The notes under the pieces are model-generated. The model saw only the letters and a list, made by a program, of their open reading frames with translations, was not told the DNA's origin and did not search any database. From a bacterium (lineage in GTDB: Bacteria > Patescibacteriota > Doudnabacteria > UBA920): a stretch of DNA of 64,000 nt. Shown piece after piece: positions 1 through 64,000 of the stretch. The translations under genes were made by a program, and so were the position numbers. Positions within the stretch are counted from its first letter, which is position 1. Each line of letters begins with the position of its first letter. The DNA lies in assembly GCA_021825655.1 (NCBI GenBank), contig JAKAGU010000005.1:12400-76399 (forward strand), in the 5' to 3' direction.

Positions 1-1162
1 TACGGTAATCCTGGTTCTGTCCGCGGGCGAGGGGTTCCGCAGCCTGATTAACGCCCAATTGGAAGCGTACGGCACTAATACGCTGTTTGTGGAAACCCGG
101 GTGCCGCCGACCACCAAGAACCGCAACGCCGGAGCGGCCTCGGCCGATACCAGCCGGGCAAATTCTCCAGTGGCGATTACTTCGTTTAAGAACCGCGACC
201 TGCAGGACATTAAGCAAATACCCAATGTAGTGAACGATTACGGCGTGGTGGTCGGACAGAAAGTTGTCAGCTATAAAGACGTGGATAAAAGTGTGATTTT
301 TTACGGCGCTTCGCCGGAACGGTTTGATATTGATAAGGGCACGCTGAAGGCCGGAAGATTTTTTTCCGTGGCCGAAAATACCGGCGCTGACCAGGTGGTA
401 ATACTTGGCAGCACGCTGGCCAGCGACTTGTTCGGCCAGGAGGACCCGGTGGGCAAACTTATCCGGGTAGGGGACTTGAATTTTGAAGTGATCGGTGTTT
501 ACAACCCGCGCGGCGGTTTGGGCGGGGACGAGGATAATACTTTGTATATGCCCCTGTTTACGGCCCAGAAAAAGCTTTTGGGCATCGATTACCTGCTCTT
601 TGCCATTGTGCAGGTGAAAGACACCAAGCTGGCGGACGCCACTGCTGAAGACATCAGGCAAGTGATGAGGCACAATCATGCCATTAAGGATGTGGACAAG
701 GATGATTTTTTGGTGCAGACCCAGGCCGACAGCCTGAACACCTTCAACACTATTTTTAACGGGATTACAATTTTATTGATTGCCATTGCCGCCATTTCCC
801 TGGTGGTGGGCGGCGTGGGGATTATGAATATTATGTACGTGGTGGTGACGGAAAGGACCGCGGAGATTGGTCTAAAAAAAGCGCTGGGCGCAAAAAGCTC
901 GGATGTGCTAAGTGAATTTTTAATTGAGTCTATTTTGGTGACCGTAATCGGCGGGGCCGTGGGCATATTTTTGGGTTCAGTGCTCGGCTGGCTGGTGTCT
1001 TTGGTGGCGACGGCCAGCGGCCTGTCGTGGAAATATACCGTGCCGTTTTACGCCGTTGCGTTAGGTTTCGGGGTTTCGGCTGTAATTGGCATTTTGTTCG
1101 GCGTATTGCCGGCGCGTTCGGCCGCCAAGCTCGACCCGATTGAAGCTTTGAGGTATGAATAA
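1..1162 (+). CDS. ABC transporter permease, MacB/FtsX family; 5' end lies outside the window
   Basis: The reading frame is open from the first base, with no stop before the annotated Met at 59. The C-terminal FtsX-type 4-TM region (GLKKALGA..., LFGVLPARSAAKLDPIEALRYE) is typical of MacB-like permeases. Confidence 0.8.
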   Translation, partial: TVILVLSAGEGFRSLINAQLEAYGTNTLFVETRVPPTTKNRNAGAASADTSRANSPVAITSFKNRDLQDIKQIPNVVNDYGVVVGQKVVSYKDVDKSVIFYGASPERFDIDKGTLKAGRFFSVAENTGADQVVILGSTLASDLFGQEDPVGKLIRVGDLNFEVIGVYNPRGGLGGDEDNTLYMPLFTAQKKLLGIDYLLFAIVQVKDTKLADATAEDIRQVMRHNHAIKDVDKDDFLVQTQADSLNTFNTIFNGITILLIAIAAISLVVGGVGIMNIMYVVVTERTAEIGLKKALGAKSSDVLSEFLIESILVTVIGGAVGIFLGSVLGWLVSLVATASGLSWKYTVPFYAVALGFGVSAVIGILFGVLPARSAAKLDPIEALRYE

Positions 1163-1250
1163 CTTCCCTTACACCCGCTTTGCAAAGCGGGTGTTTTTGT
1201 TTATAAGTTTTTGATATACTGAGTATAGGTGCTAAGGTTTTGAGACAAAA

Positions 1251-2483
1251 ATGAAAAAAATTATTGTGGTGGGGGCGGGGTTTGCCGGCCTGAATGCAAT
1301 TTTGGAATTGGAAAAACGTTTCCGGAAAAATCTGGAGGTTTCTTTGACTTTGGTCGATCGCGAAGACTACCACTTGTTTACACCCAACCTCTATGAAGTG
1401 GCCACGGCCGAAGAAGAGTTTACCAGCGTTGCTCAGGTGAAAAGCAGCGTGGTTTTGCCGCTATCCCAGATTATCGGCCGCAAGCGCATTGTTTTTATAA
1501 AAGGTGAGCTTACGGAACTGGATTCACAGGCGCGCAAACTTAAGGTGGGCATCCGCACCTTAGAGTATGATTATTTAATTTTGGCTTTGGGCGACCGGCC
1601 GGATTTTTCCCGGGTGGAAGGCGCTCAGGAATACGCGCTAACTTTAAGCGGCTTACCCGGCGCTTTGCGAATACGCAACGCGCTGGAGTTTGCGGTGCAG
1701 GCTGCCAGCCATGAAGTACAGAGAGGAACACTGCGTGTCGTGGTCGTGGGCGGCGGGTACGTGGCGGTTAAATTTGCGGGCGAGCTGAAATCTTTTTTGG
1801 ATATTTTATCGTGGAAATACGGCTACCCCAGGGAAAGACTGGAAATAATGATTGCGGAAAGTTCGGATAGATTAGTTACCGGCCTGGGGAAAGACTTCGG
1901 TCGCCAGGTATTAGAGAGGCTTACAGCTTTGGGTGTCAGGACCGAATTCCACCACCATGCAGTAAAATTTGACCACCACTTTGTGGAATTTTTAAACGGG
2001 GAGCGCATGAGCTACGATGTGCTGGTTTGGAGCCTGGGGACCGCTGCTTCCAGTCTGCCTGGCCCCATGGTCTTGCCTAAAACTTTGGCTGGACGACTGG
2101 AAGTGGATGAATATTTAAAGGTGAAGCAGGCGGCCAATATTTTTGCAGCCGGTAATATGGCCCAGGTGCTGGACAGGCACGGCCAGCCGGTGCCCCGAAG
2201 CGCTGCCGTGGCTGCGGAGCAGGGCAGGTACGTGGCGCAGGCCCTGACGTGTTTGATGCAAAACCAAAAACCCCGCGCGTATAGCCTCGGTTTTTACGCC
2301 GTGACCTTGCGCGTGGGCGGCAAATGGGGCGTGCTTCAAACGCGTCGCTGGTTACTGGCAGGCTATTTTGCCTATTGGGCGGATTTATATTTTCATTTCA
2401 GGCATTATTGGCGGCTCCTGGGTTTTGGACCGGCCGTGCGGTACGTTTTTCGGGAAAAAGAAATTTTTAGCCGCAACGATTAA
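1251..2483 (+). CDS. ndh: FAD-dependent pyridine nucleotide-disulfide oxidoreductase, type II NADH dehydrogenase-like
   Basis: N-terminal GxGxxG (IVVGAGFAGL) and a second dinucleotide fold (VVVVGGGYVAVKFAGEL); length and layout fit NDH-2. Confidence 0.7.
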   Translation: MKKIIVVGAGFAGLNAILELEKRFRKNLEVSLTLVDREDYHLFTPNLYEVATAEEEFTSVAQVKSSVVLPLSQIIGRKRIVFIKGELTELDSQARKLKVGIRTLEYDYLILALGDRPDFSRVEGAQEYALTLSGLPGALRIRNALEFAVQAASHEVQRGTLRVVVVGGGYVAVKFAGELKSFLDILSWKYGYPRERLEIMIAESSDRLVTGLGKDFGRQVLERLTALGVRTEFHHHAVKFDHHFVEFLNGERMSYDVLVWSLGTAASSLPGPMVLPKTLAGRLEVDEYLKVKQAANIFAAGNMAQVLDRHGQPVPRSAAVAAEQGRYVAQALTCLMQNQKPRAYSLGFYAVTLRVGGKWGVLQTRRWLLAGYFAYWADLYFHFRHYWRLLGFGPAVRYVFREKEIFSRND

Positions 2484-2497
2484 AAAACCTCGTAGAG

Positions 2498-4717
2498 CTA
2501 CGAGGTTTTTTTCTTATAGGGTTTTTTTGGTTTGGGCGGATTTTCTTTCCAATATTTCAAGGCTTCCTGCAGTTCAGCTTCGCTTTCCGGCTTTTTATTC
2601 ATAATAAAGTTGCAGTCCGGAAAACGATTGCAGGCATAGAAAGTTTTGCCCCGCCCGCGGCTCTTTCGTTCCACCACGTCGCCAACCTGGCAATTGGGGC
2701 ACTTAAAGCCGGTCTTGTTCCAGATTTTGGAGATGCCTTTGCATTTGGGGTAATCGACGCAACCCAGAAAGTAGCCGAAACGGCCCCGCTTTACTTCCAT
2801 TTCCTTGCCGCAGATCGGGCATTTTTCACCCCGGGTTTTTTCCGTCAGCTCTTTGATTTTGGCCGCTTCTTCCGGCAAGGGCTGGGTGGTCTTGCATTCT
2901 GGGTCGGAGCAGGCCAAGAATTTGCCCATGCGGCCGAATTTGATTACCATATTTTTCCCGCAGGTCGGGCAGATTACGTCGGTCATTTCCACCTGTTTTT
3001 CCACGGTGGCTTCTTTTTCCGTCAAATGTTGCTTAAAAGGCCCGTAGAATTCTTTACAGATTTCCGTCCAGCCGATTTTGCCTGCCGCAATGTCGTCCAA
3101 TTCTTCCTCAATGTGTGAGGTAAAGTTAATATCGACAATTTCAGGGAAGTTTTCCACCAACATGTCGTTGACCAGGGTGCCAATTTCAGTCGGCTGGTAT
3201 TTTTTTTCAACTTTTTCCACGTACTCGCGGTCTTGGATGGTGGACAGAGTGGGTGCGTAGGTCGAAGGCCGGCCGACCCCAGCCGCTTCCAGGGCTTTAA
3301 TCAGAGTGGCATCCGTGTAGCGCGCCGGGGGTTCGGTGAAATGTTGCTGCGGGGACAGCTGGTGCAGTTTAAGGTTTTCGCCGTTGTCGAGTTCGGGCAG
3401 GGTGTTTTCATCGTCTTCTTCGCTTTCCTCGTCGCGCCCCTCGGTGTAGGCCCGGATAAAGCCGTCGAATTTTACGGTCTGACCCGTGGCGCGGAAAGTG
3501 TAATTTTTTGCGCTAATGTCTGCCGCAGTCTGTTCTAAAACAGCGGGAGCCATTTGGCAGGCAATGGTGCGCTTCCAAATTAGGTTGTACAGCTTGTACT
3601 GGCCTTTATCCAAAAAGGTTTTTAGGCTTTCAGGCGTCCTGATTACGTCGGTCGGTCGGATGGCTTCATGGGCCTCTTGCGCCCCTTTGGACTTGTTAGT
3701 GTAAAACCGGGGTTTTTCCAGGGCGTAGCGTTCGCCGAATTCCTTTTTCACCACAGCTGCAATCGCAGACAGGGCCGAGGCCGCAAGGTTAAGGCTGTCG
3801 GTTCTCATGTAGGTAATCAAGCCCTGGCTGCCTTCTTCGCCCAAATCCACGCCCTCGTAGAGCTGCTGGGCAATAACCATGGTTTGTTTGGCCGACATGC
3901 CCAGCTTGCGCGCAGCTTCCTGCTGCAGAGTGGAGGTGGTAAAAGGCGGGGCAGGGTTCCGCGTGATTTCTTTTTTGCTGACGTTTGCGACCTGGTAGGC
4001 GGCGCCGGCCAGTTCTTTCAAAACGGTTTGCGCGGCCTGTTCGTTTTTTATTTCCAACTTACCGATGCTTTTGCCGTCTTTTTGGTGCAGCCTTGCCGTA
4101 AAGGTTTTTTTCTCGGCCAGTTTGGACAGTTCGGCTTCAATGCTCCAGTATTCTTCCCGTTTGAAGTTTTGGATTTCACGTTCCCTTTCCACTACCAGGC
4201 GGACCGCCACTGACTGCACGCGCCCAGCGGAAAGGCCGTAACGGATTTTGCGCCACAGGAAGGGGGAGAGTTCGTAGCCGACCAGGCGGTCCAGTACGCG
4301 GCGCGCCTGCTGGGCGTCTACCAGGTTCTGGTCAATGTCGCGCGGGTGTTCCAGGGCTTCGGCAATGGCGCTTTTGGTGATTTCGTGGAAAACTATCCGT
4401 TCCTTGGGTTTTTTTTCCAAACCCAAGGCTTGGATTAAGTGCCAGGAAATGGCTTCTCCCTCGCGATCTTCATCAGTGGCCAACACCACTTTGGGCGCTG
4501 TTTTGGCCAGGTTTTTCAGCTTGGCTACGGTTTCTTTGGCTTTGGCGGGTATTATATAGGTAGGGGTGAAGCCGTTCTCCACATCGATGCTCATTTTGCT
4601 TTTGGGCAAATCGCGCACGTGCCCCATGCTCGCTTCCACCTGAAACGCCCCGCCCAAAAAACGCGAAATGGTTTTCGCTTTGGTGGGAGATTCAACAATG
4701 ATTAAAGGCTTGGACAT
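2498..4717 (-). CDS. topA: DNA topoisomerase I
   Basis: Toprim N-terminus (LIIVESPTKAKTI), active-site region and multiple C-terminal C4 zinc ribbons (CPTCGK..., CPICGK..., CPNCQ...). Confidence 0.95.
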   Translation of the reverse strand: MSKPLIIVESPTKAKTISRFLGGAFQVEASMGHVRDLPKSKMSIDVENGFTPTYIIPAKAKETVAKLKNLAKTAPKVVLATDEDREGEAISWHLIQALGLEKKPKERIVFHEITKSAIAEALEHPRDIDQNLVDAQQARRVLDRLVGYELSPFLWRKIRYGLSAGRVQSVAVRLVVEREREIQNFKREEYWSIEAELSKLAEKKTFTARLHQKDGKSIGKLEIKNEQAAQTVLKELAGAAYQVANVSKKEITRNPAPPFTTSTLQQEAARKLGMSAKQTMVIAQQLYEGVDLGEEGSQGLITYMRTDSLNLAASALSAIAAVVKKEFGERYALEKPRFYTNKSKGAQEAHEAIRPTDVIRTPESLKTFLDKGQYKLYNLIWKRTIACQMAPAVLEQTAADISAKNYTFRATGQTVKFDGFIRAYTEGRDEESEEDDENTLPELDNGENLKLHQLSPQQHFTEPPARYTDATLIKALEAAGVGRPSTYAPTLSTIQDREYVEKVEKKYQPTEIGTLVNDMLVENFPEIVDINFTSHIEEELDDIAAGKIGWTEICKEFYGPFKQHLTEKEATVEKQVEMTDVICPTCGKNMVIKFGRMGKFLACSDPECKTTQPLPEEAAKIKELTEKTRGEKCPICGKEMEVKRGRFGYFLGCVDYPKCKGISKIWNKTGFKCPNCQVGDVVERKSRGRGKTFYACNRFPDCNFIMNKKPESEAELQEALKYWKENPPKPKKPYKKKTS

Positions 4718-4805
4718 TTTTTAAGAAAATTATTTAAAAGGTACGGAATGGATTTTACTGATGAACTCAGCTTCTGTCAAATGCGCCCGAAATTTTTATC
4801 GGACA

Positions 4806-5966
4806 TTAATGTAAAGTTTTTTCAGTCAAACCGATTTTTTTCAAGATCTGTGCGCTCTCTGTTTCGTTGGCAAGTCGAGGGGTTGAGTAGTCGTCGATAA
4901 TGATGGGCAGCAGCTCTATGCTTTGCAGGCTGGCCGCACTTTTTGGCCCCTGCAGCCCAGAATTGTCCGCTGGAGCTTTTTCCAGGTTGATTTTTAAGAT
5001 TAGCCCCTCGCGGGTTTCCTGGCTCCACATCTGGTCAAAAATGAAATTACCCAGAGAGTAAAAAATGTATTTGCCCTGGTATTTTTCCACGCTCTGGACC
5101 CAATGGGGGTGCGCGCCAATCACCATGTCCGCGCCCGCGTCAACGGCCGCATGCGCAAAGATGGTTTGCGCCTGGTTGGGCGTGCGGGTGTATTCGGTAC
5201 CCGCGTGCATGCTGGCCACTATAAAGTCGCAGGAAGGCCTGAGGCTTAAAATGTTGGCCTTTAGATGATCCAAGTCTTCCATGCGGGCAACGAAGTTGTT
5301 TTTGGCCTTGCCGCCATCATTAACAGAGGCATATGATGCGCCAATAAAGCAGGTGGTGATGCCGTCTGTTTTTACTTTGGCCGGTCGCCAGGCATCTGCC
5401 TGGTCTTTGCCTGCGCCAATGTGCTGTATGCCTAAATCGTCCAAGAAGTGCACGGTGGATTCCAGTCCAGTGATACCCTGGTCAAGCGCGTGGTTGTTGG
5501 CTAAATTCAGGACTTTGAATTTAGTTTTAGCCAGCCCGCCCAGCGTGCTGGAGCTGGCCGCAAAAACCAAGCTATTGCCCCCAAAGGTTCCCGGGCCGTC
5601 GACTATGGGCGACTCCAGGTTGCCAAAGGAAAAGTCCGCGCTTTGGAGTGTGTTGCTGATTTGGTAAAAAGGCGCCGCGGGGTCGCCTGCGGCCTTGATT
5701 TTTTCGGCCACATGGCGCGAAAGCATAATGTCGCCCGTGGCTATGAAACTGGCCTGGCGGGGTGCTATTGGGTTTTTGCCCAAAGCCGCCGCCTCGTTAT
5801 AGTATTGGCCGAGGCTTTTATTTGCGGCTGTCGGATTTTTAAAGCTGTATGTTTTTTTAGAGAGGCCCGCGTAGGGGTCGGTATTTCTTTGGAGCAGTCC
5901 CCAGGCCGCAGCCAGGGCAAAAAGCAAACCCAATAAAATTTTCCAGTAGTTTTTCTTTAAGTCCAT
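4806..5966 (-). CDS. CapA/PgsA-family metallophosphatase (poly-gamma-glutamate synthesis-like), N-terminal TM anchor
   Basis: MHAGTEYTRTP...GAHPHWVQ...SLGNFIFDQ motifs of the CapA family; hydrophobic N-terminus. Confidence 0.8.
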   Translation of the reverse strand: MDLKKNYWKILLGLLFALAAAWGLLQRNTDPYAGLSKKTYSFKNPTAANKSLGQYYNEAAALGKNPIAPRQASFIATGDIMLSRHVAEKIKAAGDPAAPFYQISNTLQSADFSFGNLESPIVDGPGTFGGNSLVFAASSSTLGGLAKTKFKVLNLANNHALDQGITGLESTVHFLDDLGIQHIGAGKDQADAWRPAKVKTDGITTCFIGASYASVNDGGKAKNNFVARMEDLDHLKANILSLRPSCDFIVASMHAGTEYTRTPNQAQTIFAHAAVDAGADMVIGAHPHWVQSVEKYQGKYIFYSLGNFIFDQMWSQETREGLILKINLEKAPADNSGLQGPKSAASLQSIELLPIIIDDYSTPRLANETESAQILKKIGLTEKTLH

Positions 5967-5981
5967 AAATGTAAAAAGCTC

Positions 5982-7079
5982 TTAATGGCTGAGTGCGTAT
6001 TGCTGGCCTCCTAAGTTTCTTATTTTGCCTTTCATTTCCAGAAATGTCAAAGCCGAGCTGGTTTCGGCGGGCGACAGGCCGGACAATTTAATCAGTTCGT
6101 CTATCGCCAAAGGTTCCCGCCGCAGGATTTTTAAGAGCTGGATTTCGGTTGGCGAATCTCCAAATAGGCTTTGGTTTTCTGTGCCTATGTTTCGGCTGTC
6201 CAGATTCAGGTCTTCCAGGATATCCCGGGCATCGCTGACTAGCCGGCCTCCCATTTTGATGAGGTTGTTGGGGCCGCGGCTTTCAGGTACGTAAATGGGT
6301 CCGGGCACGGCATACACGGTTCGGTTTTGCTCCAGCGCGTGGCGCGCGGTTATCAGGCTGCCGCTATCCAAATCGCATTCGACTACCAGCGTGCCTACGG
6401 CCAAACCGGATATGATGCGGTTGCGGGAAATGAAATGGTGGCGCAGGCAGGGGGTGGCTGGCGGGTATTCGCTTACAAGCGCGCCGCCCGCAGCCAGAAT
6501 TTCTTCGGCTAAGAGAGCGTGGTTTTGCGGGTATAGGCTTTTTTTATCCAGGCCGCCGCCCAGTACCGCAATGGTGCGGCAGCCCAGTTTGACTGCAGTA
6601 TGGTGGGCCAGCGCGTCTACTCCGTAAGCCAGGCCGGAGACAATAACCACCCCGGCCAGGCACAAGGGTTCGACCAGGGTGGGCGTGACACTGCGGCCGT
6701 AGGTGGTAATTTTGCGCGTGCCGACTACGGCCAGGCAAAGTTCGTCATTTTGTTCCAGCCGGCCTTTGACGTATAACAAAACCGGAAAACGCCCGGTCTC
6801 AAGCAGCAGCTGGGGGTAGGCAAGGTCGCGGTAAGATATTAGGAAAATATTTTCCCCTGCCAACCTTTGGGTTTCCAGTTCCAGCGACACGCTGTTTTTT
6901 AGAGCACTGAATTTTTTTGCCAGTTCCGGCTCAATTCCCGCTGCCACCAGCTCGTTGGTGCTTGCAGTATAAGCCCGGGCAAAAGTTTTAAAATGTTCTC
7001 CAATTTTATAGAGCCTGGCTGGCCCGAACTCCGGCAGCAGATTGAAAGCATGGATGTATAAATTTTCAGGGAAGCCCAT
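5982..7079 (-). CDS. dprA: DNA processing protein DprA (Smf)
   Basis: Rossmann-like DprA core (LAVVGTRKITTYGR...SGLAYGVDALAH...AVLGGGLD) and a C-terminal winged-helix region. Confidence 0.85.
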   Translation of the reverse strand: MGFPENLYIHAFNLLPEFGPARLYKIGEHFKTFARAYTASTNELVAAGIEPELAKKFSALKNSVSLELETQRLAGENIFLISYRDLAYPQLLLETGRFPVLLYVKGRLEQNDELCLAVVGTRKITTYGRSVTPTLVEPLCLAGVVIVSGLAYGVDALAHHTAVKLGCRTIAVLGGGLDKKSLYPQNHALLAEEILAAGGALVSEYPPATPCLRHHFISRNRIISGLAVGTLVVECDLDSGSLITARHALEQNRTVYAVPGPIYVPESRGPNNLIKMGGRLVSDARDILEDLNLDSRNIGTENQSLFGDSPTEIQLLKILRREPLAIDELIKLSGLSPAETSSALTFLEMKGKIRNLGGQQYALSH

Positions 7080-7107
7080 TTTTGCTTAGTTTATGCGCGT
7101 TTTAGCC

Positions 7108-7136
7108 TTGACAAAACCCTCAAAATGGTATATAAT
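7108..7136 (+). promoter_or_regulatory. sigma70-type promoter TTGACA-17-TATAAT
   Basis: Exact consensus -35 and -10 hexamers with a 17-nt spacer, reading into a non-coding interval. Confidence 0.55.
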
Positions 7137-7142
7137 ATTATA

Positions 7143-7343
7143 TCAGTATACGGTCAGAAGGAGTTTTGCTTAGTTTGTTTGTTTCTTGGATCCTACATGC
7201 AAGTAGCTCGAAACAGGTATGATCCCTCCTACTACTTGTTTTGGCATCAAGTAAAGGTTTGTAGGCGTTTGCTTGCGGCCTTTCACTTGCAGGTAGGGTC
7301 CTCTAAACAAACAATAAATCCCGCAGAGCGCGGGATTTTTTTT
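7143..7343 (+). ncRNA. Candidate ~200-nt structured small RNA (6S-like), promoter to terminator with no credible ORF
   Basis: Lies between the consensus promoter and the intrinsic terminator AAATCCCGCAGAGCGCGGGATTTTTTTT. The 5' segment (TTTGTTTGTTTCTTGGATCCTACATGCAAGT) is largely complementary to the 3' segment (ACTTGCAGGTAGGGTCCTCTAAACAAACAA), giving a long imperfect closing helix. Confidence 0.35.
7318..7343. terminator. Bidirectional intrinsic terminator, serving the sRNA candidate on + and pth on -
   Basis: Palindromic GC-rich stem CCCGCAGAGCGCGGG flanked by an A-run and a T-run. Confidence 0.6.
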
Positions 7344-7887
7344 ATACTCCGAGTTTTAAAAATTGGTCAACTTCATTTTTTACTTTGGGCAGCACCTCAG
7401 CGTCCAGCTGTGCCAGTTCCTGGGGAGTAAAGTTCTGCAGGACAAAGGCGTCGGTGGGCGGGTTCTTTTTGTCTATCCGGGTTTCAACCCCGATGCGCAC
7501 CCGGCTGAAGTTTTGGCTGCCCAGGGCGTCAATAATGCTCTGCACGCCATTGTGTCCGGCTGCCGAAGACCCCGTGCCGGTACGCAGCGCGCCAAAGGGC
7601 AAATCCACGTCATCGTGTAGAACCATCAGGTCATGTTCGGTATCCAGTTTGTAGTAGTGGCAGATTTCCGCCACCGCTTCGCCCGAAAGATTCATGTAAG
7701 TCAGGGGCTTGATAAAAAAGATTTTCAGGCTGCCGAAATGCAGTTCGCAGATTTGGGCTTGGAACCTGGACTGGCAGGCCAGGGGGTGGATGCCTTTTAA
7801 GAAAAAATCCACAGCCAAAAATCCGGCGTTGTGCCGCGTTTTTTGGTATTTGATTTCGGGATTGCCCAAGCCGACAACGAATTTCAT
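7342..7887 (-). CDS. pth: peptidyl-tRNA hydrolase
   Basis: MKFVVGLGNPEIKYQKTRHNAGF, the canonical Pth N-terminus. Confidence 0.9.
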   Translation of the reverse strand: MKFVVGLGNPEIKYQKTRHNAGFLAVDFFLKGIHPLACQSRFQAQICELHFGSLKIFFIKPLTYMNLSGEAVAEICHYYKLDTEHDLMVLHDDVDLPFGALRTGTGSSAAGHNGVQSIIDALGSQNFSRVRIGVETRIDKKNPPTDAFVLQNFTPQELAQLDAEVLPKVKNEVDQFLKLGV

Positions 7888-7969
7888 AGCTATTTTGATT
7901 ATAACACGTTAAAAGAAAAAACAAAGTAATCAAAAAACCCAGGGCGGCCTGGGTTTTTGCAAAAACGTT

Positions 7970-9316
7970 TTATGAATTGGTGAGGGCTTTATCTTTTTTC
8001 AGGAGTTTCAGCAAAATGGGCGTACCCCAGAAACCCAGCTCTTTGACCATTGAGTTTTCCAAAAATTTTCTGAACTGCATGGAAATGGCCGCGGGGTGGT
8101 TGACCAGCATTTGGAAGGTGGGCGGGTTGGTGTCGACCTGGTGCAGGGAAAAAACCTTGGGCCGTTTTTGGTCGCGCAAAAGCTTTGGCGGGTTGGTTTT
8201 AAGTTTTTTTGACAGGTATTCTGCCAGCACCTGGCTGTCAATTTGCTTGTTCCGCGCTTCGTAAATAGGTTTAACGGCTGCCAGGGCTTCGGGCAGGCCC
8301 TGGCCGTTCTTGGCGGAGACAAAAAATGCCGGACACATCCAAAGAAACGGGAAAAAACGGCTGACATAATCCCGCAGCATGTCTTCTTTGCCGTGGTAGA
8401 TGTCGAATTTGTTGGCGAGAATCACGCAGCCTTTTTCCATGGCAAAAATTTCCTGGGCCACGCGCTGGTCCTGCTTGGTCACTTCCTCGGTTGCGTCGAT
8501 GACAAAAAAACACACATCGCTGCGGCGGATGGCCTTGAAGGTTTGGAACCCGGAGAACAGGTCGGGTTTGGATTGCCGGTGCTCTTTCTTTTTTAGTCCG
8601 GCGGTATCGATAAAAGTGTAGGCCGTGCCGTCGATTTCCATTTGAGAATCTATGGCCGTGCGGGTGGTGCCGGGAATAGGGGAGACCACTACGCGTTCTT
8701 GTTTGAGGATGGCGTTAAATAGGCTAGACTTGCCCACGTTGGGTTTGCCGACAATGGATACGGCAATCCTGCTTGCGTGGGTGGAATCTTCGGTTGGTGT
8801 TTCGCGTTTGTGGGCCAGGGTCGTGGCCAGGTGGTCAAGCAGGTCGCCGATGCCCCGGCCGGTGATTGCGGAAACCGCAAAAGCGTTTTTAATGCCCAGC
8901 CGGGCGAAGGCCGCCAGGCTTTCTTCCAATTTTTTGGGCGAATCCACCTTGTTAACGGCCAAGGCCACGGGGATTTTTAGGCTGCGGAATTTTTTTATGA
9001 CTTTCGGGTCCAGTGCGGCGGCAGGCTCCTTGCTGTCCACCAGCAACACTGCCATGTCGGCTTCCGCCAGTGCAAATTCGATTTGTCTTTGAATGGAGGC
9101 TTCCAGTTCGTCGCGGTTCTGGAAAGCCAGACCCGCAGTGTCGACCAGGGTAAAATTGCGGCCGCCCCAGCTGATGTCCAAATATTGCCGGTCTCGGGTG
9201 GTGCCCGCCAGCTCCGAAGTTACAGCCAAAGGTTTGCCGGCGATTTTGTTTAACAACGTGGATTTGCCCGCATTGGGCGGGCCAACAATGGCAATAATAG
9301 GTAGAGTGTCTTTCAT
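7970..9316 (-). CDS. der: ribosome-associated GTPase Der/EngA
   Basis: Two tandem GTPase domains (GPPNAGKSTL and GKPNVGKSSL P-loops) plus a C-terminal KH-like domain. Confidence 0.9.
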   Translation of the reverse strand: MKDTLPIIAIVGPPNAGKSTLLNKIAGKPLAVTSELAGTTRDRQYLDISWGGRNFTLVDTAGLAFQNRDELEASIQRQIEFALAEADMAVLLVDSKEPAAALDPKVIKKFRSLKIPVALAVNKVDSPKKLEESLAAFARLGIKNAFAVSAITGRGIGDLLDHLATTLAHKRETPTEDSTHASRIAVSIVGKPNVGKSSLFNAILKQERVVVSPIPGTTRTAIDSQMEIDGTAYTFIDTAGLKKKEHRQSKPDLFSGFQTFKAIRRSDVCFFVIDATEEVTKQDQRVAQEIFAMEKGCVILANKFDIYHGKEDMLRDYVSRFFPFLWMCPAFFVSAKNGQGLPEALAAVKPIYEARNKQIDSQVLAEYLSKKLKTNPPKLLRDQKRPKVFSLHQVDTNPPTFQMLVNHPAAISMQFRKFLENSMVKELGFWGTPILLKLLKKDKALTNS

Positions 9317-9361
9317 GCGCGGTTTGGTTGAATATTCAGGTTAAAATATCAGGCGGCACTG

Positions 9362-10816
9362 TTAATTTTTCTGGCCCAGCAGCACCACCAGGTCGACTTT
9401 GTCTTTGTCGATTTTTATGCCGGGCGGCGGAGTGGTGACTTCCACGGCGTGCAGTTCGTTTTTTATAAATTCCGTGGTGGCGGGTTTGGGGTTGACCTGG
9501 TAGACCAGGTTTTCGGTTAGGGGCCCCTGGCTGTAGCCAACTTCCCAAACCGTCAGCCCCGCGCCTTTCAGCGTTTTAAAAACTTGGTTGTATTCGGTCT
9601 TGTCGCCTGTGCTGGTGCCAAGCCAGACCACGCTGCCTTCTTCTTTCAGCCGGCCCACGGTAAAACTGTTTTTAAAGTAATTTTGAATATCGCTTTCTGT
9701 TTTGCCCGGACAGGCGACCAGCACCCAGGCGCCGGTGCCCTCCATAATTTTTGGGCAAATCAGCCCGGTTTCTTCGTCCAGCGATGAACTGAGGAACTTC
9801 TGGATATTTTTTTCTTTCATCAGGCTGTAGAGGCGGAAAATTTCCCCGGGGTTGATGTTGGTGTGGAAGTGGTCGGCGAACGTGTTAAGCAGACTGTTGA
9901 TTTTACCTGAATCGGTTATGAGATTGAGGCTAAAGGCTTTGGTTTTGAAAGCTGAAATTACCTTTTGCTGCCGGAGGCTGCGGGCAAAATCCGAACCTTC
10001 ACCGTTGTTGCCGTGGCGGGAGCGGGCGAACTCCAAGGCAGTTTTGCCGTCCAAATGGGCCGGGCCTTGCTTAAAGGTAATAGGCGGCAGGTAGCCAATG
10101 CCTGAATCGGGGAACTGGGCGTCGGTAAAGGTGCGGTCCACGTTGACATCCACCCCGCCTAAGAGATCGATGGCTTTTTCAAATCCGGTGAAATCTATCA
10201 CGGCAAAATAAGGCAGTTTCAGTCCGGTCACTTTTTCCGTAGTTTGGGTCGCCCACTGGCCGGCTTCGTTGTAATCTTTGTGCAGGTTGTAGCCTTCTGC
10301 AAAGGCGGCGTTGATTTTCCGGTAGCCGAGATTATTAGGCAGTTCCACCAGGTAGTCGCGGGGCAGGGAGGTGAGCGTGGCTTCGCCGATGTCAGGCCGG
10401 ATTTGGGCGACAATCATGGTGTCGGTCAGGTAAGGACCGTCGTGGCCTTCGCCGCCAATACCCAACAGCAGGATGTTAATCTGGCCCAGGTCTTCGCCTA
10501 CCAGGGTGGTACCCCCGAAAGTGCCCCGGATGGCGAATTGGATTTTTTGCAGAAAGGAATACTTTTGGCCCACAAAGATTTTATCGGAAAGGTTCATGGC
10601 CTTGCTGACCACCAAGCCGCCTAAAATTAAAATCGCCAGCAGAATCGTGACGAAAAGAGTTTTAAAAACCCGGTGCCGTTTTTTCGGGGCAAGGCTGGGT
10701 TTTAACAGGCTGAGCTCGGGTGTGTTTGCCTGGGGCCGAAAGTCGGGCAGCCCAACCCGGCTGTTAATCTGCGGCGGGGTTGGCTTTTTCGGTTCTAGAG
10801 AGTCGATATTTTTCAT
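9362..10816 (-). CDS. LytR-CpsA-Psr (LCP) family cell-envelope protein, N-terminal TM
   Basis: LCP core (ILLLGIGGEGHDGPYLTDTMIVAQI...SLPRDYLVELPN...GYRKINAAFA) after a TM helix. Confidence 0.8.
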   Translation of the reverse strand: MKNIDSLEPKKPTPPQINSRVGLPDFRPQANTPELSLLKPSLAPKKRHRVFKTLFVTILLAILILGGLVVSKAMNLSDKIFVGQKYSFLQKIQFAIRGTFGGTTLVGEDLGQINILLLGIGGEGHDGPYLTDTMIVAQIRPDIGEATLTSLPRDYLVELPNNLGYRKINAAFAEGYNLHKDYNEAGQWATQTTEKVTGLKLPYFAVIDFTGFEKAIDLLGGVDVNVDRTFTDAQFPDSGIGYLPPITFKQGPAHLDGKTALEFARSRHGNNGEGSDFARSLRQQKVISAFKTKAFSLNLITDSGKINSLLNTFADHFHTNINPGEIFRLYSLMKEKNIQKFLSSSLDEETGLICPKIMEGTGAWVLVACPGKTESDIQNYFKNSFTVGRLKEEGSVVWLGTSTGDKTEYNQVFKTLKGAGLTVWEVGYSQGPLTENLVYQVNPKPATTEFIKNELHAVEVTTPPPGIKIDKDKVDLVVLLGQKN

Positions 10817-10875
10817 AAGTTTGCCCAGGTATTATAACCGAATTTGCGCCATAAGTTAAGCCGCCTGTTTTTCTC

Positions 10876-10904
10876 TTGCATTGCCGCCTCAAATCGTGTA
10901 TATT
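10876..10904 (+). promoter_or_regulatory. Putative promoter TTGCAT-17-TATATT upstream of the tRNA-Val leader
   Basis: Near-consensus hexamers with a 17-nt spacer, about 115 nt upstream of the tRNA. Confidence 0.45.
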
Positions 10905-11019
10905 TTACCCAGCATGCGGCGAATGCCGCGCAAAACAGGCGGTAAACCGCAAACCAAGAAGGTTTGTCCTGCTGCATCTTTTGGACAATTAGCTCAGGCT
11001 TACCCTGTTGCAAATGCCT

Positions 11020-11096
11020 GGACAATTAGCTCAGCTGGTTAGAGCGCGCCGTTCACATCGGCGAGGTCACTGGTTCGAATCCAGTATTGTCCACCA
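11020..11096 (+). tRNA. tRNA-Val (anticodon CAC), encoded CCA
   Basis: Cloverleaf: acceptor GGACAAT/ATTGTCC, anticodon stem CGCCG/CGGCG with loop TTCACAT, T-arm GGTTCGAATCC, 3' ACCA. Confidence 0.9.
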
Positions 11097-11189
11097 TTTG
11101 CAACAGGGTGAAGTTAGAGCCCGCCGCCTTTTCTTGACTCTGCCCGGGAAATCCGTAGAATAATCCTACACAAGACTAAACCGCCATTT

Positions 11190-11792
11190 ATGCCCGAGGA
11201 AACAAACAATCAGGAAAACCAAAATCAGAGCCCTGTCGCATCGTTTGGTTTATTTTTATGGGATTTGGTCAAAATTTTTCTTTTGGCCATGATTATTATC
11301 CTGCCGGTCAGGACTTTTTTAGCTGAACCGTTTATGGTTTCCGGCTCTTCCATGATCCCGAATTTCCATGACAAGGACTATTTAATTGTGGACCGCCTGT
11401 CTTACCGGATACATAATCCCCAAAGAGGCGATGTGATTGTGCTTAAGTTTCCCAAAGACACGACCCAATACTTTATTAAGCGTATAATCGGCCTTCCGGG
11501 CGAAACTGTAATTTGCGAACAGGGCCGGGTGGCGGTGGAGGCGTCTGGAGAAGCCGCGCCGCAAATACTGGCTGAAACCTACCTGCCCAGCACCGCACTC
11601 ACCCAAAACTGCAAACCCAAGCAGGTTTTAGGCAGTGACGAGTATTTCGTGCTTGGCGACAACCGCATGGCCAGCAGCGATTCCCGGGTCTGGGGGATTC
11701 TACCCAAAGATGATATTGTCGGCCGGGTTTGGCTCCGAATTTTTCCTTTCCATGACTTTGGGTTTATGGCGACACCGAGTTACGCCCAGTAG
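11190..11792 (+). CDS. lepB: signal peptidase I
   Basis: N-terminal TM, catalytic Ser region (VSGSSMIPNF), KRIIGLPGE and GDNRMASSDSR boxes. Confidence 0.85.
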   Translation: MPEETNNQENQNQSPVASFGLFLWDLVKIFLLAMIIILPVRTFLAEPFMVSGSSMIPNFHDKDYLIVDRLSYRIHNPQRGDVIVLKFPKDTTQYFIKRIIGLPGETVICEQGRVAVEASGEAAPQILAETYLPSTALTQNCKPKQVLGSDEYFVLGDNRMASSDSRVWGILPKDDIVGRVWLRIFPFHDFGFMATPSYAQ

Positions 11793-11840
11793 CCTTCAGC
11801 GCTTTCTTTTTTAGTCTAAGCATTCAGCTTTTCCATTACC

Positions 11841-13136
11841 ATGGGTCGTCCAAAAAAGAACCCGACCGCCTCAGGCGGTTATGTGTCCAAAAAAATCCAG
11901 AGCCTGCCGGGCTCTACGGATATTATTACCTCCGCCGATGCGCTGTGGGATATTTTGCTGAAGCGTTTGTCCAGGACCGCCCGGGCGTACGGCTTTAACC
12001 GGGTGGAATCGCCGCTTTTGGAAGAGTCGCGCCTGTTTGAAAGCGCGGGCGCTTTTAACCCCGGGCAGGCAGTGGCCATTTCGGACCAAGCTTATGGCCG
12101 GCCGGTTGTGCTCCGGCCCGCGTTGTTGCCGTCAGTGCTCCGCGCCTATGTCCAGCAAAAAATTTACGAAACTTCTCCTGTCAGCAAATGGTGGTACAGC
12201 GGCTTTACCGTAGCCCAGAAAGAAAAAAGCCAGGCCGCATCGGATTTTAATTTTGGTTTTGAGGTGTTCGGCACGTTTACCCACTTAACCGAAGCCCAGC
12301 TGATTTCCGGCGTCTGGGAGCTGTTCCAGTCTTTGGGGCTCAAGGATTTGGCTTTGGAAATCAACAGTATCGGGGAAGAGGCTTGCCAGCGGGTTTACGA
12401 AGAGGCCTTGGCCGGATACCTGAGCGGCAAAAAATATGAGCTGTGCGACGCCTGCAGCGAGCACTTGAAAGGCAGGGTGTTGAACGTGTTGCGCTGTGAA
12501 AATTTGGACTGCCAGGCTTTGACAGCCGAAGCCCCGACCATTTTGGACTATTTGGATCCGAAAAGCCATAAGCATTTTACCAACATCCTCGAAGCTTTGG
12601 ATGAAATGGGGATTCCTTACCAGCTTAACCACCTGTACAGCGGACCCGAGGGCCACAGCCGCACTAATTTTGTGATAAAGCAAAAAACCAAAACAGGCAG
12701 CCTGGTGCTGGGCGAAGGCGGTTACCATGACGGCGTAATTCAGAACATTTGCGGGAAAAATTTTTGTTCTTTTGGTTTTTACGGCAGCCTGCAGAAAGTT
12801 TACGACCTGCTGACGGCCAGCCGGGTGACGGTTTCCCGCGAGCAGTCCAGCGAAGTTTTTCTGGTGCCTTTGGGCGAACTGGCTTCCAAAAAGGCCCTGC
12901 GGCTGTTCAGGGATTTGATCAGCAGCAAAATTTCTGTTTACGACCATTTTGGCGACGCGGGTGTAAAGAACCAGCTCAAAGCGGCCCAAACCTTCAAAGC
13001 CCCCATTGCCTTGATTATGGGGCAGAAGGAAGCTATGGATGAAATGGTGATTTTGAGGGATGTAAAATCCGGCATGCAGGAAGTTATTTCTTATGATAAA
13101 ATAGTGGAAGAAGTGAAAAAGCGCCTAGGCAAGTAA
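11841..13136 (+). CDS. histidyl-tRNA synthetase-like class II aaRS paralog with apparently degenerate catalytic motifs
   Basis: HisRS-like architecture: catalytic core, insertion domain (EINSIGEEACQ) and a C-terminal anticodon-binding domain. Conserved motifs read LRPALLPSV instead of LRPEGTA, there is no Arg-rich motif 2, and motif 3 reads GGYHDG instead of GGRYDG. Confidence 0.6.
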   Translation: MGRPKKNPTASGGYVSKKIQSLPGSTDIITSADALWDILLKRLSRTARAYGFNRVESPLLEESRLFESAGAFNPGQAVAISDQAYGRPVVLRPALLPSVLRAYVQQKIYETSPVSKWWYSGFTVAQKEKSQAASDFNFGFEVFGTFTHLTEAQLISGVWELFQSLGLKDLALEINSIGEEACQRVYEEALAGYLSGKKYELCDACSEHLKGRVLNVLRCENLDCQALTAEAPTILDYLDPKSHKHFTNILEALDEMGIPYQLNHLYSGPEGHSRTNFVIKQKTKTGSLVLGEGGYHDGVIQNICGKNFCSFGFYGSLQKVYDLLTASRVTVSREQSSEVFLVPLGELASKKALRLFRDLISSKISVYDHFGDAGVKNQLKAAQTFKAPIALIMGQKEAMDEMVILRDVKSGMQEVISYDKIVEEVKKRLGK

Positions 13137-13150
13137 TTAACGGAACAAAT

Positions 13151-13486
13151 ATGGAAGATTGCGTATTTTGCAGCATCGTCAATAAAACTTTGGAAAAGGA
13201 ATTGCTTTACGAAGACGACAAGGTGGTTGTTTTCAAAGACATCCTGCCTAAAGCGCCCGTGCATTTGCTCATTGTCAGCAAGGACCATATTGTATCCATT
13301 AACCACATTGCGGACACGCAGGAGAATTTGGCCGGGCATATGGTTAACGTAGCCAGAAAAATGGCTTTAAAGTACGGGGTTTACGAAAGCGGTTACCGGC
13401 TTATTTTTAATGTGGGCCGGGACGGCGGCCAGGTTATTCCCCATCTGCATCTGCATTTGCTCGGTGGTAAAACCTTGGAAGCCTAA
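13151..13486 (+). CDS. HIT-family nucleotide hydrolase
   Basis: Histidine-triad HLHLHLLGG near the C-terminus. Confidence 0.85.
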   Translation: MEDCVFCSIVNKTLEKELLYEDDKVVVFKDILPKAPVHLLIVSKDHIVSINHIADTQENLAGHMVNVARKMALKYGVYESGYRLIFNVGRDGGQVIPHLHLHLLGGKTLEA

Positions 13487-13664
13487 AATGAGAAAATTGC
13501 CGCCCCGCTGTTTAAAGCGGGGCGGTTTTTTATGCCTTCGGGGCAGGGTGTTGCCAGCTTTATCATTCGGGCTGGCAGCCTTTTCGGCTTAGGTTTGACC
13601 AAAGCCCAAAATTTCTGTATAGTATTGGTATCTGTTAACGAGAAAGGAGAGTGAGTTTTTCAAC

Positions 13665-13898
13665 ATGGTAGAAGTCAAACGCAAAGATAATGAATCATTT
13701 GAGAGTTTGCTGAGGCGTTTCAACCGCAAAATCCAACAGAGCGGCGTGCTTATTCGCGCCCGCAAAACTCGTTTTTTTGAATCTCCCAAGTCCCGCAATT
13801 TGCAAAAAGTTGCCGCCAGAAGGCGCTCGCAAATCCGCAGCGAAAAGGAAGAACAGAAAAAAATGATGCGCCCGGTCAAGAAATTCGGCCGCAGATAA
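13665..13898 (+). CDS. rpsU: 30S ribosomal protein S21
   Basis: MVEVKRKDNESFESLLRRFNRK... basic 77-aa protein matching S21. Confidence 0.9.
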   Translation: MVEVKRKDNESFESLLRRFNRKIQQSGVLIRARKTRFFESPKSRNLQKVAARRRSQIRSEKEEQKKMMRPVKKFGRR

Positions 13899-13979
13899 AT
13901 ATGACTCATGACAGATAACTTATTCTCTTAAAGAGGGGATATAAGTTATCCAATTATTAGTCATAATTCGGAAATAAAA

Positions 13980-14420
13980 ATGCTTTCGCTATCACAAATT
14001 GAAACAGACCTGGTGGCGGCTATCAAATCCAAGCAGCAGGCGCTGGTAGAGACCCTGCGGGGGCTTAAAACACGCATCCAAAACGAGCAGATTGCCAAAA
14101 TGAAGGAATTGGCTGAGGCTGATATTGTGGCTTTGGTAAAGTCGGAGGTGAAAAGGCGCAAAGAAGCTGCGGAAACTTACGTTTCCGGCGGCCGGGCTGA
14201 ATTGGCGGAAAAAGAGCTGATGGAAGCCGGGTTTTTGGAAAAATATTTGCCGCCCCAGATGAGCGAGTCCCAGATTGCGGAAATGGCGGAAAAAATTATT
14301 GCGGAAAAAGGTTTTACGGCTGCGGATTTTGGCAAGGCCATGGGGCAGCTTAAGGCCCAGGCCGGACAGAACGCGGACGGTTCCTTGCTTGCCAAGGTCC
14401 TAAAAGAGCAACTAAAGTAA
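13980..14420 (+). CDS. GatB/YqeY-domain protein
   Basis: Typical YqeY helical domain; rpsU-yqeY linkage is common. Confidence 0.8.
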   Translation: MLSLSQIETDLVAAIKSKQQALVETLRGLKTRIQNEQIAKMKELAEADIVALVKSEVKRRKEAAETYVSGGRAELAEKELMEAGFLEKYLPPQMSESQIAEMAEKIIAEKGFTAADFGKAMGQLKAQAGQNADGSLLAKVLKEQLK

Positions 14421-14440
14421 TTTCAGCTAGGTTATTTTTC

Positions 14441-15691
14441 ATGCCAAAAGAACACTACATTGTCGGTTTGGACGTAGGCACTTATGCGGTGCGGGCGGTC
14501 CAGGCCAAATATAACCCTGAAAAAAATGAATTCAGCGTAATTGGCGCCTCGGAAGTGGAGTCCCGCGGCGTGCGGCGCGGCGTCATCGTGGACATAGAAG
14601 AAGCCGTTTCTTGCATTTCCAAAACTTTGGAGCGCTTGGAGCGCATGACGGGCGTGCCCGTGTCCGCGGCTAACGTTTCGGTTTCCGGCGGGCACGTGTC
14701 CGCTTTGCAGTCCCACGGCGTGATTGCGGTTTCCCGGGCTGACGGCGAAATTTCAGAGGCCGATGTGGTGCGCTGCATTGACGCCAGCCAGGCCATCTCC
14801 ATCCCGCAGAACCGCGAGGTGCTCCACGTCTTTCCCAAGACTTTCACTTTGGACGGCCAGACCGGCATCCGCGACCCGCTTGGCATGAGCGGCATCCGTC
14901 TGGAAGTGGACAGCGTGATTGTCCAGGCCGGTTTGCCTTTTGTAAAAAATCTGACCAAAGCGGTCATGCAGGCGGGTTTGGAGATTGAAGACCTGGTTCT
15001 GGCGCCCTTAGGCGCCAGCGAAGCCGTGCTTTCCAAGCGCCAGAAAGATTTGGGAGTGTGCCTGGTGGATTTGGGTGCGGGTACGACCAGTATGGCCGTA
15101 TTTGAAGAAAGCGACCTTGTCCATACCGTGGTTTTGCCAGTGGGCAGCCAGCATATTACCAACGATATTGCCATTGGCCTCCGGTGCAGCATCGAGACCG
15201 CGGAGCGCGTGAAATTGGATTATGGCCATTCGGACCCGAAAGCTATTGCCCGGGACGAGGAGATAGATTTGTCCAAAATAGACCCAGGCGAAGAGCAGAA
15301 CACGACGCGCAATTACGTGGTCGAAATCATTGAAGCCCGCTTGGAAGAAATTTTTAACATGGTGAATGCGGAATTGAAAAAAATTTCCCGCGACGGCAAA
15401 CTGCCGGCCGGTATTGTGCTGACAGGCGGGGGAGCTAACTTGCCGGGCGTAGCGGATTTTGCCAAGAAGCATTTGCGTTTGCCAGTGACTATCGGCAAGC
15501 TCCAGAACATTTCAACCATTATTGACCGGGTGCAGGATCCGAGCTTTGCCACGGTTTCCGGTCTGGCCCTGTGGGGCGAAGAGTTTGGGCATGGCGGGGG
15601 CGGCGATTCCTTGTCCTCGGTCCTGAATAAATTTTTAAAACACCCCAAAGCGGAAAAGGTGAAGAGTTGGTTTAAATCTTTCCTGCCCTAG
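14441..15691 (+). CDS. ftsA: cell division protein FtsA
   Basis: Actin-fold ATPase (IVGLDVGTYAVRAV..., DLGAGTTSMAVF..., VLTGGGANLPGV) with a C-terminal amphipathic tail. Confidence 0.9.
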   Translation: MPKEHYIVGLDVGTYAVRAVQAKYNPEKNEFSVIGASEVESRGVRRGVIVDIEEAVSCISKTLERLERMTGVPVSAANVSVSGGHVSALQSHGVIAVSRADGEISEADVVRCIDASQAISIPQNREVLHVFPKTFTLDGQTGIRDPLGMSGIRLEVDSVIVQAGLPFVKNLTKAVMQAGLEIEDLVLAPLGASEAVLSKRQKDLGVCLVDLGAGTTSMAVFEESDLVHTVVLPVGSQHITNDIAIGLRCSIETAERVKLDYGHSDPKAIARDEEIDLSKIDPGEEQNTTRNYVVEIIEARLEEIFNMVNAELKKISRDGKLPAGIVLTGGGANLPGVADFAKKHLRLPVTIGKLQNISTIIDRVQDPSFATVSGLALWGEEFGHGGGGDSLSSVLNKFLKHPKAEKVKSWFKSFLP

Positions 15692-15703
15692 TAAATTAAA
15701 GTT

Positions 15704-15733
15704 AAAAAAACCCTCAATTTGAGGGTTTTTTTA
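15704..15733. terminator. intrinsic terminator after ftsA
   Basis: AAAAAAACCCTCAAATTTGAGGGTTTTTTTAAT hairpin with a T-run. Confidence 0.65.
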
Positions 15734-15806
15734 ATGCCATACCGCCCGAATTATAAGTAGTTATGTGAAAACTTGTTTTAAATAAGGGTAAAATTAGGCA
15801 GGACTA

Positions 15807-15835
15807 TTGACAATTGGCCATTTTTTTGCTATAAT
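15807..15835 (+). promoter_or_regulatory. consensus sigma70 promoter TTGACA-17-TATAAT for the GC-rich gene downstream
   Basis: Perfect hexamers with a 17-nt spacer; the ~260-nt leader contains hairpins (AGGTGTCCT...AGGACACCT; CAGAGGTCCTCTG plus a T-run). Confidence 0.6.
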
Positions 15836-15911
15836 AGTGGGTCAAAATTATCAGTGTATTTATGCCGGTAATTTTGGCCAATTGTACCTTTTTATTCCGT
15901 AGGAGGAATAA

Positions 15912-16040
15912 GTGCTACTTAATTTAGAGGTGTCCTTTGCGACAAGCAGGCGATTTTTCGTCTTTTTGTGGCAGAGGACACCTACGTGTGTTCCGAAGCC
16001 GCGCAGAGGTCCTCTGGCGATTTTTTCTGGGAGCGTTTAA
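15912..16040 (+). CDS. possible 42-aa leader peptide/uORF (GTG start) in the 5' leader
   Basis: Strong AGGAGG Shine-Dalgarno 5 nt upstream of GTG; the ORF spans both leader hairpins. It is below the ORF-track length cutoff. Confidence 0.25.
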   Translation: MLLNLEVSFATSRRFFVFLWQRTPTCVPKPRRGPLAIFSGSV

Positions 16041-16095
16041 CAGCGTTTCCAAAACCGGAATGTAGTTTAGACACAGACTCCATGGAGATGATTCG

Positions 16096-17400
16096 ATGAA
16101 ACGATTGACCCTGATGTTCGCCTTCGTGCTGGCGCTGGCCATCACGTTTTCTCACTCGGCTCTCGCGCAGTTTGGCGGAGCCGAAAACCCGGGGATCCAG
16201 GCCCAGGCAGATGCGGCACAGGCGAAAGCCGATGCCGCGGCTGCCAAGAAGCAGGCCGACGATCTCAAGAAAGAAGTGGACACGCTCAAGAAGGGCGGCG
16301 GCCTCACATCCGACAACACGTGGATGTGGTGGTTGCTGCTGCTGATTCCGATCGGTCTCGGGGCATGGTGGTTCTTTTTCCGTAATCGTGGAGAGGGGCA
16401 ACCGCCTATCGTTCCCGAACCGGCTGCGCCTGCGGAACCCGAGAATCCGAACCCGCCCGCTCCCGACAACGGTGGTGGCGAACCCCCGGCTCCTCCGGCG
16501 CCCGCACCGCAACCCGAACCGGCTGCGCCTGCGGAACCCGAGAATCCGAACCCGCCCGCTCCCGCTCCTAACCGCAACCCGAACCCGGCACCCATTCTGG
16601 ACGACGCAGCCAAAAGCAGGCTGAGGCAGACACTTCCGGTGATTGCTTTCGTGTTGCTTTTCAGTGGTCTCGCTTCTTCCGTCCGCGCCGCGAACTGCTT
16701 CAACACCGCGGCCCCGGTCGGCGGCGCCTCTCCGGTGCCGATCGCTATTGTGAAGGAATCCAACACCCTTCGCTGCAACAACTCCAGCCCTCTCACCGTG
16801 TTTGACGAGAGCGGCCGGGCAGTTGCCACGGGGACGCGGACTATCACCTTCACTCCCACAACCTCCGGCCGTTACCATATCCGCGCAGGCAGGGTCACCA
16901 TCAGTCCGCTGGTGGTCACGGACCGCTACGGCGCGTTCCTGATCAACGGCTCTGTGGATCTGTCCCGCGGTTCGGTCTCTTCGGCTGACGCCACGGCGCG
17001 CACTCAGGCCAAGCAGGCTGATGTCAAGGCCAACGCGGCAATGAGCCGGGTGACCACTACCGAGAAGTCGGTGGGGACGCTCAGTGACCAGATCAAGGCC
17101 ATCGCCGCCGCGCACGACCGACTGGAGGAGCGCGTCTCCGCTCTGGAAAGCCGGCCGGCCCCCCGGGTCGACCTGGCTCCTTTGGAGCAGCGCGTGGCCA
17201 CGCTCGAAGCCGAGCTGGCGCGAGTGAAGGCCACGGCCAACACTGCGCTCAGTACCGCGCAACAGGCAGATGCCAAGGCTACCGATGCCAACACCCGGTA
17301 TGAAGAGATGGGCCTTGCCCGGTTTAAGACCGGCCTGTTCCGTTCCAAAACCGTGGTTGAGGCCGTCGAAGACGCCAAAGCCAAAGCCAGCAAACAGTAG
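16096..17400 (+). CDS. secreted/membrane protein with a signal peptide, TM helix, proline-rich tandem repeats and C-terminal coiled coil; GC-rich
   Basis: Signal peptide MKRLTLMFAFVLALAITFSHSALA, TM WMWWLLLLIPIGLGAWWFFF, duplicated EPAAPAEPENPNPPAP module, Ala/Glu/Arg-rich heptad C-terminus. The region 15982-17496 is visibly GC-rich (about 60-65% by eye) against ~45-50% flanks. Confidence 0.7.
   Translation: MKRLTLMFAFVLALAITFSHSALAQFGGAENPGIQAQADAAQAKADAAAAKKQADDLKKEVDTLKKGGGLTSDNTWMWWLLLLIPIGLGAWWFFFRNRGEGQPPIVPEPAAPAEPENPNPPAPDNGGGEPPAPPAPAPQPEPAAPAEPENPNPPAPAPNRNPNPAPILDDAAKSRLRQTLPVIAFVLLFSGLASSVRAANCFNTAAPVGGASPVPIAIVKESNTLRCNNSSPLTVFDESGRAVATGTRTITFTPTTSGRYHIRAGRVTISPLVVTDRYGAFLINGSVDLSRGSVSSADATARTQAKQADVKANAAMSRVTTTEKSVGTLSDQIKAIAAAHDRLEERVSALESRPAPRVDLAPLEQRVATLEAELARVKATANTALSTAQQADAKATDANTRYEEMGLARFKTGLFRSKTVVEAVEDAKAKASKQ
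16417..16564 (+). repeat. Two identical 49-nt direct repeats (16417-16465 and 16516-16564), period 99 nt, in frame
   Basis: GAACCGGCTGCGCCTGCGGAACCCGAGAATCCGAACCCGCCCGCTCCCG occurs twice and encodes the duplicated Pro-rich module. Confidence 0.8.
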
Positions 17401-17522
17401 CACTACAATCGCCGTTCCCCGCACGCCTGTAAAAAGGCCGGCGGGGGACACACACTCGAAAAAAGGGCCGGCCTCACAGCTTGCCCTTTTTTCCATGCCT
17501 GTTTTTTATTTTGGTCAACCGA

Positions 17523-17536
17523 GTCACATATGTGAC
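17523..17536. promoter_or_regulatory. perfect 14-bp palindrome GTCACATATGTGAC upstream of the small-protein/giant-protein operon
   Basis: Exact inverted repeat about 75 nt upstream of an extended -10 element (TGCTATAAT at ~17608-17616). Confidence 0.35.
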
Positions 17537-17658
17537 AAAAGTGCTGATTTTAATTGGATTTTGGCAGGCAAAAGAAGTGAGTTGTTTTTTTAAAAATGAA
17601 CCGTTTATGCTATAATTAATTTAAATTAAGCCAAAAATTAAGCATTGGAAACAAAAAT

Positions 17659-17982
17659 ATGAACCCTTCATTAACCTCCGCACAATATGTTGAAGATTTT
17701 TTGCAGGCGTTGTTAACCGAAGCTGGTATGGACACGGTTTCGGCTGAAGTCAAAGAACAGATGCTGACGGACTTAAGGGCCCGTTTGCAGGACCGGCTGT
17801 TCGGTACCATTGTTATGAATTTGAGCGACGGCAAGCTTACCGAATTCCGCGAATTGGTGGACAACGGCGGCTCGCAGGACGAGTTGGAAAAATTTGTGGA
17901 TGCCAATGTACCCAATTCGGCTGAAGTGTTTGCCCAGGCCATGATGACTTTTCGTAGCGATTATTTAGGCTTACAGGAATAA
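17659..17982 (+). CDS. small acidic helical protein (107 aa), first gene of the giant-protein operon
   Basis: D/E-rich, no TM; lies 26 nt upstream of the giant ORF. Confidence 0.6.
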   Translation: MNPSLTSAQYVEDFLQALLTEAGMDTVSAEVKEQMLTDLRARLQDRLFGTIVMNLSDGKLTEFRELVDNGGSQDELEKFVDANVPNSAEVFAQAMMTFRSDYLGLQE

Positions 17983-18008
17983 GCCTTTTTATTTTACCCA
18001 AATTAACT

Positions 18009-21000
18009 TTGCCCACTATGCCAGAAGGAGAAAATAGGGTTATTTTATCTTCCGATCTTGAGCCTAAGCCCAGCCGCGAACAACGCCAGGGGCAAGAGGG
18101 GAAAGAACAGCAAAAAGAAAAACTGAAAACGCGGGAATACTTGGACCGGGCGGTTTTGGAATTGAAAAATTTGCTAAAAGATTTGCCCCGAGACTCCAAA
18201 GAAGGCAAGCGCGCAGAGCATACCCTTAGGGCGGTGGAGTGGGCTTTGGGTAATTTGGGGAAAAATGGCGCGGGTGAAGGCAAGTACCGCCTGGAAATGA
18301 AAGACCACGAAGGCAAACCGGCCAAGTGGCCGGAGGGCAGTCCAGCAGTGCAGGACGAAGGCGTGCCCGTGGATGAGTTGATTGATTTGCTGAAAGGCCG
18401 CGCCCAAGAGCTGAATACTGAAGTCAGAAAAAAGGACAGCGTCAAAAAGAAAAAGCAAGCAATGGATGCACTGTGGGAGCGGTATAATTTGGCGCACGAG
18501 GTGGATTTAAAAGACCAGACGCACGATAAGGCCTGGGTGTATAGCCAGTGGGAGCAAGCCAAAAAGGCCTATGAGGCCGCCCAGGAAGCCTATGAATTGG
18601 GGTATGATGCAAAAGGCAAAGAGCTGGACGAACTGGCCGGGGAGCTTTACAAGCGGAGCGAAACTCACTTTCAGGCGCATTTCAGCCATGAGCTGCCTTT
18701 AAGCAAGGAAGAGTCCGACAAGCAGAATGTGCGTACTACCCATGAGGCGTATTTAATTCACCATGACTACCGCAAAACAAAAAACAAAGATCAGGATTAT
18801 CAGGCGGCCATGGATGCCATGGGCAAAAGAAGGGAACTGATTTTGGAAGAAAAGAAAGAGACTGAGATAATCCAGGGGCCGACGGGTCCGACTGAGGGTC
18901 CTGTGCAAGGCCCCACAGAAGGCCCCACAGAATTTATTAAAGGCCCAGAGCGCGTGGCTATTGTTAATGCCGAAGCGCAGGTAGAGCTTTTGGCCCGTAA
19001 GCGCGCCAACGAGAGGCTGACGGAAATGTTCAATGGCGCCGGACGGCTTAAAAAAATGTGGTATCGCGCCTGGGAAGAAGGCTACCGCCAGCAGCTGATT
19101 GACGAAGAGCGCAAGAAAATTTTAGGCGAAGGCAACAAAGCCAACTGGCTAAAGCGCAAACTGTTCGGGGCAAAGGAGTTTGATGCCACGGGCAAGAAAA
19201 ATTTGTTTGCCGGTACGGCTTCGGAAGGCGAAAATAAAACCGAGCTAACGGCTTTGGCTGAGCGGTTTTCCAAAGGCTACATTAAAGAATCGGAAGGCGA
19301 ACAGAAAGAGCAGCTGCAAGACCCCGAATTCAACAGCCAGCTCAATGACTTGGTTTTTAAATATGTGGAAGGCGGACTGTCGGACGAAGAATTTGAGAAG
19401 CAGAAAGATGAGATGATTGCGGCTATCGGTAAAAAATATCCGGAGAGTTTTGCGGCCGGCAAATTGACAGCGGACAATTTTTTGGAGGCGGCGCGGGAGT
19501 TTAAGAAAATCCACGAGCATTCCAAAAAGCTGGCCCGGGTGGATATCAATCTGGGCATAGATTTGGGCAATGCCAAGCAGGCCATCAAAACCCAGGCTAA
19601 CCTAAAATGGACGGACAGGATGATTGCCAAGCTCCAGAAATACCCCGGCATTGGCCATGTGTTTACTCCGGGCAGCGTAGGGTTTGGGGTTTCCGTGGGT
19701 GGCTATTTATTTAAAAAACCTTTGTATTTTGTGGGCGGCGCGGCGGGCGCGGGCGGCATCTTAGGCGGCATGCGGCGCAATTTTGAGCAGAAGCGCGATT
19801 TGGAAATGCACCGCATTGAAGCGGCCATGGGCAATAAGATTGCGGACTATGGACCGGCAGCCAAGCGCCGCCAGGAAATGGAAAAATATGTGCATGAAAT
19901 GAAAAATGCCTCCGAAGTGAGCGCGGAATTGGCCAGTTTGCGCGCGGCTTTCGAAGCCGGGCCCAGCCCTGAAAATGCGGCGGCTTTAACCAAGCTTTTG
20001 GCGGAAACGGAAGCGCGTATGTCGCTTTCCGAAGAACGGCAGCGGGATTTGATTTCTTTTGACGGCGAAACTACGCTGGAGCGCGGCCGGCTGTTTTTGC
20101 TAAAAGAACTCGCCGAGGCCAAAGTAAAGCTGGGTAATAAGGGCTTTGATTCCAATATTGCCGGCAGCCAGGACTATAAAGATTTTATGGCTTCTTTGGG
20201 CGGCAATATGGACAAATTGGAAAAAAGCGAAAAGTACAAGCGCTGGAAAGAAAACACGAAAGCCGCAGCCGTGGGCGCAGTTACCGGATTGGTGGTGGGC
20301 GGCTTGGCCCAGCAGGGGGCAGCGGAAATCGGCGACCGTGTTTCCTGGCTTTCCTGGCTGCGGCCGGGAGGCCGGGCTACGGGCATGGAGCGGCTTTATC
20401 ACTTTGTTAAAGGCGATTTGCCGACCGCGCCTTCGGGTGCGGGTTTGGCTGAAGTGGTGGGGATTGCCGGCGCGCACGGCACTGTTAAGATTGACGGCTC
20501 CACTGAGCTGGTCCAAAATCGGTCAACCGGCTTATGGAATCTGGTGGATAAGGCCGACCATACCAAAATTTTGGCGGAAATGGATATAGATCCCGCATCA
20601 GGACAGCTTACGCCCCGGCCGGGGAGCTTTGACCATAACCTTATTGATTTTTCTTCCCGCACCGCGGGCGGCGGGCACCGGAGCGTGGCCGAATGGATGC
20701 AGGACAGCCGCGCCGGCTTGCCGAAGGGGGCAAATATGGAGCATTTGCATACGGAGATGTTTTACGACAACGACACCCCGGCGCCAAAGTTTGATTTCAA
20801 CGAACTTCGGTTTTACATGCACGCAGATCCTCACGGCAACATTACCATGGATGCGGGCAAGATCCGGGAATACCTGGAAGAGAATTTTTCCCAAGTGTCG
20901 GGTTCCAGGCATGGCGAGCGGGCGTTGGATATTGTCAGTGCCTTTAAAAGCGGGGAGATAAAAATTGCCATCGCACCTGACCCGGACCATCCGGGAGAAA

Positions 21001-22694
21001 TGTTCACTTTCCAGCCAAATGCCGCAACGGGTGAATATGTGCTGCCTGCAGGCAGTGAAGTTGCCAAAATGTTCGGTGTGGACGGCTCGGGCAATGTTAC
21101 CTATAAAGGCAACGGCTTTATGGGCATGATAGAAAACCCCAAAGGCAGTGCCGTTGCCCGCTGGATAAACAGTATCCGTGGCAACGGCGAAGCCATTGAA
21201 ACAGGTCCGGGCCAGCGCGTGATTAATGAGATTACCAGGAAGTATCCGCGCGAATGGTGGATGCCCTGGATTGGCATTTTCAGGCGCAAGGCTCTGGAGC
21301 AAAAGCAGAAAAAAGAATTGGGCGGCGAACAGAAGGGGAAGGGCTCGCCTGGCCAGGAAGGCGAAGGCCACGGCAATGAAAAGCCGATTATTGTGGATAC
21401 GGAAGGCAAAAAAATTGAACCAAAGTTTATCTACTTTGAGGAAGAGGAAGAAACCGAGGAAGCGATAAAGAAAAAGCTGCTGGGTAAAAAGTTTAAACAG
21501 AAGGTGGCTGTGGATACGCGCGGCCAGAAAATTACCAATGACCGCAAAGATTACGGCAAAGACTACCCGCAGAAGTTTCCGTTTAAGGACGAAAAGCAAA
21601 TGGCCGATTATCTGGTCAACGTGCTCAAGGGGACGGGCAAATTTTTTGCCCGGGCAGAAGATTTGGATGCGCTGAAAAAATTGGACCAGGCTGGCAAGGT
21701 GAAGTTTTTGGAGGAGCGGATTAAAAAAGCCCGCACGACCGGCCTGGAGCTGCGCGACGGAGTCATTAAGCCGGAGGCGGCCCAGGAGCTGACCAGTTTC
21801 GTGCTGAACCGGGTCAATGAAGAGTTTGCCAAGTACGGGCAGGCGGGCCGGAGCGAAATGCCGGATGCCAGCAAAGTGCATATTGTCAGCATTTACGAGT
21901 TCCAGGCCCAGGCCGAATTGGGCGGCCGGGACGCTTTGGGCCTGTGTTTTACCCAAAACGGCGAAATTTTCATCAATTATGAGCTAATAAAAGAGGCGGC
22001 GGCCAACAGCGACGAATTTGTCCGTGAATTAAAGCGCACAATTGCCCACGAAGTGGTCCATGGGGGCGCGGCGGCCAACTATTGGGCGTTTGAACAGGAG
22101 GCCGACGGCAGCGACGGGGTGTTTGTGCAGAGGCGCACGGGTTTAAAAATGGTCCGCAGGGAAAACGCTTCCACCGACCTGGTCCGTGAGCGCGGCCGTG
22201 CGCTGAACGAAGCGGTTACTGAAACCCTGGCTAAGGATATTACCGACAGGATATACAAAGACGAAGGCGCCAAACAGGTTACTTACCGCAGCGAGCCGTA
22301 CCAAGATGAACGCAATGTGCTGAAGCTCATGCAGGAAAAATTCCATATTCCGTTTACGGCCTTTGCGGAAGCCGTAGTCAACCGCAAAGCCTTAAAAAAT
22401 TTGGCAGAACTTCTGGACGGCAAGAGCCAGGAAGGTAACAAGGTGGAGCGGCCTCAGTTTATGTCTTTGCTTATGTCGATTATGGATTACGAGCACAACG
22501 AGCATCACTTCGATTACGCCAAGACCAAGCAGCTTATTCAGGGGGCTAAGGGCCTGCAGATAACCCCGGAGATGAAATTGGCTTTCCCGGCATCGCTTTT
22601 GGACCGCGCCGGCAACATCAAAGCCAGTCTGGTTGAGCAGTACGACTTGGTAGACATGGATGCAGTAAGAAAACTCCGTCCCAAAGCCGCCTAA
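18009..22694 (+). CDS. giant protein (1561 aa): charged N-terminus, two glycine-zipper hydrophobic segments, C-terminal HExxH zincin-like motif
   Basis: K/E-rich low-complexity N-terminus with GPTEGP repeats. Gly-zipper stretches GSVGFGVSVGGYLFKKPLYFVGGAAGAGGILGG (~19670-19770) and AAAVGAVTGLVVGGLAQQGAAEIG (~20266-20335). HEVVH at 22047-22061 in the context TIAHEVVHGGAAANYWAFEQE. No signal peptide. Confidence 0.8.
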   Translation: MPTMPEGENRVILSSDLEPKPSREQRQGQEGKEQQKEKLKTREYLDRAVLELKNLLKDLPRDSKEGKRAEHTLRAVEWALGNLGKNGAGEGKYRLEMKDHEGKPAKWPEGSPAVQDEGVPVDELIDLLKGRAQELNTEVRKKDSVKKKKQAMDALWERYNLAHEVDLKDQTHDKAWVYSQWEQAKKAYEAAQEAYELGYDAKGKELDELAGELYKRSETHFQAHFSHELPLSKEESDKQNVRTTHEAYLIHHDYRKTKNKDQDYQAAMDAMGKRRELILEEKKETEIIQGPTGPTEGPVQGPTEGPTEFIKGPERVAIVNAEAQVELLARKRANERLTEMFNGAGRLKKMWYRAWEEGYRQQLIDEERKKILGEGNKANWLKRKLFGAKEFDATGKKNLFAGTASEGENKTELTALAERFSKGYIKESEGEQKEQLQDPEFNSQLNDLVFKYVEGGLSDEEFEKQKDEMIAAIGKKYPESFAAGKLTADNFLEAAREFKKIHEHSKKLARVDINLGIDLGNAKQAIKTQANLKWTDRMIAKLQKYPGIGHVFTPGSVGFGVSVGGYLFKKPLYFVGGAAGAGGILGGMRRNFEQKRDLEMHRIEAAMGNKIADYGPAAKRRQEMEKYVHEMKNASEVSAELASLRAAFEAGPSPENAAALTKLLAETEARMSLSEERQRDLISFDGETTLERGRLFLLKELAEAKVKLGNKGFDSNIAGSQDYKDFMASLGGNMDKLEKSEKYKRWKENTKAAAVGAVTGLVVGGLAQQGAAEIGDRVSWLSWLRPGGRATGMERLYHFVKGDLPTAPSGAGLAEVVGIAGAHGTVKIDGSTELVQNRSTGLWNLVDKADHTKILAEMDIDPASGQLTPRPGSFDHNLIDFSSRTAGGGHRSVAEWMQDSRAGLPKGANMEHLHTEMFYDNDTPAPKFDFNELRFYMHADPHGNITMDAGKIREYLEENFSQVSGSRHGERALDIVSAFKSGEIKIAIAPDPDHPGEMFTFQPNAATGEYVLPAGSEVAKMFGVDGSGNVTYKGNGFMGMIENPKGSAVARWINSIRGNGEAIETGPGQRVINEITRKYPREWWMPWIGIFRRKALEQKQKKELGGEQKGKGSPGQEGEGHGNEKPIIVDTEGKKIEPKFIYFEEEEETEEAIKKKLLGKKFKQKVAVDTRGQKITNDRKDYGKDYPQKFPFKDEKQMADYLVNVLKGTGKFFARAEDLDALKKLDQAGKVKFLEERIKKARTTGLELRDGVIKPEAAQELTSFVLNRVNEEFAKYGQAGRSEMPDASKVHIVSIYEFQAQAELGGRDALGLCFTQNGEIFINYELIKEAAANSDEFVRELKRTIAHEVVHGGAAANYWAFEQEADGSDGVFVQRRTGLKMVRRENASTDLVRERGRALNEAVTETLAKDITDRIYKDEGAKQVTYRSEPYQDERNVLKLMQEKFHIPFTAFAEAVVNRKALKNLAELLDGKSQEGNKVERPQFMSLLMSIMDYEHNEHHFDYAKTKQLIQGAKGLQITPEMKLAFPASLLDRAGNIKASLVEQYDLVDMDAVRKLRPKAA

Positions 22695-22800
22695 GCGAGC
22701 TGTGAGTTTAAATAAACCCCGCCCCCGGAGGCGGGGTTTTTGCTTATTTTAAAAGCGTTATGCTATAATTCAGTCAGCTTCTTTGATAAGCGATATTTTT

Positions 22801-22829
22801 TTGCAAAAACCGGTTACATAGTTTATAAT
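22801..22829 (+). promoter_or_regulatory. promoter TTGCAA-17-TATAAT ending 6 nt before the ftsZ start codon (ATG 7 nt past the -10), implying a leaderless ftsZ mRNA
   Basis: Hexamers and spacing read directly; ATG at 22836 with no room for an SD. Confidence 0.5.
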
Positions 22830-22835
22830 CTAGCC

Positions 22836-24053
22836 ATGAAAAAAGCTAAATTTATGGAAGTAAAGCCCAAAATTGAAAGTTTTGCGAGGATCAAGGTTTT
22901 AGGCATCGGAGGGTCGGGGACGAATGCGGTTAACCGCATGACCGAGCTGGGAGTAAGGGGGGTGGAGTTCATTGCCATCAACACGGACGCACAGGCGCTG
23001 CATAACAACAAGGCAGACCGCAAGGTCCACATCGGCAAAACCATTACTAAGGGTTTGGGCAGTGGCATGAATCCGGAGCTGGGCAGGCAGGCGGCCGAAG
23101 AAAGCGTGGAAGAGTTGGAAGAGGTGATTGATAATTCTGACATGGTATTTTTGACTTGCGGCTTGGGCGGCGGTACGGGCACGGGCGCAGCGCCGATTGT
23201 GGCTGAGCTTGCCAAAAACAAAGGCATCCTGACCGTAGCTGTAGTTACCAAACCGTTTACATTTGAAGGCAGCAAGCGCAAAGAAGTGGCGGAGATGGGC
23301 TATGACAACCTGAAAGACAAAGTGGATGCCATAATCTCCATCCACAACGACAGGATTTTACAGATTATCGACAAAAAGACTTCCTTGGTGGAAGCTTTCA
23401 AAACAGTGGATGAGGTGTTGCGCCAGGGCATTTCGGGAATTTCGGATTTGATTACTACGCACGGGATTGTGAACGCAGACTTTGCGGACGTAAAAAGCAT
23501 TATGCAGGACGCCGGCACTGCGCTTATGGGCATTGGCCATGCTTCCGGCGAAAACCGGGCGGCTGAAGCTGCCAAGTTGGCCATTAATTCGCCTTTGCTG
23601 GAGCTGACCATTGATGGTGCCAAAGGCGTGCTGTTAAACATCACCGGCGGTTCCTCCTTGGGCATGTTTGAAATCGACGAAGCCGCCAAGGTTATTACCA
23701 AGAGTATTGACCCTGATGCCAAGGTGAAGTTTGGCGCGGTTATTGACGAGGAGATGGGTGAAGAAGTGAGGATTACCGTGATTGCGACGGGTTTTGACGA
23801 GGGCAATAAGCGGCCCACTCCCCTGACCATGTCTTTCGGCGAAGAAACAAAGAAGCCGGTTATGGCGGAACCCCGCCAGCAGCCGGCTCACCAGCCTATG
23901 GAAGTCAGGAAGCCTTTGTTCAACCCCAAACCTATTCAGCCCGTACAGCCGGTCCAGCCCGTACAGCCAATACAGCCCATTGAGAGCAAGCCGGCCCAAA
24001 GCGAAGAAGATGAGTTGGAGATACCTGCTTTCATTAGAAAGAAAATGAAATAA
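22836..24053 (+). CDS. ftsZ: cell division protein FtsZ
   Basis: Tubulin signature GGGTGTG, T7 loop, QP-rich linker and C-terminal FtsA-binding peptide (EDELEIPAFIRKKMK). Start placed at 22836 (MKKAKFMEV) rather than track start 22740 because of the promoter. Confidence 0.92.
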   Translation: MKKAKFMEVKPKIESFARIKVLGIGGSGTNAVNRMTELGVRGVEFIAINTDAQALHNNKADRKVHIGKTITKGLGSGMNPELGRQAAEESVEELEEVIDNSDMVFLTCGLGGGTGTGAAPIVAELAKNKGILTVAVVTKPFTFEGSKRKEVAEMGYDNLKDKVDAIISIHNDRILQIIDKKTSLVEAFKTVDEVLRQGISGISDLITTHGIVNADFADVKSIMQDAGTALMGIGHASGENRAAEAAKLAINSPLLELTIDGAKGVLLNITGGSSLGMFEIDEAAKVITKSIDPDAKVKFGAVIDEEMGEEVRITVIATGFDEGNKRPTPLTMSFGEETKKPVMAEPRQQPAHQPMEVRKPLFNPKPIQPVQPVQPVQPIQPIESKPAQSEEDELEIPAFIRKKMK

Positions 24054-24062
24054 AGTCAAAAT

Positions 24063-24095
24063 AAAAAATCCCCCGCTAGCGGGGGATTTTTTATT
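24063..24095. terminator. intrinsic terminator after ftsZ
   Basis: AAAAAATCCCCCGCTAGCGGGGGATTTTTTATT. Confidence 0.65.
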
Positions 24096-24161
24096 GCCCT
24101 TGAAATCGACCGCTGTCTGTGGTAAGCTGGTGAGTCGTCATCCTAAAAGGGGGATTGCTAA

Positions 24162-24671
24162 ATGGGCGGCCGATGGAGAAGCCAAAGGATAAAGTTAAAC
24201 GCACAACAGAAGCGCGAGCAGAGCCTCGCAGAAATTTTGAAAGGAGTAGAAGACCGCAGGGGAAAGAACAGCGCGCTGTATTTTTTACTGAGCGGCAGTA
24301 CGCAGTCCATGGCCGGCTTCAGCGCACAGCAGATCCGCCGGCATACGCGAGACAGCCTGCGGGTCGTTCGCCGTTCAAATTTCCGCGTAGCAGACTCGGA
24401 CATATGGCACGCGCTTGCTTCCAATATCCACGCGCTAGAAGGCCCGGAAGAGGCCCGTGTGCTGGCACAGGAACTCAGCGTTGACCGCCAACTGGTGAAC
24501 TTCGCAGTTCGGGAGACGCTAAGGCGCTGCGAAAATAGCCATAGGCTGACGCCGCAGCTCCTGGAAAAAATAAACGCTTTACGGGCTTACGTTTCGCTGC
24601 CGGCACTGTTGTGGGAGGACAGGCGCATTGCCGAAGCCCGCGCTTACGCAGAGAAAGTGGGAGCTTTGTAA
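24162..24671 (+). CDS. hypothetical protein (169 aa), GC-rich
   Basis: GGGGGA SD 8 nt upstream, followed by a hairpin terminator (CCTTACCAACATTGGGGGAGTGTTGGTAAGG plus T-run); no recognisable domain. Confidence 0.5.
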   Translation: MGGRWRSQRIKLNAQQKREQSLAEILKGVEDRRGKNSALYFLLSGSTQSMAGFSAQQIRRHTRDSLRVVRRSNFRVADSDIWHALASNIHALEGPEEARVLAQELSVDRQLVNFAVRETLRRCENSHRLTPQLLEKINALRAYVSLPALLWEDRRIAEARAYAEKVGAL

Positions 24672-25005
24672 ACCGAATCCTTACCAACATTGGGGGAGTG
24701 TTGGTAAGGATTTTTGTTGCTTGCAATTTTTTTTTATTTGTGCTATAATACATTTAATAGTGCTAGAACTGCAGAGGAAACAAAAACACAACTGAATAGG
24801 GTTAAAAAGAATTTTTTTCGTGGCATTTCAAAGGTCGTCCCGCATAAAATATCTAGAGGCGGGGAAGTGCCTGGCATTTAGAAACCAAAATTTGTGCTTG
24901 TTGGCTCTGTCAATTGGAGAGCGAATAAGCCCGTCCTGGCTTAGTGTCAGGAAAAACAAAAATCCTTGCCGGACAAAATTTTCGGCAAGCCAAAACAAAA
25001 AATAT

Positions 25006-25437
25006 ATGAATCAAGTTTTAACCCGGGAAACGCCGGGTAAAGTGTTTAGCTTACTGGGTGTGGCGCTTTTTTCGCTCGCATTTCTGTTTACCGTCTCTTC
25101 GACTGACGCCAGTTTTGCGGGAACGAAAGCCCAGGTTTATAATCCGTTTTCCACGGAGAACGTGGTGGCGGTTATTGACCAGGCCGCCGCATCCTACAGC
25201 CAGTTCCTTAGCGCCAACTTTATCCAGCCGTTGATGGCGGATTACAGCGTGTATGGAGAAAATCTCGCCTTTGCTTTTAAGGAAAGCGGGATGGCTTACG
25301 CGTTCGGCGTGGAAGGTTTAATGGATAAGACGCAAGCCGCGCCTGCGGAGGGGCAGGTGGCCGGTGCGCATATCGTCAATCCGGAATACCGGCAAGAGGG
25401 TATGAGCTCGGTCTATTCCATGATTTTAAGCCGATAG
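25006..25437 (+). CDS. hypothetical secreted/membrane-anchored protein (143 aa)
   Basis: Internal Met followed by a signal/TM segment (KVFSLLGVALFSLAFLFTV); terminator CCCCGGTTGTGCCCCCGGGG plus T-run downstream. Confidence 0.5.
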   Translation: MNQVLTRETPGKVFSLLGVALFSLAFLFTVSSTDASFAGTKAQVYNPFSTENVVAVIDQAAASYSQFLSANFIQPLMADYSVYGENLAFAFKESGMAYAFGVEGLMDKTQAAPAEGQVAGAHIVNPEYRQEGMSSVYSMILSR

Positions 25438-25594
25438 AAAACAGGAAAGATAAAAATAGATTTTTAAATCCCCGGTTGTGCCCCCGGGGATTTTTGTTTG
25501 CCAAGCCTGTCGGTTTTGAGTATACTGTGAGCACGCAAAAGCTGTGATTCATCACGGCTTTTTTGTACCCAAATTTCCTGAAGGAGGCAGTATA

Positions 25595-26938
25595 GTGCAA
25601 GCACGTTACACCCTTGAACCCATGCAGCGTTTGTGGGGCGACCCGCAAACCAAATTCCAGTTCTGGCTGAAGGTGGAACTCGCCATGCTGAGGGCGAGAC
25701 AGCTTTCCGGCCAGATTACTGAAGACGCTTATAACGCCATCGCGGCCAACGCCAAAATTGACGTGGCCCGCATCGACCAACTCGAAGCCGAGTACCGCCA
25801 CGACATGATTGCTTTTGTCGTAGCTGTGCAGGAGTCCCTGACCGCCGCCGGAGCTGGACAATACAAGGAAGAGCTGCACAAGCTGCTGACTTCCTATGAT
25901 ACCGAAGATCCAGCTATGATTTTGATGCTCCGTCGCGCAGTGGAGCTGGTTCTCACCGAATTGGAGCTGCTTTCCGACGCGCTGTGCGTCAAAGCCTACG
26001 AGCACCGCGAAACGCTGATGATTGCCCGCACGCACGGGCAGTTCGCCGAACCCACTACTTTCGGGCAAGTCCTGCTGGTCCATTACTACGAAATCGATCG
26101 TAGCCTGGGCCGGCTGCGCCACTTGCTTGAAACCGAACTCGCCGAAGGCAAAATGTCCGGAGCTGTCGGTTCCTATGCCGGACTTGATCCGAAGCTGGAA
26201 GCGGCTGCGCTTAAAGAACTGGGCCTCAAGCCGGCCAAGGCCGAAACCCAAATTCTGCAACGCGATCGCCACGCTACGGTTCTGAACACGCTGGCGGTGG
26301 CCGCTGGCAGCATTGAACGCCTGGCCAGGACTTTCTGGGAAATGATGCGTTCAGACACCCAAGAGCTCCAGGAGCCCCGCGGCGCAAAACAGCGCGGCTC
26401 CTCGGCCATGGCCCACAAGCGCAATCCGATTCTCACGGAGCAGCTCATGGGTTTGCCGCGCCTCCTGCGCGGCTATGCCCATGCAGCCATGGAAAACATC
26501 GCTACGCCGGAGGGAAGGGATATTTCCCAGTCCAGCGTGGAACGGCACATCTTCCCCGACGCGACCAGCTTGCTCCATTACATGGCCGCCCGGGCGACTG
26601 CCTTGGTGGCCAGGCTGGTCGTATATCCGGAACGGATGGCTTACAACCTCAACACTGCCTCCCGGGGCGTTTGGGCCAGCCAGCTGGTCCGCACTGCTCT
26701 CATGGAGGCGGGGGTGGACTACAACGCAGCTTACGACTACCTGCAGCAGGCCTCTTTCCGGACCGACCTGACCCTTAAGCAAGCGGTTTCCGAGATGCCG
26801 CTGTCCAGGGTTGACCCGCAAACCGCCCTGTCTGTTCTGGGGCAGGAGAGGCTCGACCAGTGTTTTGACGCCTGGGCCTATGTTCAACCCGGCATCAAAC
26901 ACCTGTTTAGTGGCTGGCTGAAGCCGGAAGTCGCCTAA
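25595..26938 (+). CDS. purB: adenylosuccinate lyase
   Basis: Fumarate-lyase signature SSAMAHKRNPI, PurB N-terminus (RYTLEPMQRLW); GTG start 7 nt after a GGAGG SD; GC-rich relative to flanks. Confidence 0.85.
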   Translation: MQARYTLEPMQRLWGDPQTKFQFWLKVELAMLRARQLSGQITEDAYNAIAANAKIDVARIDQLEAEYRHDMIAFVVAVQESLTAAGAGQYKEELHKLLTSYDTEDPAMILMLRRAVELVLTELELLSDALCVKAYEHRETLMIARTHGQFAEPTTFGQVLLVHYYEIDRSLGRLRHLLETELAEGKMSGAVGSYAGLDPKLEAAALKELGLKPAKAETQILQRDRHATVLNTLAVAAGSIERLARTFWEMMRSDTQELQEPRGAKQRGSSAMAHKRNPILTEQLMGLPRLLRGYAHAAMENIATPEGRDISQSSVERHIFPDATSLLHYMAARATALVARLVVYPERMAYNLNTASRGVWASQLVRTALMEAGVDYNAAYDYLQQASFRTDLTLKQAVSEMPLSRVDPQTALSVLGQERLDQCFDAWAYVQPGIKHLFSGWLKPEVA

Positions 26939-27101
26939 ACCGAAGGCGCGCAGATTTTAGGAGGAAATCTGCGCGCCTTTTCGTTTGACAAAAAAATCCC
27001 GCGCGCGTTAAAAAAGTTAAATTTTTTTATTTTGTGGATATCATATGCCCCCATTCCGTGGTTTGGGCAAAAACCCCAGGTTTTTGGGAATTTTGACCAA
27101 G

Positions 27102-27147
27102 CACTATATGTAGTATTATGATAAGTAAGGTAATCACTAGATATAGT
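27102..27147 (+). promoter_or_regulatory. two tandem NrdR-box-like palindromes (CACTATATGTAGT at 27102-27114; CACTAGATATAGT at 27135-27147) overlapping the nrdR promoter
   Basis: Two ACTA-N-TAGT-type imperfect palindromes spaced 33 nt, directly upstream of nrdR-nrdJ. Confidence 0.5.
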
Positions 27148-27164
27148 ATTATAAGGAAACAAAA

Positions 27165-27611
27165 ATGAGATGCCCGAATTGCCAGGATGAGGACACCAAG
27201 GTCCTAGACAGCCGCCCCGTGGAAGACGGCAGTGCTATCAGGCGGCGGCGGGAATGCGAAAAATGCGGTTTTCGCTTCAGTACTTACGAAGAAATGGAAA
27301 TTTTGGACTTGTATGTTTTAAAGAAGGACGGCCGTAAGGAATTATATAGTAGGGAGAAGCTGGAGAAGGGAATTAGGCGGGCTTTTGAGAAACGGCCCCA
27401 TACCGATGATACTTTGAGAAAACTGGTTTCCGGCACAGAGCAGGAGATTTACAAGAAAGCCAAGGACAGCGTTATTAAGAGCACGGAGATTGGGGAGGCC
27501 TTGATGAAGCGGGTAAAGAAAGTCGATAAAATTGCCTATATCCGTTTTGCCTCCGTTTACCGTTGCTTTGAAGACGTGGACGAGTTCAAGGAAGAGCTAA
27601 AAAAACTTTAA
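27165..27611 (+). CDS. nrdR: transcriptional repressor NrdR
   Basis: N-terminal zinc ribbon (CPNCQ...CEKCG) and ATP-cone. Confidence 0.9.
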   Translation: MRCPNCQDEDTKVLDSRPVEDGSAIRRRRECEKCGFRFSTYEEMEILDLYVLKKDGRKELYSREKLEKGIRRAFEKRPHTDDTLRKLVSGTEQEIYKKAKDSVIKSTEIGEALMKRVKKVDKIAYIRFASVYRCFEDVDEFKEELKKL

Positions 27612-27686
27612 ACATTTTACTTTAAAAAAATTAACTAATCTGTCCGGCTTATTACGAGATTCCAAAAGGAGAGTTGGAACATCAAC

Positions 27687-30365
27687 ATGGCGGACGCGCA
27701 AACAAGCCATATGCAAACCAAAGAAAACCTGCAAGCCAGAAACAAAAACGCCCTGTCCGAATTAGGCGAGAAAATTTTTCTTGACCGCTACGCGGTGAAA
27801 GACGTAAGAAGAGCGACTTTGAACGTGGGCGACACAGTTATTGTCATGGTTAACGCCAAGACCGGTCAAAGGGAAATCGGCGTGATTGAAAGTTTGGATC
27901 AGGAGCACCGCGAAGCCATGGTCCGTTTGCGCGACGGCCAATTGGAGAAGCGGGCGTTCGAACACATGGACAAGCCTTTGGAGACCGTGCCCGAGCAGAT
28001 GTTTGAACGCGTGGCCAAGCATATGGCGAGCGTGGAGAAAACCCCGGAGAAGGTGCGGGAGTGGGAACAAAAATTTTATCAACTTATGGATGATTGGAAG
28101 TACACGCCGGGCGGAAGAATTTATTCCGGCGCGGGCTCCAGTAACCTGTCGTTCTACAACTGCTTCGTAATTCCCAGCCCGCATGACAGCCGGGGAGGGA
28201 TTTTTGAGACTTTGCGGCAGATGGCGGAAATTATGTCGCGCGGCGGCGGCGTGGGCATCAACGTTTCTTCCCTGCGCCCGCGCTACAGCTATGTTAAAGG
28301 CGTAAACGGAAGGTCTTCCGGCGCAGTGTCCTGGGCTTCGCTTTATAGTTTTGTGACCGGCCTGATTGAACAGGGTGGTTCAAGGCGCGGCGCGCTGATG
28401 TTAATTTTAAATGTCTGGCACCCGGATATTTTAGACTTCATTAATGCCAAGCGCGAGGCGGGCAAGATTACCAATGCCAACATTTCCGTAGGCATTACTG
28501 ACGATTTTATGCAGGCGGTGAAGGACGACGCTTCCTGGGATTTGGTTTTTCCGGACAACCATGACCCGCTGTATGAAGAACACTGGGACGGCAACATGCG
28601 CAAGTGGCAAAGTTTGGGCGGCAAGGTGATTAAATACAAGACCGTGCGTGCGGCTGATATTTGGACGCAGATTATTGAGTCTGCCCATGCTTCGGCCGAG
28701 CCGGGGGTGTACTTTATCGATCGAGCCGAGCATTTTTCCAATTCCTGGTATTTTTCCGCTTTGCCCTGCACCAACCCCTGTGGCGAACAGCCCTTGCCGG
28801 CCTGGGGCGTATGCAACTTGGGCCATGTCAATTTAGCCAAGCATATCAACAAGGAGACTGCGGAGGTAATGTGGAACGAACTGAAGTCTTCGGTCCAGTA
28901 TGCTGTGCGCTTCCAGGATAACGTAATTGATGCCACGCCGTATTTCTTTAAAGAGAATGAAGCTCAGCAGATGTCCGAACGGCGCATTGGCTTGGGCACC
29001 ATCGGCCTGGCTGAGATGCTTATTTACAAAGGCCTGCGCTACGGCAGCCCAGAGGCCGTGGAATTCATCGACAAGCTTTACCAGTTTATTTCCGTAACCG
29101 CTTACGAGACCAGCATTGAACTGGCGCGCGAAAAAGGCTCTTTCCCGAAATTCGATGCGGAAAAATATCTCCAGTCCGGCTTTATGAAGCAGATGCCGGA
29201 ATACATCCGCGATCTGGTCAGGCGCTACGGTATTCGCAATGTAACCATCCTGACCCAAGCGCCTACCGGCAGCGTGGGTACCATGGTGGGCACATCTACG
29301 GGCATTGAGCCGTTCTTCTCCTGGACCTATTTCAGAAAGAGCCGCATCGGCGTACACCAGGAAAAAATGCAAATCGCCCAGGACTGGCTGGATAAGCACC
29401 CCGGGCAGGATTTGCCAGCCTACTTTGCCACGGCCATGGACCTTATGCCCGAAGAGCACGTGCGCGTGCAGGCCGCCGTCCAAAAATGGACGGACAGCGC
29501 TATTTCCAAAACCGTAAATGCCCCGGCTGATTACACCGTGGAGCAAACCAAACAATTGTACACTTTGATGTTTGACTTGGGCTGCAAGGGCGGCACTATC
29601 TACCGCGACGGCTCGCGTGACGAACAGGTGCTGGCCACTGACCACAAAAAGCTGGGCAAGGAAGCCTCCAAGGAAGCGGAAAAACTGGTGCAGAAAATGG
29701 AAGGCGCGCCTGTGAGCGCCAAGCCCCAGGAAGTGCTGTCCACCTCCGGCGACAACATGCAGATTAAGATTGCGCCCCGCCAGCGCCCGGACATGATGCA
29801 GGGGATAACCTACCGCATGGACACGGCTTACGGAAAATTGTATGTGACAATCAACGAGGACGAGCAGGGTCCGTTTGAAGTCTTTGCCCAGATGGGCAAG
29901 TCCGGCGGCTTTTTCTCCGCGCAGACCGAAGCCATTACCCGGCTCATTTCTCTGGCTTTGCGTTCCAATGTGGCCATTGAAGAAGTTATCGATCAGTTAA
30001 AAGGCATCCGCGGCCCGGATGTCAGCTTCTCCGAACAGGGCATGGTGTTTTCTTTGCCCGACGCGGTGGCCAAAGTTTTGGAAAAGCATATTAAGCGCAG
30101 AGACAAACAGCTTGCCTTGGATTTACCTGCCGCTACCGATGCCCCGAACATTGCCGAAACTTTGGTGAAGGAAGAAGTCAAACAGCTGGTGGCGGAAAGC
30201 AACTCCCGTTTGGCCACCCAGGTTATTGCCCAAACGCAGAAAAAGCAGAAGATTTCTATTGCCAATTTGGGCAATGCGCCGGTGTGCCCCTCCTGCGCCA
30301 GCATGCTGGTCTTTGCCGAAGGCTGCATGAAGTGCGATTCCTGCGGCTACTCCAAATGCGGCTAA
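27687..30365 (+). CDS. nrdJ: class II (adenosylcobalamin-dependent) ribonucleotide reductase
   Basis: Active-site region NPCGEQPLPAWGVCNLGHVNLAKH, 10-stranded-barrel layout, C-terminal Cys-rich tail CPSCASMLVF...CMKCDSCG. Confidence 0.9.
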   Translation: MADAQTSHMQTKENLQARNKNALSELGEKIFLDRYAVKDVRRATLNVGDTVIVMVNAKTGQREIGVIESLDQEHREAMVRLRDGQLEKRAFEHMDKPLETVPEQMFERVAKHMASVEKTPEKVREWEQKFYQLMDDWKYTPGGRIYSGAGSSNLSFYNCFVIPSPHDSRGGIFETLRQMAEIMSRGGGVGINVSSLRPRYSYVKGVNGRSSGAVSWASLYSFVTGLIEQGGSRRGALMLILNVWHPDILDFINAKREAGKITNANISVGITDDFMQAVKDDASWDLVFPDNHDPLYEEHWDGNMRKWQSLGGKVIKYKTVRAADIWTQIIESAHASAEPGVYFIDRAEHFSNSWYFSALPCTNPCGEQPLPAWGVCNLGHVNLAKHINKETAEVMWNELKSSVQYAVRFQDNVIDATPYFFKENEAQQMSERRIGLGTIGLAEMLIYKGLRYGSPEAVEFIDKLYQFISVTAYETSIELAREKGSFPKFDAEKYLQSGFMKQMPEYIRDLVRRYGIRNVTILTQAPTGSVGTMVGTSTGIEPFFSWTYFRKSRIGVHQEKMQIAQDWLDKHPGQDLPAYFATAMDLMPEEHVRVQAAVQKWTDSAISKTVNAPADYTVEQTKQLYTLMFDLGCKGGTIYRDGSRDEQVLATDHKKLGKEASKEAEKLVQKMEGAPVSAKPQEVLSTSGDNMQIKIAPRQRPDMMQGITYRMDTAYGKLYVTINEDEQGPFEVFAQMGKSGGFFSAQTEAITRLISLALRSNVAIEEVIDQLKGIRGPDVSFSEQGMVFSLPDAVAKVLEKHIKRRDKQLALDLPAATDAPNIAETLVKEEVKQLVAESNSRLATQVIAQTQKKQKISIANLGNAPVCPSCASMLVFAEGCMKCDSCGYSKCG

Positions 30366-30419
30366 TTGAAGCAGAAATTTAAGATTTGATGGGCGGCGGG
30401 CAACCGCCGCCCAAAAAAT

Positions 30420-31046
30420 ATGAGCACAAAACAAAAAATTAAAATGCCTACGGAGTTTTCTGCCGAGCCCAAGGGCCTGGTGATTGCCTATATCGGCGCG
30501 GGCAAGGGCAAGACTACGGCGGCCATGGGTATGGCAGCGCGCGCGGCTGGCGCGGGCATGGATGTGTTTGTCTTGCAGTTTGTGAAGGCAAAAAAGGAAA
30601 CGGGCAATAATAAGGAAAAAGGCGAGTGGCCGCTGTCTTCGGAGATTGATTTTTTTAACGCCGTCAGCTACCCGTCCAGTATTGGCAGCATAGAGAACCA
30701 GCAGATGGGCCTGGGCTTTGTGGGGATTTTGGGCGACGAGAAAGCCCGGCAGGAGCATGTGCGGGAAGCTCTACAGGGTTTGGAGCGCGCGCGGGAGCTG
30801 ATGCTTTCCGGCCGCTACCAGCTCCTGGTGCTGGATGAGCTAATTTCCGCCCTGGAGGTTAAACTGATTGAAGAGCGGGACATTGTGGACCTCATCAAAC
30901 TTAAGCCCAAGGACATGCATCTTGTCTTGACCGGGCACAACAAATACCCTAAAATTTTAGCATTGTGCGATTTGGTGACGGAGATGAAAATGATTAAGCA
31001 CCCGTACTACAAGGGCATTTTGGCCCAGCGGGGGATTGACTACTGA
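30420..31046 (+). CDS. btuR: cob(I)alamin adenosyltransferase, CobA/CobO/BtuR type
   Basis: P-loop GAGKGKTTAAMG and C-terminal HPYYKGI motif of the CobA family. Confidence 0.85.
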   Translation: MSTKQKIKMPTEFSAEPKGLVIAYIGAGKGKTTAAMGMAARAAGAGMDVFVLQFVKAKKETGNNKEKGEWPLSSEIDFFNAVSYPSSIGSIENQQMGLGFVGILGDEKARQEHVREALQGLERARELMLSGRYQLLVLDELISALEVKLIEERDIVDLIKLKPKDMHLVLTGHNKYPKILALCDLVTEMKMIKHPYYKGILAQRGIDY

Positions 31047-31049
31047 CAT

Positions 31050-31574
31050 ATGAAAAAAAAGTTTTTATACGCAGCGCTATTGGTGTCCTTGCTGGCTGCA
31101 GGCTGCAACAAAAAAGCGGAAGCGCCACAGCCCGCGCCTGAAGCGAGCCCCCCGGTCCAAAAGCAGGCGCAGAAGCCTGCGGGCCAAACCCAGACCGTAC
31201 AGAACGCGGGTAGGCCGGACTATCATCCGAATCCCCCCCAGCCCGGCGCGGTTCAGCCGCAGCTTGCGGGGCTGACAGTCTACCAAACCGTCCAGGGGTC
31301 CAACCTTAACAGCCCCAGCTACCAGGTGGCGGAAAACACAACAGCCTTGGCCTTTTTAAAAGTCAGCCATAAGGTGGTAACCAAAGATTACGGCAGTTTG
31401 GGGGAGATGGTCACGAGCATAGACGGCATTGCTCCGCGGCTGGACCAGTTTTGGGCCTTTTATGTGAACGGCAAATTGGCCAATCTGGGCGCGGGCAGCT
31501 ATACTTTAAAAAATAACGACAAGCTGGAGTGGAAGCTTAATAGCGTAAATTCTTATCAACCTAACAGCCAATAA
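31050..31574 (+). CDS. lipoprotein with a DUF4430-like domain (putative B12-binding)
   Basis: Lipobox LLAAGC; C-terminal domain resembles DUF4430, which accompanies cobalamin uptake systems. Confidence 0.6.
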   Translation: MKKKFLYAALLVSLLAAGCNKKAEAPQPAPEASPPVQKQAQKPAGQTQTVQNAGRPDYHPNPPQPGAVQPQLAGLTVYQTVQGSNLNSPSYQVAENTTALAFLKVSHKVVTKDYGSLGEMVTSIDGIAPRLDQFWAFYVNGKLANLGAGSYTLKNNDKLEWKLNSVNSYQPNSQ

Positions 31575-31577
31575 ACC

Positions 31578-32090
31578 ATGATTGTATATTTGCTTATAAT
31601 TGCCATTGCCGCAGTCTCCCGCTTTGTTCCCCACATACCGAATTTCGCGCCCATCACCGCGCTGGCGATTTTCAGCGCCGTGTACCTGCCCAAAAAACAG
31701 GCGATTGTCATACCTTTGGCCGCGCGTTTTGTTTCCGATTTGTTCATTGGGTTTTTTGCCTGGCCACTGATGCTGGCCGTTTATGCCTCCCATCTTTTGG
31801 GGGTATTGTTCGGTCTTTGGATAAAGCGCGACAGCCAGAACCGCTGGCTGAAAATTTTTGCTTCCTCGCTCGGCGCTTCCTTGTTGTTTTTTGCCATTAC
31901 TAATTTTGCTTTTTTGTACGCGCAGTACCCGCACAACCTGTCCGGTATAATTCAGGCCTACGAGGCCGGGCTGCCTTTCCTGCGAGGTACGGTTTTGGGC
32001 GACCTTACATACAGCACAGCCCTGTTCGGGGCTTATGGTCTGGTTACCAGCCTTGCGGCCAGCCGGCAGTTAGTAAAAAAACCTCTCTAA
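31578..32090 (+). CDS. ECF-transporter substrate-capture (S) component, possibly cobalamin-specific
   Basis: About 170 aa with 5-6 TM helices typical of ECF S-components; specificity is inferred from the adjacent B12 genes. Confidence 0.5.
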   Translation: MIVYLLIIAIAAVSRFVPHIPNFAPITALAIFSAVYLPKKQAIVIPLAARFVSDLFIGFFAWPLMLAVYASHLLGVLFGLWIKRDSQNRWLKIFASSLGASLLFFAITNFAFLYAQYPHNLSGIIQAYEAGLPFLRGTVLGDLTYSTALFGAYGLVTSLAASRQLVKKPL

Positions 32091-32107
32091 AGTAGAGGTT
32101 TTATTTT

Positions 32108-33016
32108 ATGAATCCGGAAAATAAAAATTACGGCCAGGAGCGCCAGAAACCCGGGGAGTATGGGGAGCAGGCCAGGGACTATCCGCTTCATTTAAAAAAA
32201 ATTCACGATGAGATGGAAAGGGATTTGAAATTCAATCCCGAAGCTTTCGGCTACGGTCCGGTGTTCCACCTTAAAACTTCCAAAGGCATGGAAGTTCAGG
32301 TAAAAACGTTCCATTTTGACAAGCAAAACTCCAGTATCAGGCCTATTCCGGGAGATTACCAAAAGTACCGGCGGAGCTATTTGGTTGCCACCGATGCGCA
32401 GGGCGTCATTCTGGGCAACCGCATGATGCGCACTTATTATTACGGGGCCGATCACCCCGGATCAAGAATTGAAACGAGCGGGGAGATTACCACCCGGTAC
32501 CGGGGCTTGGGCTTGTCCGCGGCCATTGATTTGGCCAACCGGGAACTTTTACAAGATGAAGTTGACCATGTTGGCGGGACTTTGAGGTGGGGGATAATCA
32601 ACGGCAACAGGATGGATTTATCCAAATTAAAAAAACCCAAGTCCAAGGTTCCGGGGTTAGTTGAGGCGCCGGCAGGGTTCGCCCCTACGGACAGCGATGT
32701 CAGGGAAAAGGAGGCCGAGCAGGATAGGTGGCAGAATTTATACGGGCCAATGGGAAAATTGGGTGCTTACAGTTCAACCAGCCCGGATGAAGACGATTTT
32801 GAGATTGTATTGGCCGCGCGACGTGTTCCTCAAAATTTAGACAGGGCCAGCGACGTATGGCTGGAGCGGGATTTGGGCGAAACCATAGAAGAGCCTAAGA
32901 TAAAAAATCTTATGCTGGAGAGAGATGGAATCGCGCAGGCGGCCCGGGCGGACAAACTAGAAGAGTTTAAGCGTTTGAGTAAGCAAATGCAGGAGATTTT
33001 GGAAAATGCCGGGTGA
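32108..33016 (+). CDS. hypothetical protein (302 aa)
   Basis: ORF with unremarkable codon usage; no recognisable motif. Confidence 0.5.
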   Translation: MNPENKNYGQERQKPGEYGEQARDYPLHLKKIHDEMERDLKFNPEAFGYGPVFHLKTSKGMEVQVKTFHFDKQNSSIRPIPGDYQKYRRSYLVATDAQGVILGNRMMRTYYYGADHPGSRIETSGEITTRYRGLGLSAAIDLANRELLQDEVDHVGGTLRWGIINGNRMDLSKLKKPKSKVPGLVEAPAGFAPTDSDVREKEAEQDRWQNLYGPMGKLGAYSSTSPDEDDFEIVLAARRVPQNLDRASDVWLERDLGETIEEPKIKNLMLERDGIAQAARADKLEEFKRLSKQMQEILENAG

Positions 33017-33452
33017 CCTCAGTTTAAAAAAAGGCCAGGATTATATCGGAGTTACGGCCGTGTATTTTTGCCATGATGGGCAAGGCAGTTTTGTGATGGC
33101 CAAGCGGTCGAAAAACGCGCGCGATGAGCATGGCCGGTGGGACATTGGGGCCGGGGGCGTAGAGTTTGGCGATTCAGTGGAGAATACGCTGAAGAAAGAA
33201 ATTATGGAAGAGTACTGCACCGATGTTTTGGGGTTTGAATTTTTGGGCTTCCGCGACGTACACCGGGAGGAGGCCGGCCGGCCGACGCACTGGATCGCGC
33301 TGGACTTTAAGGTTTTGGTCGACCGGAAGAAGGTAAAAATCGGCGAGCCGCATAAGTTTGATGAATTGAAATGGTTCAGGCTTGCTGACCTGCCCGCAAA
33401 CCTGCATTCACAACTGCCTTATTTTTTGGAAAAGTACAAAGAGAGGCTATGA
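33006..33452 (+). CDS. NUDIX hydrolase
   Basis: Nudix box GGVEFGDSVENTLKKEIMEE. Confidence 0.8.
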   Translation: MPGDLSLKKGQDYIGVTAVYFCHDGQGSFVMAKRSKNARDEHGRWDIGAGGVEFGDSVENTLKKEIMEEYCTDVLGFEFLGFRDVHREEAGRPTHWIALDFKVLVDRKKVKIGEPHKFDELKWFRLADLPANLHSQLPYFLEKYKERL

Positions 33453-33667
33453 GAGTAACAGTTTTTGTCCACCCTAATTCCCGAAAGCCGCGCGTGGAAA
33501 CCGATTTGCTGGGGGATTTACATGTGCACGTTAATGCGCCGCCCTTGGAGGGGCGGGCCAATCAGGCCACGGCCATGGCTCTCGCCGAATATTTTAAAGT
33601 AGCCAAGTCGAGGGTTGTATTGGTGCGCGGCGCCAAAGCCAAACAAAAAACTTTTGAAATAAGTTAA
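33449..33667 (+). CDS. DUF167 (YggU) family protein
   Basis: Characteristic 72-aa YggU fold sequence; overlaps the preceding stop codon. Confidence 0.75.
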   Translation: MRVTVFVHPNSRKPRVETDLLGDLHVHVNAPPLEGRANQATAMALAEYFKVAKSRVVLVRGAKAKQKTFEIS

Positions 33668-33671
33668 GGGT

Positions 33672-35093
33672 ATGACCAAGAGCAGAATTTTTATTGCCGT
33701 CTGCGCCAGTTTTGCCGCAGGCGTGTTTTTGTCATCCTGGCTGAAAGTTGACGCGCATGCCACGGCTTTGTTGCTGGGCCTTTCCATAATGGCCTTGTCT
33801 TTGGGACTTGTAAGCCGGCGCCCGCTGGTTTTTTTGCCCCCTCTGCTGCTTTTTGCGGGCAGCTTGGGGGTGTTAAGGCTGCAGTGGTCGCTCATGGAAA
33901 ATGAATATGCAAATTTGCTTGACGCTAAGCAGGATTTGGACGGGCTGATTGTGGAGGATCCGGACATCAGGCAAGACCGCCAGCTGCTTACTTTTCAGCC
34001 CGAGGGCTTTGGGCAAAGAATCCTTATTACCACCAGCAAAGCCCAGGAATATTTTTATGGCGACAAGCTGGTGGTGACGGGGAAGCCCAGGGAGCCAAAG
34101 GCTTATGAGGATTTTGACTACCAAAAATATTTGGAACGCTACGAAGTCTATGCGATTATGAGCTATCCGAAAATTTTGGTTACCAGGACCGGACAGGGCA
34201 ATTGGGTAAAGTTCCAGCTGCTAAAACTGAAGCAGGCATTGGTAAAAGATTTATCGGAGAAATTTGCCGAACCTCACGCCAGTTTGCTTCTGGGTATTTT
34301 GATAGGCGCGAAAAAAACCTTGCCTCAAGACTTGGTTGCCAAATTTCAGGCCACCGGGCTGAGCCATATTGTGGCCGTGTCCGGCTATAATATCACTATC
34401 CTCGCTTCGTTTTTGGGCCTGGCCGCCTACCTGCTGGGGCGCCGGGCGAGTTTTTGGTTTTCGCTTTTGGCCATATTTGCCTTTGCGGTAATTGCCGGCT
34501 GGTCGGCTTCCGTGGTACGCGCGGCAATTATGGGGGCTGTGCTGCTGGTCGGCTTTTGGAGCGGCCGGCCGTATTCGGCCGGGCCCGGCATCTGTTTGGC
34601 GGCAGCCGTGATGGTAGCCTTTAACCCCCGCGTGTTGTACTGGGATGCGGGGTTTCAATTGTCTTTTTTGGCCACGTTCGGCATTGTTTATGCCTTGCCG
34701 GTTTTGGAAAAGTTTTTCCGTTTGGAAGCCGGCGCTGCGGGGCTTAAAGCGGCTGCCCTGTCTTCCCTGGCGGCCATCTTGGCTACGCTGCCCTTGAGCC
34801 TGTTGCATTTTGGCCAGCTGCCGGTTTATGCGCTTTTGGCCAATATTCTTGTTTTGCCTGCTGTGCCCTATGCCATGCTGTTTGGGTTTTTGGCCCTTGT
34901 TCCTTTTTTTGGCCCGGGTTTTGGCTTTGTAGCCAAGCTGATTTTGGATTATATGCTGGCGATTATTGGCTGGGTAGCCTCCTGGCCGGGCGCAGTCTGG
35001 AAGGTGAGCGTGGCGCCCGCAGCGGTTTTTGCTGTTTATTTGGTCCTGCTGGCCGTATTTTTTTGGGGACTGAGAAAAAGCCGCCCGGGTTGA
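33672..35093 (+). CDS. comEC: ComEC/Rec2-family DNA internalisation channel (competence domain only)
   Basis: Polytopic membrane protein with the competence motif FQATGLSHIVAVSGYNITIL. Confidence 0.8.
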   Translation: MTKSRIFIAVCASFAAGVFLSSWLKVDAHATALLLGLSIMALSLGLVSRRPLVFLPPLLLFAGSLGVLRLQWSLMENEYANLLDAKQDLDGLIVEDPDIRQDRQLLTFQPEGFGQRILITTSKAQEYFYGDKLVVTGKPREPKAYEDFDYQKYLERYEVYAIMSYPKILVTRTGQGNWVKFQLLKLKQALVKDLSEKFAEPHASLLLGILIGAKKTLPQDLVAKFQATGLSHIVAVSGYNITILASFLGLAAYLLGRRASFWFSLLAIFAFAVIAGWSASVVRAAIMGAVLLVGFWSGRPYSAGPGICLAAAVMVAFNPRVLYWDAGFQLSFLATFGIVYALPVLEKFFRLEAGAAGLKAAALSSLAAILATLPLSLLHFGQLPVYALLANILVLPAVPYAMLFGFLALVPFFGPGFGFVAKLILDYMLAIIGWVASWPGAVWKVSVAPAAVFAVYLVLLAVFFWGLRKSRPG

Positions 35094-35156
35094 AACTCGG
35101 CACGGGTTTATGGTAAACTGCTATAGCTATGTTCAAGTATTAATTCTGCGTAAAAA

Positions 35157-35870
35157 ATGACAAATAAAACCCTGTATATTTTAATTGCTTTAATTTTACT
35201 ATTAGCCGCCGGTCTGTTTGCGTACCGCTTTTATTCTCCAGCTGAAAAAACGGAGCAGCTGTCGCAAAGCGAATCGCCGTCAGAGCCCAAAGAACCCGTG
35301 CCTACAAGCACTCAACCCACTATGCAACCAACCCAACCCCAAACCCCAACTTCTTCCCCAACAGCGGCCAAGCCCTGCCCAGAGCAGAAAGTCTGTGCGG
35401 AAATCAGCGTAAAGAATTTCGGAGTAATGAAGCTGGAGCTTGATCCGGTGGCCGCCCCAAAAACCGTGGCCAATTTTGTGAAGCTGGCTAACGAAGGTTT
35501 TTATAACGGCCTGACTTTCCACCGCATTGCCAAGGATTTTGTAATCCAGGGCGGCGACCCGAAAGGGGACGGTACGGGCGGTCCGGGCTATACTGTGCCG
35601 GCGGAAATAAAACTGCTGCACAAAAAAGGCGCAATTGCCATGGCCCGCCTGGGCGACCAGGTTAATCCGAAACGCGACTCCAGCGGCAGCCAGTTCTATA
35701 TCGCCTTGAACGATTTGCCCCAGCTGGACGGCCAGTACACGGTGTTTGGTTACGTGGTGCAGGGTATGGATGTGGCGGAAAAAATCGGTCAGGTGCCAAT
35801 TGATTCGCCTTATGGCGACGGCGCGCCCAAGGAAAAGGTGGTTATTGAAAGCATTAAAATTTTAAAATAG
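35157..35870 (+). CDS. cyclophilin-type peptidyl-prolyl isomerase with an N-terminal TM and Pro/Thr-rich linker
   Basis: [15 protein letters not shown]...GTGGPGY cyclophilin core. Confidence 0.85.
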
Positions 35871-35891
35871 GCATTAATTTTTAGGAAAACC

Positions 35892-36494
35892 ATGACGGAG
35901 ATTCATAAGACAATCAAACAGGAAAAAACTTTAGTATTGGTTAAGCCCGACGGCGTGAAGCGCGGCCTGGTCGGCGAGGTGGTCCACCGCATTGAGAAGC
36001 GCGGTTTGAAAGTGGTAGCCATGAAAATGGTCCAGGTTGGCCGCGAGCATTTGGAAAACCATTTTCCCAAAAGCGAAGAGTGGGTTGAGCGTTTGGGCAA
36101 CAAGACTTTGAAAACTTTTACCGAATACCAGATTGACCCGGTGGAAGCCCAGGGCACGGCCGATCCCAAAGAACTCGGCAAAATGGTCAAGGAAAGCCTG
36201 TTTGAATACCTCCAGTCCGGCCCCGTGGTGGCCATGGTTATAGAAGGCATTCACGCCATAGACATGGTCAGGAAGCTGGCGGGCAACACTTTGCCGGTGT
36301 TTGCGGAAATGGGCACGATTCGGGGCGACTACTCCGTGGACAGCCCGTCTGTCGCCAACGTGGAGCGCCGCGCCATCCACAACATTATGCATGCCTCGGA
36401 GACCAAGGAAGAGGCCGGCAATGAAATTAATCTGTGGTTTAAGCCCGATGAGATTCACGATTATAAACGCGCTGAAGAAGATATTATGTTCTAA
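35892..36494 (+). CDS. ndk: nucleoside diphosphate kinase (long variant)
   Basis: LVLVKPDGVKRGLVGEVV and the catalytic His region NIMHASE. Confidence 0.85.
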   Translation: MTEIHKTIKQEKTLVLVKPDGVKRGLVGEVVHRIEKRGLKVVAMKMVQVGREHLENHFPKSEEWVERLGNKTLKTFTEYQIDPVEAQGTADPKELGKMVKESLFEYLQSGPVVAMVIEGIHAIDMVRKLAGNTLPVFAEMGTIRGDYSVDSPSVANVERRAIHNIMHASETKEEAGNEINLWFKPDEIHDYKRAEEDIMF

Positions 36495-36551
36495 AAAACT
36501 CCCGCCCCAAAAGGCGGGTTTTTTTAAACCCCAAATGAAAGGAGGGCAGAT

Positions 36552-36764
36552 ATGCCCAAGGTCAGGGCAGTTGTGGTGAGAAGCGCGGAAGCAGGGCTGG
36601 GTTTTGCCGAAAAACACGGCTACCCCATCCTCGTTAAGTCAGCATTTTCGCTTCAGTGGTCGGCGACAGCCGAAGACTCCGGCGAACTGGTCCGCTTGGT
36701 GGAGGAAGGCCTGAGGCTTTCTCCCATCGGCGAAGTGTCGGTGGAAAAGGCCCAAGTGGCCTGA
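36552..36764 (+). pseudogene. possible remnant of an ATP-grasp enzyme gene (70-aa ORF)
   Basis: VRSAEAGLGFAEKHGYPILVKS resembles the ATP-grasp segment (xxEEAxxFAEKIGYPVxIKA) but lacks the Gly-rich loop; enclosed by two terminators. Confidence 0.25.
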
Positions 36765-36829
36765 GCAAAAAAGCCGCCGGCAGTTGTCCGGCGGCTCAAC
36801 TCTTTTTTGTTTTTTAGTTCAAAGACGGA

Positions 36830-38329
36830 TTATTTTTTTCTGAAAAACCGGGGCAGGGTAAAGTTCATTTCCTTAACCCTCTGTATGAGGCCGCGGTTTT
36901 CCTGGTTTAGGTGGGCGCGGATTTTGCTTTTGGCATTGTTGGTCCTGGCGTATTCCAGCCATTTGGGGGAGACCTTGACCGGGTTTTTACTCTTGATGAT
37001 TTCTATAACGTCTTCTTTGTCCAGTTCGTCGTAGATGCTGGCCATTTTGCCGTTAATGCGCGCACCCATCATGTGCATGGCCAAATCCGAGTGGACGCTG
37101 AAAGCAAAATCAATTACCGTGGCGCCGGAGGGCAGGTCTTTAATGTCGCCTTTGGGCGTGTAGACGAAGATGCGATTTTTGAAAAAGTCGATTTTCAGGT
37201 TTTCCAAAAAATCTTCGGGGTTGGGCGTGTTTTCCTGCCAGGCGCGGAGTTCCTTGAGCCACGGCGCTTGCAGGCTGCGCGTAAAAGCGTGATTTTTGCC
37301 TTCTTCATTGTAAAACCAGTGGGCGGCTACGCCGCGTTCCGCCTCTTCGTGCATGAGGTCGGTGCGGATTTGGATCTCAAAAGTTTTGCCGCCTTTGCCG
37401 ATAACCGTGGTGTGGATGCTCTGGTAGCCGTTGGGCTTGGGGGTGGCGATATAGTCCTTAATCCGGCCGGGCACGGGCTGAAAATGTTTGTGGATGGCGC
37501 CTAAAGCCGCGTAACAGTCGCCTGTAGATTTGGTGATGACCCGCAGCGCAATAATATCGTGAATTTTGGAAATATCCCCGTCGTACTTCTTCAGCTTGTG
37601 GTAAAAGGAATACAGGCGCTTCACCCGGCCGGAGACCTCTATGAATTTAATCCCTTCAATTTTTAGGGTGTGGATCAGGGATTTTTGCATTTCTTTGATG
37701 CTTTCTTCGCGCTCAGCCATTTCCTGGTTAAGCAGTTTTTCGGTTTCCGCGTATTCTTTGGGGTGCACGATTTGGAAAGACAGGTTTTCCAGCTCGTCCT
37801 TCCAGGAGCCGATGCCCAGGCGCGCGGCAATGGGCGCGTACACCTCCAGGGTTTCGGAAGCCACTTTAAGCTGTTTGTCCTTGGGTATGTGGTGGATTGT
37901 CCGCATGTTGTGGATGCGGTCGGCGATTTTAATCAGAATGACGCGCACGTCCTCACTGGTGGCAAAAAACAGTTTGCGCAGGTTCTCCACGTAAAATTTG
38001 TCTTTGCTGTCGCGAAAGCGCACATGTCCCAGTTTGGTCACGCCGTCCACCAGCCGGGCGATGTCTTCCCCGAATTCCGCGCGGATTTTTTCCAAAGGCG
38101 TGCCTGTGTCCTCGTGGACATCGTGCAGCAGGGTGGCGGCCAGGGTGGCGGTGTCGGGGAAAATTTGGCCAAGGATAATAGCCGCGCCCCGCGGATGGAC
38201 AATGTAGTCTTCGCCGTTTTTCCTTTTTTGTCCGGCGTGGGCCTTGGTCGCAAAATCCAGCGCTTTATGCAAAAGCGCTGTTTCGCCGGGCTTGAAGTTG
38301 TGGGGGATGGCTTTGAGAAATTCCGTCAT
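36830..38329 (-). CDS. bifunctional (p)ppGpp synthetase/hydrolase, short RelA/SpoT homologue (HD + synthetase + TGS, no ACT)
   Basis: HD motif (HDVHEDTG), synthetase domain and TGS segment; 499 aa. Confidence 0.85.
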   Translation of the reverse strand: MTEFLKAIPHNFKPGETALLHKALDFATKAHAGQKRKNGEDYIVHPRGAAIILGQIFPDTATLAATLLHDVHEDTGTPLEKIRAEFGEDIARLVDGVTKLGHVRFRDSKDKFYVENLRKLFFATSEDVRVILIKIADRIHNMRTIHHIPKDKQLKVASETLEVYAPIAARLGIGSWKDELENLSFQIVHPKEYAETEKLLNQEMAEREESIKEMQKSLIHTLKIEGIKFIEVSGRVKRLYSFYHKLKKYDGDISKIHDIIALRVITKSTGDCYAALGAIHKHFQPVPGRIKDYIATPKPNGYQSIHTTVIGKGGKTFEIQIRTDLMHEEAERGVAAHWFYNEEGKNHAFTRSLQAPWLKELRAWQENTPNPEDFLENLKIDFFKNRIFVYTPKGDIKDLPSGATVIDFAFSVHSDLAMHMMGARINGKMASIYDELDKEDVIEIIKSKNPVKVSPKWLEYARTNNAKSKIRAHLNQENRGLIQRVKEMNFTLPRFFRKK

Positions 38330-38412
38330 ATCAGGCTAATTATACCATTATTTGTTGGCAGATAGAATATAAATTATACTCAATATATAACATATTTATT
38401 TCCTGTATCGTT

Positions 38413-39339
38413 ATGCCAGAATTACCCGAAGTGGAAACCGTCGCCCGTGAGCTGGGCCGCAAGCTTAAGGGCCGGAAGATTGTTTCCGTGGAAGTGCGCG
38501 CGCCGAAAATTATCAGCATCGGTCCGGCCACGCTGCCGCCCGTCCGCGCCGCCAGCCCCGCTGCGGTCGCGCGTTTTAAAAAAATTGCCGTGGGGCAAAA
38601 GTTTGTTTCCGTCCGCCGCCGCGCCAAATTGCTGATTTTCGATTTATCCGGCCCTTGGACCATGCTGGTGCATTTGAAAATGACCGGCCAGTTCATTTTT
38701 GAGGATGTGCGTTTAAGAAAAATGACCGGGGGAAAATACCGGCTGCTGAACAAAGCGGCGGCGCCCAAGCTGCAGCTGCCGGCCAGGCACACTCATGTGG
38801 TTTTTCGTTTTAGTGACAAGAGCGCCTTGTATTTTAATGACGTGAGGAAATTCGGGTATTTGAAACTGGTCCATGACAATGAACTGGGCCAGGTCCGGGA
38901 ATTTTCGGAATACGGTCCGGAGCCGCTGGATAAAAAGTTTACGCTGCAGGTGTTTGTCGACCGGGTAAGCGCGCGGCCGAAAGCCAAAATCAAACAAGTG
39001 TTAATGGACAACAAGGTGGTGGTGGGGATTGGCAATATTTACAGCGATGAAATACTTTTTCACGCCGGGGTCCGGCCAGCCAGAGAAGTTGCCAAATTAT
39101 CCGCCCAAGAGCTGGCAAAAATTTATAGGCACATCCGGCCCATACTACAGAAAGCCATCCAGGCCAAAGGTTCCAGCGTAGGGGATTTCGTGCGCACAGA
39201 CGGCAGCTGGGGGCGCATGGGCAAGTTCCATTATGTTTATGGCCGGAAAGGGCAAAAGTGTAAAAAGTGCGGCAGTATAATCCAGGCCATAAAGCTGGGC
39301 GGCCGGACCGGCTCGTTTTGCCCCCAATGCCAGGCGTAA
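38413..39339 (+). CDS. mutM: formamidopyrimidine-DNA glycosylase
   Basis: N-terminal PELPEVE catalytic Pro/Glu; C-terminal zinc finger CKKCG...CPQCQ. Confidence 0.85.
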   Translation: MPELPEVETVARELGRKLKGRKIVSVEVRAPKIISIGPATLPPVRAASPAAVARFKKIAVGQKFVSVRRRAKLLIFDLSGPWTMLVHLKMTGQFIFEDVRLRKMTGGKYRLLNKAAAPKLQLPARHTHVVFRFSDKSALYFNDVRKFGYLKLVHDNELGQVREFSEYGPEPLDKKFTLQVFVDRVSARPKAKIKQVLMDNKVVVGIGNIYSDEILFHAGVRPAREVAKLSAQELAKIYRHIRPILQKAIQAKGSSVGDFVRTDGSWGRMGKFHYVYGRKGQKCKKCGSIIQAIKLGGRTGSFCPQCQA

Positions 39340-39379
39340 AACCCGGCCGTGTTACAATTAAACAAGAAAGGAAAGACTT

Positions 39380-39592
39380 ATGGACAACCTAAATCCGCCG
39401 GCTCCCAAGAGCCAAGACCAAATTTTACAGGAGATTCTGGAAAATACGCACAAGACCAAAAGGTACATGCAATGGCAGCTGTATATTACCGTGGCCTTGG
39501 TGGTAATTCCGCTCATTGCCATGATTGCGATTTTGCCCATGGTGTTAAGCAGCCTGGGCAGCGTCTATGGCACGGGCGGACTGCTCCAGTAA
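39380..39592 (+). CDS. small membrane protein (70 aa)
   Basis: Single TM (YITVALVVIPLIAMIAILPMVL); tightly packed between fpg and the Nudix gene. Confidence 0.4.
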   Translation: MDNLNPPAPKSQDQILQEILENTHKTKRYMQWQLYITVALVVIPLIAMIAILPMVLSSLGSVYGTGGLLQ

Positions 39593-39595
39593 ATT

Positions 39596-40063
39596 ATGCC
39601 GCATATCAACGAAAAACTAGATTTTACCGCCACGGTTTTCATTGTCCATGACAATAAGGTTTTGCTGCGCATGCACGACAAATACAATGTCTGGCTGGGC
39701 GTGGGCGGGCACATTGAGCCTGGTGAGGACCCAATTGAGGCGCTTTATCGGGAAGTGAAAGAGGAGTGCGGATTGGAATTTGAGCTGGCCGGGAGGCGCC
39801 CGCAGAATTTTTCCGCAGAGTCGGAGGATTTGCCCGTACCCGCTTTTATCAATCGGCACCATACCGGACCCGGCCACGAACATGTTGACATGCTGTATGT
39901 GGCCAGGGCTAAAACCCTTACCATCCAGCCCGGCCCGGAGGAAAAGCAGGTTGAGTTCAGGTGGTTTGCCCGGGAGGAGCTGGAAAATTCGGAGTTAACC
40001 ATAAACGATCACACCCGCTATTATGCGGCGGAAGCGATTAAGCTCGCTTTGGTTAAAGATTAA
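39596..40063 (+). CDS. NUDIX hydrolase
   Basis: Nudix box GGHIEPGEDPIEALYREVKEECGL. Confidence 0.8.
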   Translation: MPHINEKLDFTATVFIVHDNKVLLRMHDKYNVWLGVGGHIEPGEDPIEALYREVKEECGLEFELAGRRPQNFSAESEDLPVPAFINRHHTGPGHEHVDMLYVARAKTLTIQPGPEEKQVEFRWFAREELENSELTINDHTRYYAAEAIKLALVKD

Positions 40064-40075
40064 ATAACAAAATTT

Positions 40076-40420
40076 ATGACTGACGAAAAATGGGAACAGC
40101 TGGTGCAGGCCGCAAAAAACCATTTTGAGGATGTGTCCATAAAGTCGGAAGCGCTGCTTAGGGATACGCCCGAGGGACAGCAAACGGAAGGCACCCAGGA
40201 TGTGTTGGAATTCGAAAAGCAGGGCGGGCGTTTCCGGCTGGTGCGCGAAAACCGGCCCGCGGTATTGGAAAAAAAACAGTACTTTTCCCACCGCATGGGC
40301 GATACCGCCCGCACGGAATATAAATTGTCGGACACGGAATTTTCCCACAAGCTGAAAGTCTACAAAGAGGTGGGGTACGATGACTGGGAAGAAGTGACTT
40401 TGGATAAGTTAGGCTTGTAA
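40076..40420 (+). CDS. hypothetical protein (114 aa)
   Basis: ORF only. Confidence 0.45.
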   Translation: MTDEKWEQLVQAAKNHFEDVSIKSEALLRDTPEGQQTEGTQDVLEFEKQGGRFRLVRENRPAVLEKKQYFSHRMGDTARTEYKLSDTEFSHKLKVYKEVGYDDWEEVTLDKLGL

Positions 40421-40427
40421 AAGCAAA

Positions 40428-41345
40428 ATGCTTTCAGACCGGATTTTGGAAACTTTGCGGTTTTTTGACCTGCAGGATTACCCCCTGACGCTTTTGGAAA
40501 TTTGCACCTATTTGTTGCCGGAGAAAGAAAACCTGGCCGGATTATTAGATGCGCAGCACGAATTCCGCGGTGCGGCGCCTGTTGCTGGGGCCGCGTCGGT
40601 GCCGGCGCTGGCTATTGCGGAGTGTTTGAGCGGCGAACTGGCCGAGAGAACGGAGTGTCACCGCGGGTTTTATTGTTTAAAGGGACGCGGAGGGATTATC
40701 CGGCAGCGCTTGCTTAATTATTTGCACGGCATGTTTCGGGAAAAGCGCGTTGCCCGGTTTGCCCGCGGCCTGAAATGGATACCCTTTGTCCGGGGCGTGG
40801 GCCTGGCCGGTAGCCAGGTTTTGGGCCAGCAGAAAGACACTTCCGATATTGATTTGTTTATTATCACTGATGAAAACCGCATGTGGCTGGCCCGTACCTT
40901 GGTTACTGCCTATTTCCAGATATTGGGGCTCAGGCGCCACGGGACAAAGGTAAAAAACCGTTTTTGCCTTAACCACTATGTCGCGGGGGATAAGGAGCTC
41001 ACCAAACTGCGCAATTTGTACACGGCGCTGGAATACGCCAAGCTGCGCCCCTTGGCGGGCGCCCGGGCCGTGGCCGCATTCCAGAAAAAAAATCAGGCCT
41101 GGATTTCAGGTTTTTACCCCAATTGGCAGGCGCCAACGGCCCAGGCGCCTGCTGCTTCGCCAGTCCAGGTGTTTTTGGAAAAACTTTTTCAGGGCAAATT
41201 CGGCGCGTGGCTGGAAGCCCGGCTCAAAGCCTGGCAGCTGCCGAAAATCCGCACGGAAAAATACATCCTCGTGGCTGACGACGAGCTGTCGTTTCATCCT
41301 GACAGCAAGCAGGAGTTTTTACTTAAGCGGTTTTTCGAAAATTAG
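40428..41345 (+). CDS. nucleotidyltransferase-fold protein (Pol-beta superfamily)
   Basis: GS...DIDLFIITD motif (hG[GS]x9-13DhD). Confidence 0.5.
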   Translation: MLSDRILETLRFFDLQDYPLTLLEICTYLLPEKENLAGLLDAQHEFRGAAPVAGAASVPALAIAECLSGELAERTECHRGFYCLKGRGGIIRQRLLNYLHGMFREKRVARFARGLKWIPFVRGVGLAGSQVLGQQKDTSDIDLFIITDENRMWLARTLVTAYFQILGLRRHGTKVKNRFCLNHYVAGDKELTKLRNLYTALEYAKLRPLAGARAVAAFQKKNQAWISGFYPNWQAPTAQAPAASPVQVFLEKLFQGKFGAWLEARLKAWQLPKIRTEKYILVADDELSFHPDSKQEFLLKRFFEN

Positions 41346-42065
41346 GGCCAAAAGCAAGGGGTAGCGGAAAAGCTGGTAGGCAAGGTCAAAGTCCGGGCTG
41401 TCGGTCCCGGATTTTATTTCGATCAGGCTTTTTTGCTCCAGACCTGCGCCGTTTGCGGCCCGGGCGTAGTCCGCGAGCGTGTAATAGAAAGAGGGGATTT
41501 TAATCCGGCCAAACTCGCGCTGGATTTTTTGTCCCGAAGGCCAGACCTGGGGGCTAATCTTCAGCTTTGGCTTTTGCCGCAAAAGCCAGCCTAATACACC
41601 CCGCTTCCAGACGGCTTTTGGGAAAGTCAGGTCCGGATTGGGTACGGTAATAATCAGCCGGCCTAAAGGTTTAAGCGTTCGGGCCACGTTTTGGAAAGCC
41701 GAGTTTAGATTTTCAATATCCGGAGCGGCCATGTTCAAAACAACGCAATCAAAGCTGTCCGTTGCAAACGGCAGGGGCTGCATAACATCCGCAATTTCCA
41801 GGCGCGCATTTGGCGCGATTTTTTTGGCCAGAGCCAGCAGGGCGGGGGAGGCGTCAAAGCCGGCCAGTTTTTGGTAATCCGGACGCAGCAGGGCCAAAAG
41901 CCAGCCCGAACCGCACGCCGCGTCTAAAACCGCAGCCTGGGGGTTTGGGGGCAGGAGGGGCCTTAGGGTTTGATACAGGAATTTTTGCTGCAGCCGGCCG
42001 TTGTGCGAGGCCAGAAAACGGAGGTAGTTGCGGACAAATTTTTCCTCTTGATATCCCGGGTTCAT
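41319..42065 (-). CDS. class I SAM-dependent methyltransferase
   Basis: Motif I VLDAACGSGWLL; post-I acidic residue (GFDAS). Confidence 0.75.
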   Translation of the reverse strand: MNPGYQEEKFVRNYLRFLASHNGRLQQKFLYQTLRPLLPPNPQAAVLDAACGSGWLLALLRPDYQKLAGFDASPALLALAKKIAPNARLEIADVMQPLPFATDSFDCVVLNMAAPDIENLNSAFQNVARTLKPLGRLIITVPNPDLTFPKAVWKRGVLGWLLRQKPKLKISPQVWPSGQKIQREFGRIKIPSFYYTLADYARAANGAGLEQKSLIEIKSGTDSPDFDLAYQLFRYPLLLALIFEKPLK

Positions 42066-42101
42066 GGTGGTATTATACCACCCAGGCGTAAAAACCGGGT
42101 A

Positions 42102-42128
42102 TTATCACTCAGCTTGACAGAGTGATAA
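42102..42128. promoter_or_regulatory. CIRCE-like HrcA operator TTATCACTC-N9-GAGTGATAA, overlapping a TTGACA-16-TATAAT promoter
   Basis: Perfect 9-bp inverted repeat with a 9-nt spacer (one G-to-T change from the TTAGCACTC consensus). TTGACA at 42114-42119, TATAAT at 42136-42141, groES ATG at 42200. Confidence 0.7.
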
Positions 42129-42199
42129 AATCGGTTATAATTAAACGGTAGTAATTAATTTTGCCTCCAAAAAGCAGGGGCAAGCGAAAGAGAAACCAT

Positions 42200-42505
42200 A
42201 TGAAAATCAAACCTCTCGGCGACCGGATTTTGGTGAAGCAGTTGTCCAGCGAAGAAGTGACCAAAAGCGGCATTGTGCTGCCCGAAACCGCAGACAAGGA
42301 AAAAAAGGCCCAGGGCACGATTGTAGCCTTAGGCAATGGCGAAGAGCTAAAAACTTTGGGGCTCAAAGTGGGTGACGTGGTGGTTTTTGGCAAGTACGCG
42401 GGCGATGAAGTGGAGATGGAAGAAGACGGCAAAAAACATGAATACAAAGTTTTATATGTCGGCAAGGTTAAAGACGAGTCCGATATTTTGGCAATTGTTG
42501 AATAA
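42200..42505 (+). CDS. groES: co-chaperonin GroES
   Basis: MKIKPLGDRILVK...; start taken at the internal Met consistent with the promoter/CIRCE position. Confidence 0.9.
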   Translation: MKIKPLGDRILVKQLSSEEVTKSGIVLPETADKEKKAQGTIVALGNGEELKTLGLKVGDVVVFGKYAGDEVEMEEDGKKHEYKVLYVGKVKDESDILAIVE

Positions 42506-42520
42506 GTAACCAAATAATAA

Positions 42521-44197
<1,677 letters not shown>

Positions 44198-44292
44198 AAA
44201 GTCTGAAATAGGAAATTTTAGACCCCTGCAAAAGCAGGGGTCTTATTTTTTGGCTTATTTAAGACCAAAGTCTTCAAATATAAGCAAAAGCC

Positions 44293-44321
44293 TTGACAAA
44301 CTGTCAATTTTAGTGTACAAT
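44293..44321 (+). promoter_or_regulatory. promoter TTGACA-17-TACAAT with ~520 nt before the first convincing ORF
   Basis: Read directly; it precedes a structured non-coding stretch and then five small ORFs. Confidence 0.5.
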
Positions 44322-44849
44322 TGCCAGTTACGATCTAAAAGTCGTACTTAACAATTTCATATAGATATCTGTCTGTTTTTAACAGGAGAGCACACGGATA
44401 TCGCCCTCACGCCAATCTTCACCAGGCATGATTTAGAGACGAGCGAATTTTTACATAGAGTCATCTGCTATACAGACTTGTTGAGGATTGGTGTGGGGGA
44501 CTTACATGCTCCTGATTTCGCTAATACCGGATTGGGGGCGCGATAAAGCCGTGGCACAAGAACGATTTTACTTTGGTTCTCCTGTCCACGGTTTTTTGTT
44601 TTTTCAAACCGGGGGAATATCGTGTTTTATTCCAAGTTTGGTTATAATTCCTTTTGGCAGCGTGGGCCTTTGGAGGGCAAATAATATTTGGCATCTGCTA
44701 CGATGCTTAGGCCTGTTTCTCAAAGACCCACATTGGCGGAAGGAATTTTTTTGTCCGGAACGCTGTTGCGCTTTTTAAGAGCCCAGCAGCCTTCCGGGCA
44801 GACTGCCGCACTTGTGCGGCAAATCCATTCTGTCTTTGAAGGAGGGGGT

Positions 44850-45170
44850 ATGAGAAAGTCCAAAACGATGTTGGTGTGCCAGTTGGCTTTCGCGCTCCTG
44901 ATTTTAGGGACTGCCGGCAAGATGCTCTGGCAGTTCAAACAGTACACAGTCGTGATGATGGTCGGCGGGCCGGAGAAGTTTAACCGGCTTCAGGCCGATG
45001 CCAATCGCCATGCACAGCAGTTCATCATTGAGCACGGCGGCAGCGCCTTGCTCGAATGGAATGGGCTCGGTAACAACGAACCCACCGTGTACGTGCTTTT
45101 GCACTTGCACGAAGGTTACACCGTCCATCCGGACGGCCGGGTGGAAAAGAACGGAGAGGAGAAACCCTAG
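44850..45170 (+). CDS. small membrane/secreted protein (106 aa)
   Basis: GGAGGGGG SD; N-terminal hydrophobic segment MLVCQLAFALLILGTAG; GC-rich. Confidence 0.45.
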   Translation: MRKSKTMLVCQLAFALLILGTAGKMLWQFKQYTVVMMVGGPEKFNRLQADANRHAQQFIIEHGGSALLEWNGLGNNEPTVYVLLHLHEGYTVHPDGRVEKNGEEKP

Positions 45171-45344
45171 ATGGAGGAAATCGTGAGTGACCTGTTCAAG
45201 GAGTTGGCAGCGTGCTGCCAGTTCAAGTGGCGGGGAATGAACCCCGAGTACAAGTTGGTCTGGAAGATCGTCGGCGCGGCATTCGCGCTGCTGGTCTTTG
45301 CGGCCGCTGTTTCGGGCCTGGCCCTGCTCGTGGGGCCGAGGTAG
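45171..45344 (+). CDS. small membrane protein (57 aa)
   Basis: ATG immediately after the previous stop (TAGATG); C-terminal TM IVGAAFALLVFAAAVSGLALLV. Confidence 0.35.
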   Translation: MEEIVSDLFKELAACCQFKWRGMNPEYKLVWKIVGAAFALLVFAAAVSGLALLVGPR

Positions 45345-45453
45345 CCAACAACATGGACAAACAGAGGGGGCGGGGTAGCTAACCAGCTTATTTCCGCCCA
45401 TCTCCAAACTTGCCAAGTATTCTTGGGAATAGTTGCCAGGTTTGGGGAGAAAT

Positions 45454-45717
45454 ATGTTTAACAAAATGATGATGGCGACTCTCGTCGTCTTGGTGCTTGG
45501 CGGTTTTGCCGTCGAAATCTGCTGGGCCAAGAATTTGGTCAAACAGACACTGAGAGACGAAGAGCTGATGCAGGCGTTCCGAGCGTTCGGGCGCTTTCTG
45601 ATGACCCCATTCCGGTCCCTGGGTACGGCCCTGGACCAACAGTTCAACACGCTAGTCGACACGGCGCAAACCGTGCTCTGGCCGAAAAAACGAGAGGAGG
45701 GGAAAGAAAAGTGGTAA
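45454..45717 (+). CDS. small membrane/secreted protein (87 aa)
   Basis: GGGGAGA SD; TM MMMATLVVLVLGGFAV. Confidence 0.4.
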   Translation: MFNKMMMATLVVLVLGGFAVEICWAKNLVKQTLRDEELMQAFRAFGRFLMTPFRSLGTALDQQFNTLVDTAQTVLWPKKREEGKEKW

Positions 45718-45857
45718 AGGAAAAGCTCCTTTGGCCATTTATGATGGCGGCAGGGTTTGTTCTCCTTGCCATCATCCTTGCGTCGCTTTGGCGCAAGAAT
45801 CTGGAAGACCGGCTCAATGACCCAACCCGCCCGCCTGGGCAGTGGTTGTACCGCTGA
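45711..45857 (+). CDS. small membrane protein (48 aa, GTG start overlapping the previous stop)
   Basis: GAGGAGG SD 10 nt upstream; TM FMMAAGFVLLAIILASLW. Confidence 0.3.
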   Translation: MVKEKLLWPFMMAAGFVLLAIILASLWRKNLEDRLNDPTRPPGQWLYR

Positions 45858-45867
45858 GGGAGCAGGC

Positions 45868-46014
45868 ATGGATAAGCTGCTCATTGCAAACGCCGTATTT
45901 TTCTCGGCGCTCGGCCTGTTTTTCCTTCATGACTTGCTGTTCGGCAAACCCATCGACCGGTCTGACCGGTCCGACAAGTCCAACCGACAGCATCGGCGCG
46001 GGCGCGGTGGATAG
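45868..46014 (+). CDS. small membrane protein (48 aa)
   Basis: GAGGGAG SD; TM AVFFSALGLFFL. Confidence 0.35.
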   Translation: MDKLLIANAVFFSALGLFFLHDLLFGKPIDRSDRSDKSNRQHRRGRGG

Positions 46015-46246
46015 ACAACAGTCTTTCCAAAGCGCCCCCAACCCCCTTTAAGCCTGTTTCTTATCCGTTGGCGATTCGCTAACTTTCGCAAATATCCCAA
46101 AAGGATAAATGCCAAGGCCAGCGTCCTGTTATCGCCAGCGGGTAAGAGCCAGTCTTACCGCTTTACAAGTTTTTTAATCGGGCATAATATGCAGTCAAGT
46201 TTGGTACCCACCAAACTATTCCATGTCCTAGGAGGACAATTAACAC

Positions 46247-46486
46247 ATGAAGAACCAGGAGCTTTGGGCTCAGGGTATACAAGACGGGTTCAACAACCTC
46301 GTGGATCACGAGAACCAGAACCCGCTGTATTGGCGGGGAGTAACAGAAGGTGATCGTCGCTATCACCAGTGGCTGGCGGAAGGACGCTTCACCGAGCAGG
46401 AGACGTTCGTCGACGCACTCCAGCACGTCCAGGAGGACTACCACAATCCGGTCGGGATGCCGCTGCTGAGCGCGTTCGCAATTTAA
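46247..46486 (+). CDS. small hypothetical protein (79 aa)
   Basis: AGGAGG SD; soluble, Trp/His-rich. Confidence 0.45.
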   Translation: MKNQELWAQGIQDGFNNLVDHENQNPLYWRGVTEGDRRYHQWLAEGRFTEQETFVDALQHVQEDYHNPVGMPLLSAFAI

Positions 46487-46670
46487 ACCGCCCGCAGAGG
46501 CGGCGAACACACCAGACGGTATTATAAAATCCTCCCCCATTGCCCAAAGCCGAGAAGCTGTAAGCCTACAAAGGCAGGAGCGCCCGCTTCCTGCCTTTTC
46601 TTTTGACAAAATTTGTCATTTTTAGTATACTTTAGCTACTTTTATTATCTTTAAAAGGAAATTTACTTTC

Positions 46671-46841
46671 ATGGGCGTTCCCAAAAAGCACAAGACCCGT
46701 AGCGGCCGCAACCAGAGGCGCAGCCATTTGTCCCTTAAGCCGAAGAGCTTTGCCACCTGCAAAAACTGCGGCGAACCGGTTATGCCTCACTATCCGTGCA
46801 AAAACTGCGGCTATTACAAAGGCAGAAAAGTAACCAAGTAA
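46671..46841 (+). CDS. rpmF: 50S ribosomal protein L32
   Basis: MGVPKKHKTRSGRNQRRSH...CKNCG...CKNCGYYKG zinc-ribbon L32; below the ORF-track length cutoff. Confidence 0.85.
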   Translation: MGVPKKHKTRSGRNQRRSHLSLKPKSFATCKNCGEPVMPHYPCKNCGYYKGRKVTK

Positions 46842-46879
46842 GCTTGGTTATTTTTTTATCGTTAAGCTGAACAAATTTT

Positions 46880-47320
46880 ATGGCATCAAGGCATCTTGCC
46901 CGCACCGTGGCCATGCAATCCCTGTTTGAGTGGGATTTTAACGGTCGCAAGGAAGAACTTAAAAAAATTATTGCCACCAACCTGGGCGAGTTCGCTTCGG
47001 ATATTAAGGAGCCGGAGTTCGTGTACGGTTTGGCCGAAGGCGTGGCGGAAAATCTGCCCGCCATTGACCTGGTGATTGCCAAAACCGCACCCGACTGGCC
47101 GGTAGACCAGATACCCGACGTGGACCGCAGCGTTTTGCGTCTAGGGATTTACGAACTGCAGTTTCAAAAACAGGCTCCGCCCAAAGTGGTTATCAACGAA
47201 GCGGTGGAGCTGGCCAAAACCTTCGGGGGCGAGCAGAGCGGCAAGTTTGTGAACGGCGTGCTTGGCACGCTTTACAAGCAGATGCAGGCCGCCGGCGAAA
47301 TTACCGAAGAAAAAAAATAA
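46880..47320 (+). CDS. nusB: transcription antitermination factor NusB
   Basis: [18 protein letters not shown]-terminal helix typical of NusB; terminator AACACTCCTTAAGAGGAGTGTT plus T-run follows. Confidence 0.8.
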
Positions 47321-47361
47321 TTTTTTAACACTCCTTAAGAGGAGTGTTTTTTTAAAATTTT

Positions 47362-47385
47362 GGTTCGAACATCGTTCCATAGGGA
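47362..47385 (+). repeat. left copy of a 24-bp direct repeat GGTTCGAACATCGTTCCATAGGGA
   Basis: 22 of 24 positions identical to the 48840-48863 copy; together they bracket the AT-rich gene. Confidence 0.8.
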
Positions 47386-47491
47386 CTGCTATGACTTTTA
47401 AACCATCCGAAAAGGTGTTTTTTTTATTAATTGACTTTAAATAAAGGGGGTTTTAAACTTAAAGTGGTGTTCATATTTAAAAATAATAAAA

Positions 47492-48787
47492 ATGGCTGAA
47501 GATTATAACGCAGATTTAATTACCCAACTTTTTCTTACTGACGACGTGGAAAAAGCTAAAGAAATTTCAGACGAAATGGTAGGCATAGGGAATCTAATTT
47601 TTCCTCGAATAATATACGAGGCATACAAAAAATTTAAAAACACGTCTAGCTCCCACTATTTTATCTCAGATCTTGCGGGATTTAGGTCACCTGAAGTAGC
47701 AGAAATTATGAAAGAAATAGCCCATGAGGCTACAAAATCTGCTGATTTTGAATTTACACTCGACTACCTGGCAGACATTGAATACTTCGATCCTACTATA
47801 ATCGAAAAAGCTAGCACCTTACTTAAGGACAAGCTATTCCTAAAAGGAACAGATGAGTATGACGTGGAAGCGTGCTTGGCGTATTTAAAAAAATCAAAAA
47901 ATGGCATAAAAGATTTAGAACCCGTATTACAAGCATGCTTTGAAAATGAGGGTCTTGCATACTCCCTAAGAACTAAGGTTCTTCGAGATCTCTTGGTCTC
48001 GAATAAACAACTCATTAACTATTACTACGAAAATTACGATAAAATAAAAAACAAAAAGGCCGAAATAATTTTTGCTGAAGAAATTTCTACATGGCAGGGA
48101 GGGATAATACCAGAACTTCATAAAAAGATTTTAAAAAACGGCTCTAGAAGGGCACAAGAAATCATAGAAGAAGCACAGACAAAAAGAACCAAAACAAAAG
48201 ATCAAGCCGAAAAAAAAGAACAAGAAAAGATAAAAGGTACATACGAAACAGCAGATATTGTTTCCGGCATTGCTGCATTAAGGACAAAGGTTAACAGGAT
48301 CAGCTCGGCTGATAAAAGGTTTGGCTTTCCTTTCTTTGCACAATCGGAAGAATTTTATGAACAAAATAAACCCGCTCAAAATAAAGCCTCTTTAGTGGGT
48401 TATTGTATGGTTCTACGAGAGTTCCTGCAAAAATTTGATGAAGCTATAAAAGATTCCGTGATCCCAGTAGACAAAGCAAAGCAATTTTTACCTGAAATAC
48501 AGGACTGGGGTGGAAGTATTAATAAATTTCACTATCTACTTTTGGATAAAGGTGTAACTGTAGATAAAGGAATTTTCGGTTTAAGAAATATAAATAGACT
48601 TGTTACAAAACTTGCACACCCAAACGAAACACTAGGGGAAGAATTTATTAATTTGTTGACTGAAGAAAAATTATTGGATATGTATACAAAAGACAACTGG
48701 TCACTGTTGCATAGAGAAATATTACTACGATATGAAAAAGTATTAGAAAAATTAATCGCAGCTCTTTCGGAGGGAAGTACTGGCTAA
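47492..48787 (+). CDS. hypothetical helical protein (431 aa) in an AT-rich island
   Basis: Long ORF with K/E/I-rich, AT-biased codon usage (about 35% GC by eye) unlike its neighbours; no motif recognised. Confidence 0.6.
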   Translation: MAEDYNADLITQLFLTDDVEKAKEISDEMVGIGNLIFPRIIYEAYKKFKNTSSSHYFISDLAGFRSPEVAEIMKEIAHEATKSADFEFTLDYLADIEYFDPTIIEKASTLLKDKLFLKGTDEYDVEACLAYLKKSKNGIKDLEPVLQACFENEGLAYSLRTKVLRDLLVSNKQLINYYYENYDKIKNKKAEIIFAEEISTWQGGIIPELHKKILKNGSRRAQEIIEEAQTKRTKTKDQAEKKEQEKIKGTYETADIVSGIAALRTKVNRISSADKRFGFPFFAQSEEFYEQNKPAQNKASLVGYCMVLREFLQKFDEAIKDSVIPVDKAKQFLPEIQDWGGSINKFHYLLLDKGVTVDKGIFGLRNINRLVTKLAHPNETLGEEFINLLTEEKLLDMYTKDNWSLLHREILLRYEKVLEKLIAALSEGSTG

Positions 48788-48839
48788 TATTAGTTACAGT
48801 TCCAATTTAGTCAAAAAAGGCTGACGTTTTCTCAACTTC

Positions 48840-48863
48840 GGTTTGAACATCGTTTCATAGGGA
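48840..48863 (+). repeat. right copy of the 24-bp direct repeat GGTTTGAACATCGTTTCATAGGGA
   Basis: See the left copy. Confidence 0.8.
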
Positions 48864-49102
48864 ATATCTGAAATAAATTATATTATTTGATTGTAGGAAC
48901 GATAGGAAAGCAGAAAATACCTAGTTTTGGCTTTCGCCTGCGGGTTTTTTCTCTTCTGGCTATACAAGTTTTTACCCCGGAACCCAAGCCCTGGACAACC
49001 GGCATAAAATTCCTCTAATTTGTAGTTGATTTATTGGAATAGTGCTATAATATGTAGGCATTTGACCCAAGATAATTAACCCATAAAAGGAGACCTACGC
49101 AT

Positions 49103-49396
49103 ATGAACAAGCTGCAATTTACGGAACAATTGGCGGCCAAATTGGGCATTACCGTCAGCGAAGCCGAAAGGTATTTGAACACCTTTATCCAAATGGTTTA
49201 CGATGTGCTTAGAAACGGTGATAAAGTAAACATTTCAGGCTTTGGCCAGTTCAGCGTATCCCATCGCGCTCCCAGAATCGGTGTTAACCCCCGGAACCCT
49301 ACCCAGAAGATTACCATTCCGGAATTGAATACGCCGAAGTTCAAGGCTGGCGAGGCTTTCAAGGAAGCGGTGAAGCTGAGAAGCCCCCAGGGTTAG
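49103..49396 (+). CDS. hupB: DNA-binding protein HU
   Basis: HU/IHF fold with beta-arm (GFGQFSVSHRAPRIGVNPRNPTQKITIP); extended -10 TGCTATAAT upstream. Confidence 0.9.
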   Translation: MNKLQFTEQLAAKLGITVSEAERYLNTFIQMVYDVLRNGDKVNISGFGQFSVSHRAPRIGVNPRNPTQKITIPELNTPKFKAGEAFKEAVKLRSPQG

Positions 49397-49487
49397 GAAT
49401 TTTTATTAATTTTAGTCAGAGCGAAAACCCCCGGAAAGGGGGTTTTATTTTTTCTTTGAAAATGTTATAATCAGCACACGAAAAAAT

Positions 49488-49562
49488 GCGGGTATCGTAT
49501 AATGGTTATTATCTCAGTTTTCCAAACTGATGATGCGGGTTCGATTCCCGCTACCCGCTCCA
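49488..49562 (+). tRNA. tRNA-Gly (anticodon UCC)
   Basis: Acceptor GCGGGTA/TACCCGC, anticodon stem TCAGT/ACTGA with loop TTTCCAA, T-arm GGTTCGATTCC, CCA encoded. Confidence 0.9.
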
Positions 49563-49572
49563 AGGCAATCCT

Positions 49573-50091
49573 ATGAATTATTTTCTTTTATCAATAGCTA
49601 TTGTGGCAGGCTATTTTTTTATTGTCTTTGTTCTGCTCCGTTTGGTCGCCCCGTATATGGGGTTCAGGCCGTACCCTTTGCCTGTTGAGATTCCAGGGGA
49701 AATGAAAAGCGCAATCTTGAATTTGGAAAACCAAACCCAAGACCAGAATTCATATTTGGAAGCTGTTTATAGATTTGTTTTGGGTCGCTGGGAGCACAGC
49801 CGACTGAAAGCCGGGCTGTTGTTGCCCAAGCTGTTTAAAAAAGATTTAACAGAAATTTGGCACACCAAAGGCTTTGTCTATTGCACCAGCATAAATTTTA
49901 TTGTTTACGTGCTTTTGGCTAAGAGTAAATATTTTACCGCTCAAGATGTTAAGATCAGGCATGTTTTTTTAAACTTCGTACCACACCAATACTTACAGGT
50001 TAGGATTGGGGAAAAATGGGTTGACGTTGACCCTGCTGGGGCGGGCATAAGAAACCAGCCTTTGGGTACGCATGCTAGTTTTTTTGGCTAA
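49573..50091 (+). CDS. membrane protein with a transglutaminase-like (Cys-His-Asp) core
   Basis: N-terminal TM; candidate triad GFVYCTSINF...HQYLQVRIGEKWVDVDPAG resembling papain-like transglutaminase folds. Confidence 0.5.
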   Translation: MNYFLLSIAIVAGYFFIVFVLLRLVAPYMGFRPYPLPVEIPGEMKSAILNLENQTQDQNSYLEAVYRFVLGRWEHSRLKAGLLLPKLFKKDLTEIWHTKGFVYCTSINFIVYVLLAKSKYFTAQDVKIRHVFLNFVPHQYLQVRIGEKWVDVDPAGAGIRNQPLGTHASFFG

Positions 50092-50152
50092 TTACCGCTA
50101 ATGGGTAAATTGACAAAAAACCATACCCAGTGTAAGCTAGTTTTAATTAAAT

Positions 50153-50290
50153 ATGTGCATATCAAGAGAGCAGTTAGGGAACTAGCCCGATGACCTGCCG
50201 GCAACCTGTCCTTTTATGGATAAGGTGCCACCTCTAGCCCTTCACAGGGAAAGATAATTTTTATACCCGTGAAGAACGGGATTTTTTATT
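50153..50290 (+). promoter_or_regulatory. SAM-I (S-box) riboswitch with an intrinsic terminator, leader of metK
   Basis: ATCAAGAGAGCAG..AGGGAACTAGCCCGATGACCTGCCGGCAACC...GGTGCCA matches conserved S-box positions; the expression-platform terminator is CCCGTGAAGAACGGG plus TTTTTTATT. Confidence 0.8.
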
Positions 50291-50305
50291 AAGAAAGGAA
50301 AAATT

Positions 50306-51499
50306 ATGAAAAAACTGTTTTCTTCCGAGTCCGTGACCGAAGGCCATCCGGATAAAATGGCTGACCAGATTAGCGATGCCGTGTTGGACGCTATTTTAAA
50401 AGCCGATCCCCGCGGCCGCGTGGCTGTGGAAACATTGCTGACCAACGGCGTGTGCGTTGTGGCGGGCGAAGTCACCACCAAGACCTACGTGGATATTCCC
50501 AAGGTGGCGCGCGAGGTCATTAAGGATATTGGCTACACCAATGCGGAGTACGGCTTCCAGTGGGAAACCTCCGGTTTGCTTGTGGCCATTAAGGAACAGT
50601 CTTCCGATATTGCCATGGGCGTGGATGCGTTCGTTAAAGGCAAGAGCGGGGGCGTGATAAAAGAGGATTTGGAAAAAATCGGCGCGGGCGACCAGGGGCT
50701 GATGTTCGGCCTGGCTACGGATGAAACCAAAGAGTACATGCCCTTGCCGATTGTGCTGGCGCATAAATTAACCCAGCGCCTGGCTTATGTGAGAAAACAC
50801 GGTATTGTAAAAGGGCTCCGTCCGGACGGCAAAAGCCAGGTGACCGTGGAGTACAACGGCGACAAGGCCAAGCGCGTGCACACGGTGCTAATTGCGGCCC
50901 AGCATGATCCGGATGTGGACAGCGAGAAACTGAAAAGCGAGATTATCAAACAGGTGATAAAAAAAGTCATTCCCACTAAGCTTTTGGACAAGCATACCCG
51001 GATCTTAGTTAACTCCACGGGCCGCTTTGTGATTGGCGGGCCGCAGGGCGATACGGGGCTGACCGGCCGCAAGATTATTGTGGACACTTATGGCGGCATG
51101 GGCCGGCACGGCGGCGGCTGTTTTTCCGGCAAGGACCCCTCCAAGGTGGACAGGTCGGGCTCTTACATGGCGCGCTATGTGGCCAAAAATTTAGTGGCTG
51201 CGGGTTTGGCCAAAAAACTGGAAGTCCAGGTGGCTTATGCCATTGGGGTGCCTGAGCCTTTGAGTGTGCGCGTGGACACTTTTGGCACGGGCAAAATTCC
51301 CGATGATACCATTGCGGGCATTGTTGGGAAGGTTTTTGATTTGCGGCCGGGCATGATTATTAAGCAGTTAAATTTGCGGCGGCCGATTTACCGCCAGGTA
51401 GCGGCTTATGGCCACTTTGGCCGCAATGACTTAAAGTTGCCCTGGGAAAAACTGGATAAAGTTAAAGAAATCAAAAAACTGGCCAAATTAAGGAAATAA
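50306..51499 (+). CDS. metK: S-adenosylmethionine synthetase
   Basis: [25 protein letters not shown] and GGGAFSGKDP-type motifs. Confidence 0.95.
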
Positions 51500-51546
51500 C
51501 CAGGAACAAAAGGGTCTTGCCAAAAGCAAGGCCTTTTTAATAGTTT

Positions 51547-51909
51547 GTGGTAAAATTAACTCACAGAGATTTATTATCAAGTAATCAATTCTATATGAAA
51601 TCATCAGGTGAACATCGGTATTCCGAGCATGTCCATAAGGCAGGAGAGGCTTTTGATAGCCTGCAGGAAGCCGAAGCCAAGCAAAAAGAGCTGGAGGCCG
51701 AGCTTAGAGCGGCCACGCAGAAAAGGCTGCATACCCAAGACCAGGCAAGTTTGGATGAATTAAGCAGGGACATAGCCAGGCTGAATGACCAAATACTTTT
51801 TTTTGAGGGCGAAAAGGCCCGGCTGGCGGCCGAAGTGGGGGAGCATACCGATAAGCATTTGAAAGGTGAGGAGTTGCTGGAGCATACCGAAACCAAACAC
51901 ATAAACTAA
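51547..51909 (+). CDS. hypothetical coiled-coil protein (true start possibly the Met at 51595)
   Basis: ORF only; heptad-like EAEAKQKELEAELRAA. Confidence 0.45.
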   Translation: MVKLTHRDLLSSNQFYMKSSGEHRYSEHVHKAGEAFDSLQEAEAKQKELEAELRAATQKRLHTQDQASLDELSRDIARLNDQILFFEGEKARLAAEVGEHTDKHLKGEELLEHTETKHIN

Positions 51910-51915
51910 GTTTGT

Positions 51916-53763
51916 ATGAAAAATAATTTAGAACAGCTTGCCAAGCTGGTGCGTTACCATATTTTAACCTCTACCACGGCCGCAGGCAGCGGCCACCCGA
52001 CTTCGTCCTTGTCCGCAGCGGATGTCATGACCGGGCTGTTTTTTGGCGGTTATTACCGTTTTGACTTAAGCCAGCCGGACAATCCGGCCAATGACCGGCT
52101 GATTTTTTCCAAAGGCCACGCCAGCCCCTTGTTCTATTCACTGTATGCGGCTGCCGACAAAATCAGCAGCGAGGAAATGCTGACCTTGCGCCAGTTTGGT
52201 TCGCGTTTGGAAGGCCATCCAACCCTGGAATTTCCCTATACGGAAGTGCCGACCGGTTCTTTGGGCCAGGGCCTGTCCGTGGGCGTGGGCGAGGCGCTGA
52301 ATGCCAAGCTCGACAAATTGCCCGGCCGGGTGTTTGTGCTTTTGGGCGATTCGGAAATGGCCGAAGGCAGCGTGTGGGAAGCCATGCAGCTGGCTGCCCA
52401 CTATAAATTGGACAATTTGTTGGCTGTGATTGATGTAAACCGTTTGGGCCAAAGGGGCGAGACCATGCAGGGCCATAATTTGGAAGATTTTAAACGCAAA
52501 GGCGAGGCTTTTGGCTGGCAAACGGAAAGCATTGACGGACACAATCTGGGAGAAATTGACGCTGTTTATAAAAAATTATTGTCAGAACAGAACGGCCTGC
52601 CTAAGCTGGTGGTGGCTAAAACTTTAAAAGGCAAAGGCGTGTCTTTTCTGGAAGACCAGGACAACTGGCACGGCAAAGCTTTAAAACAGGAAGAATTGGC
52701 AAAAGCTTTGCAGGAGCTGGGCGAAGTGGATAAAACTTTGGTAGGCGAAGTTCAGTTGCCCGAACAGGCTGCAAAACCCGCGCCATTGCCCGGGAATTCG
52801 TCCGTTAAGCTCACTGCTTATCCCCAGGATAAAACTGTGGCCACGCGCAAGGCTTATGGCAATGCGCTGGTGAATTTGGCCGCAGCCTATCCCAACTTGG
52901 TGGTGCTGGATGCGGAAACCAGCAATTCCACTTATGCGGCGGACATTAAAAAGAATTATCCGGAAAAATTTATAGAGTGCTACATTGCGGAGCAGAACAT
53001 GGCCGGCATGGCCTTGGGTTTTTCCCGCCGCGGCAAACTGCCGTTCGTGTCCACTTTTGCCGCATTTTTGTCCCGCGCGTTTGACCAGATCCGCATGTCG
53101 CAGTACGCGGCCGGCAACATTAAGTTTTGCGGCTCGCACGCCGGGGTTTCTATCGGCGAGGACGGCAGCAGCCAAATGGGCCTGGAGGAGCTGTCTATGT
53201 TCCGGTCTGTGTCCGGCAGCGTGGTGCTGTACCCGTCGGACGCGGTGTCCGCGGAAAAGCTGGTGTGGGAGGCGGCGCGCCACCAGGGGAACGTCTACAT
53301 CCAGACCACGCGCAAGGAAACCCCCATTTTATACGCCGCAGAGGAAGATTTTCCCATTGGCGGCTCCAAAACCTTAAAATTTTCGGCCCACGACCAGGCA
53401 ACGGTAATTGGTGCGGGCGTGACTTTGCACGAAGCTTTGGCAGCGTATGAAGAGTTGCAAAAGGAGAATATCGATATTCGCGTGGTGGATTTGTACTCCA
53501 TTAAGCCGCTCGACGTGGATATGCTGAAGAAAGCCGCTGCGGAAACCGGGAAGATTTTGACCGTGGAGGACAACCACCACGAGGGCGGTTTGGCGGAAGC
53601 CGTACTTTACGGCTTAAACGAACTGGCCGGCAGCAGCGCGAAATTTAAAGCGCTTTCAGTGAAAAAAACGCCGCATAGCGGCAAGCCGGACGAACTTTTG
53701 GCCTATGAAGAAATAAACGCCGCGGCCATTGTTAAAGCAGTAAAAGCTTTAGTCCATGGATAG
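51916..53763 (+). CDS. tkt: transketolase
   Basis: ThDP-binding GSGHPTSSLSAADV and GDSEMAEGSVWEA motifs. Confidence 0.9.
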   Translation: MKNNLEQLAKLVRYHILTSTTAAGSGHPTSSLSAADVMTGLFFGGYYRFDLSQPDNPANDRLIFSKGHASPLFYSLYAAADKISSEEMLTLRQFGSRLEGHPTLEFPYTEVPTGSLGQGLSVGVGEALNAKLDKLPGRVFVLLGDSEMAEGSVWEAMQLAAHYKLDNLLAVIDVNRLGQRGETMQGHNLEDFKRKGEAFGWQTESIDGHNLGEIDAVYKKLLSEQNGLPKLVVAKTLKGKGVSFLEDQDNWHGKALKQEELAKALQELGEVDKTLVGEVQLPEQAAKPAPLPGNSSVKLTAYPQDKTVATRKAYGNALVNLAAAYPNLVVLDAETSNSTYAADIKKNYPEKFIECYIAEQNMAGMALGFSRRGKLPFVSTFAAFLSRAFDQIRMSQYAAGNIKFCGSHAGVSIGEDGSSQMGLEELSMFRSVSGSVVLYPSDAVSAEKLVWEAARHQGNVYIQTTRKETPILYAAEEDFPIGGSKTLKFSAHDQATVIGAGVTLHEALAAYEELQKENIDIRVVDLYSIKPLDVDMLKKAAAETGKILTVEDNHHEGGLAEAVLYGLNELAGSSAKFKALSVKKTPHSGKPDELLAYEEINAAAIVKAVKALVHG

Positions 53764-54700
53764 GAATTTGGCTTTGGAATTTGTTCGCGTAACCGAGGCC
53801 GCGGCTATTGCCTCGGCCCGCTGGATTGGCAAAGGCGACAAGCACAGGGCCGATGGCGCGGCCGTAAAGGAGATGCGCGCCCGGTTTAACCAAATGGACT
53901 TTAAAGGGCAGGTGGTGATTGGCGAGGGTGCCAAAGATGAAGCCCCGGAATTATACGTAGGCGAACGCGTGGGCAAGGGCAAGAGTCCGGTTTTGGATTT
54001 GGCGGTTGACCCTTTGGAATGCACGGACAGCGTGGCCTTTGGGCGCTACAACGCCATGTCGGTCATCGTGGCGGGCGCGAAAAACAGCTTGCTTTCCGCA
54101 CCGGACGTGTATATGGAAAAATTGGCCGCCGGGCCCAGGGCCGCCAAAAGCATCAAGTTTGGCGCGCCCGTCAAGCAGAATCTGCAAAAGGCCGCCCGCG
54201 CTTTGGGGAAAAAAGTCAGTGAGATGACCGTGGTGATTTTGGACCGTGAACGGCATCAGGAGTTAATCCAGCAGGTGCGCCGGGCCGGCGCGCGCGTCCG
54301 TTTAATTACGGATGGGGATGTGGCCGGGGCGATTGCGCCCAGCCTGCCGGAGAGCGGCATTGACCTGCTTATGGGCATTGGCGCTTCGGCCGAGGCCGTG
54401 CTGGCGGCGGCTGCGGTTAAAACCCTGGGCGGACAGATATTTTGCCGCTTTTCCCCGCACAAGGAAAAACATGTTAAGCTGATTAAGCAGGCAGGCCTAA
54501 ATTTAAGCAAGGTTTACAGCGCCGCTGATTTGGCCAAAGGCAAAATTTTGACCTTTACAGCCACAGGAGTCATAGATGGGCCGCTATTGGCCGGAGTCAG
54601 GTTTTCCGATCATACGATTTTGACCCATTCCGTGGTAATCCGCGGCCAGTCCGGCACAGTCAGATATATTTCTACGCAACATCATTTAAAGTACAAATAA
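53756..54700 (+). CDS. glpX: fructose-1,6-bisphosphatase class II
   Basis: GlpX N-terminus (LALEFVRVTEAAAIASARWIGKGDK) and metal-binding regions; overlaps the tkt stop by 8 nt. Confidence 0.9.
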   Translation: MDRNLALEFVRVTEAAAIASARWIGKGDKHRADGAAVKEMRARFNQMDFKGQVVIGEGAKDEAPELYVGERVGKGKSPVLDLAVDPLECTDSVAFGRYNAMSVIVAGAKNSLLSAPDVYMEKLAAGPRAAKSIKFGAPVKQNLQKAARALGKKVSEMTVVILDRERHQELIQQVRRAGARVRLITDGDVAGAIAPSLPESGIDLLMGIGASAEAVLAAAAVKTLGGQIFCRFSPHKEKHVKLIKQAGLNLSKVYSAADLAKGKILTFTATGVIDGPLLAGVRFSDHTILTHSVVIRGQSGTVRYISTQHHLKYK

Positions 54701-54703
54701 AAC

Positions 54704-55621
54704 ATGCCAAAACGGGATTTAGGCTACATTCAGCCGCTATATGTGCTGGCTTTCGACCATCGCGCCAGCTTTGTAAAAAATATGCTCGGGGTTACCGGCC
54801 AGCCGGATATGGACCAGGTTAAGCAAGTGGTGGATTTTAAAAATGTGATTTTTGAAGGCTTTAAGCGCGGCGTGGAATTGGGTGTGCCTAAGGCTCAGGC
54901 TGCGGTGCTGTGTGATGAACAGTTCGGCGATGCGGTCTTGCGCGGCGCGCGCGCTGCCGGTTTTGTGTTTGCCGCCTGCACGGAAAAAAGCGGACAAAAA
55001 GAGTTTGATTTTGAATACGGCGCCGACTTTGGCGTGCACCTTACGGAATACGCGCCGACTTTTGCCAAGGCCCTGGTGCGCTATAACCCCAAGGACGACA
55101 AGGACATGAACCGCCGCCAGTTGGAAAAGTTGAAAATTTTGAGCGAATACTGCCACGCCAACAACCTGAAGTTTTTAATCGAACCGCTGGTAGCCGCCCT
55201 GCCTGAACAGCTGGAAAAAGTGGGCGGAGACCAGGGCAGGTATGATTTGGAAATCCGGCCCAAGCTTATGGTGGAAATGGTCAAACAGATGCAGGAGGGC
55301 GGCGTGGAGCCCGACGTGTGGAAAATAGAAGGCTTGGAAGACACCGCGGAGTACGAAGCCGTGGTAAAACAGGCCCGGTCAGGCGGCCGCGACCAGGTGA
55401 GCGCAGTAATTTTAGGCCGGGGCGCCAGCCAGAGCCAGGTGGAAAAGTGGCTCAAGGCCGCCAGCCGCGCCGAAGGCGTGGTGGGCTTTGCCATTGGCCG
55501 GAGCATTTTCCACGAGGCGCTGATGAAGTACAAAACCGCAGAGCTTACCCGCGAGGAAGCCGTGGAAAAAATCGCCAACAAGTACCTGCATTTTTATCAA
55601 ATTTATACGCAAAACAATTAA
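54704..55621 (+). CDS. class I aldolase, LacD/DUF2090 family (probable fructose/tagatose-1,6-bisphosphate aldolase)
   Basis: LAFDHRASF (cf. LacD LAFDQRGA), LKFLIEPL (Schiff-base Lys region) and FAIGRSIF segments. Confidence 0.6.
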   Translation: MPKRDLGYIQPLYVLAFDHRASFVKNMLGVTGQPDMDQVKQVVDFKNVIFEGFKRGVELGVPKAQAAVLCDEQFGDAVLRGARAAGFVFAACTEKSGQKEFDFEYGADFGVHLTEYAPTFAKALVRYNPKDDKDMNRRQLEKLKILSEYCHANNLKFLIEPLVAALPEQLEKVGGDQGRYDLEIRPKLMVEMVKQMQEGGVEPDVWKIEGLEDTAEYEAVVKQARSGGRDQVSAVILGRGASQSQVEKWLKAASRAEGVVGFAIGRSIFHEALMKYKTAELTREEAVEKIANKYLHFYQIYTQNN

Positions 55622-55631
55622 ATACAATTAA

Positions 55632-56408
55632 ATGGAAGCATTTATGGTTACCAAGGGAAAAAATCCAAACCACCACGACGGGCACGAGGTTGTATGCTTT
55701 ACCTCCCAGGGCAGGGAAATCTGCATCCCGGTGTCCCAGCTGGAACATATTTTTAAAAAAGGCAAAACCCGCGAAGTTTCGACCTGGACTATATTTAAGA
55801 TTATGGCCGAGTTTATTGCGGGTTTTGAGTTTTTAAAGCGCTACAAGAAAGCGGTCAGTATTATGGGCAGCGCGCGCGTGGGCCTGCAAAACGGGGTGTA
55901 CCAGGAAGCAACGGATTTGGCCAGCAAGCTGTCTAAGGCCGGTTTTGCGGTGATTACCGGCGGCGGTCCGGGTATAATGGAAGCCGGCAACAAGGGCGCG
56001 TTCGAAGCGGGCGGCCGGAGCGTGGGCATTAACATCAAGCTGCCGTTTGAGCAGCGCACCAACGCCTATGTTAAAGAGTCGGAAAGTTTTAGCTTCTTTT
56101 TTACCCGCAAGGTCATGCTGGAAACCGCTTCCAGCGTTTACATTTTTTTCCCCGGCGGGTTCGGCACCTTGGATGAACTGTTTGAAATGATTACCTTGAT
56201 CCAGACCAAAAAAATCCGCCCCGTGCCGATTATCCTGGTCAACCGGGAGTTCTGGCAGCCGCTGCTTGAGTGGATCAAGGCTTATATTTATGAAAAAAAT
56301 AAAGCCATCGACAAAGCGGATATGGAAATATACCATTTGGTGAACAATGCCGATGAGGCCTACAAGCTGATTAAGGAACTTTCCAAGAATAAGAATTTAT
56401 TCAACTAG
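55632..56408 (+). CDS. LOG-family (TIGR00730) nucleotide phosphoribohydrolase
   Basis: GGGPGIMEA and PGGFGTLDELFE motifs. Confidence 0.8.
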   Translation: MEAFMVTKGKNPNHHDGHEVVCFTSQGREICIPVSQLEHIFKKGKTREVSTWTIFKIMAEFIAGFEFLKRYKKAVSIMGSARVGLQNGVYQEATDLASKLSKAGFAVITGGGPGIMEAGNKGAFEAGGRSVGINIKLPFEQRTNAYVKESESFSFFFTRKVMLETASSVYIFFPGGFGTLDELFEMITLIQTKKIRPVPIILVNREFWQPLLEWIKAYIYEKNKAIDKADMEIYHLVNNADEAYKLIKELSKNKNLFN

Positions 56409-56411
56409 CCT

Positions 56412-56852
56412 ATGTCCGCAAAACGGCCGGGCGGGGAAGGGGAGCCCGACAACATCGATTTCGTCCTGGAGCAGATAAAAATTGATACTGAAAAGGCGCG
56501 GATTATGCCCACCCCGGAGCAGTTTCAGGACCTGGCGCAAAAAGTAAGGGATTTATCCTTGGGCAGGGGGTTTGCCAAAGCCTCGGCGTGGGAAAAGTAC
56601 TCCGCGGATTTAAGTGTTATTTTGGAAATGCTGCCCAAGCCGGCTTCCGTGGAAATCAATGCCAAGTACAAAGAAATTCAGGCCCGGAAATATTACCAGA
56701 GAGCCATATGGGATGAATTTTTTGAGTATGTGTTGTTGTATTTCCACGACCAGGCGGCCAAAAATTATCCAACGCCGGAGGAAAAAGGATTTTGGGAAGC
56801 GTGTTTTGGCAAGTATTTAGAAATGGCTCTTAAGTATAAGGAGATAATGTAA
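56412..56852 (+). CDS. hypothetical protein (146 aa)
   Basis: ORF only. Confidence 0.45.
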   Translation: MSAKRPGGEGEPDNIDFVLEQIKIDTEKARIMPTPEQFQDLAQKVRDLSLGRGFAKASAWEKYSADLSVILEMLPKPASVEINAKYKEIQARKYYQRAIWDEFFEYVLLYFHDQAAKNYPTPEEKGFWEACFGKYLEMALKYKEIM

Positions 56853-57682
56853 TGTCTACAAAACTTTTTTTGGATTCGGGCGACCCCAAGGAAACCCGCG
56901 CCGCGCTGGAGCTGCTTGGCCACATAGACGGCCAGACCACCAACCCGTCTTTAATCGCCAAAAATCCGGAAGCCGCGGGTAAAAAATTCAGCGAGGCTGA
57001 AATTTACGCTTTTTATAAAGGCGTGGTCAGCGAAATTTCCGGACTGCTCAAGCCTGAGGCCTCGGTCTCCATTGAAGTTTATGCCGATGCCCAGACCACG
57101 GCCGAAGCCATGCTAAAACAGGCCCGCGAATTCAACGCCTGGATACCCAATGCGCACATTAAGCTGCCCACCACGGCCGAAGGTTTAAAAGCCGCGGAGG
57201 TGCTGGTAGGGGAAGGTGTTCGCGTAAATATGACTTTGGTTTTTTCCCAAAACCAGGCCGCGGCCGTGTACGCGGCCACCCAGGGCGCAAAAAAAGGCGA
57301 CGTCTTTCTGTCGCCCTTCATTGGCCGGTTGGACGACCGGGGAGAAAACGGCCTGGATTTGATTAAAAACATTATGGAAATGTACAAGGCCGGGGACGGC
57401 CACGTGGAAGTTTTGTCCGCTTCGGTGCGGAACCTCCAGCACTTTGTGAAATGCCTGGAATATGGCAGCGATATTATTACCGCGCCTTTAAAAGCCTTTA
57501 AAGAATGGGTGGATGCCGGCCGGCCGGAAAGCCTTGCCCTGCCGGAAAACCAGAATTTAAAGCCTATTGCCTATGAAAATGTAGCTTTATCTAAGCCTTA
57601 TGCAGAATACGATATCCGGCACGAGTTAACCGACAAAGGCCTGGCAAAGTTTGCCCAGGATTGGAACAATTTAATCGCTTAA
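56852..57682 (+). CDS. tal: transaldolase (short, F6P-aldolase-like subfamily)
   Basis: LDSGDPKE...TTNPSLI and the catalytic Lys region IKLPTT. Confidence 0.9.
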   Translation: MSTKLFLDSGDPKETRAALELLGHIDGQTTNPSLIAKNPEAAGKKFSEAEIYAFYKGVVSEISGLLKPEASVSIEVYADAQTTAEAMLKQAREFNAWIPNAHIKLPTTAEGLKAAEVLVGEGVRVNMTLVFSQNQAAAVYAATQGAKKGDVFLSPFIGRLDDRGENGLDLIKNIMEMYKAGDGHVEVLSASVRNLQHFVKCLEYGSDIITAPLKAFKEWVDAGRPESLALPENQNLKPIAYENVALSKPYAEYDIRHELTDKGLAKFAQDWNNLIA

Positions 57683-57686
57683 CCTC

Positions 57687-57959
57687 ATGAGCCGGGAACA
57701 AGGCGGGGAGTTTGAAAAGAATTTTGACGAATTGGATTTGCACGGCATGTCCCTCAGGGAAGCGGAGCATGCCGTGGAGTTGTTTTTATTCTCGCTGCAC
57801 AAATCCGGAACCGGCTCGGGCAAAATTGTTACGGGCAGGGGGTCGGGCGTGCTGTATAACGGCATAAAAAGGTATCTGGAGAAACATGATTTGGTTAGGA
57901 AGGTTTTTGATCCGCCTGACAGTACGGGCGCAGCCTTTCTGGTTGAATTGGAAAATTAA
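57687..57959 (+). CDS. Smr-domain protein
   Basis: LDLHGMSLREA...IVTGRGSG Smr signature. Confidence 0.75.
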   Translation: MSREQGGEFEKNFDELDLHGMSLREAEHAVELFLFSLHKSGTGSGKIVTGRGSGVLYNGIKRYLEKHDLVRKVFDPPDSTGAAFLVELEN

Positions 57960-58135
57960 AAAATCCACCTTAAGGTGGATTTTTTAATGGTCGGACTGCT
58001 GGAAACCCTCTTCGCTCCGACTCGTAAGCCTAGGGTGCTACACTCAAAAGCTCCAAATAGTCGCTTTTTTCTCGCACCCTTCGATTCCCTCACTATTAAC
58101 CAAAAGAGAGTATCGAAAAGTTCGACACTCTCTTT

Positions 58136-58209
58136 TGGTCGGGCTGCTGGGAATCGAACCCAGTCTACCTGCTCCCAAAGCAGGCGTACTACCGGTATAC
58201 TACAGCCCG
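58136..58209 (-). tRNA. tRNA-Pro (anticodon UGG)
   Basis: Reverse complement folds as acceptor CGGGCTG/CAGCCCG, anticodon stem CCTGC/GCAGG with loop TTTGGGA, T-arm GGTTCGATTCC, ACCA. Confidence 0.85.
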
Positions 58210-58276
58210 AGGTCCAGAGGATATTTTACCATTAGTCTTTGGATTTAACAATTCTGTATAAATAAGACAAGCTTGC

Positions 58277-58305
58277 TTGACGCGAGGTGAAAAGTGTTTT
58301 ATAAT
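58277..58305 (+). promoter_or_regulatory. promoter TTGACG-17-TATAAT about 850 nt upstream of the large surface-protein gene
   Basis: Read directly; no ORF between it and 59152. A second weaker -10 TATAAT lies at ~58606. Confidence 0.5.
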
Positions 58306-59151
58306 GCGGGAAGTTATGACTACTTTTTTGGAAGTGTTAGAGAGTTTTAAAAATTTGGAAACTGGGTCCCAGAAGACCGGAAAATACCTACAATTTAAGG
58401 TTTTGGCTTATTTAAGCTGAAAATTGTGGTTGTTTTCCGGCTTTTTGATTTTTTGGAAATTTGCCGGGAAATCTGTTTTTAAGGTGTAACAAACCCCAAA
58501 AACTAACGTCTATACATGTGTAAGTCCCAATTTTAGCCTCTGGTAAAGGTTAAAATAGGGAAAATGCCTAAAAACTGCTTATTTTTAGGCAAACAGCCTC
58601 CTATAATGGGGGGTGAATCTCTAGAAGTCTTGAAACAAAAACTCTTAAATTCAAGGCTATTTTATATATTTCGCTTATATATGCGAAACATATAACAGAA
58701 ACAAATGCGTTTTTATCCCAAAATGTTACTAAATGGCTCGAAAATGCATACAACATAGGGTTGAAAACGTATAACTTAGGTAACAAGCTTGGAAAAGTGC
58801 CTTTTTTACAGCAAAGGTACTTTTCCGGGCTGGTAACCCTGGTTAAATCCCTTCGGGTAAATTTAACTGGGCAAGTACGGTCCGGAAAATAATTTATTGG
58901 GCGCTTGCAGACGGCAAGCTGCCCTGGTCCCCGAAAAGCCTGTCTTTTTAGGGGGCGGTCGATCTTCGCGGCGCATAGTCGTCCGTGAACTAACCCAATA
59001 CATCTCGTCTTGCTACGAGTTTTAAGGCGATCTCTAGAGCGCTTTCAAGCAAACGGCCAGGCAGATGTAAAACCCAATTAATATTCTCTGAAAACCAGTT
59101 GATTGTCTCAATTGAATAATCAACCCTTCAGAGAGAGGATAAAACTCTAAA

Positions 59152-62100
59152 ATGCAAACTTCTGTCGCAAAGAAAATCTTTGCTGTAGGGGTAGCTGCTT
59201 CTACCGTTTTGATGTCCTTGGCTCCGTTCGCGGCTCAGGCTGCGTCCCACGCCGAAGGCACCAACGTTAAAGCTTCCGATGGTACGGTTTCCATGATCAT
59301 CGGTGGCCAGCGCCGCCCTTACACTTCCGCCGGTGCATTCCTTTCCTACGGCTTCAACTCCTGGAGCTCGGTTGTGGATGCTAACGCGGACGATTTGGCC
59401 CTTCCGGTCGGATCTTTCATCCCTCCGCAGGACGGCAAAATCATCTGCTCCGACCGCGGAGCTGACAAAGGCACCTGCTACCTGATTACCGGTGGCCAGA
59501 AAGCCGGCTTTACCAGCGCGGCTGTCTTTACGGGCCTTGGCTTTAGCTTCGCTCGCTCTCAAATGGGCGACGTGTCCTGGATGACCTCCACGACAAACAT
59601 TGACAACACCACCGCGGCTCACCGCGCTGGCGTGCTTGTCAACAACAACGGTACTGTCTACTTGGTCGGTGCTACCGGCCTTTTGGGCATTCCCGACATT
59701 GCTACCTTCAACAGCTGGGGTTACAGCTTCTCCGATGTCGTTGTGGCTAACGCCGCCGACAAGGCGATGTCCCAGACCGGCGTGATGGCTGCTCGCACTG
59801 CGGGCCAGCTTTCCCCGACTGCCTTGACCGGTTCCGGTTCTGGCAGCGGCAGCGGTAGCGTGGTTTCCGGCAATGTCAGCGCCATGTTGGCTTCTGACAC
59901 CCCGGCTGCCAATACTGTCATCACTACTCCGGTAGCCTCTCCTCAGCCCGCCGGTCAGTCTGTTGCGGATTTGGCTCATTTCGCCTTCTCCGGTTCCGGC
60001 ACAGTTACCCAAGTTGTCTTGAACAGAATCGGCATTTCTGCTGACACTGTCTTGAGCAACGTGTACCTGTACGTGAACAACAACAAGGTTACCGATGCGG
60101 CCAGTTTCTCCAACGGCGTGTTGACTTTCAACAACCCGGCTGGCATCTTTACCGTCAGCGGCAACACCGTTGTTTCGGTAAGGGCTGATATTGCTGGTGG
60201 TGTTGGCTCCGGCCAGACCATTGGTGTGCAGTTGTCTTCCTATACGGTTGCCAACGGTACCCCGGCAACTGTTTCCCTTTCTGGTAATCTCATGACCGTG
60301 GCTTCTGTTTCTGACATGGCTACTTTCACCTTGACCGCTGTTCCGACCCCGTCGGCCACCGGCAATGTGACTGCTGGCACTATGAACCAGAGCCTGTGGT
60401 CCGGCAACTTCAACGTGGGTACCCGCAAGGTCAACCTGAAGTATGTGGCCTTCAAACAGGTCGGCTCCGTGCCGGTTGGTTCTTTGCAGAACATGAAATT
60501 GTACGTGGCCGGTTCCCCGGTTGGCTCTCCTGTAGCCACCCTGGACTCCACCAACAACGTAGTGTTTGATATGTCCGGTTCCCCGGTGACTTTGAACACC
60601 GGTTCCCAGACCATTGAACTCCGCGGTGATGTAATTAAGGGTTCTTCCTTTAACTACACCTTCCGCATCCAGACGTCTTCTGACATTGTTGCGGTTGACA
60701 CCAACTATGGCGTTAACCTTCCTGTAGCCTTGAGCGGCGGTGCGGTTTTGCCCGCTACCACGGCTGCCCAAACCATTTCCCAGGGTTCTACTTCCACCCA
60801 GCAGGATGCTTCTTTCACGCAGACTCAGGTGGTCAAGAATTCCTCTAACGTGACTTTGGGCCAGTGGACCATGAAGGCTTACGGCGAAGATGTCAAAGTC
60901 CAGACCATGAATGTCGTGGTCAACTACTTTGACTCCACCGGCGCTGCCACTACCACGACTGCTACCGAAGGCTTTAACAACCTCGGTATCTACGTGAACG
61001 GCGGTATGGTTGGTTCCTCTCAGACCACTGTGGCTCAGACTGGCACCACCCACACTAAGACCTATGGTACGACCAACTTGTTCACCATCCCGGCCGGTAC
61101 TACCGTGACTATCGCGGTTAAGGGCGACATGGCTTTGGACTCCGGCACGAAAGTGGCTTCTGTCCGGGCTGACATTGTTACCCCGGCCAACTCCATGCAG
61201 GGTGTGACTTCTTACCAGACCTTCCCGACTAACCCGGCCACCTTCCAGGGTGTGTCCCAGTCTGTGGTCACTTCCAGCATTACCTTGGCTAAGAATGGTT
61301 CTTTGGCCAACGGTACTCTTAGCACCAATGTGGCTAAGCAGAAGATTGGTTCTTACACTGTCCAGGCTTCCAGCGCTGACGGCGTGAGAGTTTCCAGCCT
61401 GACTGTGGCCATTTCCGGTACTTTGGGCACCACCAACCTGGCTAACCTGTACATCCAGACCCCGTCTGGCTCTGCTACTCCGGTTAACCCGCAGCCTTCC
61501 AACAACTTCTCCGTTGACTTCACGGTTGCGGCCAACCAGGCTGCCACGGTTGATGTCTACGCTGACGTTACCAATGCCACCGGCACTGTGACCACCACCC
61601 TTTTGGGTACGGGCACGGGCACGGTCAGCGGCCAGACTGTTTACTTAAACTCCACCGGTTTGTCCGGCGGCGCTGCGGTAACCGGCCAGACCATGACTTC
61701 CGGCACTGGCACTATTACCAACCCGCCGACTTTGAACACCGGTTCTTCTCCGGTGGCCCAGTTCGTGGTTGGCTCTACCAGCAGCACCAACCAGCCGTTG
61801 GCGACTTACACCTTTGTGTCTAGCAGTGGTGCGTCGACCATCACTGAGTTGCACTTCACCGTTTCCGGCACCAACACCCCGACTGACACCCCGATTACGA
61901 AAGTATACGTGGGCGGCCAGTCCGGCAACGTGCTGAACAACGGTACCACCGAGACGGTTACTGTGACCGGTTTGAACATTTCTGTGCCGAACAGCACAGC
62001 AGGTTTGAACGTGCCGGTTACGGTTGACTTTGCTCCGGTCAGCTCCACGGGCGGCGTTGCGTCCGGTAAGACTGCCTATTTGACCTTGACTTATGTCAAG

Positions 62101-62664
62101 TACACTTCCGGTGGTGTTACCACGACCTTCAGCCCGAGTGTTGCTTCCCCGACCATGACCTTGGTTGCGTCTAAGCCCACTGTGGCCGCGACTCAGCCGA
62201 CCAACAAGTTGGCTGTTGCCAACATCGAAGCTATTGACGTAGCTGTTACGGCTGACGCCAATGGCGACATTACGCTCAACAGCATTCCGTTGACCATTGG
62301 TTTGAGCGGCGCGCAGGCGAGCTCCACCTCGACCAGCAACATTCTTGTTTACAGGTCTACTGACCTGACCACCAACATTGCCACTTCCAACACTGCGTTG
62401 GGCGCGGTTACTGGCGGTACCAGCACTGTTACCTTGGACAACACCAAGACCAGAATTACTGCTGGCCAGACTTTGAATTTGAAGGTCTTCGTCACGTTGA
62501 CCCAGGTGACCTCTGCCACTTCCGGCAGCGACTCCATGGCGACCAACATGGCGACTGGTTCCGGCTTTAGCTGGACCGACACTGCTGGCGGCGGCTCTGC
62601 CACCACCGGCACTTCGCTCATCTCCGGCTACCCGAGCACCTTCACCTCTATTGTTACCAACTAA
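59152..62664 (+). CDS. large secreted Thr/Ser/Gly/Ala/Val-rich surface protein (1170 aa), candidate S-layer protein
   Basis: Signal peptide MQTSVAKKIFAVGVAASTVLMSLAPFAAQA; three N-terminal ~40-aa repeats (..AGAFLSYGFNSWSSVVDANADD.., ..AAVFTGLGFSFARSQMGDVSW.., ..IATFNSWGYSFSDVVVANAAD..); a long beta-rich, low-charge, nearly Cys-free body. Confidence 0.75.
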   Translation: MQTSVAKKIFAVGVAASTVLMSLAPFAAQAASHAEGTNVKASDGTVSMIIGGQRRPYTSAGAFLSYGFNSWSSVVDANADDLALPVGSFIPPQDGKIICSDRGADKGTCYLITGGQKAGFTSAAVFTGLGFSFARSQMGDVSWMTSTTNIDNTTAAHRAGVLVNNNGTVYLVGATGLLGIPDIATFNSWGYSFSDVVVANAADKAMSQTGVMAARTAGQLSPTALTGSGSGSGSGSVVSGNVSAMLASDTPAANTVITTPVASPQPAGQSVADLAHFAFSGSGTVTQVVLNRIGISADTVLSNVYLYVNNNKVTDAASFSNGVLTFNNPAGIFTVSGNTVVSVRADIAGGVGSGQTIGVQLSSYTVANGTPATVSLSGNLMTVASVSDMATFTLTAVPTPSATGNVTAGTMNQSLWSGNFNVGTRKVNLKYVAFKQVGSVPVGSLQNMKLYVAGSPVGSPVATLDSTNNVVFDMSGSPVTLNTGSQTIELRGDVIKGSSFNYTFRIQTSSDIVAVDTNYGVNLPVALSGGAVLPATTAAQTISQGSTSTQQDASFTQTQVVKNSSNVTLGQWTMKAYGEDVKVQTMNVVVNYFDSTGAATTTTATEGFNNLGIYVNGGMVGSSQTTVAQTGTTHTKTYGTTNLFTIPAGTTVTIAVKGDMALDSGTKVASVRADIVTPANSMQGVTSYQTFPTNPATFQGVSQSVVTSSITLAKNGSLANGTLSTNVAKQKIGSYTVQASSADGVRVSSLTVAISGTLGTTNLANLYIQTPSGSATPVNPQPSNNFSVDFTVAANQAATVDVYADVTNATGTVTTTLLGTGTGTVSGQTVYLNSTGLSGGAAVTGQTMTSGTGTITNPPTLNTGSSPVAQFVVGSTSSTNQPLATYTFVSSSGASTITELHFTVSGTNTPTDTPITKVYVGGQSGNVLNNGTTETVTVTGLNISVPNSTAGLNVPVTVDFAPVSSTGGVASGKTAYLTLTYVKYTSGGVTTTFSPSVASPTMTLVASKPTVAATQPTNKLAVANIEAIDVAVTADANGDITLNSIPLTIGLSGAQASSTSTSNILVYRSTDLTTNIATSNTALGAVTGGTSTVTLDNTKTRITAGQTLNLKVFVTLTQVTSATSGSDSMATNMATGSGFSWTDTAGGGSATTGTSLISGYPSTFTSIVTN

Positions 62665-62892
62665 CAATTGGGTATAGTGCTTAGGCCTGTCCTAAGATGC
62701 GTTGGCTGAAACGTTAAATCAGCACAAACTCCTCCGCCCCCCAAAGGGCGGGGGAGTTTTGTTTAGGCTTGAAAAAACCTGTAAAATATGCTAAAATATA
62801 TGGGTAATTTAAGAAATCAGAAACGGCTCAAATCTTATTTGACGGGGTAAACATTTGACGGGGCAAACTTAGAATTAATTGAAAATAATTAG

Positions 62893-64000
62893 ATGAAAGC
62901 GTTTTTTTCCAAACATAAGAAAAAGTTGATTTGGCTGGGCATAATTGTCGTGGTGGTCGGCTTTTTTGTTATCCGCAGTCGCAAAACCGACACTTCCGGC
63001 ACCCAGACTGATACGGTAAAAAAACAGGATTTAAAACAAACGGTTTTGGCTACCGGCCAGGTGACCAGCGAGACTGATTTGTCTTTGAGTTTTAAGACTT
63101 CTGGCGTGGTAGGCCGGGTGCCGGTGAAAGTGGGGGACAAGGTAAAGGCCGGCAGCATTTTGGCCAGTTTGCAGGCCAACGACGTGGCCGCACAGGTAAC
63201 CCAAGCCCGGGGTGCGCTAGCCCAAGCCCAGGCGAATTACCAGAAAGTTTTAAACGGCGCTTCCAATGAAGATGTGGCTGTGGCCCAGGTGACTTTGGAT
63301 AATGCCAAGACTAATTTGGTGACTACAACCCAGCAGCAGCAGGTGGCCGTAGACAACGCCTACAAGGCGCTGATGAATTCCGGCCTGGCTGCCATTCCCG
63401 GCACGGGCAATACAGGCAGTGTGACAGCCACCATTACCGGTACTTATACGGGCAAGGATCAGGGTTTGTATAAAGTAAATATTATTGCCACAGGCGATGG
63501 GTTTAAATACCAGTATTCGGGCCTGGAAACCGGCGGCGGCAATGTGGACGTTACGCCCCAGCCTTTGGGCACTAAAGGGTTATATATCCAATTTTCCAGC
63601 ACCAGCGTGCCGACCAATAACACTTGGACTGTGAGCCTGCCTAATACCCAGGCAACAGCTTACGTGACCAATTACAATGCCTACCAGGCGGCTTTGCAGG
63701 CGCAGAGTGTGGCCATTAGCCAGGCGCAGGCCAGCGTAGACGCTGCCCAGGCCGCTTTGGACTTAAAGCGGGCCAAGGCCCGGCCAGCGGATTTGGACGC
63801 TGCCCAGGCCGCAATTTTGACGGCACAGGGCCAGGTGCAGGCCGCGCAGGCGAGCTTGGACAATACGGTTATTGTTGCGCCTTCGGACGGCACTGTTACT
63901 TCGGTGGATGTTAAAGTCGGCGAGCTGGCCACTGCTTTAAAGGAAGCAATTATTTTGCAGGACGTGAGCAACCTGCATGTGGAAGCCAATATTTCCGAGG
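62893..64000 (+). CDS. HlyD-family periplasmic adaptor (membrane fusion protein); 3' end lies outside the window
   Basis: N-terminal TM, biotinyl/lipoyl-like and coiled-coil hairpins (VGRVPVKVGDKVKAGSILASL...; NYQKVL...ASNEDVAVAQVTLDNAKTNL; ...IVAPSDGTVTSVDVKVGE). The frame is open to the window end and is absent from the ORF track because no stop falls within the window. Confidence 0.75.
   Translation, partial: MKAFFSKHKKKLIWLGIIVVVVGFFVIRSRKTDTSGTQTDTVKKQDLKQTVLATGQVTSETDLSLSFKTSGVVGRVPVKVGDKVKAGSILASLQANDVAAQVTQARGALAQAQANYQKVLNGASNEDVAVAQVTLDNAKTNLVTTTQQQQVAVDNAYKALMNSGLAAIPGTGNTGSVTATITGTYTGKDQGLYKVNIIATGDGFKYQYSGLETGGGNVDVTPQPLGTKGLYIQFSSTSVPTNNTWTVSLPNTQATAYVTNYNAYQAALQAQSVAISQAQASVDAAQAALDLKRAKARPADLDAAQAAILTAQGQVQAAQASLDNTVIVAPSDGTVTSVDVKVGELATALKEAIILQDVSNLHVEANISE

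Follow-up and report, generated by a model that had tools for sequence, protein, structure and literature searches.

In the 64-kb stretch of bacterial DNA that was analyzed here (the window), the gap between dprA and pth contains a transcription unit that is read from the + strand, away from dprA and toward pth. Both of these genes lie on the opposite strand, and the features of the unit and its two neighbors are collected in Table 1. Beyond pth lie der and a LytR-family gene, and beyond dprA a PGA_cap gene and topA, all assigned by Pfam. The initial annotation had proposed an independent small-RNA gene of ~200 nt in this gap, and the analysis bears this out, with the unit possessing its own promoter, its own terminator, and a helix that closes its two ends, all of which are kept in homologues. 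That positions 7143–7345 (+) are a real, conserved, and structured small-RNA (sRNA) gene, a stand-alone and non-coding unit of ~200 nt, is close to certain. The RNA is present in one copy in the window.

Table 1. Positions of the sRNA gene, its structural elements, and its two neighbors in the window
Feature	Position	Strand	Remarks
dprA	5982–7079	−	Pfam PF02481 and PF17782; divergent; start codon 28 nt from the sRNA −35 box
−35 box TTGACA	7108–7113	+	sRNA promoter; in A1, aligned and invariant
−10 box TATAAT	7131–7136	+	17-nt spacer from the −35 box
5' leader	7143–7174	+	Lineage-specific; small hairpin 7152–7170 and AAGGAG at 7159–7164 (fold)
P1 closing helix, 5' strand	7175–7204	+	26 bp in the family model; junction-proximal CCUAnnUGCAAG conserved
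P2 arm	7206–7245	+	2-bp helix, purine-rich internal loop, 7-bp stem, 13-nt loop (7220–7232)
CCCUCCU heptamer in the P2 loop	7224–7230	+	Invariant; contains the anti-Shine-Dalgarno core CCUCC
Junction strand J2/3, AUCAAGU	7246–7252	+	AAG nearly invariant (alignments)
P3 hairpin	7253–7283	+	13 bp; base AAGGUU/CCUU conserved; loop variable, U-rich
P1 closing helix, 3' strand	7285–7314	+	ACUUGCAGGUAGGG conserved near the junction
Intrinsic terminator and U-tract	7316–7346	+	Hairpin 7316–7338; bidirectional; common to the convergent pth
pth (peptidyl-tRNA hydrolase)	7342–7887	−	Pfam PF01195, E = 1.4e-52; convergent

The promoter (7108–7136, +) matches the TTGACA-17-TATAAT consensus at 12 of 12 positions, as the initial annotation had read it. 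Perfect sites of this kind occur twice in the 64-kb window, and sites with at most one mismatch six times, compared with 0.18 expected from shuffles. From the promoter spacing, transcription is predicted to start near 7143; both ends of the transcript are predictions from sequence signals, and the gene is probably highly expressed. The terminator hairpin scores on both strands, in agreement with the earlier description of a ~200-nt unit that ends at a strong bidirectional terminator, and it is followed by a U-run on the + strand and abuts the pth stop codon at 7342. When the window is aligned with its homologues the promoter boxes, the core, and the terminator are all kept, the promoter and terminator being preserved although the neighboring Pth proteins are only 35–64% identical. 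TTGACA-17-TAnnnT is the best upstream match in ~36 of the 44 homologues that have enough upstream sequence, most of the homologues with this promoter carrying an exact TTGACA, and most 3' ends consist of a (GC-rich) hairpin with a U-run or of a U-run that follows P1 directly. Between the −10 box and P1 there are 8 to ~49 nt across homologues, and the 5' leader of the window is missing or unlike in them; because this distance is so variable, the leader is taken to be lineage-specific and to lie outside the conserved core. The promoter region is near-palindromic (7105–7116 and 7131–7142): CTTGACAAA reads TTGTCA on the other strand, a 5/6 match to the −35 box, and ATTATA at 7137–7142 is TATAAT on the − strand. 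This arrangement may represent back-to-back promoters shared with dprA; in the alignment, the − strand −10 box (7137–7142) is not kept in homologues.

A Pth-based scan of species-representative genomes placed the window in a Patescibacteria (Candidate Phyla Radiation, CPR) bin. Its nearest Pth relative is a single contig, 99% identical, and the next relatives, 48–63% identical, are labeled Doudnabacteria, "Saccharibacteria" (generic bin labels), and Patescibacteria. Searching with the 204-nt transcript by nhmmer recovered the RNA in loci L001–L007 (E = 1e-12 to 1e-57), where it follows pth and lies on the other strand, with a weak match in two Kerfeldbacteria loci; the nucleotide sequence of the RNA is therefore recognizable where Pth is only 38–63% identical. 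A first covariance model, built from nine sequences, identified 14 members among 80 pth loci plus the window. Metagenome contigs were scanned with an exact pattern that demanded CCCTCCT, AAGGT, and YTTNCRCTTG and then filtered with the covariance model, which confirmed 34 of the 120 pattern matches; 2 of these duplicate others, leaving 32 that were added. The final family alignment contains 45 sequences, 44 of them distinct, from Patescibacteria genome bins and metagenomes. Since the pattern preset CCCTCCT, AAGGT, and YTTNCRCTTG, invariance at these positions counts as independent evidence in the 13 genome-derived members only. A second-generation model returned no member from the pth loci of WWE3, Gracilibacteria, Paceibacteria, Uhrbacteria, Peribacteria, Vogelbacteria, and non-CPR bacteria, and no member was found in viral contigs, where three pattern matches are attributable to chance. 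As found here, the family is confined to one part of the Patescibacteria (bins labeled Doudnabacteria, Kerfeldbacteria, and unclassified).

The position of the RNA is kept together with its sequence. Kerfeldbacteria-type and deeper members have the order der, pth, RNA (opposite strand), mfd, dprA, topA, and the clade of the window has the order der, pth, RNA, dprA, (PGA_cap), topA, with mfd absent from the locus. In one locus (L016) pilB- and pilM-like genes lie between pth and the RNA, which still adjoins mfd. At the homologous loci the RNA is always on the opposite strand and divergent from the mfd/dprA operon, with its −35 box 9–80 nt from the first start codon of that operon, and it is usually convergent with pth, the terminator being common to both. 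In four deeper-branching members (L118, L142, L157, and L159) the interval that separates the sRNA promoter from the start of mfd contains a kept hairpin, (U)CCC...GGGA followed by AAUUUGGCU. This hairpin lies on the mfd strand, ~5–40 nt past the −35 box of the sRNA, and might be what is left of a terminator or part of the leader of mfd. A related arrangement is seen in a Parcubacteria bin (L058), in which a 251-nt gap (4594–4845, −) separates der-pth from dprA...topA. The gap contains a TTGACA-17-TAGTAT promoter on the opposite strand and a strongly structured region of ~200 nt (z = −6.7), with a long hairpin that carries CACCCUCCU in its loop and is followed by a terminator. This region does not align to the family model and differs from it in architecture, so its homology is unproven; it suggests that a long helix with a CCCUCCU loop is a constant feature of the pth/dprA locus.

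The transcript of the window (7140–7343, 204 nt) folds with −76.1 kcal/mol, compared with −49.1 ± 4.0 kcal/mol for dinucleotide shuffles (z = −6.7, with 0 of 200 shuffles as good). Its ends pair with each other as 10 + 9 + 7 bp (7175–7204 with 7285–7314), which is the complementarity of the 5' and 3' ends that had been noticed initially. RNAalifold and model-based alignments converge on one family fold, a three-way junction that runs from the 26-bp P1 through a single nucleotide to P2, J2/3, and P3, and through another single nucleotide to the 3' strand of P1. Within the family the P2 loop ranges from 12 to 14 nt and J2/3 from 7 to 8 nt. The less-paired center proposed in the initial annotation is not observed, the center being made up of two hairpins that are each supported by covariation. 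Among 33 distinct sequences, standard pairs occupy 94.2% of the cells, a value that none of 500 column shuffles reached (72.3% after shuffling), and 39 of the 48 family pairs are changed on both sides; the comparison across related genomes that had been suggested as a check on the fold thus returned a single, covariation-supported structure. When the 3' partners are slid by 1–3 columns, pairing falls to 36–47%. All three helices contribute: double changes are present in 21 of 26 pairs of P1 (93.7% of cells pair), in 7 of 7 pairs of the P2 stem (96.5%), and in 9 of 13 pairs of P3 (94.4%). P1 is probably stacked on P3 to form a rod, with P2 as a side arm, because only 1 nt lies between the two helices. 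A scan of the unpaired columns for tertiary or pseudoknot covariation, such as loop-loop pairing, gave clade-correlated pairs only, none of them convincing. An alternative pairing of the P2 loop or J2/3 with the 3' strand of P1, among which the CCUAUU and CAAGU motifs are repeated, was dropped; it is untestable by covariation because all columns involved are invariant.

The alignment also identifies the strand of the RNA and excludes a number of other types of element. G·U and U·G cells number 341 compared with 36 A·C and C·A cells, and this large excess of G·U places the RNA on the + strand of the window. The covariance model likewise scores 80–148 bits on the sense strand compared with 20–38 bits on the antisense strand. 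An element on the opposite strand, such as a dprA/mfd 5' UTR or a Shine-Dalgarno (SD) sequence AGGAGGG with a small ORF, is ruled out by both of these measures and has no properly spaced start codon. The sole long ORF of the + strand (7125–7430, 101 aa) begins inside the promoter, between its two boxes, and extends across the terminator into pth, and the initial judgment that it is implausible is upheld by the homologues, in which no reading frame is conserved. A stop-free + frame spans the core in only 10 of the 45 homologues, and the spacing of two invariant anchors is spread over all residues modulo 3 (19/19/7), which together rule out a small protein gene. Neither in the window nor in any homologous locus with enough flanking sequence is there a + strand gene downstream of the RNA, the convergent pth lying there instead. 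Because no gene follows on its own strand, the RNA is not a leader or a riboswitch, and a cis-regulatory leader of any type (riboswitch, attenuator, or r-protein leader), which the initial annotation had named as the alternative to its reading, is ruled out.

Within this fold, the CCCUCCU heptamer of the P2 arm is invariant in the 13 genome-derived homologues, which were obtained by pth synteny or nhmmer and not by means of the motif, whereas every pair of the P2 stem is changed. The heptamer is predicted to be unpaired with a mean probability of 0.89, compared with ~0.31 for the average nucleotide of the RNA, and this probability exceeds 0.8 in 38 of the 45 members. An A two positions upstream of it is also conserved. 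Near the junction, P1 CCUAnnUGCAAG paired with CUUGCAGGUAGGG is conserved, as are AAG in J2/3 and AAGGU...CUU at the base of P3. Sequence varies freely in the outer 14 bp of P1, in the stem of P2, and toward the top of P3. The internal loop of P2 in the deeper-branching members has GAA(A) opposite (A)AGUA, which we take to resemble the S-turn/loop-E protein-docking motif; it is degenerate in the Doudnabacteria-type clade, including the window. The conserved scaffold, comprising junction-proximal P1, the base of P3, J2/3, and the P2 internal loop, suggests an extra protein partner or a tertiary fold.

Comparison of the window locus, and of the RNA position in 17 homologous loci, with Rfam 15 at the gathering score returned no family. 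The Rfam scan proposed in the initial annotation was run for 6S and the other models alike, and none of them matched. Even among the matches with E ≤ 10 for the 451-nt region 7000–7450, 6S (RF00013) is absent, as are the cuckoo/CcsR, 6C, RsaE, and Yfr1 families at the locus; those that appear are sub-threshold matches to leader families that stem from the terminator hairpin and lie far below the gathering scores. The only gathering-level Rfam matches in the window are a SAM-I riboswitch (50156–50260, +), located upstream of an ORF at 50306–51499, and three tRNA genes (11020–11093, +; 49488–49559, +; and 58139–58209, −). No earlier description of the RNA was found in Rfam 15 or in the searchable literature on 6S RNA, sRNAs, and structured non-coding RNAs of CPR/Patescibacteria, and it constitutes a new, previously uncatalogued RNA family.

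Several known RNAs share individual properties with this family. In the cuckoo/RSs0680 family, variable hairpins carry the anti-SD-like CCUCCUCCC in their loops, and occlusion of the ribosome-binding site has been discussed as the mechanism (PMC4615179). These RNAs (CcsR, alpha-r14-type; Alphaproteobacteria) resemble the window RNA in being stand-alone sRNAs with an anti-SD-like pyrimidine motif in their loops and compensatory changes in their stems. They differ in consisting of 2–4 tandem simple hairpins with the motif in each, whereas the window RNA has the motif once, on the side arm of its three-way junction, and is closed by a 26-bp helix. Furthermore, CCUCCUCCC is their only strongly conserved sequence, in contrast to the extensive additional sequence conservation of the window RNA, and they belong to another phylum and have no sequence or covariance-model similarity to it. 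The 6C RNA of Actinobacteria, RsaE/RoxS of Bacillales, and Yfr1 of Cyanobacteria are class- or phylum-wide sRNAs with C- or CU-rich unpaired loops that are thought to pair with G-rich ribosome-binding regions. Unlike the window RNA, they are ~60–110 nt long and have neither a long closing helix nor a three-way junction.

An invariant, exposed, anti-SD-like heptamer carried on variable stems is the pattern of a base-pairing sRNA, and we therefore favor, tentatively and at somewhat less than even probability, a trans-acting RNA that pairs its P2 loop with GGAGG-type ribosome-binding sites. The CCCUCCU of the loop would pair in trans with GGAGG(G)-type purine tracts, chiefly the SD regions of those mRNAs, a minority in this lineage, that bear one, and such pairing would block 30S binding or alter mRNA stability. 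Trans action, pairing to ribosome-binding sites, and the identity of the targets are what we infer from this pattern. The family could then be regarded as a new architectural variant of the anti-SD-loop sRNAs, if the mechanism is right. The scaffold is conserved in sequence far beyond the need of a hairpin that presents a seed, which agrees no less well with binding of a protein to the RNA or with a tertiary fold, and the invariant first C (CCCUCCU, not ACCUCCU) is unexplained by pairing to ordinary SD sequences.

These properties bear on the main competing explanation, itself rather unlikely, namely that the RNA is a protein-binding housekeeping RNA or RNP scaffold that mimics the single-stranded 3' tail of 16S rRNA beside helix 45. 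Its helix and (A)UCA..CCUCCU loop would titrate or deliver a factor that recognizes the tail; such a factor might be Era (through its KH domain), a nuclease of 3'-end maturation, or a different protein of the KH or pyrimidine-binding type. The conservation of helices and junctions as well as of the loop (junction-proximal P1, the AAGGU base of P3, and the AAG of J2/3), the GAA(A)/AGUA internal loop of P2 in the deeper-branching members, and the maintenance of the RNA across lineages with different candidate-phylum labels all argue for a bound protein, and a perfect or near-perfect consensus promoter suggests the constitutive high expression that is typical of housekeeping RNAs. The P2 loop presumably resembles the 16S tail GAUCACCUCCU, and we likewise take the tail with its preceding helix (helix 45 plus GAUCACCUCCUUA) to be a structural counterpart, since in both a helix is followed by a single-stranded pyrimidine tract with CCUCCU. 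However, the 16S tail has a free 3' end whereas the tract of the window RNA lies in a closed loop and has an extra C, its flanks differ between clades of the family, and the likeness to 16S beyond CCUCCU is short and clade-dependent. The neighbors der, pth, mfd, dprA, and topA point to no specific partner, and invariant C-rich loops on variable stems are the signature of base-pairing sRNAs. The more far-reaching proposal that the RNA is a lineage-wide housekeeping imitator of the 16S tail (a helix and then ..UCA..CCUCCU) in the ultra-small, SD-poor, and largely leaderless Patescibacteria is improbable. If true, it would make the RNA a competitor of the ribosomal anti-SD that gates the small SD-dependent share of the translatome or titrates a 30S-biogenesis factor such as Era, and a trans-acting "anti-SD decoy" of this kind would be a class not described so far.

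The strict maintenance of position and orientation, even with the insertion of pilB- and pilM-like genes in L016, the short distance of the −35 box to the divergent start codon (9–80 nt), and the terminator common to the RNA and pth would be expected if the unit acted mainly in cis, as a strongly transcribed opposite-strand unit whose RNA product is secondary. Its role could be to separate der-pth from mfd/dprA-topA as an insulator, to provide the bidirectional terminator, or to disturb the closely adjoining dprA/mfd promoter. Neither insulation nor promoter interference requires a 146-nt fold kept by compensatory changes and G·U pairs, or an invariant loop, and the divergent partner has switched from mfd to dprA with the RNA unchanged, which makes a primarily cis-acting unit a doubtful prospect of low probability. 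That the RNA is of the 6S type, mimicking an open promoter to bind sigma-70 RNA polymerase, is very improbable, and the 6S-like identity and shape proposed in the initial annotation are not supported. The window RNA is comparable to 6S RNA (RF00013; ~150–200 nt) in size, in having its own strong promoter and a terminator, and in the long irregular helix formed by its 5' and 3' ends; its gene always faces away from mfd, the product of which binds RNA polymerase, or from the remnant of the mfd operon, and no 6S RNA was detected elsewhere in the 64-kb window, an absence that says little because the window is a small part of the genome. In contrast to 6S RNA, its center is branched into two paired arms and the consensus fold, which is supported by covariation, contains no central bubble in which neither strand is paired. 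Since a single nucleotide separates P3 from the 3' strand of P1, there is no unpaired second strand for an open-promoter mimic, and the distal arm, P3, has just 13 bp, which we presume to be too short to mimic the upstream duplex. The covariance model of 6S finds no match at the locus at E ≤ 10, and none was obtained in the 17 homologous loci. Equally hard to sustain is the idea that the three-way junction forms a ligand-sensing or catalytic RNA, either an orphan aptamer of the riboswitch type or a ribozyme. A junction with conserved nucleotides and two arms is a common aptamer architecture, but there is no downstream gene to regulate, the 26-bp P1 is unlike a switching helix, and neither an Rfam riboswitch or ribozyme match nor tertiary covariation such as loop-loop pairing was found.

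For the favored trans-pairing RNA, the use of SD sequences in the window limits the number of candidate targets. A few window genes have a strong SD complementary to the loop, for instance GUAGGAGG at 15902, which is perfectly complementary over 8 nt to the sRNA loop CCUCCUAC, and AAGGAGGGGG at 44838. AGGAGGG is not enriched in the window (7 found compared with 7.4 expected), and the best predicted loop-target duplexes in the window lie mostly inside genes. An SD-like motif (GGAG, GAGG, AGGA, or AAGG) is present upstream of only ~10 of 40 crude gene calls in the window, and a general SD-masking role would therefore touch few genes; in an SD-poor genome the targets would then be limited to the few SD-led genes, with the sites at 15902 and 44838 as examples. 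Several genes, among them pth, have TATAAT only 8–17 nt before the ATG (examples at 7887, 10816, 38329, and 42065), which suggests that their mRNAs have no leader or a very short one. A perfect TTGACA-17-TATAAT promoter occurs at just one other place in the window (15807–15835, +), where it is followed by ~250 nt before an ORF for a secreted-looking protein of 434 aa (16096–17400, +), and within this leader a 42-aa ORF is preceded by a strong SD, GUAGGAGGAAUAAGUG. The strongest SD in the window is GAAGGAGGGGGU, which precedes the ATG at 44850 of the + strand ORF 44850–45170.

Almost nothing is known of RNA-based regulation in the CPR, whose members have genomes of ~1 Mb with few regulators and mostly belong to lineages with no cultured models. 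The covariation, the consensus promoter, the conserved sequence, and the loop with an anti-SD core together provide a concrete and testable handle on translation control in these bacteria. The family alignment and covariance model would permit annotation of the RNA across Patescibacteria genomes, where an intergenic gap of 200 nt need no longer be left blank or mislabeled as 6S.

Some further elements of the window were recorded in the course of the analysis. Two large ORFs, 18009–22694 (+; 1561 aa) and 59152–62664 (+; 1170 aa), have no Pfam domain at E ≤ 1e-5. Downstream of groEL (42524–44197) lies a candidate for a second unannotated structured RNA (44293–44600, +), for which there is no Rfam match and no convincing ORF. 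It has a TTGACA-17-TACAAT promoter at 44293–44321, its ~270 nt fold with −100.5 kcal/mol (z = −7.75, reached by 0 of 200 shuffles), and it ends in a hairpin and U-run near 44575–44600. Two pairs of ORFs overlap on opposite strands, 44850–45170 (+) with 44904–45884 (−) and 16096–17400 (+) with 15982–17496 (−). The − strand ORFs, which are the longest, are Arg-rich or of low complexity and probably spurious, and the shorter + strand ORFs are likely to be the real genes.

Follow-up and report, generated by a model that had tools for sequence, protein, structure and literature searches.

Genes between ftsA and ftsZ in a Patescibacteria lineage: a surface-protein unit and a DUF5663–giant protein pair

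In bacteria, ftsA and ftsZ are normally adjacent. Polymorphic toxins and effectors with upstream helpers include Rhs/YD proteins, CdiA and the LXG proteins of the T7SS with their small helical Lap partners, and the transmembrane helices of T6SS effectors are bound by Eag chaperones. In Legionella, DotL–IcmS/IcmW brings together a type IV coupling protein, small acidic adaptors and effectors. The genes of S-layer and other abundant surface proteins have strong promoters and long, stabilising 5′ UTRs. Patescibacteria are ultra-small bacteria, and the locus described here lies in a 64-kb stretch of DNA from this phylum (the window). A preliminary description of this DNA had reported that ftsA and ftsZ are split by about 7 kb holding two units; its main coordinates were right, as the spacing is 7,144 bp and contains two self-contained transcription units, the p434 gene and then the DUF5663 gene with a giant gene (Table 1). 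Its placing of extra genes for membrane or envelope proteins between a normally adjacent pair is likewise supported. The main result is the DUF5663–giant pair itself, which appears widespread, is unstudied, and has a giant core outside any Pfam family.

Layout and transcription signals of the gap

The ftsA product, which includes the SHS2 insert, matched TIGR01174 (E=1e-112, 377 bits, cutoff 176), and the ftsZ product, in which the C-terminal peptide ...IPAFIRKKMK was found, matched TIGR00065 (E=1e-123, 413 bits, cutoff 295). The genes 5′ of ftsA are lepB, hisS, a HIT gene, an S21 gene (its identity inferred from relatives) and yqeY; no dcw cluster was found upstream of ftsA, with no mur, mraY or ftsW/I/Q genes there. 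From the usual order in bacteria, ftsA beside ftsZ would be the ancestral state.

Table 1. Features of the ftsA–ftsZ locus, in window positions
Feature	Position	Strand	Description
ftsA	14441..15691	+	416 aa, canonical actin-like division protein; C-terminal amphipathic tail; Pfam FtsA and SHS2_FTSA
Intrinsic terminator after ftsA	15702..15734	+	inverted repeat; 16-bp perfect stem between A and T runs
p434 promoter	15807..15835	+	perfect sigma-70-type TTGACA-N17-(TG)TATAAT, TG extension
p434 5′ leader	15843..16095	+	about 255 nt, structured, conserved; long hairpin 15928-15983
p434 gene	16096..17400	+	434-aa membrane/surface protein
p434 3′ region	17401..17495	+	GC-rich hairpin 17417-17446, then weaker A-run/T-run hairpin 17460-17494
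Palindrome GTCACATATGTGAC	17523..17536	.	earlier-proposed operator
Promoter-like site before DUF5663 gene	17589..17616	+	TTTAAA-N16-(TG)TATAAT
DUF5663 gene	17659..17982	+	107 aa, pI 4.2, helical; PF18908
Terminator-like hairpin and T-run on DUF5663 stop codon	17967..17996	+	
Giant gene	18018..22694	+	1,558 aa from ATG 18018
Giant family core	18930..21287	+	residues 305-1090; helical region and beta-rich domain
Two Gly-rich, moderately hydrophobic helices	19674..19808	+	residues 553-597, predicted membrane hairpin
Third Gly-rich hydrophobic helix	20259..20327	+	residues 748-770; N flank strongly basic, C flank acidic
Zincin-like metallohydrolase domain (predicted)	21465..22691	+	residues 1150-1558; protein end ...PKAA
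Strong intrinsic terminator after giant gene	22714..22739	+	
Two candidate ftsZ promoters	22761..22829	+	extended -10 TGCTATAAT at 22761-22769; TTGCAA-N17-TATAAT ending 22829
ftsZ	22836..24053	+	405 aa, canonical; Pfam Tubulin and FtsZ_C

The terminators after ftsA and after the giant gene are both conserved in relatives with compensatory changes: the former keeps its hairpin and T-run in the related locus L003 with a different stem sequence, and the latter is kept in L004, L003 and L001 with compensatory stem changes. L004 and L003 keep both ftsZ promoter candidates, and L001 too keeps the one with TGCTATAAT. The individual promoter and conserved terminator of every unit argue against read-through, and ftsA and ftsZ would be transcribed separately. 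The earlier view of ftsZ as leaderless is plausible in that the proximal TATAAT, conserved in three close lineages, stops 6 nt short of the ATG, but a start from the alternative conserved -10 would leave a leader of roughly 60 nt. A Shine-Dalgarno sequence is missing from most genes of the window, and in several a TATAAT lies 6-12 nt ahead of the ATG, so that having little or no leader is a habit of the genome rather than a peculiarity of ftsZ.

The GC-rich gene behind its own consensus promoter that had been reported in the first unit was confirmed, with a GC of 0.64 and a promoter that is the only 12/12 match in 13.4-24.8 kb and is invariant in L003 and L026/L012. In the p434 leader, a second stem pairs an invariant AGGAGGAAUAA, and RNAalifold gave 63 pairs, 14 with compensatory changes, from an alignment of only three sequences; no match to the leader was found in Rfam. 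A conserved ORF in the leader was rejected, with a stop after 3 codons in L003. The p434 product consists of a signal peptide, a transmembrane segment, a Pro-rich linker, a second hydrophobic segment, a beta-rich domain with two Cys and a C-terminal coiled coil, and the linker carries a perfect 52-nt in-frame duplication (16414-16465 and 16513-16564). No family was found for it in Pfam or NCBIfam, and its positional homologs in L001, L003, L004, L006 and L012 show 26-93% identity. Its GC3 is 0.74, against 0.56-0.67 for the other genes measured, and since this excess recurs in the positional homologs of all relatives, it is a property of the gene. The hairpins in the 3′ region are presumed to form the 3′ end of the p434 transcript; the first ~55 nt of the region hardly vary among four loci, the 59% relative included, and this conserved element occurs once in the window. 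The p434 gene looks highly expressed.

Upstream of the DUF5663 gene, the palindrome described as an operator exists, but an operator role found no support: the window has 11 perfect 14-nt palindromes in all (3.4±1.8 in shuffles), and this one survives only in the relative at 90% identity, being lost in the 82% and 59% relatives (not conserved in L004 or L003). In the promoter-like site, L006 and L004 share the conserved TATGCTATAAT, and the shorter spacer of L003 also has a TGCTATAAT. The small acidic protein already noted in the preliminary description is indeed encoded here and belongs to Pfam DUF5663 (40.5 bits, cutoff 23.7); against PDB profiles it gave weak matches only, to the trigger-factor C-terminal domain (E 0.015-0.065). 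The GC3 values of the DUF5663 gene (0.56) and the giant gene (0.61) are near those of the other genes measured. The hairpin at the DUF5663 stop, conserved in six loci, with L001 forming a different one there, is a candidate for an attenuator internal to the DUF5663–giant unit, between its two genes.

The giant protein and its pairing with DUF5663

The very large ORF ending at 22694 had been assigned 1561 aa; the ORF stands, and the start used by database relatives shortens its product by three residues. No sequence match to the giant protein was found in Pfam, NCBIfam, PADLOC, PHROGs or PDB. The protein begins with a charged extension specific to the clade (residues 1-304), which has a Pro-rich linker at its end. 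The core (residues 305-1094), whose terminal junction motif (P1083, P1086, R1090, L1093, E1094) is shared by at least 90% of aligned members, is followed by a K/E/G-rich linker (residues 1095-1150). The model of the core was poor (pLDDT 52) and gave no fold match. The hydrophobicity of the Gly-rich helices is only moderate (Kyte-Doolittle about 0.9-1.25). In the C-terminal domain, HEVVH occupies residues 1344-1348 (nt 22047-22061) and is followed by a conserved ERGRALNEAVTE, with conserved Glu residues about 50 residues past HExxH. Judged by the conserved HExxH and a fold search, in which YbeY was the best match, this domain is probably zincin-like and is predicted to be a metallohydrolase, its third metal ligand being a guess. 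YbeY is an RNase, not a protease.

The profile of the ~800-aa core, for which no Pfam family was found, matched 893 protein clusters at 50% identity with E ≤ 1e-3, 714 with E ≤ 1e-10 and 381 with E ≤ 1e-30, in alignments typically of ~750 positions, so that the proposed lineage-specific system did not hold for the pair. A DUF5663 gene lies directly 5′ of the giant gene in all fetched loci with upstream DNA, and likewise in 8/8 distant members with fetched contigs. The module appears widespread in Patescibacteria, its phylum-wide reach being extrapolated from few loci with taxon names. One other lineage has the pair between fusA and tuf, and further contexts include M23/LysM peptidase, AbiEii (flanking the pair) and UvrD in L013, PIF1/DnaG, and rpoD. 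In L028 and L030, where SecY is also in the context, a VirD4-like coupling ATPase is encoded immediately upstream of the pair; the two coupling proteins are 82% identical to each other and represent a single lineage.

Pfam domains in the C-terminal regions of the giant family were GT2, GT9, Pkinase, Peptidase_C2 and DUF362, with glycosyltransferases (GT2, GT9) the most frequent recognisable heads. The family members P0184 and P0097 share 51% identity over residues 7-1317 and no relation beyond, one ending in a kinase-like domain and the other in a calpain-like one that contains the motifs GDCYLLAAL and HAYSV. On these sequences, the C-terminal domain is exchangeable between lineages, with predicted glycosyltransferases, kinase-like domains, a calpain-like protease and, here, a zincin-like domain.

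Origin of the gap and possible roles of its genes

At least five other related lineages share the order ftsA–surface-protein gene–DUF5663–giant–ftsZ, with giant identities as low as 49% (L001) and about 35-42% (L009). In the conserved-order loci (L003, L004, L006, L012/L026, L001/L007, L009), FtsA and FtsZ are 72-92% and 80-94% identical to those of the window; two related loci are Candidatus Doudnabacteria by name. The segment ftsA–p434-like gene–DUF5663–giant was seen in L003, L012, L026, L001 and L009, and DUF5663–giant–ftsZ in L001/L002, L003 and L004; in L009, another 6 kb separates the giant gene from ftsZ. The gap of 7.1 kb in the window compares with 7.5 kb for L003, 12.6 kb for L001 and 14.1 kb for L009, and the larger gaps gain AbiEii toxin genes (L001), a T4SS-pilin-domain protein (L009) and other ORFs. 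The 7.1-kb spacer, which holds the p434 unit and the DUF5663/giant module, is probably an expansion of the ftsA–ftsZ intergenic region that arose long ago in one Patescibacteria clade and has passed down vertically; there is no sign that it belongs to the division machinery. Its position would most likely be incidental, the spacer acting as a permissive site that gathers accessory genes; the arrangement kept across deep divergence and the copies near ftsK and an M23/LysM peptidase gene count against this. Given the conserved terminator-like hairpin on its stop codon, DUF5663 may be made in excess over the giant protein, of which it would be a dedicated partner or escort. The Gly-rich helices would anchor the giant protein in the membrane, and from the charge asymmetry of the third helix (family-wide mean K+R 5.6 on the N side, 1.1 on the C side), the positive-inside rule would put the beta-rich domain and the C-terminal enzyme outside the cytoplasm, acting on envelope or host-cell substrates. 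GT and kinase heads as a rule depend on nucleotide substrates of the cytoplasm, which speaks for a C-terminus on that side unless the head is passed into another cell. From architecture alone, we infer that the pair is a partner-assisted, membrane-anchored enzyme carrier, the giant protein possibly being a host-directed effector.

The horizontally acquired insertion that had been suggested was not borne out. Gene order, which the preliminary description had named beforehand as the evidence that would speak against an insertion, is conserved across relatives, and the tetranucleotides of the gap match the rest of the window: distances in 3-kb windows over 13-25 kb gave z = -0.75 to 0.0, and the outliers lie at 46-51 kb and 59-64 kb. 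Neither att-like repeats flanking the gap nor an integrase gene or tRNA was found. A recently acquired genomic island or mobile element in the division locus would fit the GC and GC3 of p434 and the AbiEii toxin–antitoxin genes in the L001 gap and flanking the L013 pair; with the synteny, the native composition, the missing mobility marks and a p434 GC excess common to all relatives, it is extremely improbable. The other earlier suggestion, a division-associated system co-regulated with ftsAZ, was not supported either, as promoters and conserved terminators separate all units and the pair occurs elsewhere in other lineages. The same-strand position conserved across deep divergence, the copy one gene downstream of ftsK and that near the M23/LysM peptidase gene would fit a lineage-specific division or septal-envelope system working with FtsA and FtsZ, but such a system is improbable: pairs at 46% and 31% giant identity have no ftsA/ftsZ within 8 kb, one of them splitting fusA/tuf, 7/8 distant contigs (all except the ftsK contig) have no division gene nearby, and no similarity to known divisome proteins was found.

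Two further readings concern the pair itself. It might be a chaperone and a secreted effector or translocator aimed at the host cell of episymbionts, DUF5663 masking the helices, a VirD4-like coupling protein and T4SS exporting the giant protein, and the head acting in or on the host. A conserved trunk with a varying C-terminal enzyme, clearly swapped between related proteins, the small acidic partner gene always directly upstream, the coupling ATPase immediately 5′ of the pair in L028 and L030, the T4SS-pilin-domain protein inside the L009 gap, a HopA1-family neighbour in L025 and net basic C-terminal tails (+2.1 per 25 aa, against -0.5 for whole proteins) all speak for it. So do the roughly two VirD4 homologues per Patescibacteria genome, mostly far from virB4 (PMC12102498), and the effector delivery speculated for the Patescibacteria T4SS, whose role is unknown (PMC11665869). 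We nevertheless regard this as unlikely: the coupling-protein adjacency comes from a single lineage and no T4CP was found in the 64-kb window, homology to a known effector, trafficking domain or chaperone is absent, an effector with a GT9 or GT2 head would be unusual, downstream there is no immunity-like gene, and the single copy in the window, with other copies amid housekeeping genes, looks more like a core function. This last point, with chromosomal, housekeeping contexts, would suit a scaffold that is tethered to the membrane, faces the cytoplasm and serves envelope biogenesis or regulation, with the head at the inner membrane face (glycopolymer synthesis, proteolytic control) and the helices as a monotopic anchor. 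Its commonest recognisable heads, GT2 and GT9, use cytoplasmic nucleotide sugars, the giant protein is highly charged with a single Cys and without a signal peptide, and the hairpin loop has Lys residues and both outer flanks are basic. The third helix, however, predicts a membrane crossing, and swaps among protease, kinase-like and glycosyltransferase heads are hard to fit to one housekeeping pathway, so this reading too has a small probability.

Comparison with known systems

The canonical end of the dcw cluster, whose conservation is treated in PMC8871954, has the same two genes on the same strand and in the same order; here they are 7.1 kb apart and probably separately transcribed, with hisS, the HIT gene and yqeY before ftsA in place of mur, mraY and ftsW/I/Q. 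Like S-layer and abundant surface-protein genes, p434 has a perfect consensus promoter, a ~255-nt structured conserved leader, a signal peptide and a GC3 persistently above that of neighbouring genes; it differs from S-layer proteins in its internal hydrophobic segments and Pro-rich linker and is without homology to known ones. With zincins (gluzincins such as M1 aminopeptidases and thermolysin, SprT/Wss1, YbeY, the DUF-type zincin 3cmn), the giant's C-terminal domain shares a conserved HExxH and downstream Glu, but it matches no Pfam/NCBIfam peptidase family and no PDB sequence, is fused to a 1,150-aa membrane protein, and differs in its metal motif from YbeY, which has H-x3-H-x5-H.

The family shows no sequence or fold relation to Rhs/YD, CdiA, LXG or T6SS effectors, and it differs from polymorphic toxins in having no immunity gene downstream, one copy in the window amid housekeeping genes, heads that are often glycosyltransferases, and no secretion system encoded nearby in the window. 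It resembles them in its very large size, its conserved trunk with a C-terminal enzymatic domain that can be exchanged, a small partner gene directly 5′ of it every time and, as for Eag clients, moderately hydrophobic helices that a chaperone could shield. From DotL–IcmS/IcmW, the pair differs in that T4CP adjacency is confined to one lineage, with none in the window, and that the weak PDB profile matches of DUF5663 point to the trigger-factor C-terminal domain. DUF5663 is nonetheless like the adaptors in size (about 100 aa), acidity and helicity, the traits compared here, a VirD4-like ATPase lies directly upstream of the pair in that one lineage, the C-terminal tails of the giant family are basic, and orphan T4CPs are abundant in Patescibacteria (PMC12102498), a further likeness to coupling-protein systems.

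Gene content and transcription signals between ftsA and ftsZ

ORF listing and family scans bore out the separation of ftsA from ftsZ claimed in the preliminary description, with 7,144 bp lying between the two genes. Both products score above the curated cutoffs of their families, FtsA with an actin fold carrying the SHS2 insert, and FtsZ with the tubulin GTPase domain, FtsZ_C and the conserved C-terminal peptide, ending in ...LEIPAFIRKKMK. The ftsA-ftsZ adjacency is among the most conserved gene pairs in bacteria. The dcw cluster is also generally conserved (PMC8871954). In the window, ftsA and ftsZ do not form an adjacent pair 3′ of mur/fts genes; no dcw cluster lies upstream, and the genes 5′ of ftsA are lepB, hisS, a HIT gene, yqeY and an S21 gene inferred from relatives. 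The remainder of the window is that of an ordinary small-genome chromosome (topA, dprA, der, class II RNR, comEC, groEL, relA/spoT, fpg, transketolase and transaldolase).

Features of the ftsA-ftsZ region (window positions)
Feature	Position	Size or strand	Basis and remarks
ftsA	14441-15691	same strand as ftsZ	TIGR01174, 376.7 bits (cutoff 175.85), E=1e-112; PF14450 and PF02491 matched
Terminator 3′ of ftsA	15702-15734		consensus scan; kept in relatives with compensatory stem changes
Promoter, TTGACA-N17-(TG)TATAAT, perfect	15807-15835		consensus scan
p434 5′ leader	15843-16095	~255 nt	conserved; RNAalifold, 63 pairs, 14 compensatory, 3 sequences
p434 ORF	16096-17400	434 aa	ORF listing
GC-rich hairpin element	17401-17455	~55 nt	directly 3′ of the p434 stop codon
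Promoter-like site	17589-17616		consensus scan
DUF5663 ORF	17659-17982	107 aa	PF18908, 40.5 bits (gathering threshold 23.7)
Hairpin with T-run over DUF5663 stop codon	17967-17986		in six loci; L001 forms the hairpin from a different sequence
Giant ORF	18018-22694	1,558 aa	ATG start set by database relatives
Strong terminator 3′ of giant gene	22714-22739		retained in relatives with compensatory stem changes
ftsZ	22836-24053	same strand as ftsA	TIGR00065, 412.9 bits (cutoff 295.2), E=1e-123; PF00091 and PF12327 matched

The gap holds p434, which encodes a membrane or surface protein, followed by the gene for an acidic DUF5663 protein and the gene for a giant protein. The giant ORF stands as first described, but its length of 1,561 aa does not, as database relatives begin three residues further in. 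Promoter and terminator elements were taken from a consensus scan, and their conservation from alignments with relatives; on these signals, the units in the gap are predicted to be independently transcribed. A palindromic operator had been proposed for the unit carrying the giant gene. The palindrome in question, GTCACATATGTGAC, is one of 11 perfect 14-mer palindromes in the window and is not conserved beyond the relative with 90% identity, being lost in those with 82% and 59%; therefore, an operator role was not accepted. At ftsZ, a TATAAT ends 6 nt 5′ of the ATG, and both candidate ftsZ promoters are conserved in the aligned relatives. A Shine-Dalgarno sequence is missing from most genes in the window, and in several the ATG follows a TATAAT by 6-12 nt (e.g. 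41319-42065 minus, 36830-38329 minus, and 22836). Messages with no leader or a very short one seem to be common in this organism, and an ftsZ mRNA that is leaderless or nearly so would match this habit of the genome.

The GC-rich gene said to stand behind its own consensus promoter is p434, and that promoter is perfect. The gene accounts for the GC peak at 16-17 kb (GC2 0.54, A+P+G 33%, GC3 0.74). Since its positional homologs in four other genomes share the same GC3 excess over their neighbours, the excess is taken to belong to the gene itself and not to signal a recent acquisition; strong codon bias under high expression is one possible cause. The excess amounts to 0.1-0.3 whatever the base GC of the genome (window 16096-17400; L003 6071-7594; L026 8187-9818; L001 5730-6929; L009 5461-7428). 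In the leader, one stem pairs the invariant AGGAGGAAUAA, and terminator-like hairpins lie at 15948-15963 and 16004-16016. Rfam scans by gathering threshold and by E-value returned no family for the leaders, and a leader-peptide ORF (GTG at 15912) was ruled out because in L003 it meets a stop codon after 3 codons and an indel disrupts the frame. The leader may act as an mRNA stabiliser or an attenuator. The hairpin element directly behind the stop codon occurs once in the window and is near-invariant in four loci, though the protein is just 59% identical in one of them. The promoter, the structured leader, the signal peptide, the raised GC3 and the conserved 3′ hairpin, by analogy with S-layer genes, fit a very highly expressed surface protein, and we read p434 as a candidate of this kind. 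The Pro-rich linker of p434 also contains a perfect, in-frame 52-nt direct duplication (16414-16465 and 16513-16564, 99 nt apart), which looks like a recent tandem expansion.

Age and origin of the split

The preliminary description offered a horizontally acquired insertion as one explanation of the gap. Relative contigs were obtained by exact look-up, genome scan and metagenome scan, and compared with the window proteins by tblastn. The order ftsA – 507-aa ORF – DUF5663 – giant – ftsZ was found in L003 (identity to the window 92% for FtsA, 59% for the giant protein and 93% for FtsZ), p434 homolog – DUF5663 – giant – ftsZ in L004 (giant 82% identical), and ftsA – p434 homolog – DUF5663 – giant in L012 (FtsA 89%) and L026 (p434 homolog of 543 aa). 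Loci from Candidatus Doudnabacteria were more varied. L001/L007 carry AbiEii, two ORFs, and DUF6922 with AbiEii between ftsA and DUF5663 – giant – ftsZ (FtsA 72%, giant 49%, FtsZ 80%), and L009 carries two ORFs between ftsA and the pair, and five ORFs plus a T4SS_pilin-domain gene between the pair and ftsZ (FtsA 72%, FtsZ 80%). Because this order recurs in relatives, with gaps of 7.1 to 14.1 kb, the split is old and inherited and goes back to the ancestor of a sizeable clade, and the space between the two genes behaves as a variable region surrounding a constant DUF5663-giant pair.

Composition was tested as tetranucleotide distance of 3-kb windows from the whole window. The spacer is compositionally native: z ranges from -0.75 to 0.0 over 13-25 kb, and the gap is indistinguishable in tetranucleotide content, the clear outliers lying instead at 46-51 kb and 59-64 kb. 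Flanking direct or att-like repeats, a tRNA and an integrase were sought at the borders of the gap, and none was found. Recent horizontal transfer, or a genomic island, is thus ruled out by synteny, composition and the absence of these border features. Foreign origin would be likelier for the region 46000-51000 than for the gap; that region is of low GC (0.35-0.42 against ~0.52) with z up to 3.3, contains a 431-aa ORF without a Pfam family (47492-48787), and adjoins tRNA-Gly (49488-49562). A SAM-I riboswitch at 50156-50260, which at 55 bits exceeds the gathering score, precedes a 397-aa ORF (50306-51499). The second outlier, 59000-64000 (z up to 3.6), has reversed GC skew and is mostly a 1,170-aa ORF (59152-62664) without a Pfam family and with long overlapping antisense ORFs.

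The literature search found no description of an ftsA/ftsZ split in Doudnabacteria. The adjacency can be lost and remain lost, with the two genes under separate promoters, in at least one clade of ultra-small bacteria.

The DUF5663-giant pair in other genomes

The preliminary description also considered a lineage-specific division system tied to ftsAZ. Linkage to these genes does not hold throughout. The copy in L013 (giant 46% identical) has a divergent M23/LysM peptidase gene on one side and AbiEii-UvrD on the other, and the copy in L016 (giant 31%, DUF5663 58%) is placed between EF-G and EF-Tu, before the S10 ribosomal operon; tblastn with the window proteins found no ftsA or ftsZ within 8 kb in either. 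More distant copies sit in housekeeping neighbourhoods that differ each time: a PIF1 helicase with DnaG; rpoD; FtsH; a HopA1-family protein (L025); FtsK and a 1,122-aa ORF, with a HepT/MNT toxin-antitoxin pair following (L029); and the spc ribosomal operon, SecY, a small ORF and a VirD4-like coupling ATPase (L028 and L030). We infer that the location next to ftsA and ftsZ is incidental.

Several observations on these loci are recorded here. The genes fusA and tuf are normally an adjacent, highly conserved pair; in L016 (1480-14065) they are parted by the DUF5663-giant pair, with three minus-strand ORFs 5′ of it. Toxin-antitoxin genes recur by the pair, as AbiEii with DUF6922 (L001 2913-3536 and 8617-9511), in L013 (12956-13621) and as HepT/MNT (L029 11867-12741). 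Two contigs with a Patescibacteria-type pair are labelled as MAGs of 'uncultured Gammaproteobacteria' (L010, CAZEEW010000021.1) and 'Candidatus Saccharibacteria' (L008, CAZFXC010000055.1); at least the former label looks like a binning error.

The two genes of the pair, each single-copy in the window, stay together. The partner belongs to PF18908, as do relatives with precomputed annotation, and each of the eight distant loci fetched (L022, L023, L024, L025, L028, L029, L030 and L031) has it directly 5′ of the giant gene; an HMM scan of every fetched locus placed it upstream without exception wherever upstream DNA was present, with a spacing of 0-75 nt. The DUF5663 profile gave weak matches only against PDB, to the trigger-factor C-terminal domain (E 0.015-0.065) and to designed repeats, and these are a lead, not evidence. 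We infer that DUF5663 is a dedicated partner made in excess. Extra DUF5663 genes stand beside ORFs unmatched by the core HMM, one of >1,400 aa (L025 15233-20372) and one of 360 aa (L010 4279-4623 minus), and DUF5663 may partner more than one kind of protein. No mention of DUF5663 or PF18908 was found in the literature search.

The layout of the giant protein, whose closest named relative is from "Patescibacteria group bacterium", was derived from an alignment of nine relatives and simple sequence statistics. A charged, clade-specific N-terminal extension with a variable Pro-rich linker (residues 1-300) precedes a conserved core (residues 305-1094). Within the core, two Gly-rich hydrophobic helices stand next to each other (553-597), accompanied by a conserved helical stretch, a third helix rich in Gly (748-770) and a beta-rich domain; a K/E/G-rich linker then leads to the C-terminal domain, or head. 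This domain has the HExxH motif of zincin metallohydrolases (HEVVH, residues 1344-1348), with H, E and H retained in eight of nine relatives, and ERGRALNEAVTE ~45 residues later. It matched no curated peptidase family in Pfam or NCBIfam and no PDB sequence. For the three inserted proteins, Pfam, NCBIfam, PADLOC and PHROGs yielded DUF5663 and otherwise coiled-coil noise. Profiles of the giant protein, taken whole or as the C-terminal domain alone, had no sequence match in PDB, and the structure model of the core (residues 305-1090) was poor (pLDDT 52, pTM 0.30), with no Foldseek match against PDB at E <= 0.001.

Word-indexed protein searches caught just 10-12 relatives of the giant protein, understating the family, and an exhaustive profile search with the core was used instead. 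It returned 893 clusters at E <= 1e-3, 714 at E <= 1e-10 and 381 at E <= 1e-30, mostly of 1,000-1,900 aa, with a typical aligned span of ~750 positions. In alignments of 34-40 diverse members, high occupancy and identity are confined to window residues 301-1100, and the core terminates in a nearly invariant motif, P..P...R..LE. The window protein matches the HMM of 34 members, its own sequence (P0001) among them, at E=1e-241. Across members, Pfam assigns the heads to GT2, GT9, protein kinase domain, calpain-type Peptidase_C2 and DUF362. Two related members, P0184 and P0097, share 51% identity over residues 7-1317 and show no relationship beyond that point, one head being degenerate kinase-like and the other calpain-like with intact GDCYLLAAL and HAYSV motifs. 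The giants of L028 and L030 bear unlike heads, one kinase-like and one calpain-like. On these comparisons, the pair is one copy of a two-gene module that is widespread, lacks annotation and can exchange the enzyme at its C-terminal end, and the literature search found no account of the pair or of the giant-protein family. The family of nearly 900 clusters has a core without a domain model; its members always pair with DUF5663 and end in different enzymes.

Possible functions of the pair

The third hydrophobic helix is asymmetric in charge across the family, its N flank being basic (K+R 5.6 per 15 residues) and its C flank acidic or neutral (K+R 1.1). Should this helix cross the membrane, the positive-inside rule would put both the beta-rich domain and the head outside the cytoplasm, and the giant protein is predicted to be membrane-inserted with its head presented there. 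The C-terminal 25 residues carry a net positive charge (+2.1; 145 family members), whole proteins having -0.5 per 25 residues, and 20 of the 145 proteins, including most close relatives of the window protein, end in -AA. The giant protein and most of these relatives end ...P[KIL]AA (window 22680-22691). Such a tail might serve in secretion or mark the protein for degradation.

The pair may serve as an envelope-facing enzyme carrier, as a host-directed effector, possibly T4CP-dependent (dependent on a VirD4-like coupling ATPase), or as a cytoplasm-facing scaffold. Patescibacteria live attached to hosts, half of their genes are uncharacterised, and the T4SS is essential; we know of no substrate of that system. 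The most far-reaching version of the effector reading is a Patescibacteria-wide chaperone-plus-effector (or translocator) system with exchangeable heads, exported into or onto the host through orphan VirD4-like coupling proteins and the T4SS; this version we regard as improbable. So far the heads comprise a zincin-like domain, a calpain-like protease, a kinase-like domain and glycosyltransferases of GT2 and GT9. Only L028 (5111-13229) and L030 (5106-13421), a single lineage, have a VirD4-like ATPase (with DUF8128) just 5′ of the pair, behind the spc operon and secY; by tblastn, this T4CP and the other neighbour proteins are absent from the window, and the T4CP is absent from the other loci as well. 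Though limited to one lineage, the adjacency is notable. In 2,918 Patescibacteria genomes, 5,713 VirD4 homologues occur, and just 148 are near virB4 (PMC12102498). A review terms the role of the T4SS in Patescibacteria completely unknown and treats effector delivery as speculation (PMC11665869). If the effector reading were true, the Patescibacteria T4SS would gain its first candidate substrates, and in this clade the place between ftsA and ftsZ would be neutral ground on which the pair had landed. As a conserved, modular, predicted membrane-inserting protein with a dedicated partner, the giant protein makes a concrete candidate for a role in the envelope or in host interaction, and the pair could be tested in cultivable Saccharibacteria, provided they carry it.

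The literature search found no description linking Patescibacteria with polymorphic toxins. Unlike polymorphic toxin and effector systems, the window protein and 41 relatives (34 + 7) have no Rhs/YD, LXG, VENN, PAAR, MuF or similar Pfam family, and no cognate immunity gene follows 3′, the next gene being ftsZ here and EF-Tu, DnaG or other unrelated genes elsewhere. The resemblance to these systems lies in the conserved trunk with C-terminal domains swapped between relatives, as between P0184 and P0097 and among the other heads.

Follow-up and report, generated by a model that had tools for sequence, protein, structure and literature searches.

Leader-peptide transcription attenuators are represented by the trp, pyrBI, erm and cat leaders, and riboswitch-type cis-regulatory leaders are built with interchangeable expression platforms. 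The Patescibacteria (CPR) are uncultured bacteria with reduced genomes that are thought to be attached to hosts, and their surface biology and gene regulation are almost unknown. Two other described systems resemble the locus reported here. In the 5' UTR of cry3A, an SD-like sequence termed STAB-SD binds 16S rRNA without directing initiation and acts as a block to RNase J1 (PMC4113751); related SD-like stabilisers exist in other Gram-positive 5' UTRs. The S-layer slp mRNAs, which encode an abundant surface protein, reach high expression from strong promoters combined with structured, stabilising 5' UTRs (PMC10221546).

We analysed a 64-kb stretch of DNA (the window), assigned to Candidatus Doudnabacteria (Patescibacteria) through the relatives of its FtsA, in which ftsA is followed by an envelope protein gene, a DUF5663 gene, a gene for a giant protein and ftsZ. 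The position of the envelope gene is kept in relatives and the gene order is repeated in independent assemblies: the synteny is found in L001, L006, L046 and L048, and the leader and gene occur as a pair downstream of ftsA in 12 further species. Relatives that share both the position and the leader have FtsA proteins that are 68-91% identical. The best explanation for the locus is a vertically inherited, Doudnabacteria-specific cassette consisting of a promoter, a structured leader and the envelope gene (Table 1). A literature search on Doudnabacteria RNA motifs or DUF5663 found nothing relevant. In some relatives, the interval between ftsA and the DUF5663 gene carries an IS element and toxin genes.

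Table 1. Features of the cassette, given by position in the window or by residue of the envelope protein
Feature	Position	Strand	Remarks
ftsA bidirectional terminator hairpin	15702..15734	+	16-nt arms, 100% complementary, A and T runs at the sides; parts ftsA from the cassette
Sigma-70 promoter	15807..15835	+	perfect TTGACA-17-(TG)-TATAAT; predicted transcription start about 15842
HP1, 5'-terminal hairpin	15843..15876	+	GUCAAAAUU.../...AAUUUUGGC; starts at +2
Block A, conserved pyrimidine block	15884..15892	+	consensus GUUCUUUAA; window GUACCUUUU
HP2	15892..15911	+	TTATTCC-GTAGGA-GGAATAA; AGGAGG (15901-15906) in loop and 3' arm
Block B	15912..15920	+	consensus RNG-UUACUU; window GUGCUACUU; first triplet is the start codon of the earlier uORF
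Earlier 42-codon uORF	15912..16040	+	GTG start, 5 nt after AGGAGG; not conserved as a coding frame
HP3, long hairpin	15928..15983	+	26-nt arms; conserved 12-bp base, 15929-15940 with 15971-15982 (GGUGUCCUUUGC/GCAGAGGACACC)
Terminator-like hairpin and U6	16000..16026	+	CGC-G-CAGAG GUC CUCUG GCG, then A and U6 (T6 16021-16026)
Second clade-specific hairpin	16029..16050	+	GGGAGCGUUU AACA... GCGUUUCC; within UGUUCCG/CGGAAUG helix
Main-gene Shine-Dalgarno GGAG	16084..16087	+	8 nt before ATG; kept in L006 and L001
Envelope protein gene	16096..17400	+	434 aa; sense frame open in all homologues
Tandem repeat in Pro-rich loop	16414..16564	+	copies 16414-16465 and 16513-16564; 52 nt, 100% identical, in frame
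Conserved 3' UTR	17401..17493	+	GC-rich hairpin 17414-17449; intrinsic terminator 17458-17493
Antisense shadow ORF	15982..17496	-	504 aa; not a gene
Signal peptide	aa 1-24		predicted; MKRLTLMFAFVLALAITFSHSALA/QF cleavage site
Helical ectodomain	aa 32-66		
Trp-rich transmembrane segment	aa 75-97		
Pro-rich loop	aa 98-169		
Second transmembrane or signal-like segment	aa 170-197		model helix 170-189
Beta-sandwich with 2 Cys	aa about 199-275		
Ala-rich helical tail	aa 296-434		

An earlier note on this DNA, made from the sequence alone, had described a perfect promoter ahead of a structured leader, and the promoter is indeed present, with a TG extension. It is one of two perfect promoters of this kind in the window, where shuffles expect 0.00; the other (7108) seems to belong to a structured RNA of about 200 nt that stands alone and carries a terminator. 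The TTGACA -35 element at 17-nt spacing is found ahead of all 14 complete leaders; 13 have TATAAT as the -10 element, and L031 has TATGGT instead. A search of positions 15836-16095 found no other promoter for the envelope gene.

Searches with nhmmer and a covariance model recovered a single copy of the leader at each locus, in every case on the same strand as ftsA, at 14 complete loci (covariance-model E-values 6e-17 to 6e-6) and at two incomplete ones, of which L038 is cut at the 3' end and L001 at the 5' end. Complete leaders are 206-463 nt long, with about 250 nt in the window. The leader of the window is 82-85% identical to those of L006 and L001, and the corresponding identities are 81% for ftsA, 83% for ftsZ, 60-67% for the envelope gene and 38-41% for neutral spacers; the leader is as well conserved as these two division genes, a sign of purifying selection. 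Folding of the entire leader gives -91.4 kcal/mol (z = -4.9) and that of the part at 15842-16030 gives -71.9 kcal/mol (z = -6.8). Structure and conservation across relatives, which the earlier note had proposed as a check, were found in at least 14 lineages together with base-pair covariation, and the comparison supports the view that the leader is real and functional. The leader hairpins described in that note are present; those of the window include HP2, with its TTATTCC/GGAATAA stem, and the terminator-like hairpin at 16000-16019 with T6.

Scanning the whole window against the 4227 models of Rfam 15 at the gathering threshold returned only three tRNAs and a SAM riboswitch elsewhere in the window. 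The region 15700-16200 gave only sub-threshold chance matches at E <= 10, of which the highest reached 25 bits where a gathering score of 47 was required, and six related loci gave tRNAs only. The leader has no counterpart in Rfam release 15 and would belong to a new RNA family. A scan of metagenomes with the leader core pattern gave a single chance match, L045, in an unrelated AT-rich coding region, and no copy of the leader was found in viral contigs.

Five elements make up the leader: a 5'-terminal hairpin, a pyrimidine block, a GGAGG box, a conserved AAACGUUACUU block and a long hairpin with a conserved base. The sequence and loop of the first hairpin differ among lineages and the hairpin itself occurs in all of them; a 5'-proximal hairpin is predicted in 14/14 leaders and starts within the first two nucleotides in 9/14. 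The stem of HP2 shows compensatory changes in L015, L016, L012, L031 and L046, as read directly off the sequences rather than scored statistically. The SD-like box reads GGAGG in all but one of the 15 lineages, the exception having GGGGG, and its distance to block B is 4-7 nt in 13/15. In the window 190 nt separate it from the downstream ATG; measured in seven leaders, its distance from the predicted 5' end is 53-111 nt, and in L028 it is greater. The box is partly base-paired in predictions, with P(unpaired) ranging from 0.03 to 0.80. A consistent helix between blocks A and B was rejected on inspection, as no register holds across lineages.

The base of HP3 carries the covariation. In the alignment 95.8% of its cells are paired and seven of its 12 pairs have changes on both sides; the 3' arms were located by best-complement search, which inflates the percentage paired and leaves the compensatory pattern unaffected. 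None of 500 shuffles paired as highly and slid controls reached 39-52%, but since the 14 leader sequences are related such shuffle statistics are not to be read as probabilities. The next-best sites for the 3' arm scored 9-11 of 12, and the arm of L016 was placed by hand, the search having picked a site inside the coding region. The apex varies from 29 to 199 nt in relatives.

Additionally, the 3' arm of HP3 is complementary to a downstream segment above shuffled arms in 14/14 leaders (mean z = -1.83). In the window, when the 5' arm of HP3 is left out, GCAGAGGAC (15971-15979) is predicted to pair with GUCCUCUGG, the 3' half of the terminator-like hairpin, with a gain of -9.2 kcal/mol (z = -3.3 against shuffled arms), and it is plausible that the 3' arm serves as an antiterminator partner in the clade of the window. 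The terminator-like hairpin is weak alone (-10.1 kcal/mol, z = -0.6). It is identical, together with its U6, in the window, L006 and L001 and is confined to this clade. The region between HP3 and the AUG spans 35-119 nt across lineages, with or without a terminator, and in nine of the 14 complete leaders it contains no run of five or more U. In L046, L013 and L022 the downstream partner of the 3' arm seems, from a reading of the folds, able to pair with the real SD.

The envelope protein downstream of the leader is predicted to be Sec-exported and anchored in the membrane, which it would span twice. The signal peptide, Trp-rich transmembrane segment, Pro-rich module, second hydrophobic segment and tail that had been described agree with the translation and with the secondary structure of the model; domain boundaries in Table 1 are a reading of these two sources. 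The AlphaFold2 model, computed from a 6-sequence alignment, is too poor for a fold test (pLDDT 47.8, pTM 0.23). The same layout is found in P0001, P0004, P0005, P0032 and the L009-L028 proteins. The perfect repeat in the Pro-rich module does have a period of 99 nt, and its copies are slightly longer than the 49 nt reported before; relatives carry different Pro-rich tandem repeats. No Pfam family matched the protein of the window above the gathering threshold (best NET2A, 17.5 bits against a cut-off of 33.1, E = 0.004) and no lipobox is present in it. A fragmentary homologue, P0035, has a precomputed PF11839 match, and a TITFTPxxSGxYxI stretch aligns with the repeated domains of another surface protein, P0006. 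An exhaustive HMMER search of 1.84 billion representatives gave 34 matches at E < 1e-3, mainly to low-complexity stretches or short coiled coils; five were obtained with a profile of the C-terminal half, and a word-index search with the whole protein gave at least one, Pro/Ala-rich words swamping the candidates. Viral contigs contained no full-length relative, only coiled-coil matches of 30-45 residues. The protein is fast-evolving, with only mosaic similarity remaining among relatives. The 3' UTR is 84.5% identical to that of L001, in contrast to 41% for the spacer that follows it.

The conservation, the promoter, the covarying hairpin, the SD-like box without a conserved start codon and the clade-specific terminator are shown by the sequences; 30S binding, stabilisation, high expression and any switching are inferred. 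The reading that we tentatively prefer, at close to an even chance, is that the leader of this vertically inherited cassette acts in cis on its own mRNA as a stabiliser with a competing 3' arm. The transcript would be shielded from 5'-end-dependent decay by its 5' hairpin together with a 30S subunit bound at the SD-like box, a protection of the STAB-SD type that is also known from S-layer mRNA leaders and that would sustain very high expression of the envelope protein. In 12/15 lineages the triplet after the SD-like box is not a start codon, consistent with a box that does not direct initiation. The 3' arm of HP3, which resembles an SD sequence, would compete for the downstream pyrimidine segment and so set the openness of the expression platform. 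In the clade of the window this platform would be the weak intrinsic terminator with the 3' arm acting as antiterminator; in other clades the partner would be a pyrimidine segment for which pairing to the real ribosome-binding site also seems feasible. Two features sit less well with a stabiliser: the SD-like box is partly base-paired in predictions, and it lies some way inside the leader, not at the predicted 5' end. The 64-kb window encodes no RNase J or other 5' exonuclease. A generic stabiliser leaves the strong sequence conservation of the unpaired blocks A and B unexplained, and this conservation fits a specific ligand or protein site better.

It is possible, if on the unlikely side, that the leader is instead a regulatory switch, riboswitch-like or with a protein or 30S site, and that it has a lineage-specific expression platform. 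Its conserved sensor would be made of blocks A and B, HP2 and the base of HP3, and the opening and closing of HP3 would be relayed to the platform, a terminator/antiterminator in the clade of the window and an anti-SD/SD pair elsewhere. Such a switch would account for highly conserved unpaired blocks beside covarying helices, and for a sensor region that is kept while the HP3-AUG region varies in length and in the presence of a terminator. The downstream complementarity of the HP3 3' arm in every complete leader also speaks for it, as do the terminator half that this arm can pair with in the window and the SD-pairing partners read from the three folds above. However, HP3 is predicted to be essentially always closed, and an internal anti-HP3 helix, in which its 5' arm would pair with the SD-like box or block A, was rejected for want of excess complementarity (mean z = -0.28). 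The predicted accessibility of the ribosome-binding site is intermediate (0.24-0.60) and not clearly off. The family has no Rfam match, there is no candidate ligand, and the downstream gene gives no metabolic clue. The stronger version, a new class of Doudnabacteria cis-regulatory RNA switch that reads free 30S, an unknown protein or a metabolite, is unlikely; in it the pyrimidine block, GGAGG loop, AAACGUUACUU block and HP3 base would form the sensor and the platforms would be interchangeable, a terminator in this clade and an anti-SD elsewhere. If it were true, the switch would tune the hypervariable major surface protein of the cell, encoded inside the division gene cluster.

The earlier note had suggested attenuation-type control through an SD-preceded uORF of 42 codons, whose translation through HP3 and the terminator would decide read-through. 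The frame is present in the sequence, and in the clade of the window AGGAGG, a 5-nt spacer and GUG make a plausible initiation site; a ribosome on the 5' arm of HP3 would free the 3' arm for antitermination, and the regular spacing between the SD-like box and block B counts in favour as well. The conservation of the uORF did not hold up, however. Its start triplet is GUG in only three of 15 lineages (window, L006 and L046) and ACG, GCG or GAG in the other 12; the frame ranges from 4 to 144 codons, and in 10/15 lineages it is shut after 4-8 codons and never reaches the terminator. In L006 it is still open for 41 codons despite two indels, but only through this -1 and -2 pair, which rewrites about 10 residues and scrambles the peptide, and every window/L006 substitution that was read from the alignment is non-synonymous. 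All three plus-strand frames across the leader carry ORFs of 42-43 codons and thus an open frame is uninformative here. A second uORF (15968/15986-16099, ending in an ATGA over the main start) was likewise rejected as a conserved feature: it begins with GUG in the window and with ATG in L006 and L001, where it stops early, the window/L006 changes read are non-synonymous, and no counterpart was found in other clades. What survives of the proposal is the terminator and antiterminator shape in the clade of the window, but most lineages have no terminator, the hairpin is weak alone, and no trigger for attenuation, ribosome-dependent or -independent, could be demonstrated. We regard leader-peptide attenuation as very improbable.

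The promoter might also drive a separate small RNA of about 185 nt ending at 16026, with the gene served only by occasional read-through or by another start. The perfect promoter followed by the stable fold at 15842-16030, a hairpin and U6 would suit such an RNA, as would the stand-alone RNA that the promoter at 7108 appears to drive. Yet the nine complete leaders without a run of five or more U retain both promoter and motif, and in them a gene with a signal peptide follows directly, 35-119 nt after HP3; the gene has no other promoter in the interval searched, and conservation is unbroken from the terminator to the start codon; a separate RNA is very improbable.

The segment 15982-17496 had been singled out as much richer in GC than its flanks and as a candidate for horizontal transfer. 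The GC richness is confirmed, with 0.60-0.65 in 500-nt windows over 16001-17500 against 0.42 and 0.41 in the flanks and 0.513 in the whole window. The coordinates do not stand: they delimit the minus-strand ORF, which was rejected as a gene on being open in this genome only and broken in every homologue, and the real gene lies on the plus strand. The gene has a GC content of 0.642, against 0.611 expected from its amino-acid composition and the codon usage of the window, and about 70% of the GC excess comes from a composition rich in Ala, Pro, Gly and Arg. Its GC3 of 0.734 exceeds the expected 0.667 (z = 3.2), but housekeeping genes in the window range from z = -3.1 to +4.2. Genes behind 14/14 complete leaders have a GC content (0.53-0.64) above that of their own locus (0.41-0.54). 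The GC richness is a side effect of the amino acids used, to which a mild bias at third codon positions is added. GC-rich equivalents exist in all 14 lineages, in the same place beside ftsA, and most of the excess is compositional; therefore, horizontal transfer is not supported. The idea of a recently acquired foreign gene, which the abrupt AT-rich borders, the raised GC3, the tiny protein family and the IS element and toxin genes of some relatives might favour, is already largely refuted and extremely improbable, given the shared position and leader in relatives with FtsA 68-91% identical, the absence of an integrase, a tRNA gene or other flanking mobility genes next to it in the window, and viral contigs with neither a leader copy nor a full-length protein relative.

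An RNA element as conserved as ftsA and ftsZ thus stands ahead of a rapidly diverging protein in many Doudnabacteria species, which marks an important and probably highly expressed surface-protein site in the division gene cluster. It offers a candidate new leader family with covariation support in a phylum that is poorly covered by Rfam, and a marker for a likely major envelope protein that may determine host or phage interaction. It also illustrates that a GC-rich gene in a genome of moderate GC content can be fully native.

When compared with known systems, the protein resembles the Lpp-type alanine zipper (PF11839) in the Ala-rich helices of its C-terminal 140 residues and in the PF11839 match of its homologue P0035, and Ig-like beta-sandwich surface domains in the stretch that aligns with P0006. 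It differs from both in having neither a Pfam match at threshold nor a lipobox.

The leader resembles leader-peptide attenuators in the clade of the window, where four segments are present, the second (the HP3 3' arm, GCAGAGGAC) can pair with segment 1 or, alternatively, with the 3' half of a terminator made of a hairpin and a U-run, and an SD-preceded ORF overlaps the segments. It differs in that the start of the ORF is absent from 12/15 lineages and the terminator from most, no regulatory codons are found, and the substitution pattern looks non-coding. Like riboswitches, it has a conserved, covarying 5' domain followed by a module that varies between a terminator and sequestration of the ribosome-binding site. 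Unlike them, it has no Rfam 15 match and no aptamer-type multi-helix junction, and it precedes a gene for a structural envelope protein. S-layer 5' UTRs (e.g. Lactobacillus slpA) share with it a strong promoter and a long 5' UTR with stable stem-loops, as well as quickly diverging downstream proteins; there is no sequence or structural homology, and the protein here is a twice-membrane-spanning one and not a known S-layer protein.

STAB-SD in Bacillus thuringiensis cry3A differs in that the box described here is embedded in a much larger conserved element, together with blocks A and B, HP2 and the covarying HP3, is partly base-paired in predictions and belongs to a Patescibacterium. The likeness lies in an SD-like box far upstream of the real start (129 nt in cry3A, 190 nt here), followed in most lineages here by no usable start codon, and in a strong promoter ahead of the leader; the action proposed here is also a predicted docking of 30S that would halt 5'-to-3' decay.

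The GC-rich segment singled out by the earlier note holds a gene, but its limits are exactly those of a 504-aa minus-strand ORF and not those of the gene (Table). This antisense frame is open in the window genome only and broken in every homologue, while the sense frame is open in all; therefore we rejected the 504-aa ORF as a gene and regard it as a shadow ORF of the GC-rich gene. The perfect promoter reported in that note was confirmed; just two sequences in the 64-kb window match at all 12 positions, versus 0.00 expected from shuffles. Below, the leader is the RNA between this promoter and the ATG of the gene, whose product we call the envelope protein.

Table. Coordinates of the features discussed (window positions)
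Feature	Position	Strand	Remarks
Promoter and stretch with rod-like fold	7108-7346	+	candidate small RNA
ftsA terminator	15702-15734		
Promoter, perfect TTGACA-17-TATAAT	15807-15835		with TG extension
Untranslated stretch	between promoter and envelope ORF		254 nt
Leader hairpin HP1	15843-15876		
Leader hairpin HP2	15892-15911		
uORF	15912-16040		42 codons
Leader hairpin HP3	15928-15983		
Shadow ORF	15982-17496	-	504 aa
Terminator-like hairpin	16000-16019		followed by U6
Envelope ORF	16096-17400	+	434 codons
Direct repeat	16414-16465 and 16513-16564		52 nt, perfect
Coiled-coil motif	17150-17215		residues about 354-385
3' UTR, two strong hairpins	17414-17449 and 17458-17493		-46 kcal/mol, z = -4.2
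DUF5663 gene, then giant-protein gene	17659-22694	+	between envelope gene and ftsZ
Low-GC island	47492-50091		
tRNA gene in the island	49488-49559		
SAM (S-box) riboswitch	50156-50260	+	55.3 bits
metK	50306-51499	+	S-adenosylmethionine synthetase
1170-aa ORF	59152-62664	+	

Comparison with L006, a related locus whose FtsA protein is 91% identical to that of the window, gives 84.6% identity over the promoter and leader, 80.9% over ftsA coding DNA, 67% over the first 423 nt of the envelope gene and 38% over the spacer upstream of the -35 box. For L001, a relative whose leader is truncated at the 5' end, the values are 82% for the distal leader, 84.5% for the 3' UTR, 83% for ftsZ, 60% for the envelope gene and 41% for the next spacer. 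A profile of the leader core located the motif in more distant species, and also in loci L046 and L047, to which protein homologues had led. A covariance model of the leader (R1) finds 14 complete leaders, one per locus (E-values 6e-17 to 6e-6), plus a 3'-truncated copy in L038; neither the window nor any of the 41 sources searched yields a second leader copy. All complete copies lie downstream of ftsA on the ftsA strand and carry, at 17-nt spacing, a TTGACA -35 box and a -10 box that is consensus or close to it (TATGGT in L031). These leaders are 206-463 nt long, and 35-119 nt after HP3 each gives way to a gene whose product has a hydrophobic N-terminus resembling a signal peptide. Of 29 Doudnabacteria-like loci retrieved via FtsA, the motif is present in 12; the remainder may lack it or carry it beyond the retrieved flank. 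The proteins encoded downstream share mosaic similarity only, which indicates that, at the sequence level, the leader is better conserved than the gene it serves. None of 4227 Rfam families matches the leader in the window or in six related loci, literature searches turned up nothing on such a leader element, and a metagenome scan for it returned nothing useful.

The anatomy of the leader, like everything said here of structure and function, is computational. A 5'-proximal hairpin of variable sequence (HP1) is predicted in all 14 leaders and begins within the first two nucleotides in nine of them. Conserved block A (consensus GUUCUUUAA) and HP2 follow. HP2 presents or sequesters a GGAGG box: depending on the lineage, it is either a local hairpin whose loop contains (GU)AGGAG or a helix between block A and GGAGGAA. 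Block B (consensus RNG-UUACUU) and a variable linker lead to the long hairpin HP3, whose 12-bp base is conserved and whose apex spans 29-199 nt (31 nt in L016, where the arm was placed by hand). In the alignment of 14 related leaders, with HP3 3' arms located as best complement, 95.8% of cells in the HP3 base pair, against 39-52% in slid controls, and 7 of its 12 pairs have changed on both sides (18 cells), a level reached by none of 500 shuffles. The whole window leader folds with z = -4.9, and with z = -6.8 up to the terminator. The structured leader of the earlier note is borne out and is conserved, and we are highly confident that it represents a genuine leader family with both conservation and structure.

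Attenuation-type control, also suggested in that note, is partly upheld. The terminator-like hairpin and its U6 do not vary among the window, L006 and L001. Alone, the hairpin is weak (-10.1 kcal/mol). The 3' arm of HP3 is predicted to pair in the window with the 3' half of the terminator, an antiterminator geometry. A U-run of at least five is absent after HP3 in 9 of the 14 complete leaders, where only 35-70 nt separate HP3 from the AUG. Without the HP3 5' arm, the predicted gain in pairing energy with the downstream segment is larger for the 3' arm than for shuffled arms in all 14 leaders (mean z = -1.83); the 5' arm has no comparable complementarity to upstream sequence. On our reading of the folds, the partner of the 3' arm in L046, L013 and L022 is a pyrimidine segment that, alternatively, seems capable of pairing with the real SD. 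HP3 is predicted closed essentially always and the accessibility of the ribosome-binding site is intermediate; on these models the architecture would permit a switch. Blocks A and B are strongly conserved in sequence and the platforms (the segments between HP3 and the AUG) are lineage-specific, which makes a switch responsive to a ligand, a protein or the ribosome a serious rival to the stabilising role proposed below, if on balance a rather unlikely one.

The uORF of the earlier note exists in the window, where a GUG 5 nt after AGGAGG opens it, but it is not conserved as coding sequence. Across 15 lineages the start triplet is GUG in 3, ACG in 8, GCG in 3 and GAG in 1, and the frame is closed after 4-8 codons in 10. 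In L006 it survives only via a pair of -1 and -2 indels that rewrites about 10 residues, and the substitutions between window and L006, read off the alignment, are all non-synonymous. These changes indicate that the constraint is on the RNA and not on the peptide. All three plus-strand frames of the window leader are open for 42-43 codons, which likewise counts against the uORF. The SD-like box lies 4-7 nt from block B in 13 of 15 lineages, a start-site-like spacing, and in five lineages the mini-frame stop falls within 6 nt of the HP3 foot, which may be chance because the linker is AU-rich. We consider uORF attenuation very improbable.

The earlier note had taken the high GC content as a candidate sign of horizontal transfer. 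When codon usage is taken from 37 other genes of the window, the amino-acid composition of the protein (Ala 17.5%, Pro 9%) alone predicts a GC of 0.611, compared to 0.642 observed and 0.52-0.55 in typical genes. GC3 is 0.734 versus 0.667 expected (z = 3.2), inside the range of the other window genes (z = -3.1 to +4.2), and this mild excess could be expression-linked codon bias. Genes behind the leader in 13 other lineages are likewise GC-rich (GC 0.53-0.63, GC3 0.57-0.73, in loci of GC 0.41-0.54). The composition-explained GC, these counterparts and the conserved synteny suggest that the GC-richness is native and, at the level of sequence, rule out recent horizontal acquisition; we give little credence to a horizontally acquired envelope gene. 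A better candidate for horizontal transfer is the low-GC island (GC 0.34-0.43, GC3 0.29-0.45), which holds two ORFs (431 and 172 aa, neither with a Pfam match) and a tRNA gene. Farther along, metK is immediately preceded by a SAM riboswitch whose score exceeds the gathering score.

That the leader is a stand-alone sRNA, for which a terminator-like hairpin might speak and the gene behind every complete copy would not, is hardly credible. The only other perfect promoter in the window precedes about 200 nt without a long ORF, which fold into a long rod (-76.1 kcal/mol, z = -6.7) and close with an intrinsic terminator, CCCGCAGAGCGCGGG followed by T8; this stretch, which matches no Rfam family, is a candidate stand-alone small RNA, possibly 6S-like.

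The envelope protein, as read from its translation, begins with a Sec-type signal peptide (…SHSALA/QF), followed by a short helical ectodomain, a Trp-rich hydrophobic helix and RNR, a 70-residue Pro-rich segment containing the duplicated module, a second hydrophobic, signal-peptide-like segment (…SSVRA/AN), a beta-sandwich of roughly 80 residues with two Cys (translation and model secondary structure) and a 140-residue Ala-rich helical tail. The architecture described earlier was recovered in full; the perfect repeat, in frame and with its period of 99 nt, is 52 nt long and not 49. Fold and topology derive from the sequence and a low-confidence AlphaFold model (pLDDT 47.8) used for secondary structure alone. 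The loop that joins the hydrophobic segments has, in L027, a zinc-ribbon-like Cys-x2-Cys…Cys-x2-Cys motif, which suggests that the Pro-rich loop is cytoplasmic and both protein ends are outside. No Pfam family matches the protein at threshold. Its own family has very few members: when 1.84 billion representatives were searched exhaustively with a profile, 34 proteins had E < 1e-3, and for 5 the value was E < 1e-10. Homologues P0001, P0004, P0005 and P0032 match its layout. Many copies of the short coiled-coil motif LESRPAPxVDLxPLExR are present in unrelated long proteins (13 stretches in P0003, for example), and three IMG/VR viral contigs (L049-L051) have 30-45-residue matches to it; the motif may serve fibrous proteins widely as a repeat unit. 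The 1170-aa ORF, with unusual codon-position GC (GC2 0.54, GC1 0.47) and no Pfam match, may be another low-complexity envelope protein or a shadow frame.

The envelope gene is neighbored in the window by genes for YqeY, FtsA, a DUF5663 protein, a 1561-aa protein in which no Pfam domain reaches threshold, and FtsZ; farther off are S21, HisRS, topoisomerase I, GroEL, RelA/SpoT, metK and others. The species-representative genomes with the nearest FtsA relatives are almost all MAGs of Candidatus Doudnabacteria or unclassified Patescibacteria. An identical envelope protein occurs on several independent assemblies with gene order unchanged; ERZ27237554, GCA_027424815 and GCA_021840085 are assemblies that contain precisely this locus. 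In L001 and L046, the interval bounded by ftsA on one side and by the DUF5663 gene, giant-protein gene and ftsZ on the other holds the genes for P0001 and P0004, respectively. Close relatives (L001, L002, L046) share the DUF5663 and giant-protein arrangement; their giant proteins (1558-1607 aa) have no Pfam domain above threshold, and between window and L001 the giant protein is only 60% identical, the DUF5663 protein 89%. The ftsA-DUF5663 interval is a variable hot spot in relatives, nevertheless the leader-gene cassette is kept. It holds a 420-aa ORF, transposase-like by eye, in L013 (11445-12707, minus strand) and AbiEii-type toxin genes in L046 (5487-6110, minus strand; 11459-12085, plus strand). 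L047 has two tandem genes (319-1500 and 2253-3347; 393 and 364 aa), of which the first equals P0032 in length and the second encodes P0005; the leader motif precedes the second only.

As the reading with the best support, we tentatively propose, at somewhat less than even confidence, that the leader acts in cis, chiefly as a stabiliser, on a highly expressed envelope-protein mRNA. Such a leader would combine a consensus promoter, a 5'-terminal hairpin and an SD-like box that does not serve to start translation. A stabilising role and a switch are not mutually exclusive. The nearest precedents are the STAB-SD of cry3A, an mRNA stabiliser (PMC4113751), and the 5' UTRs of S-layer genes, which are structured and stabilising (PMC10221546).
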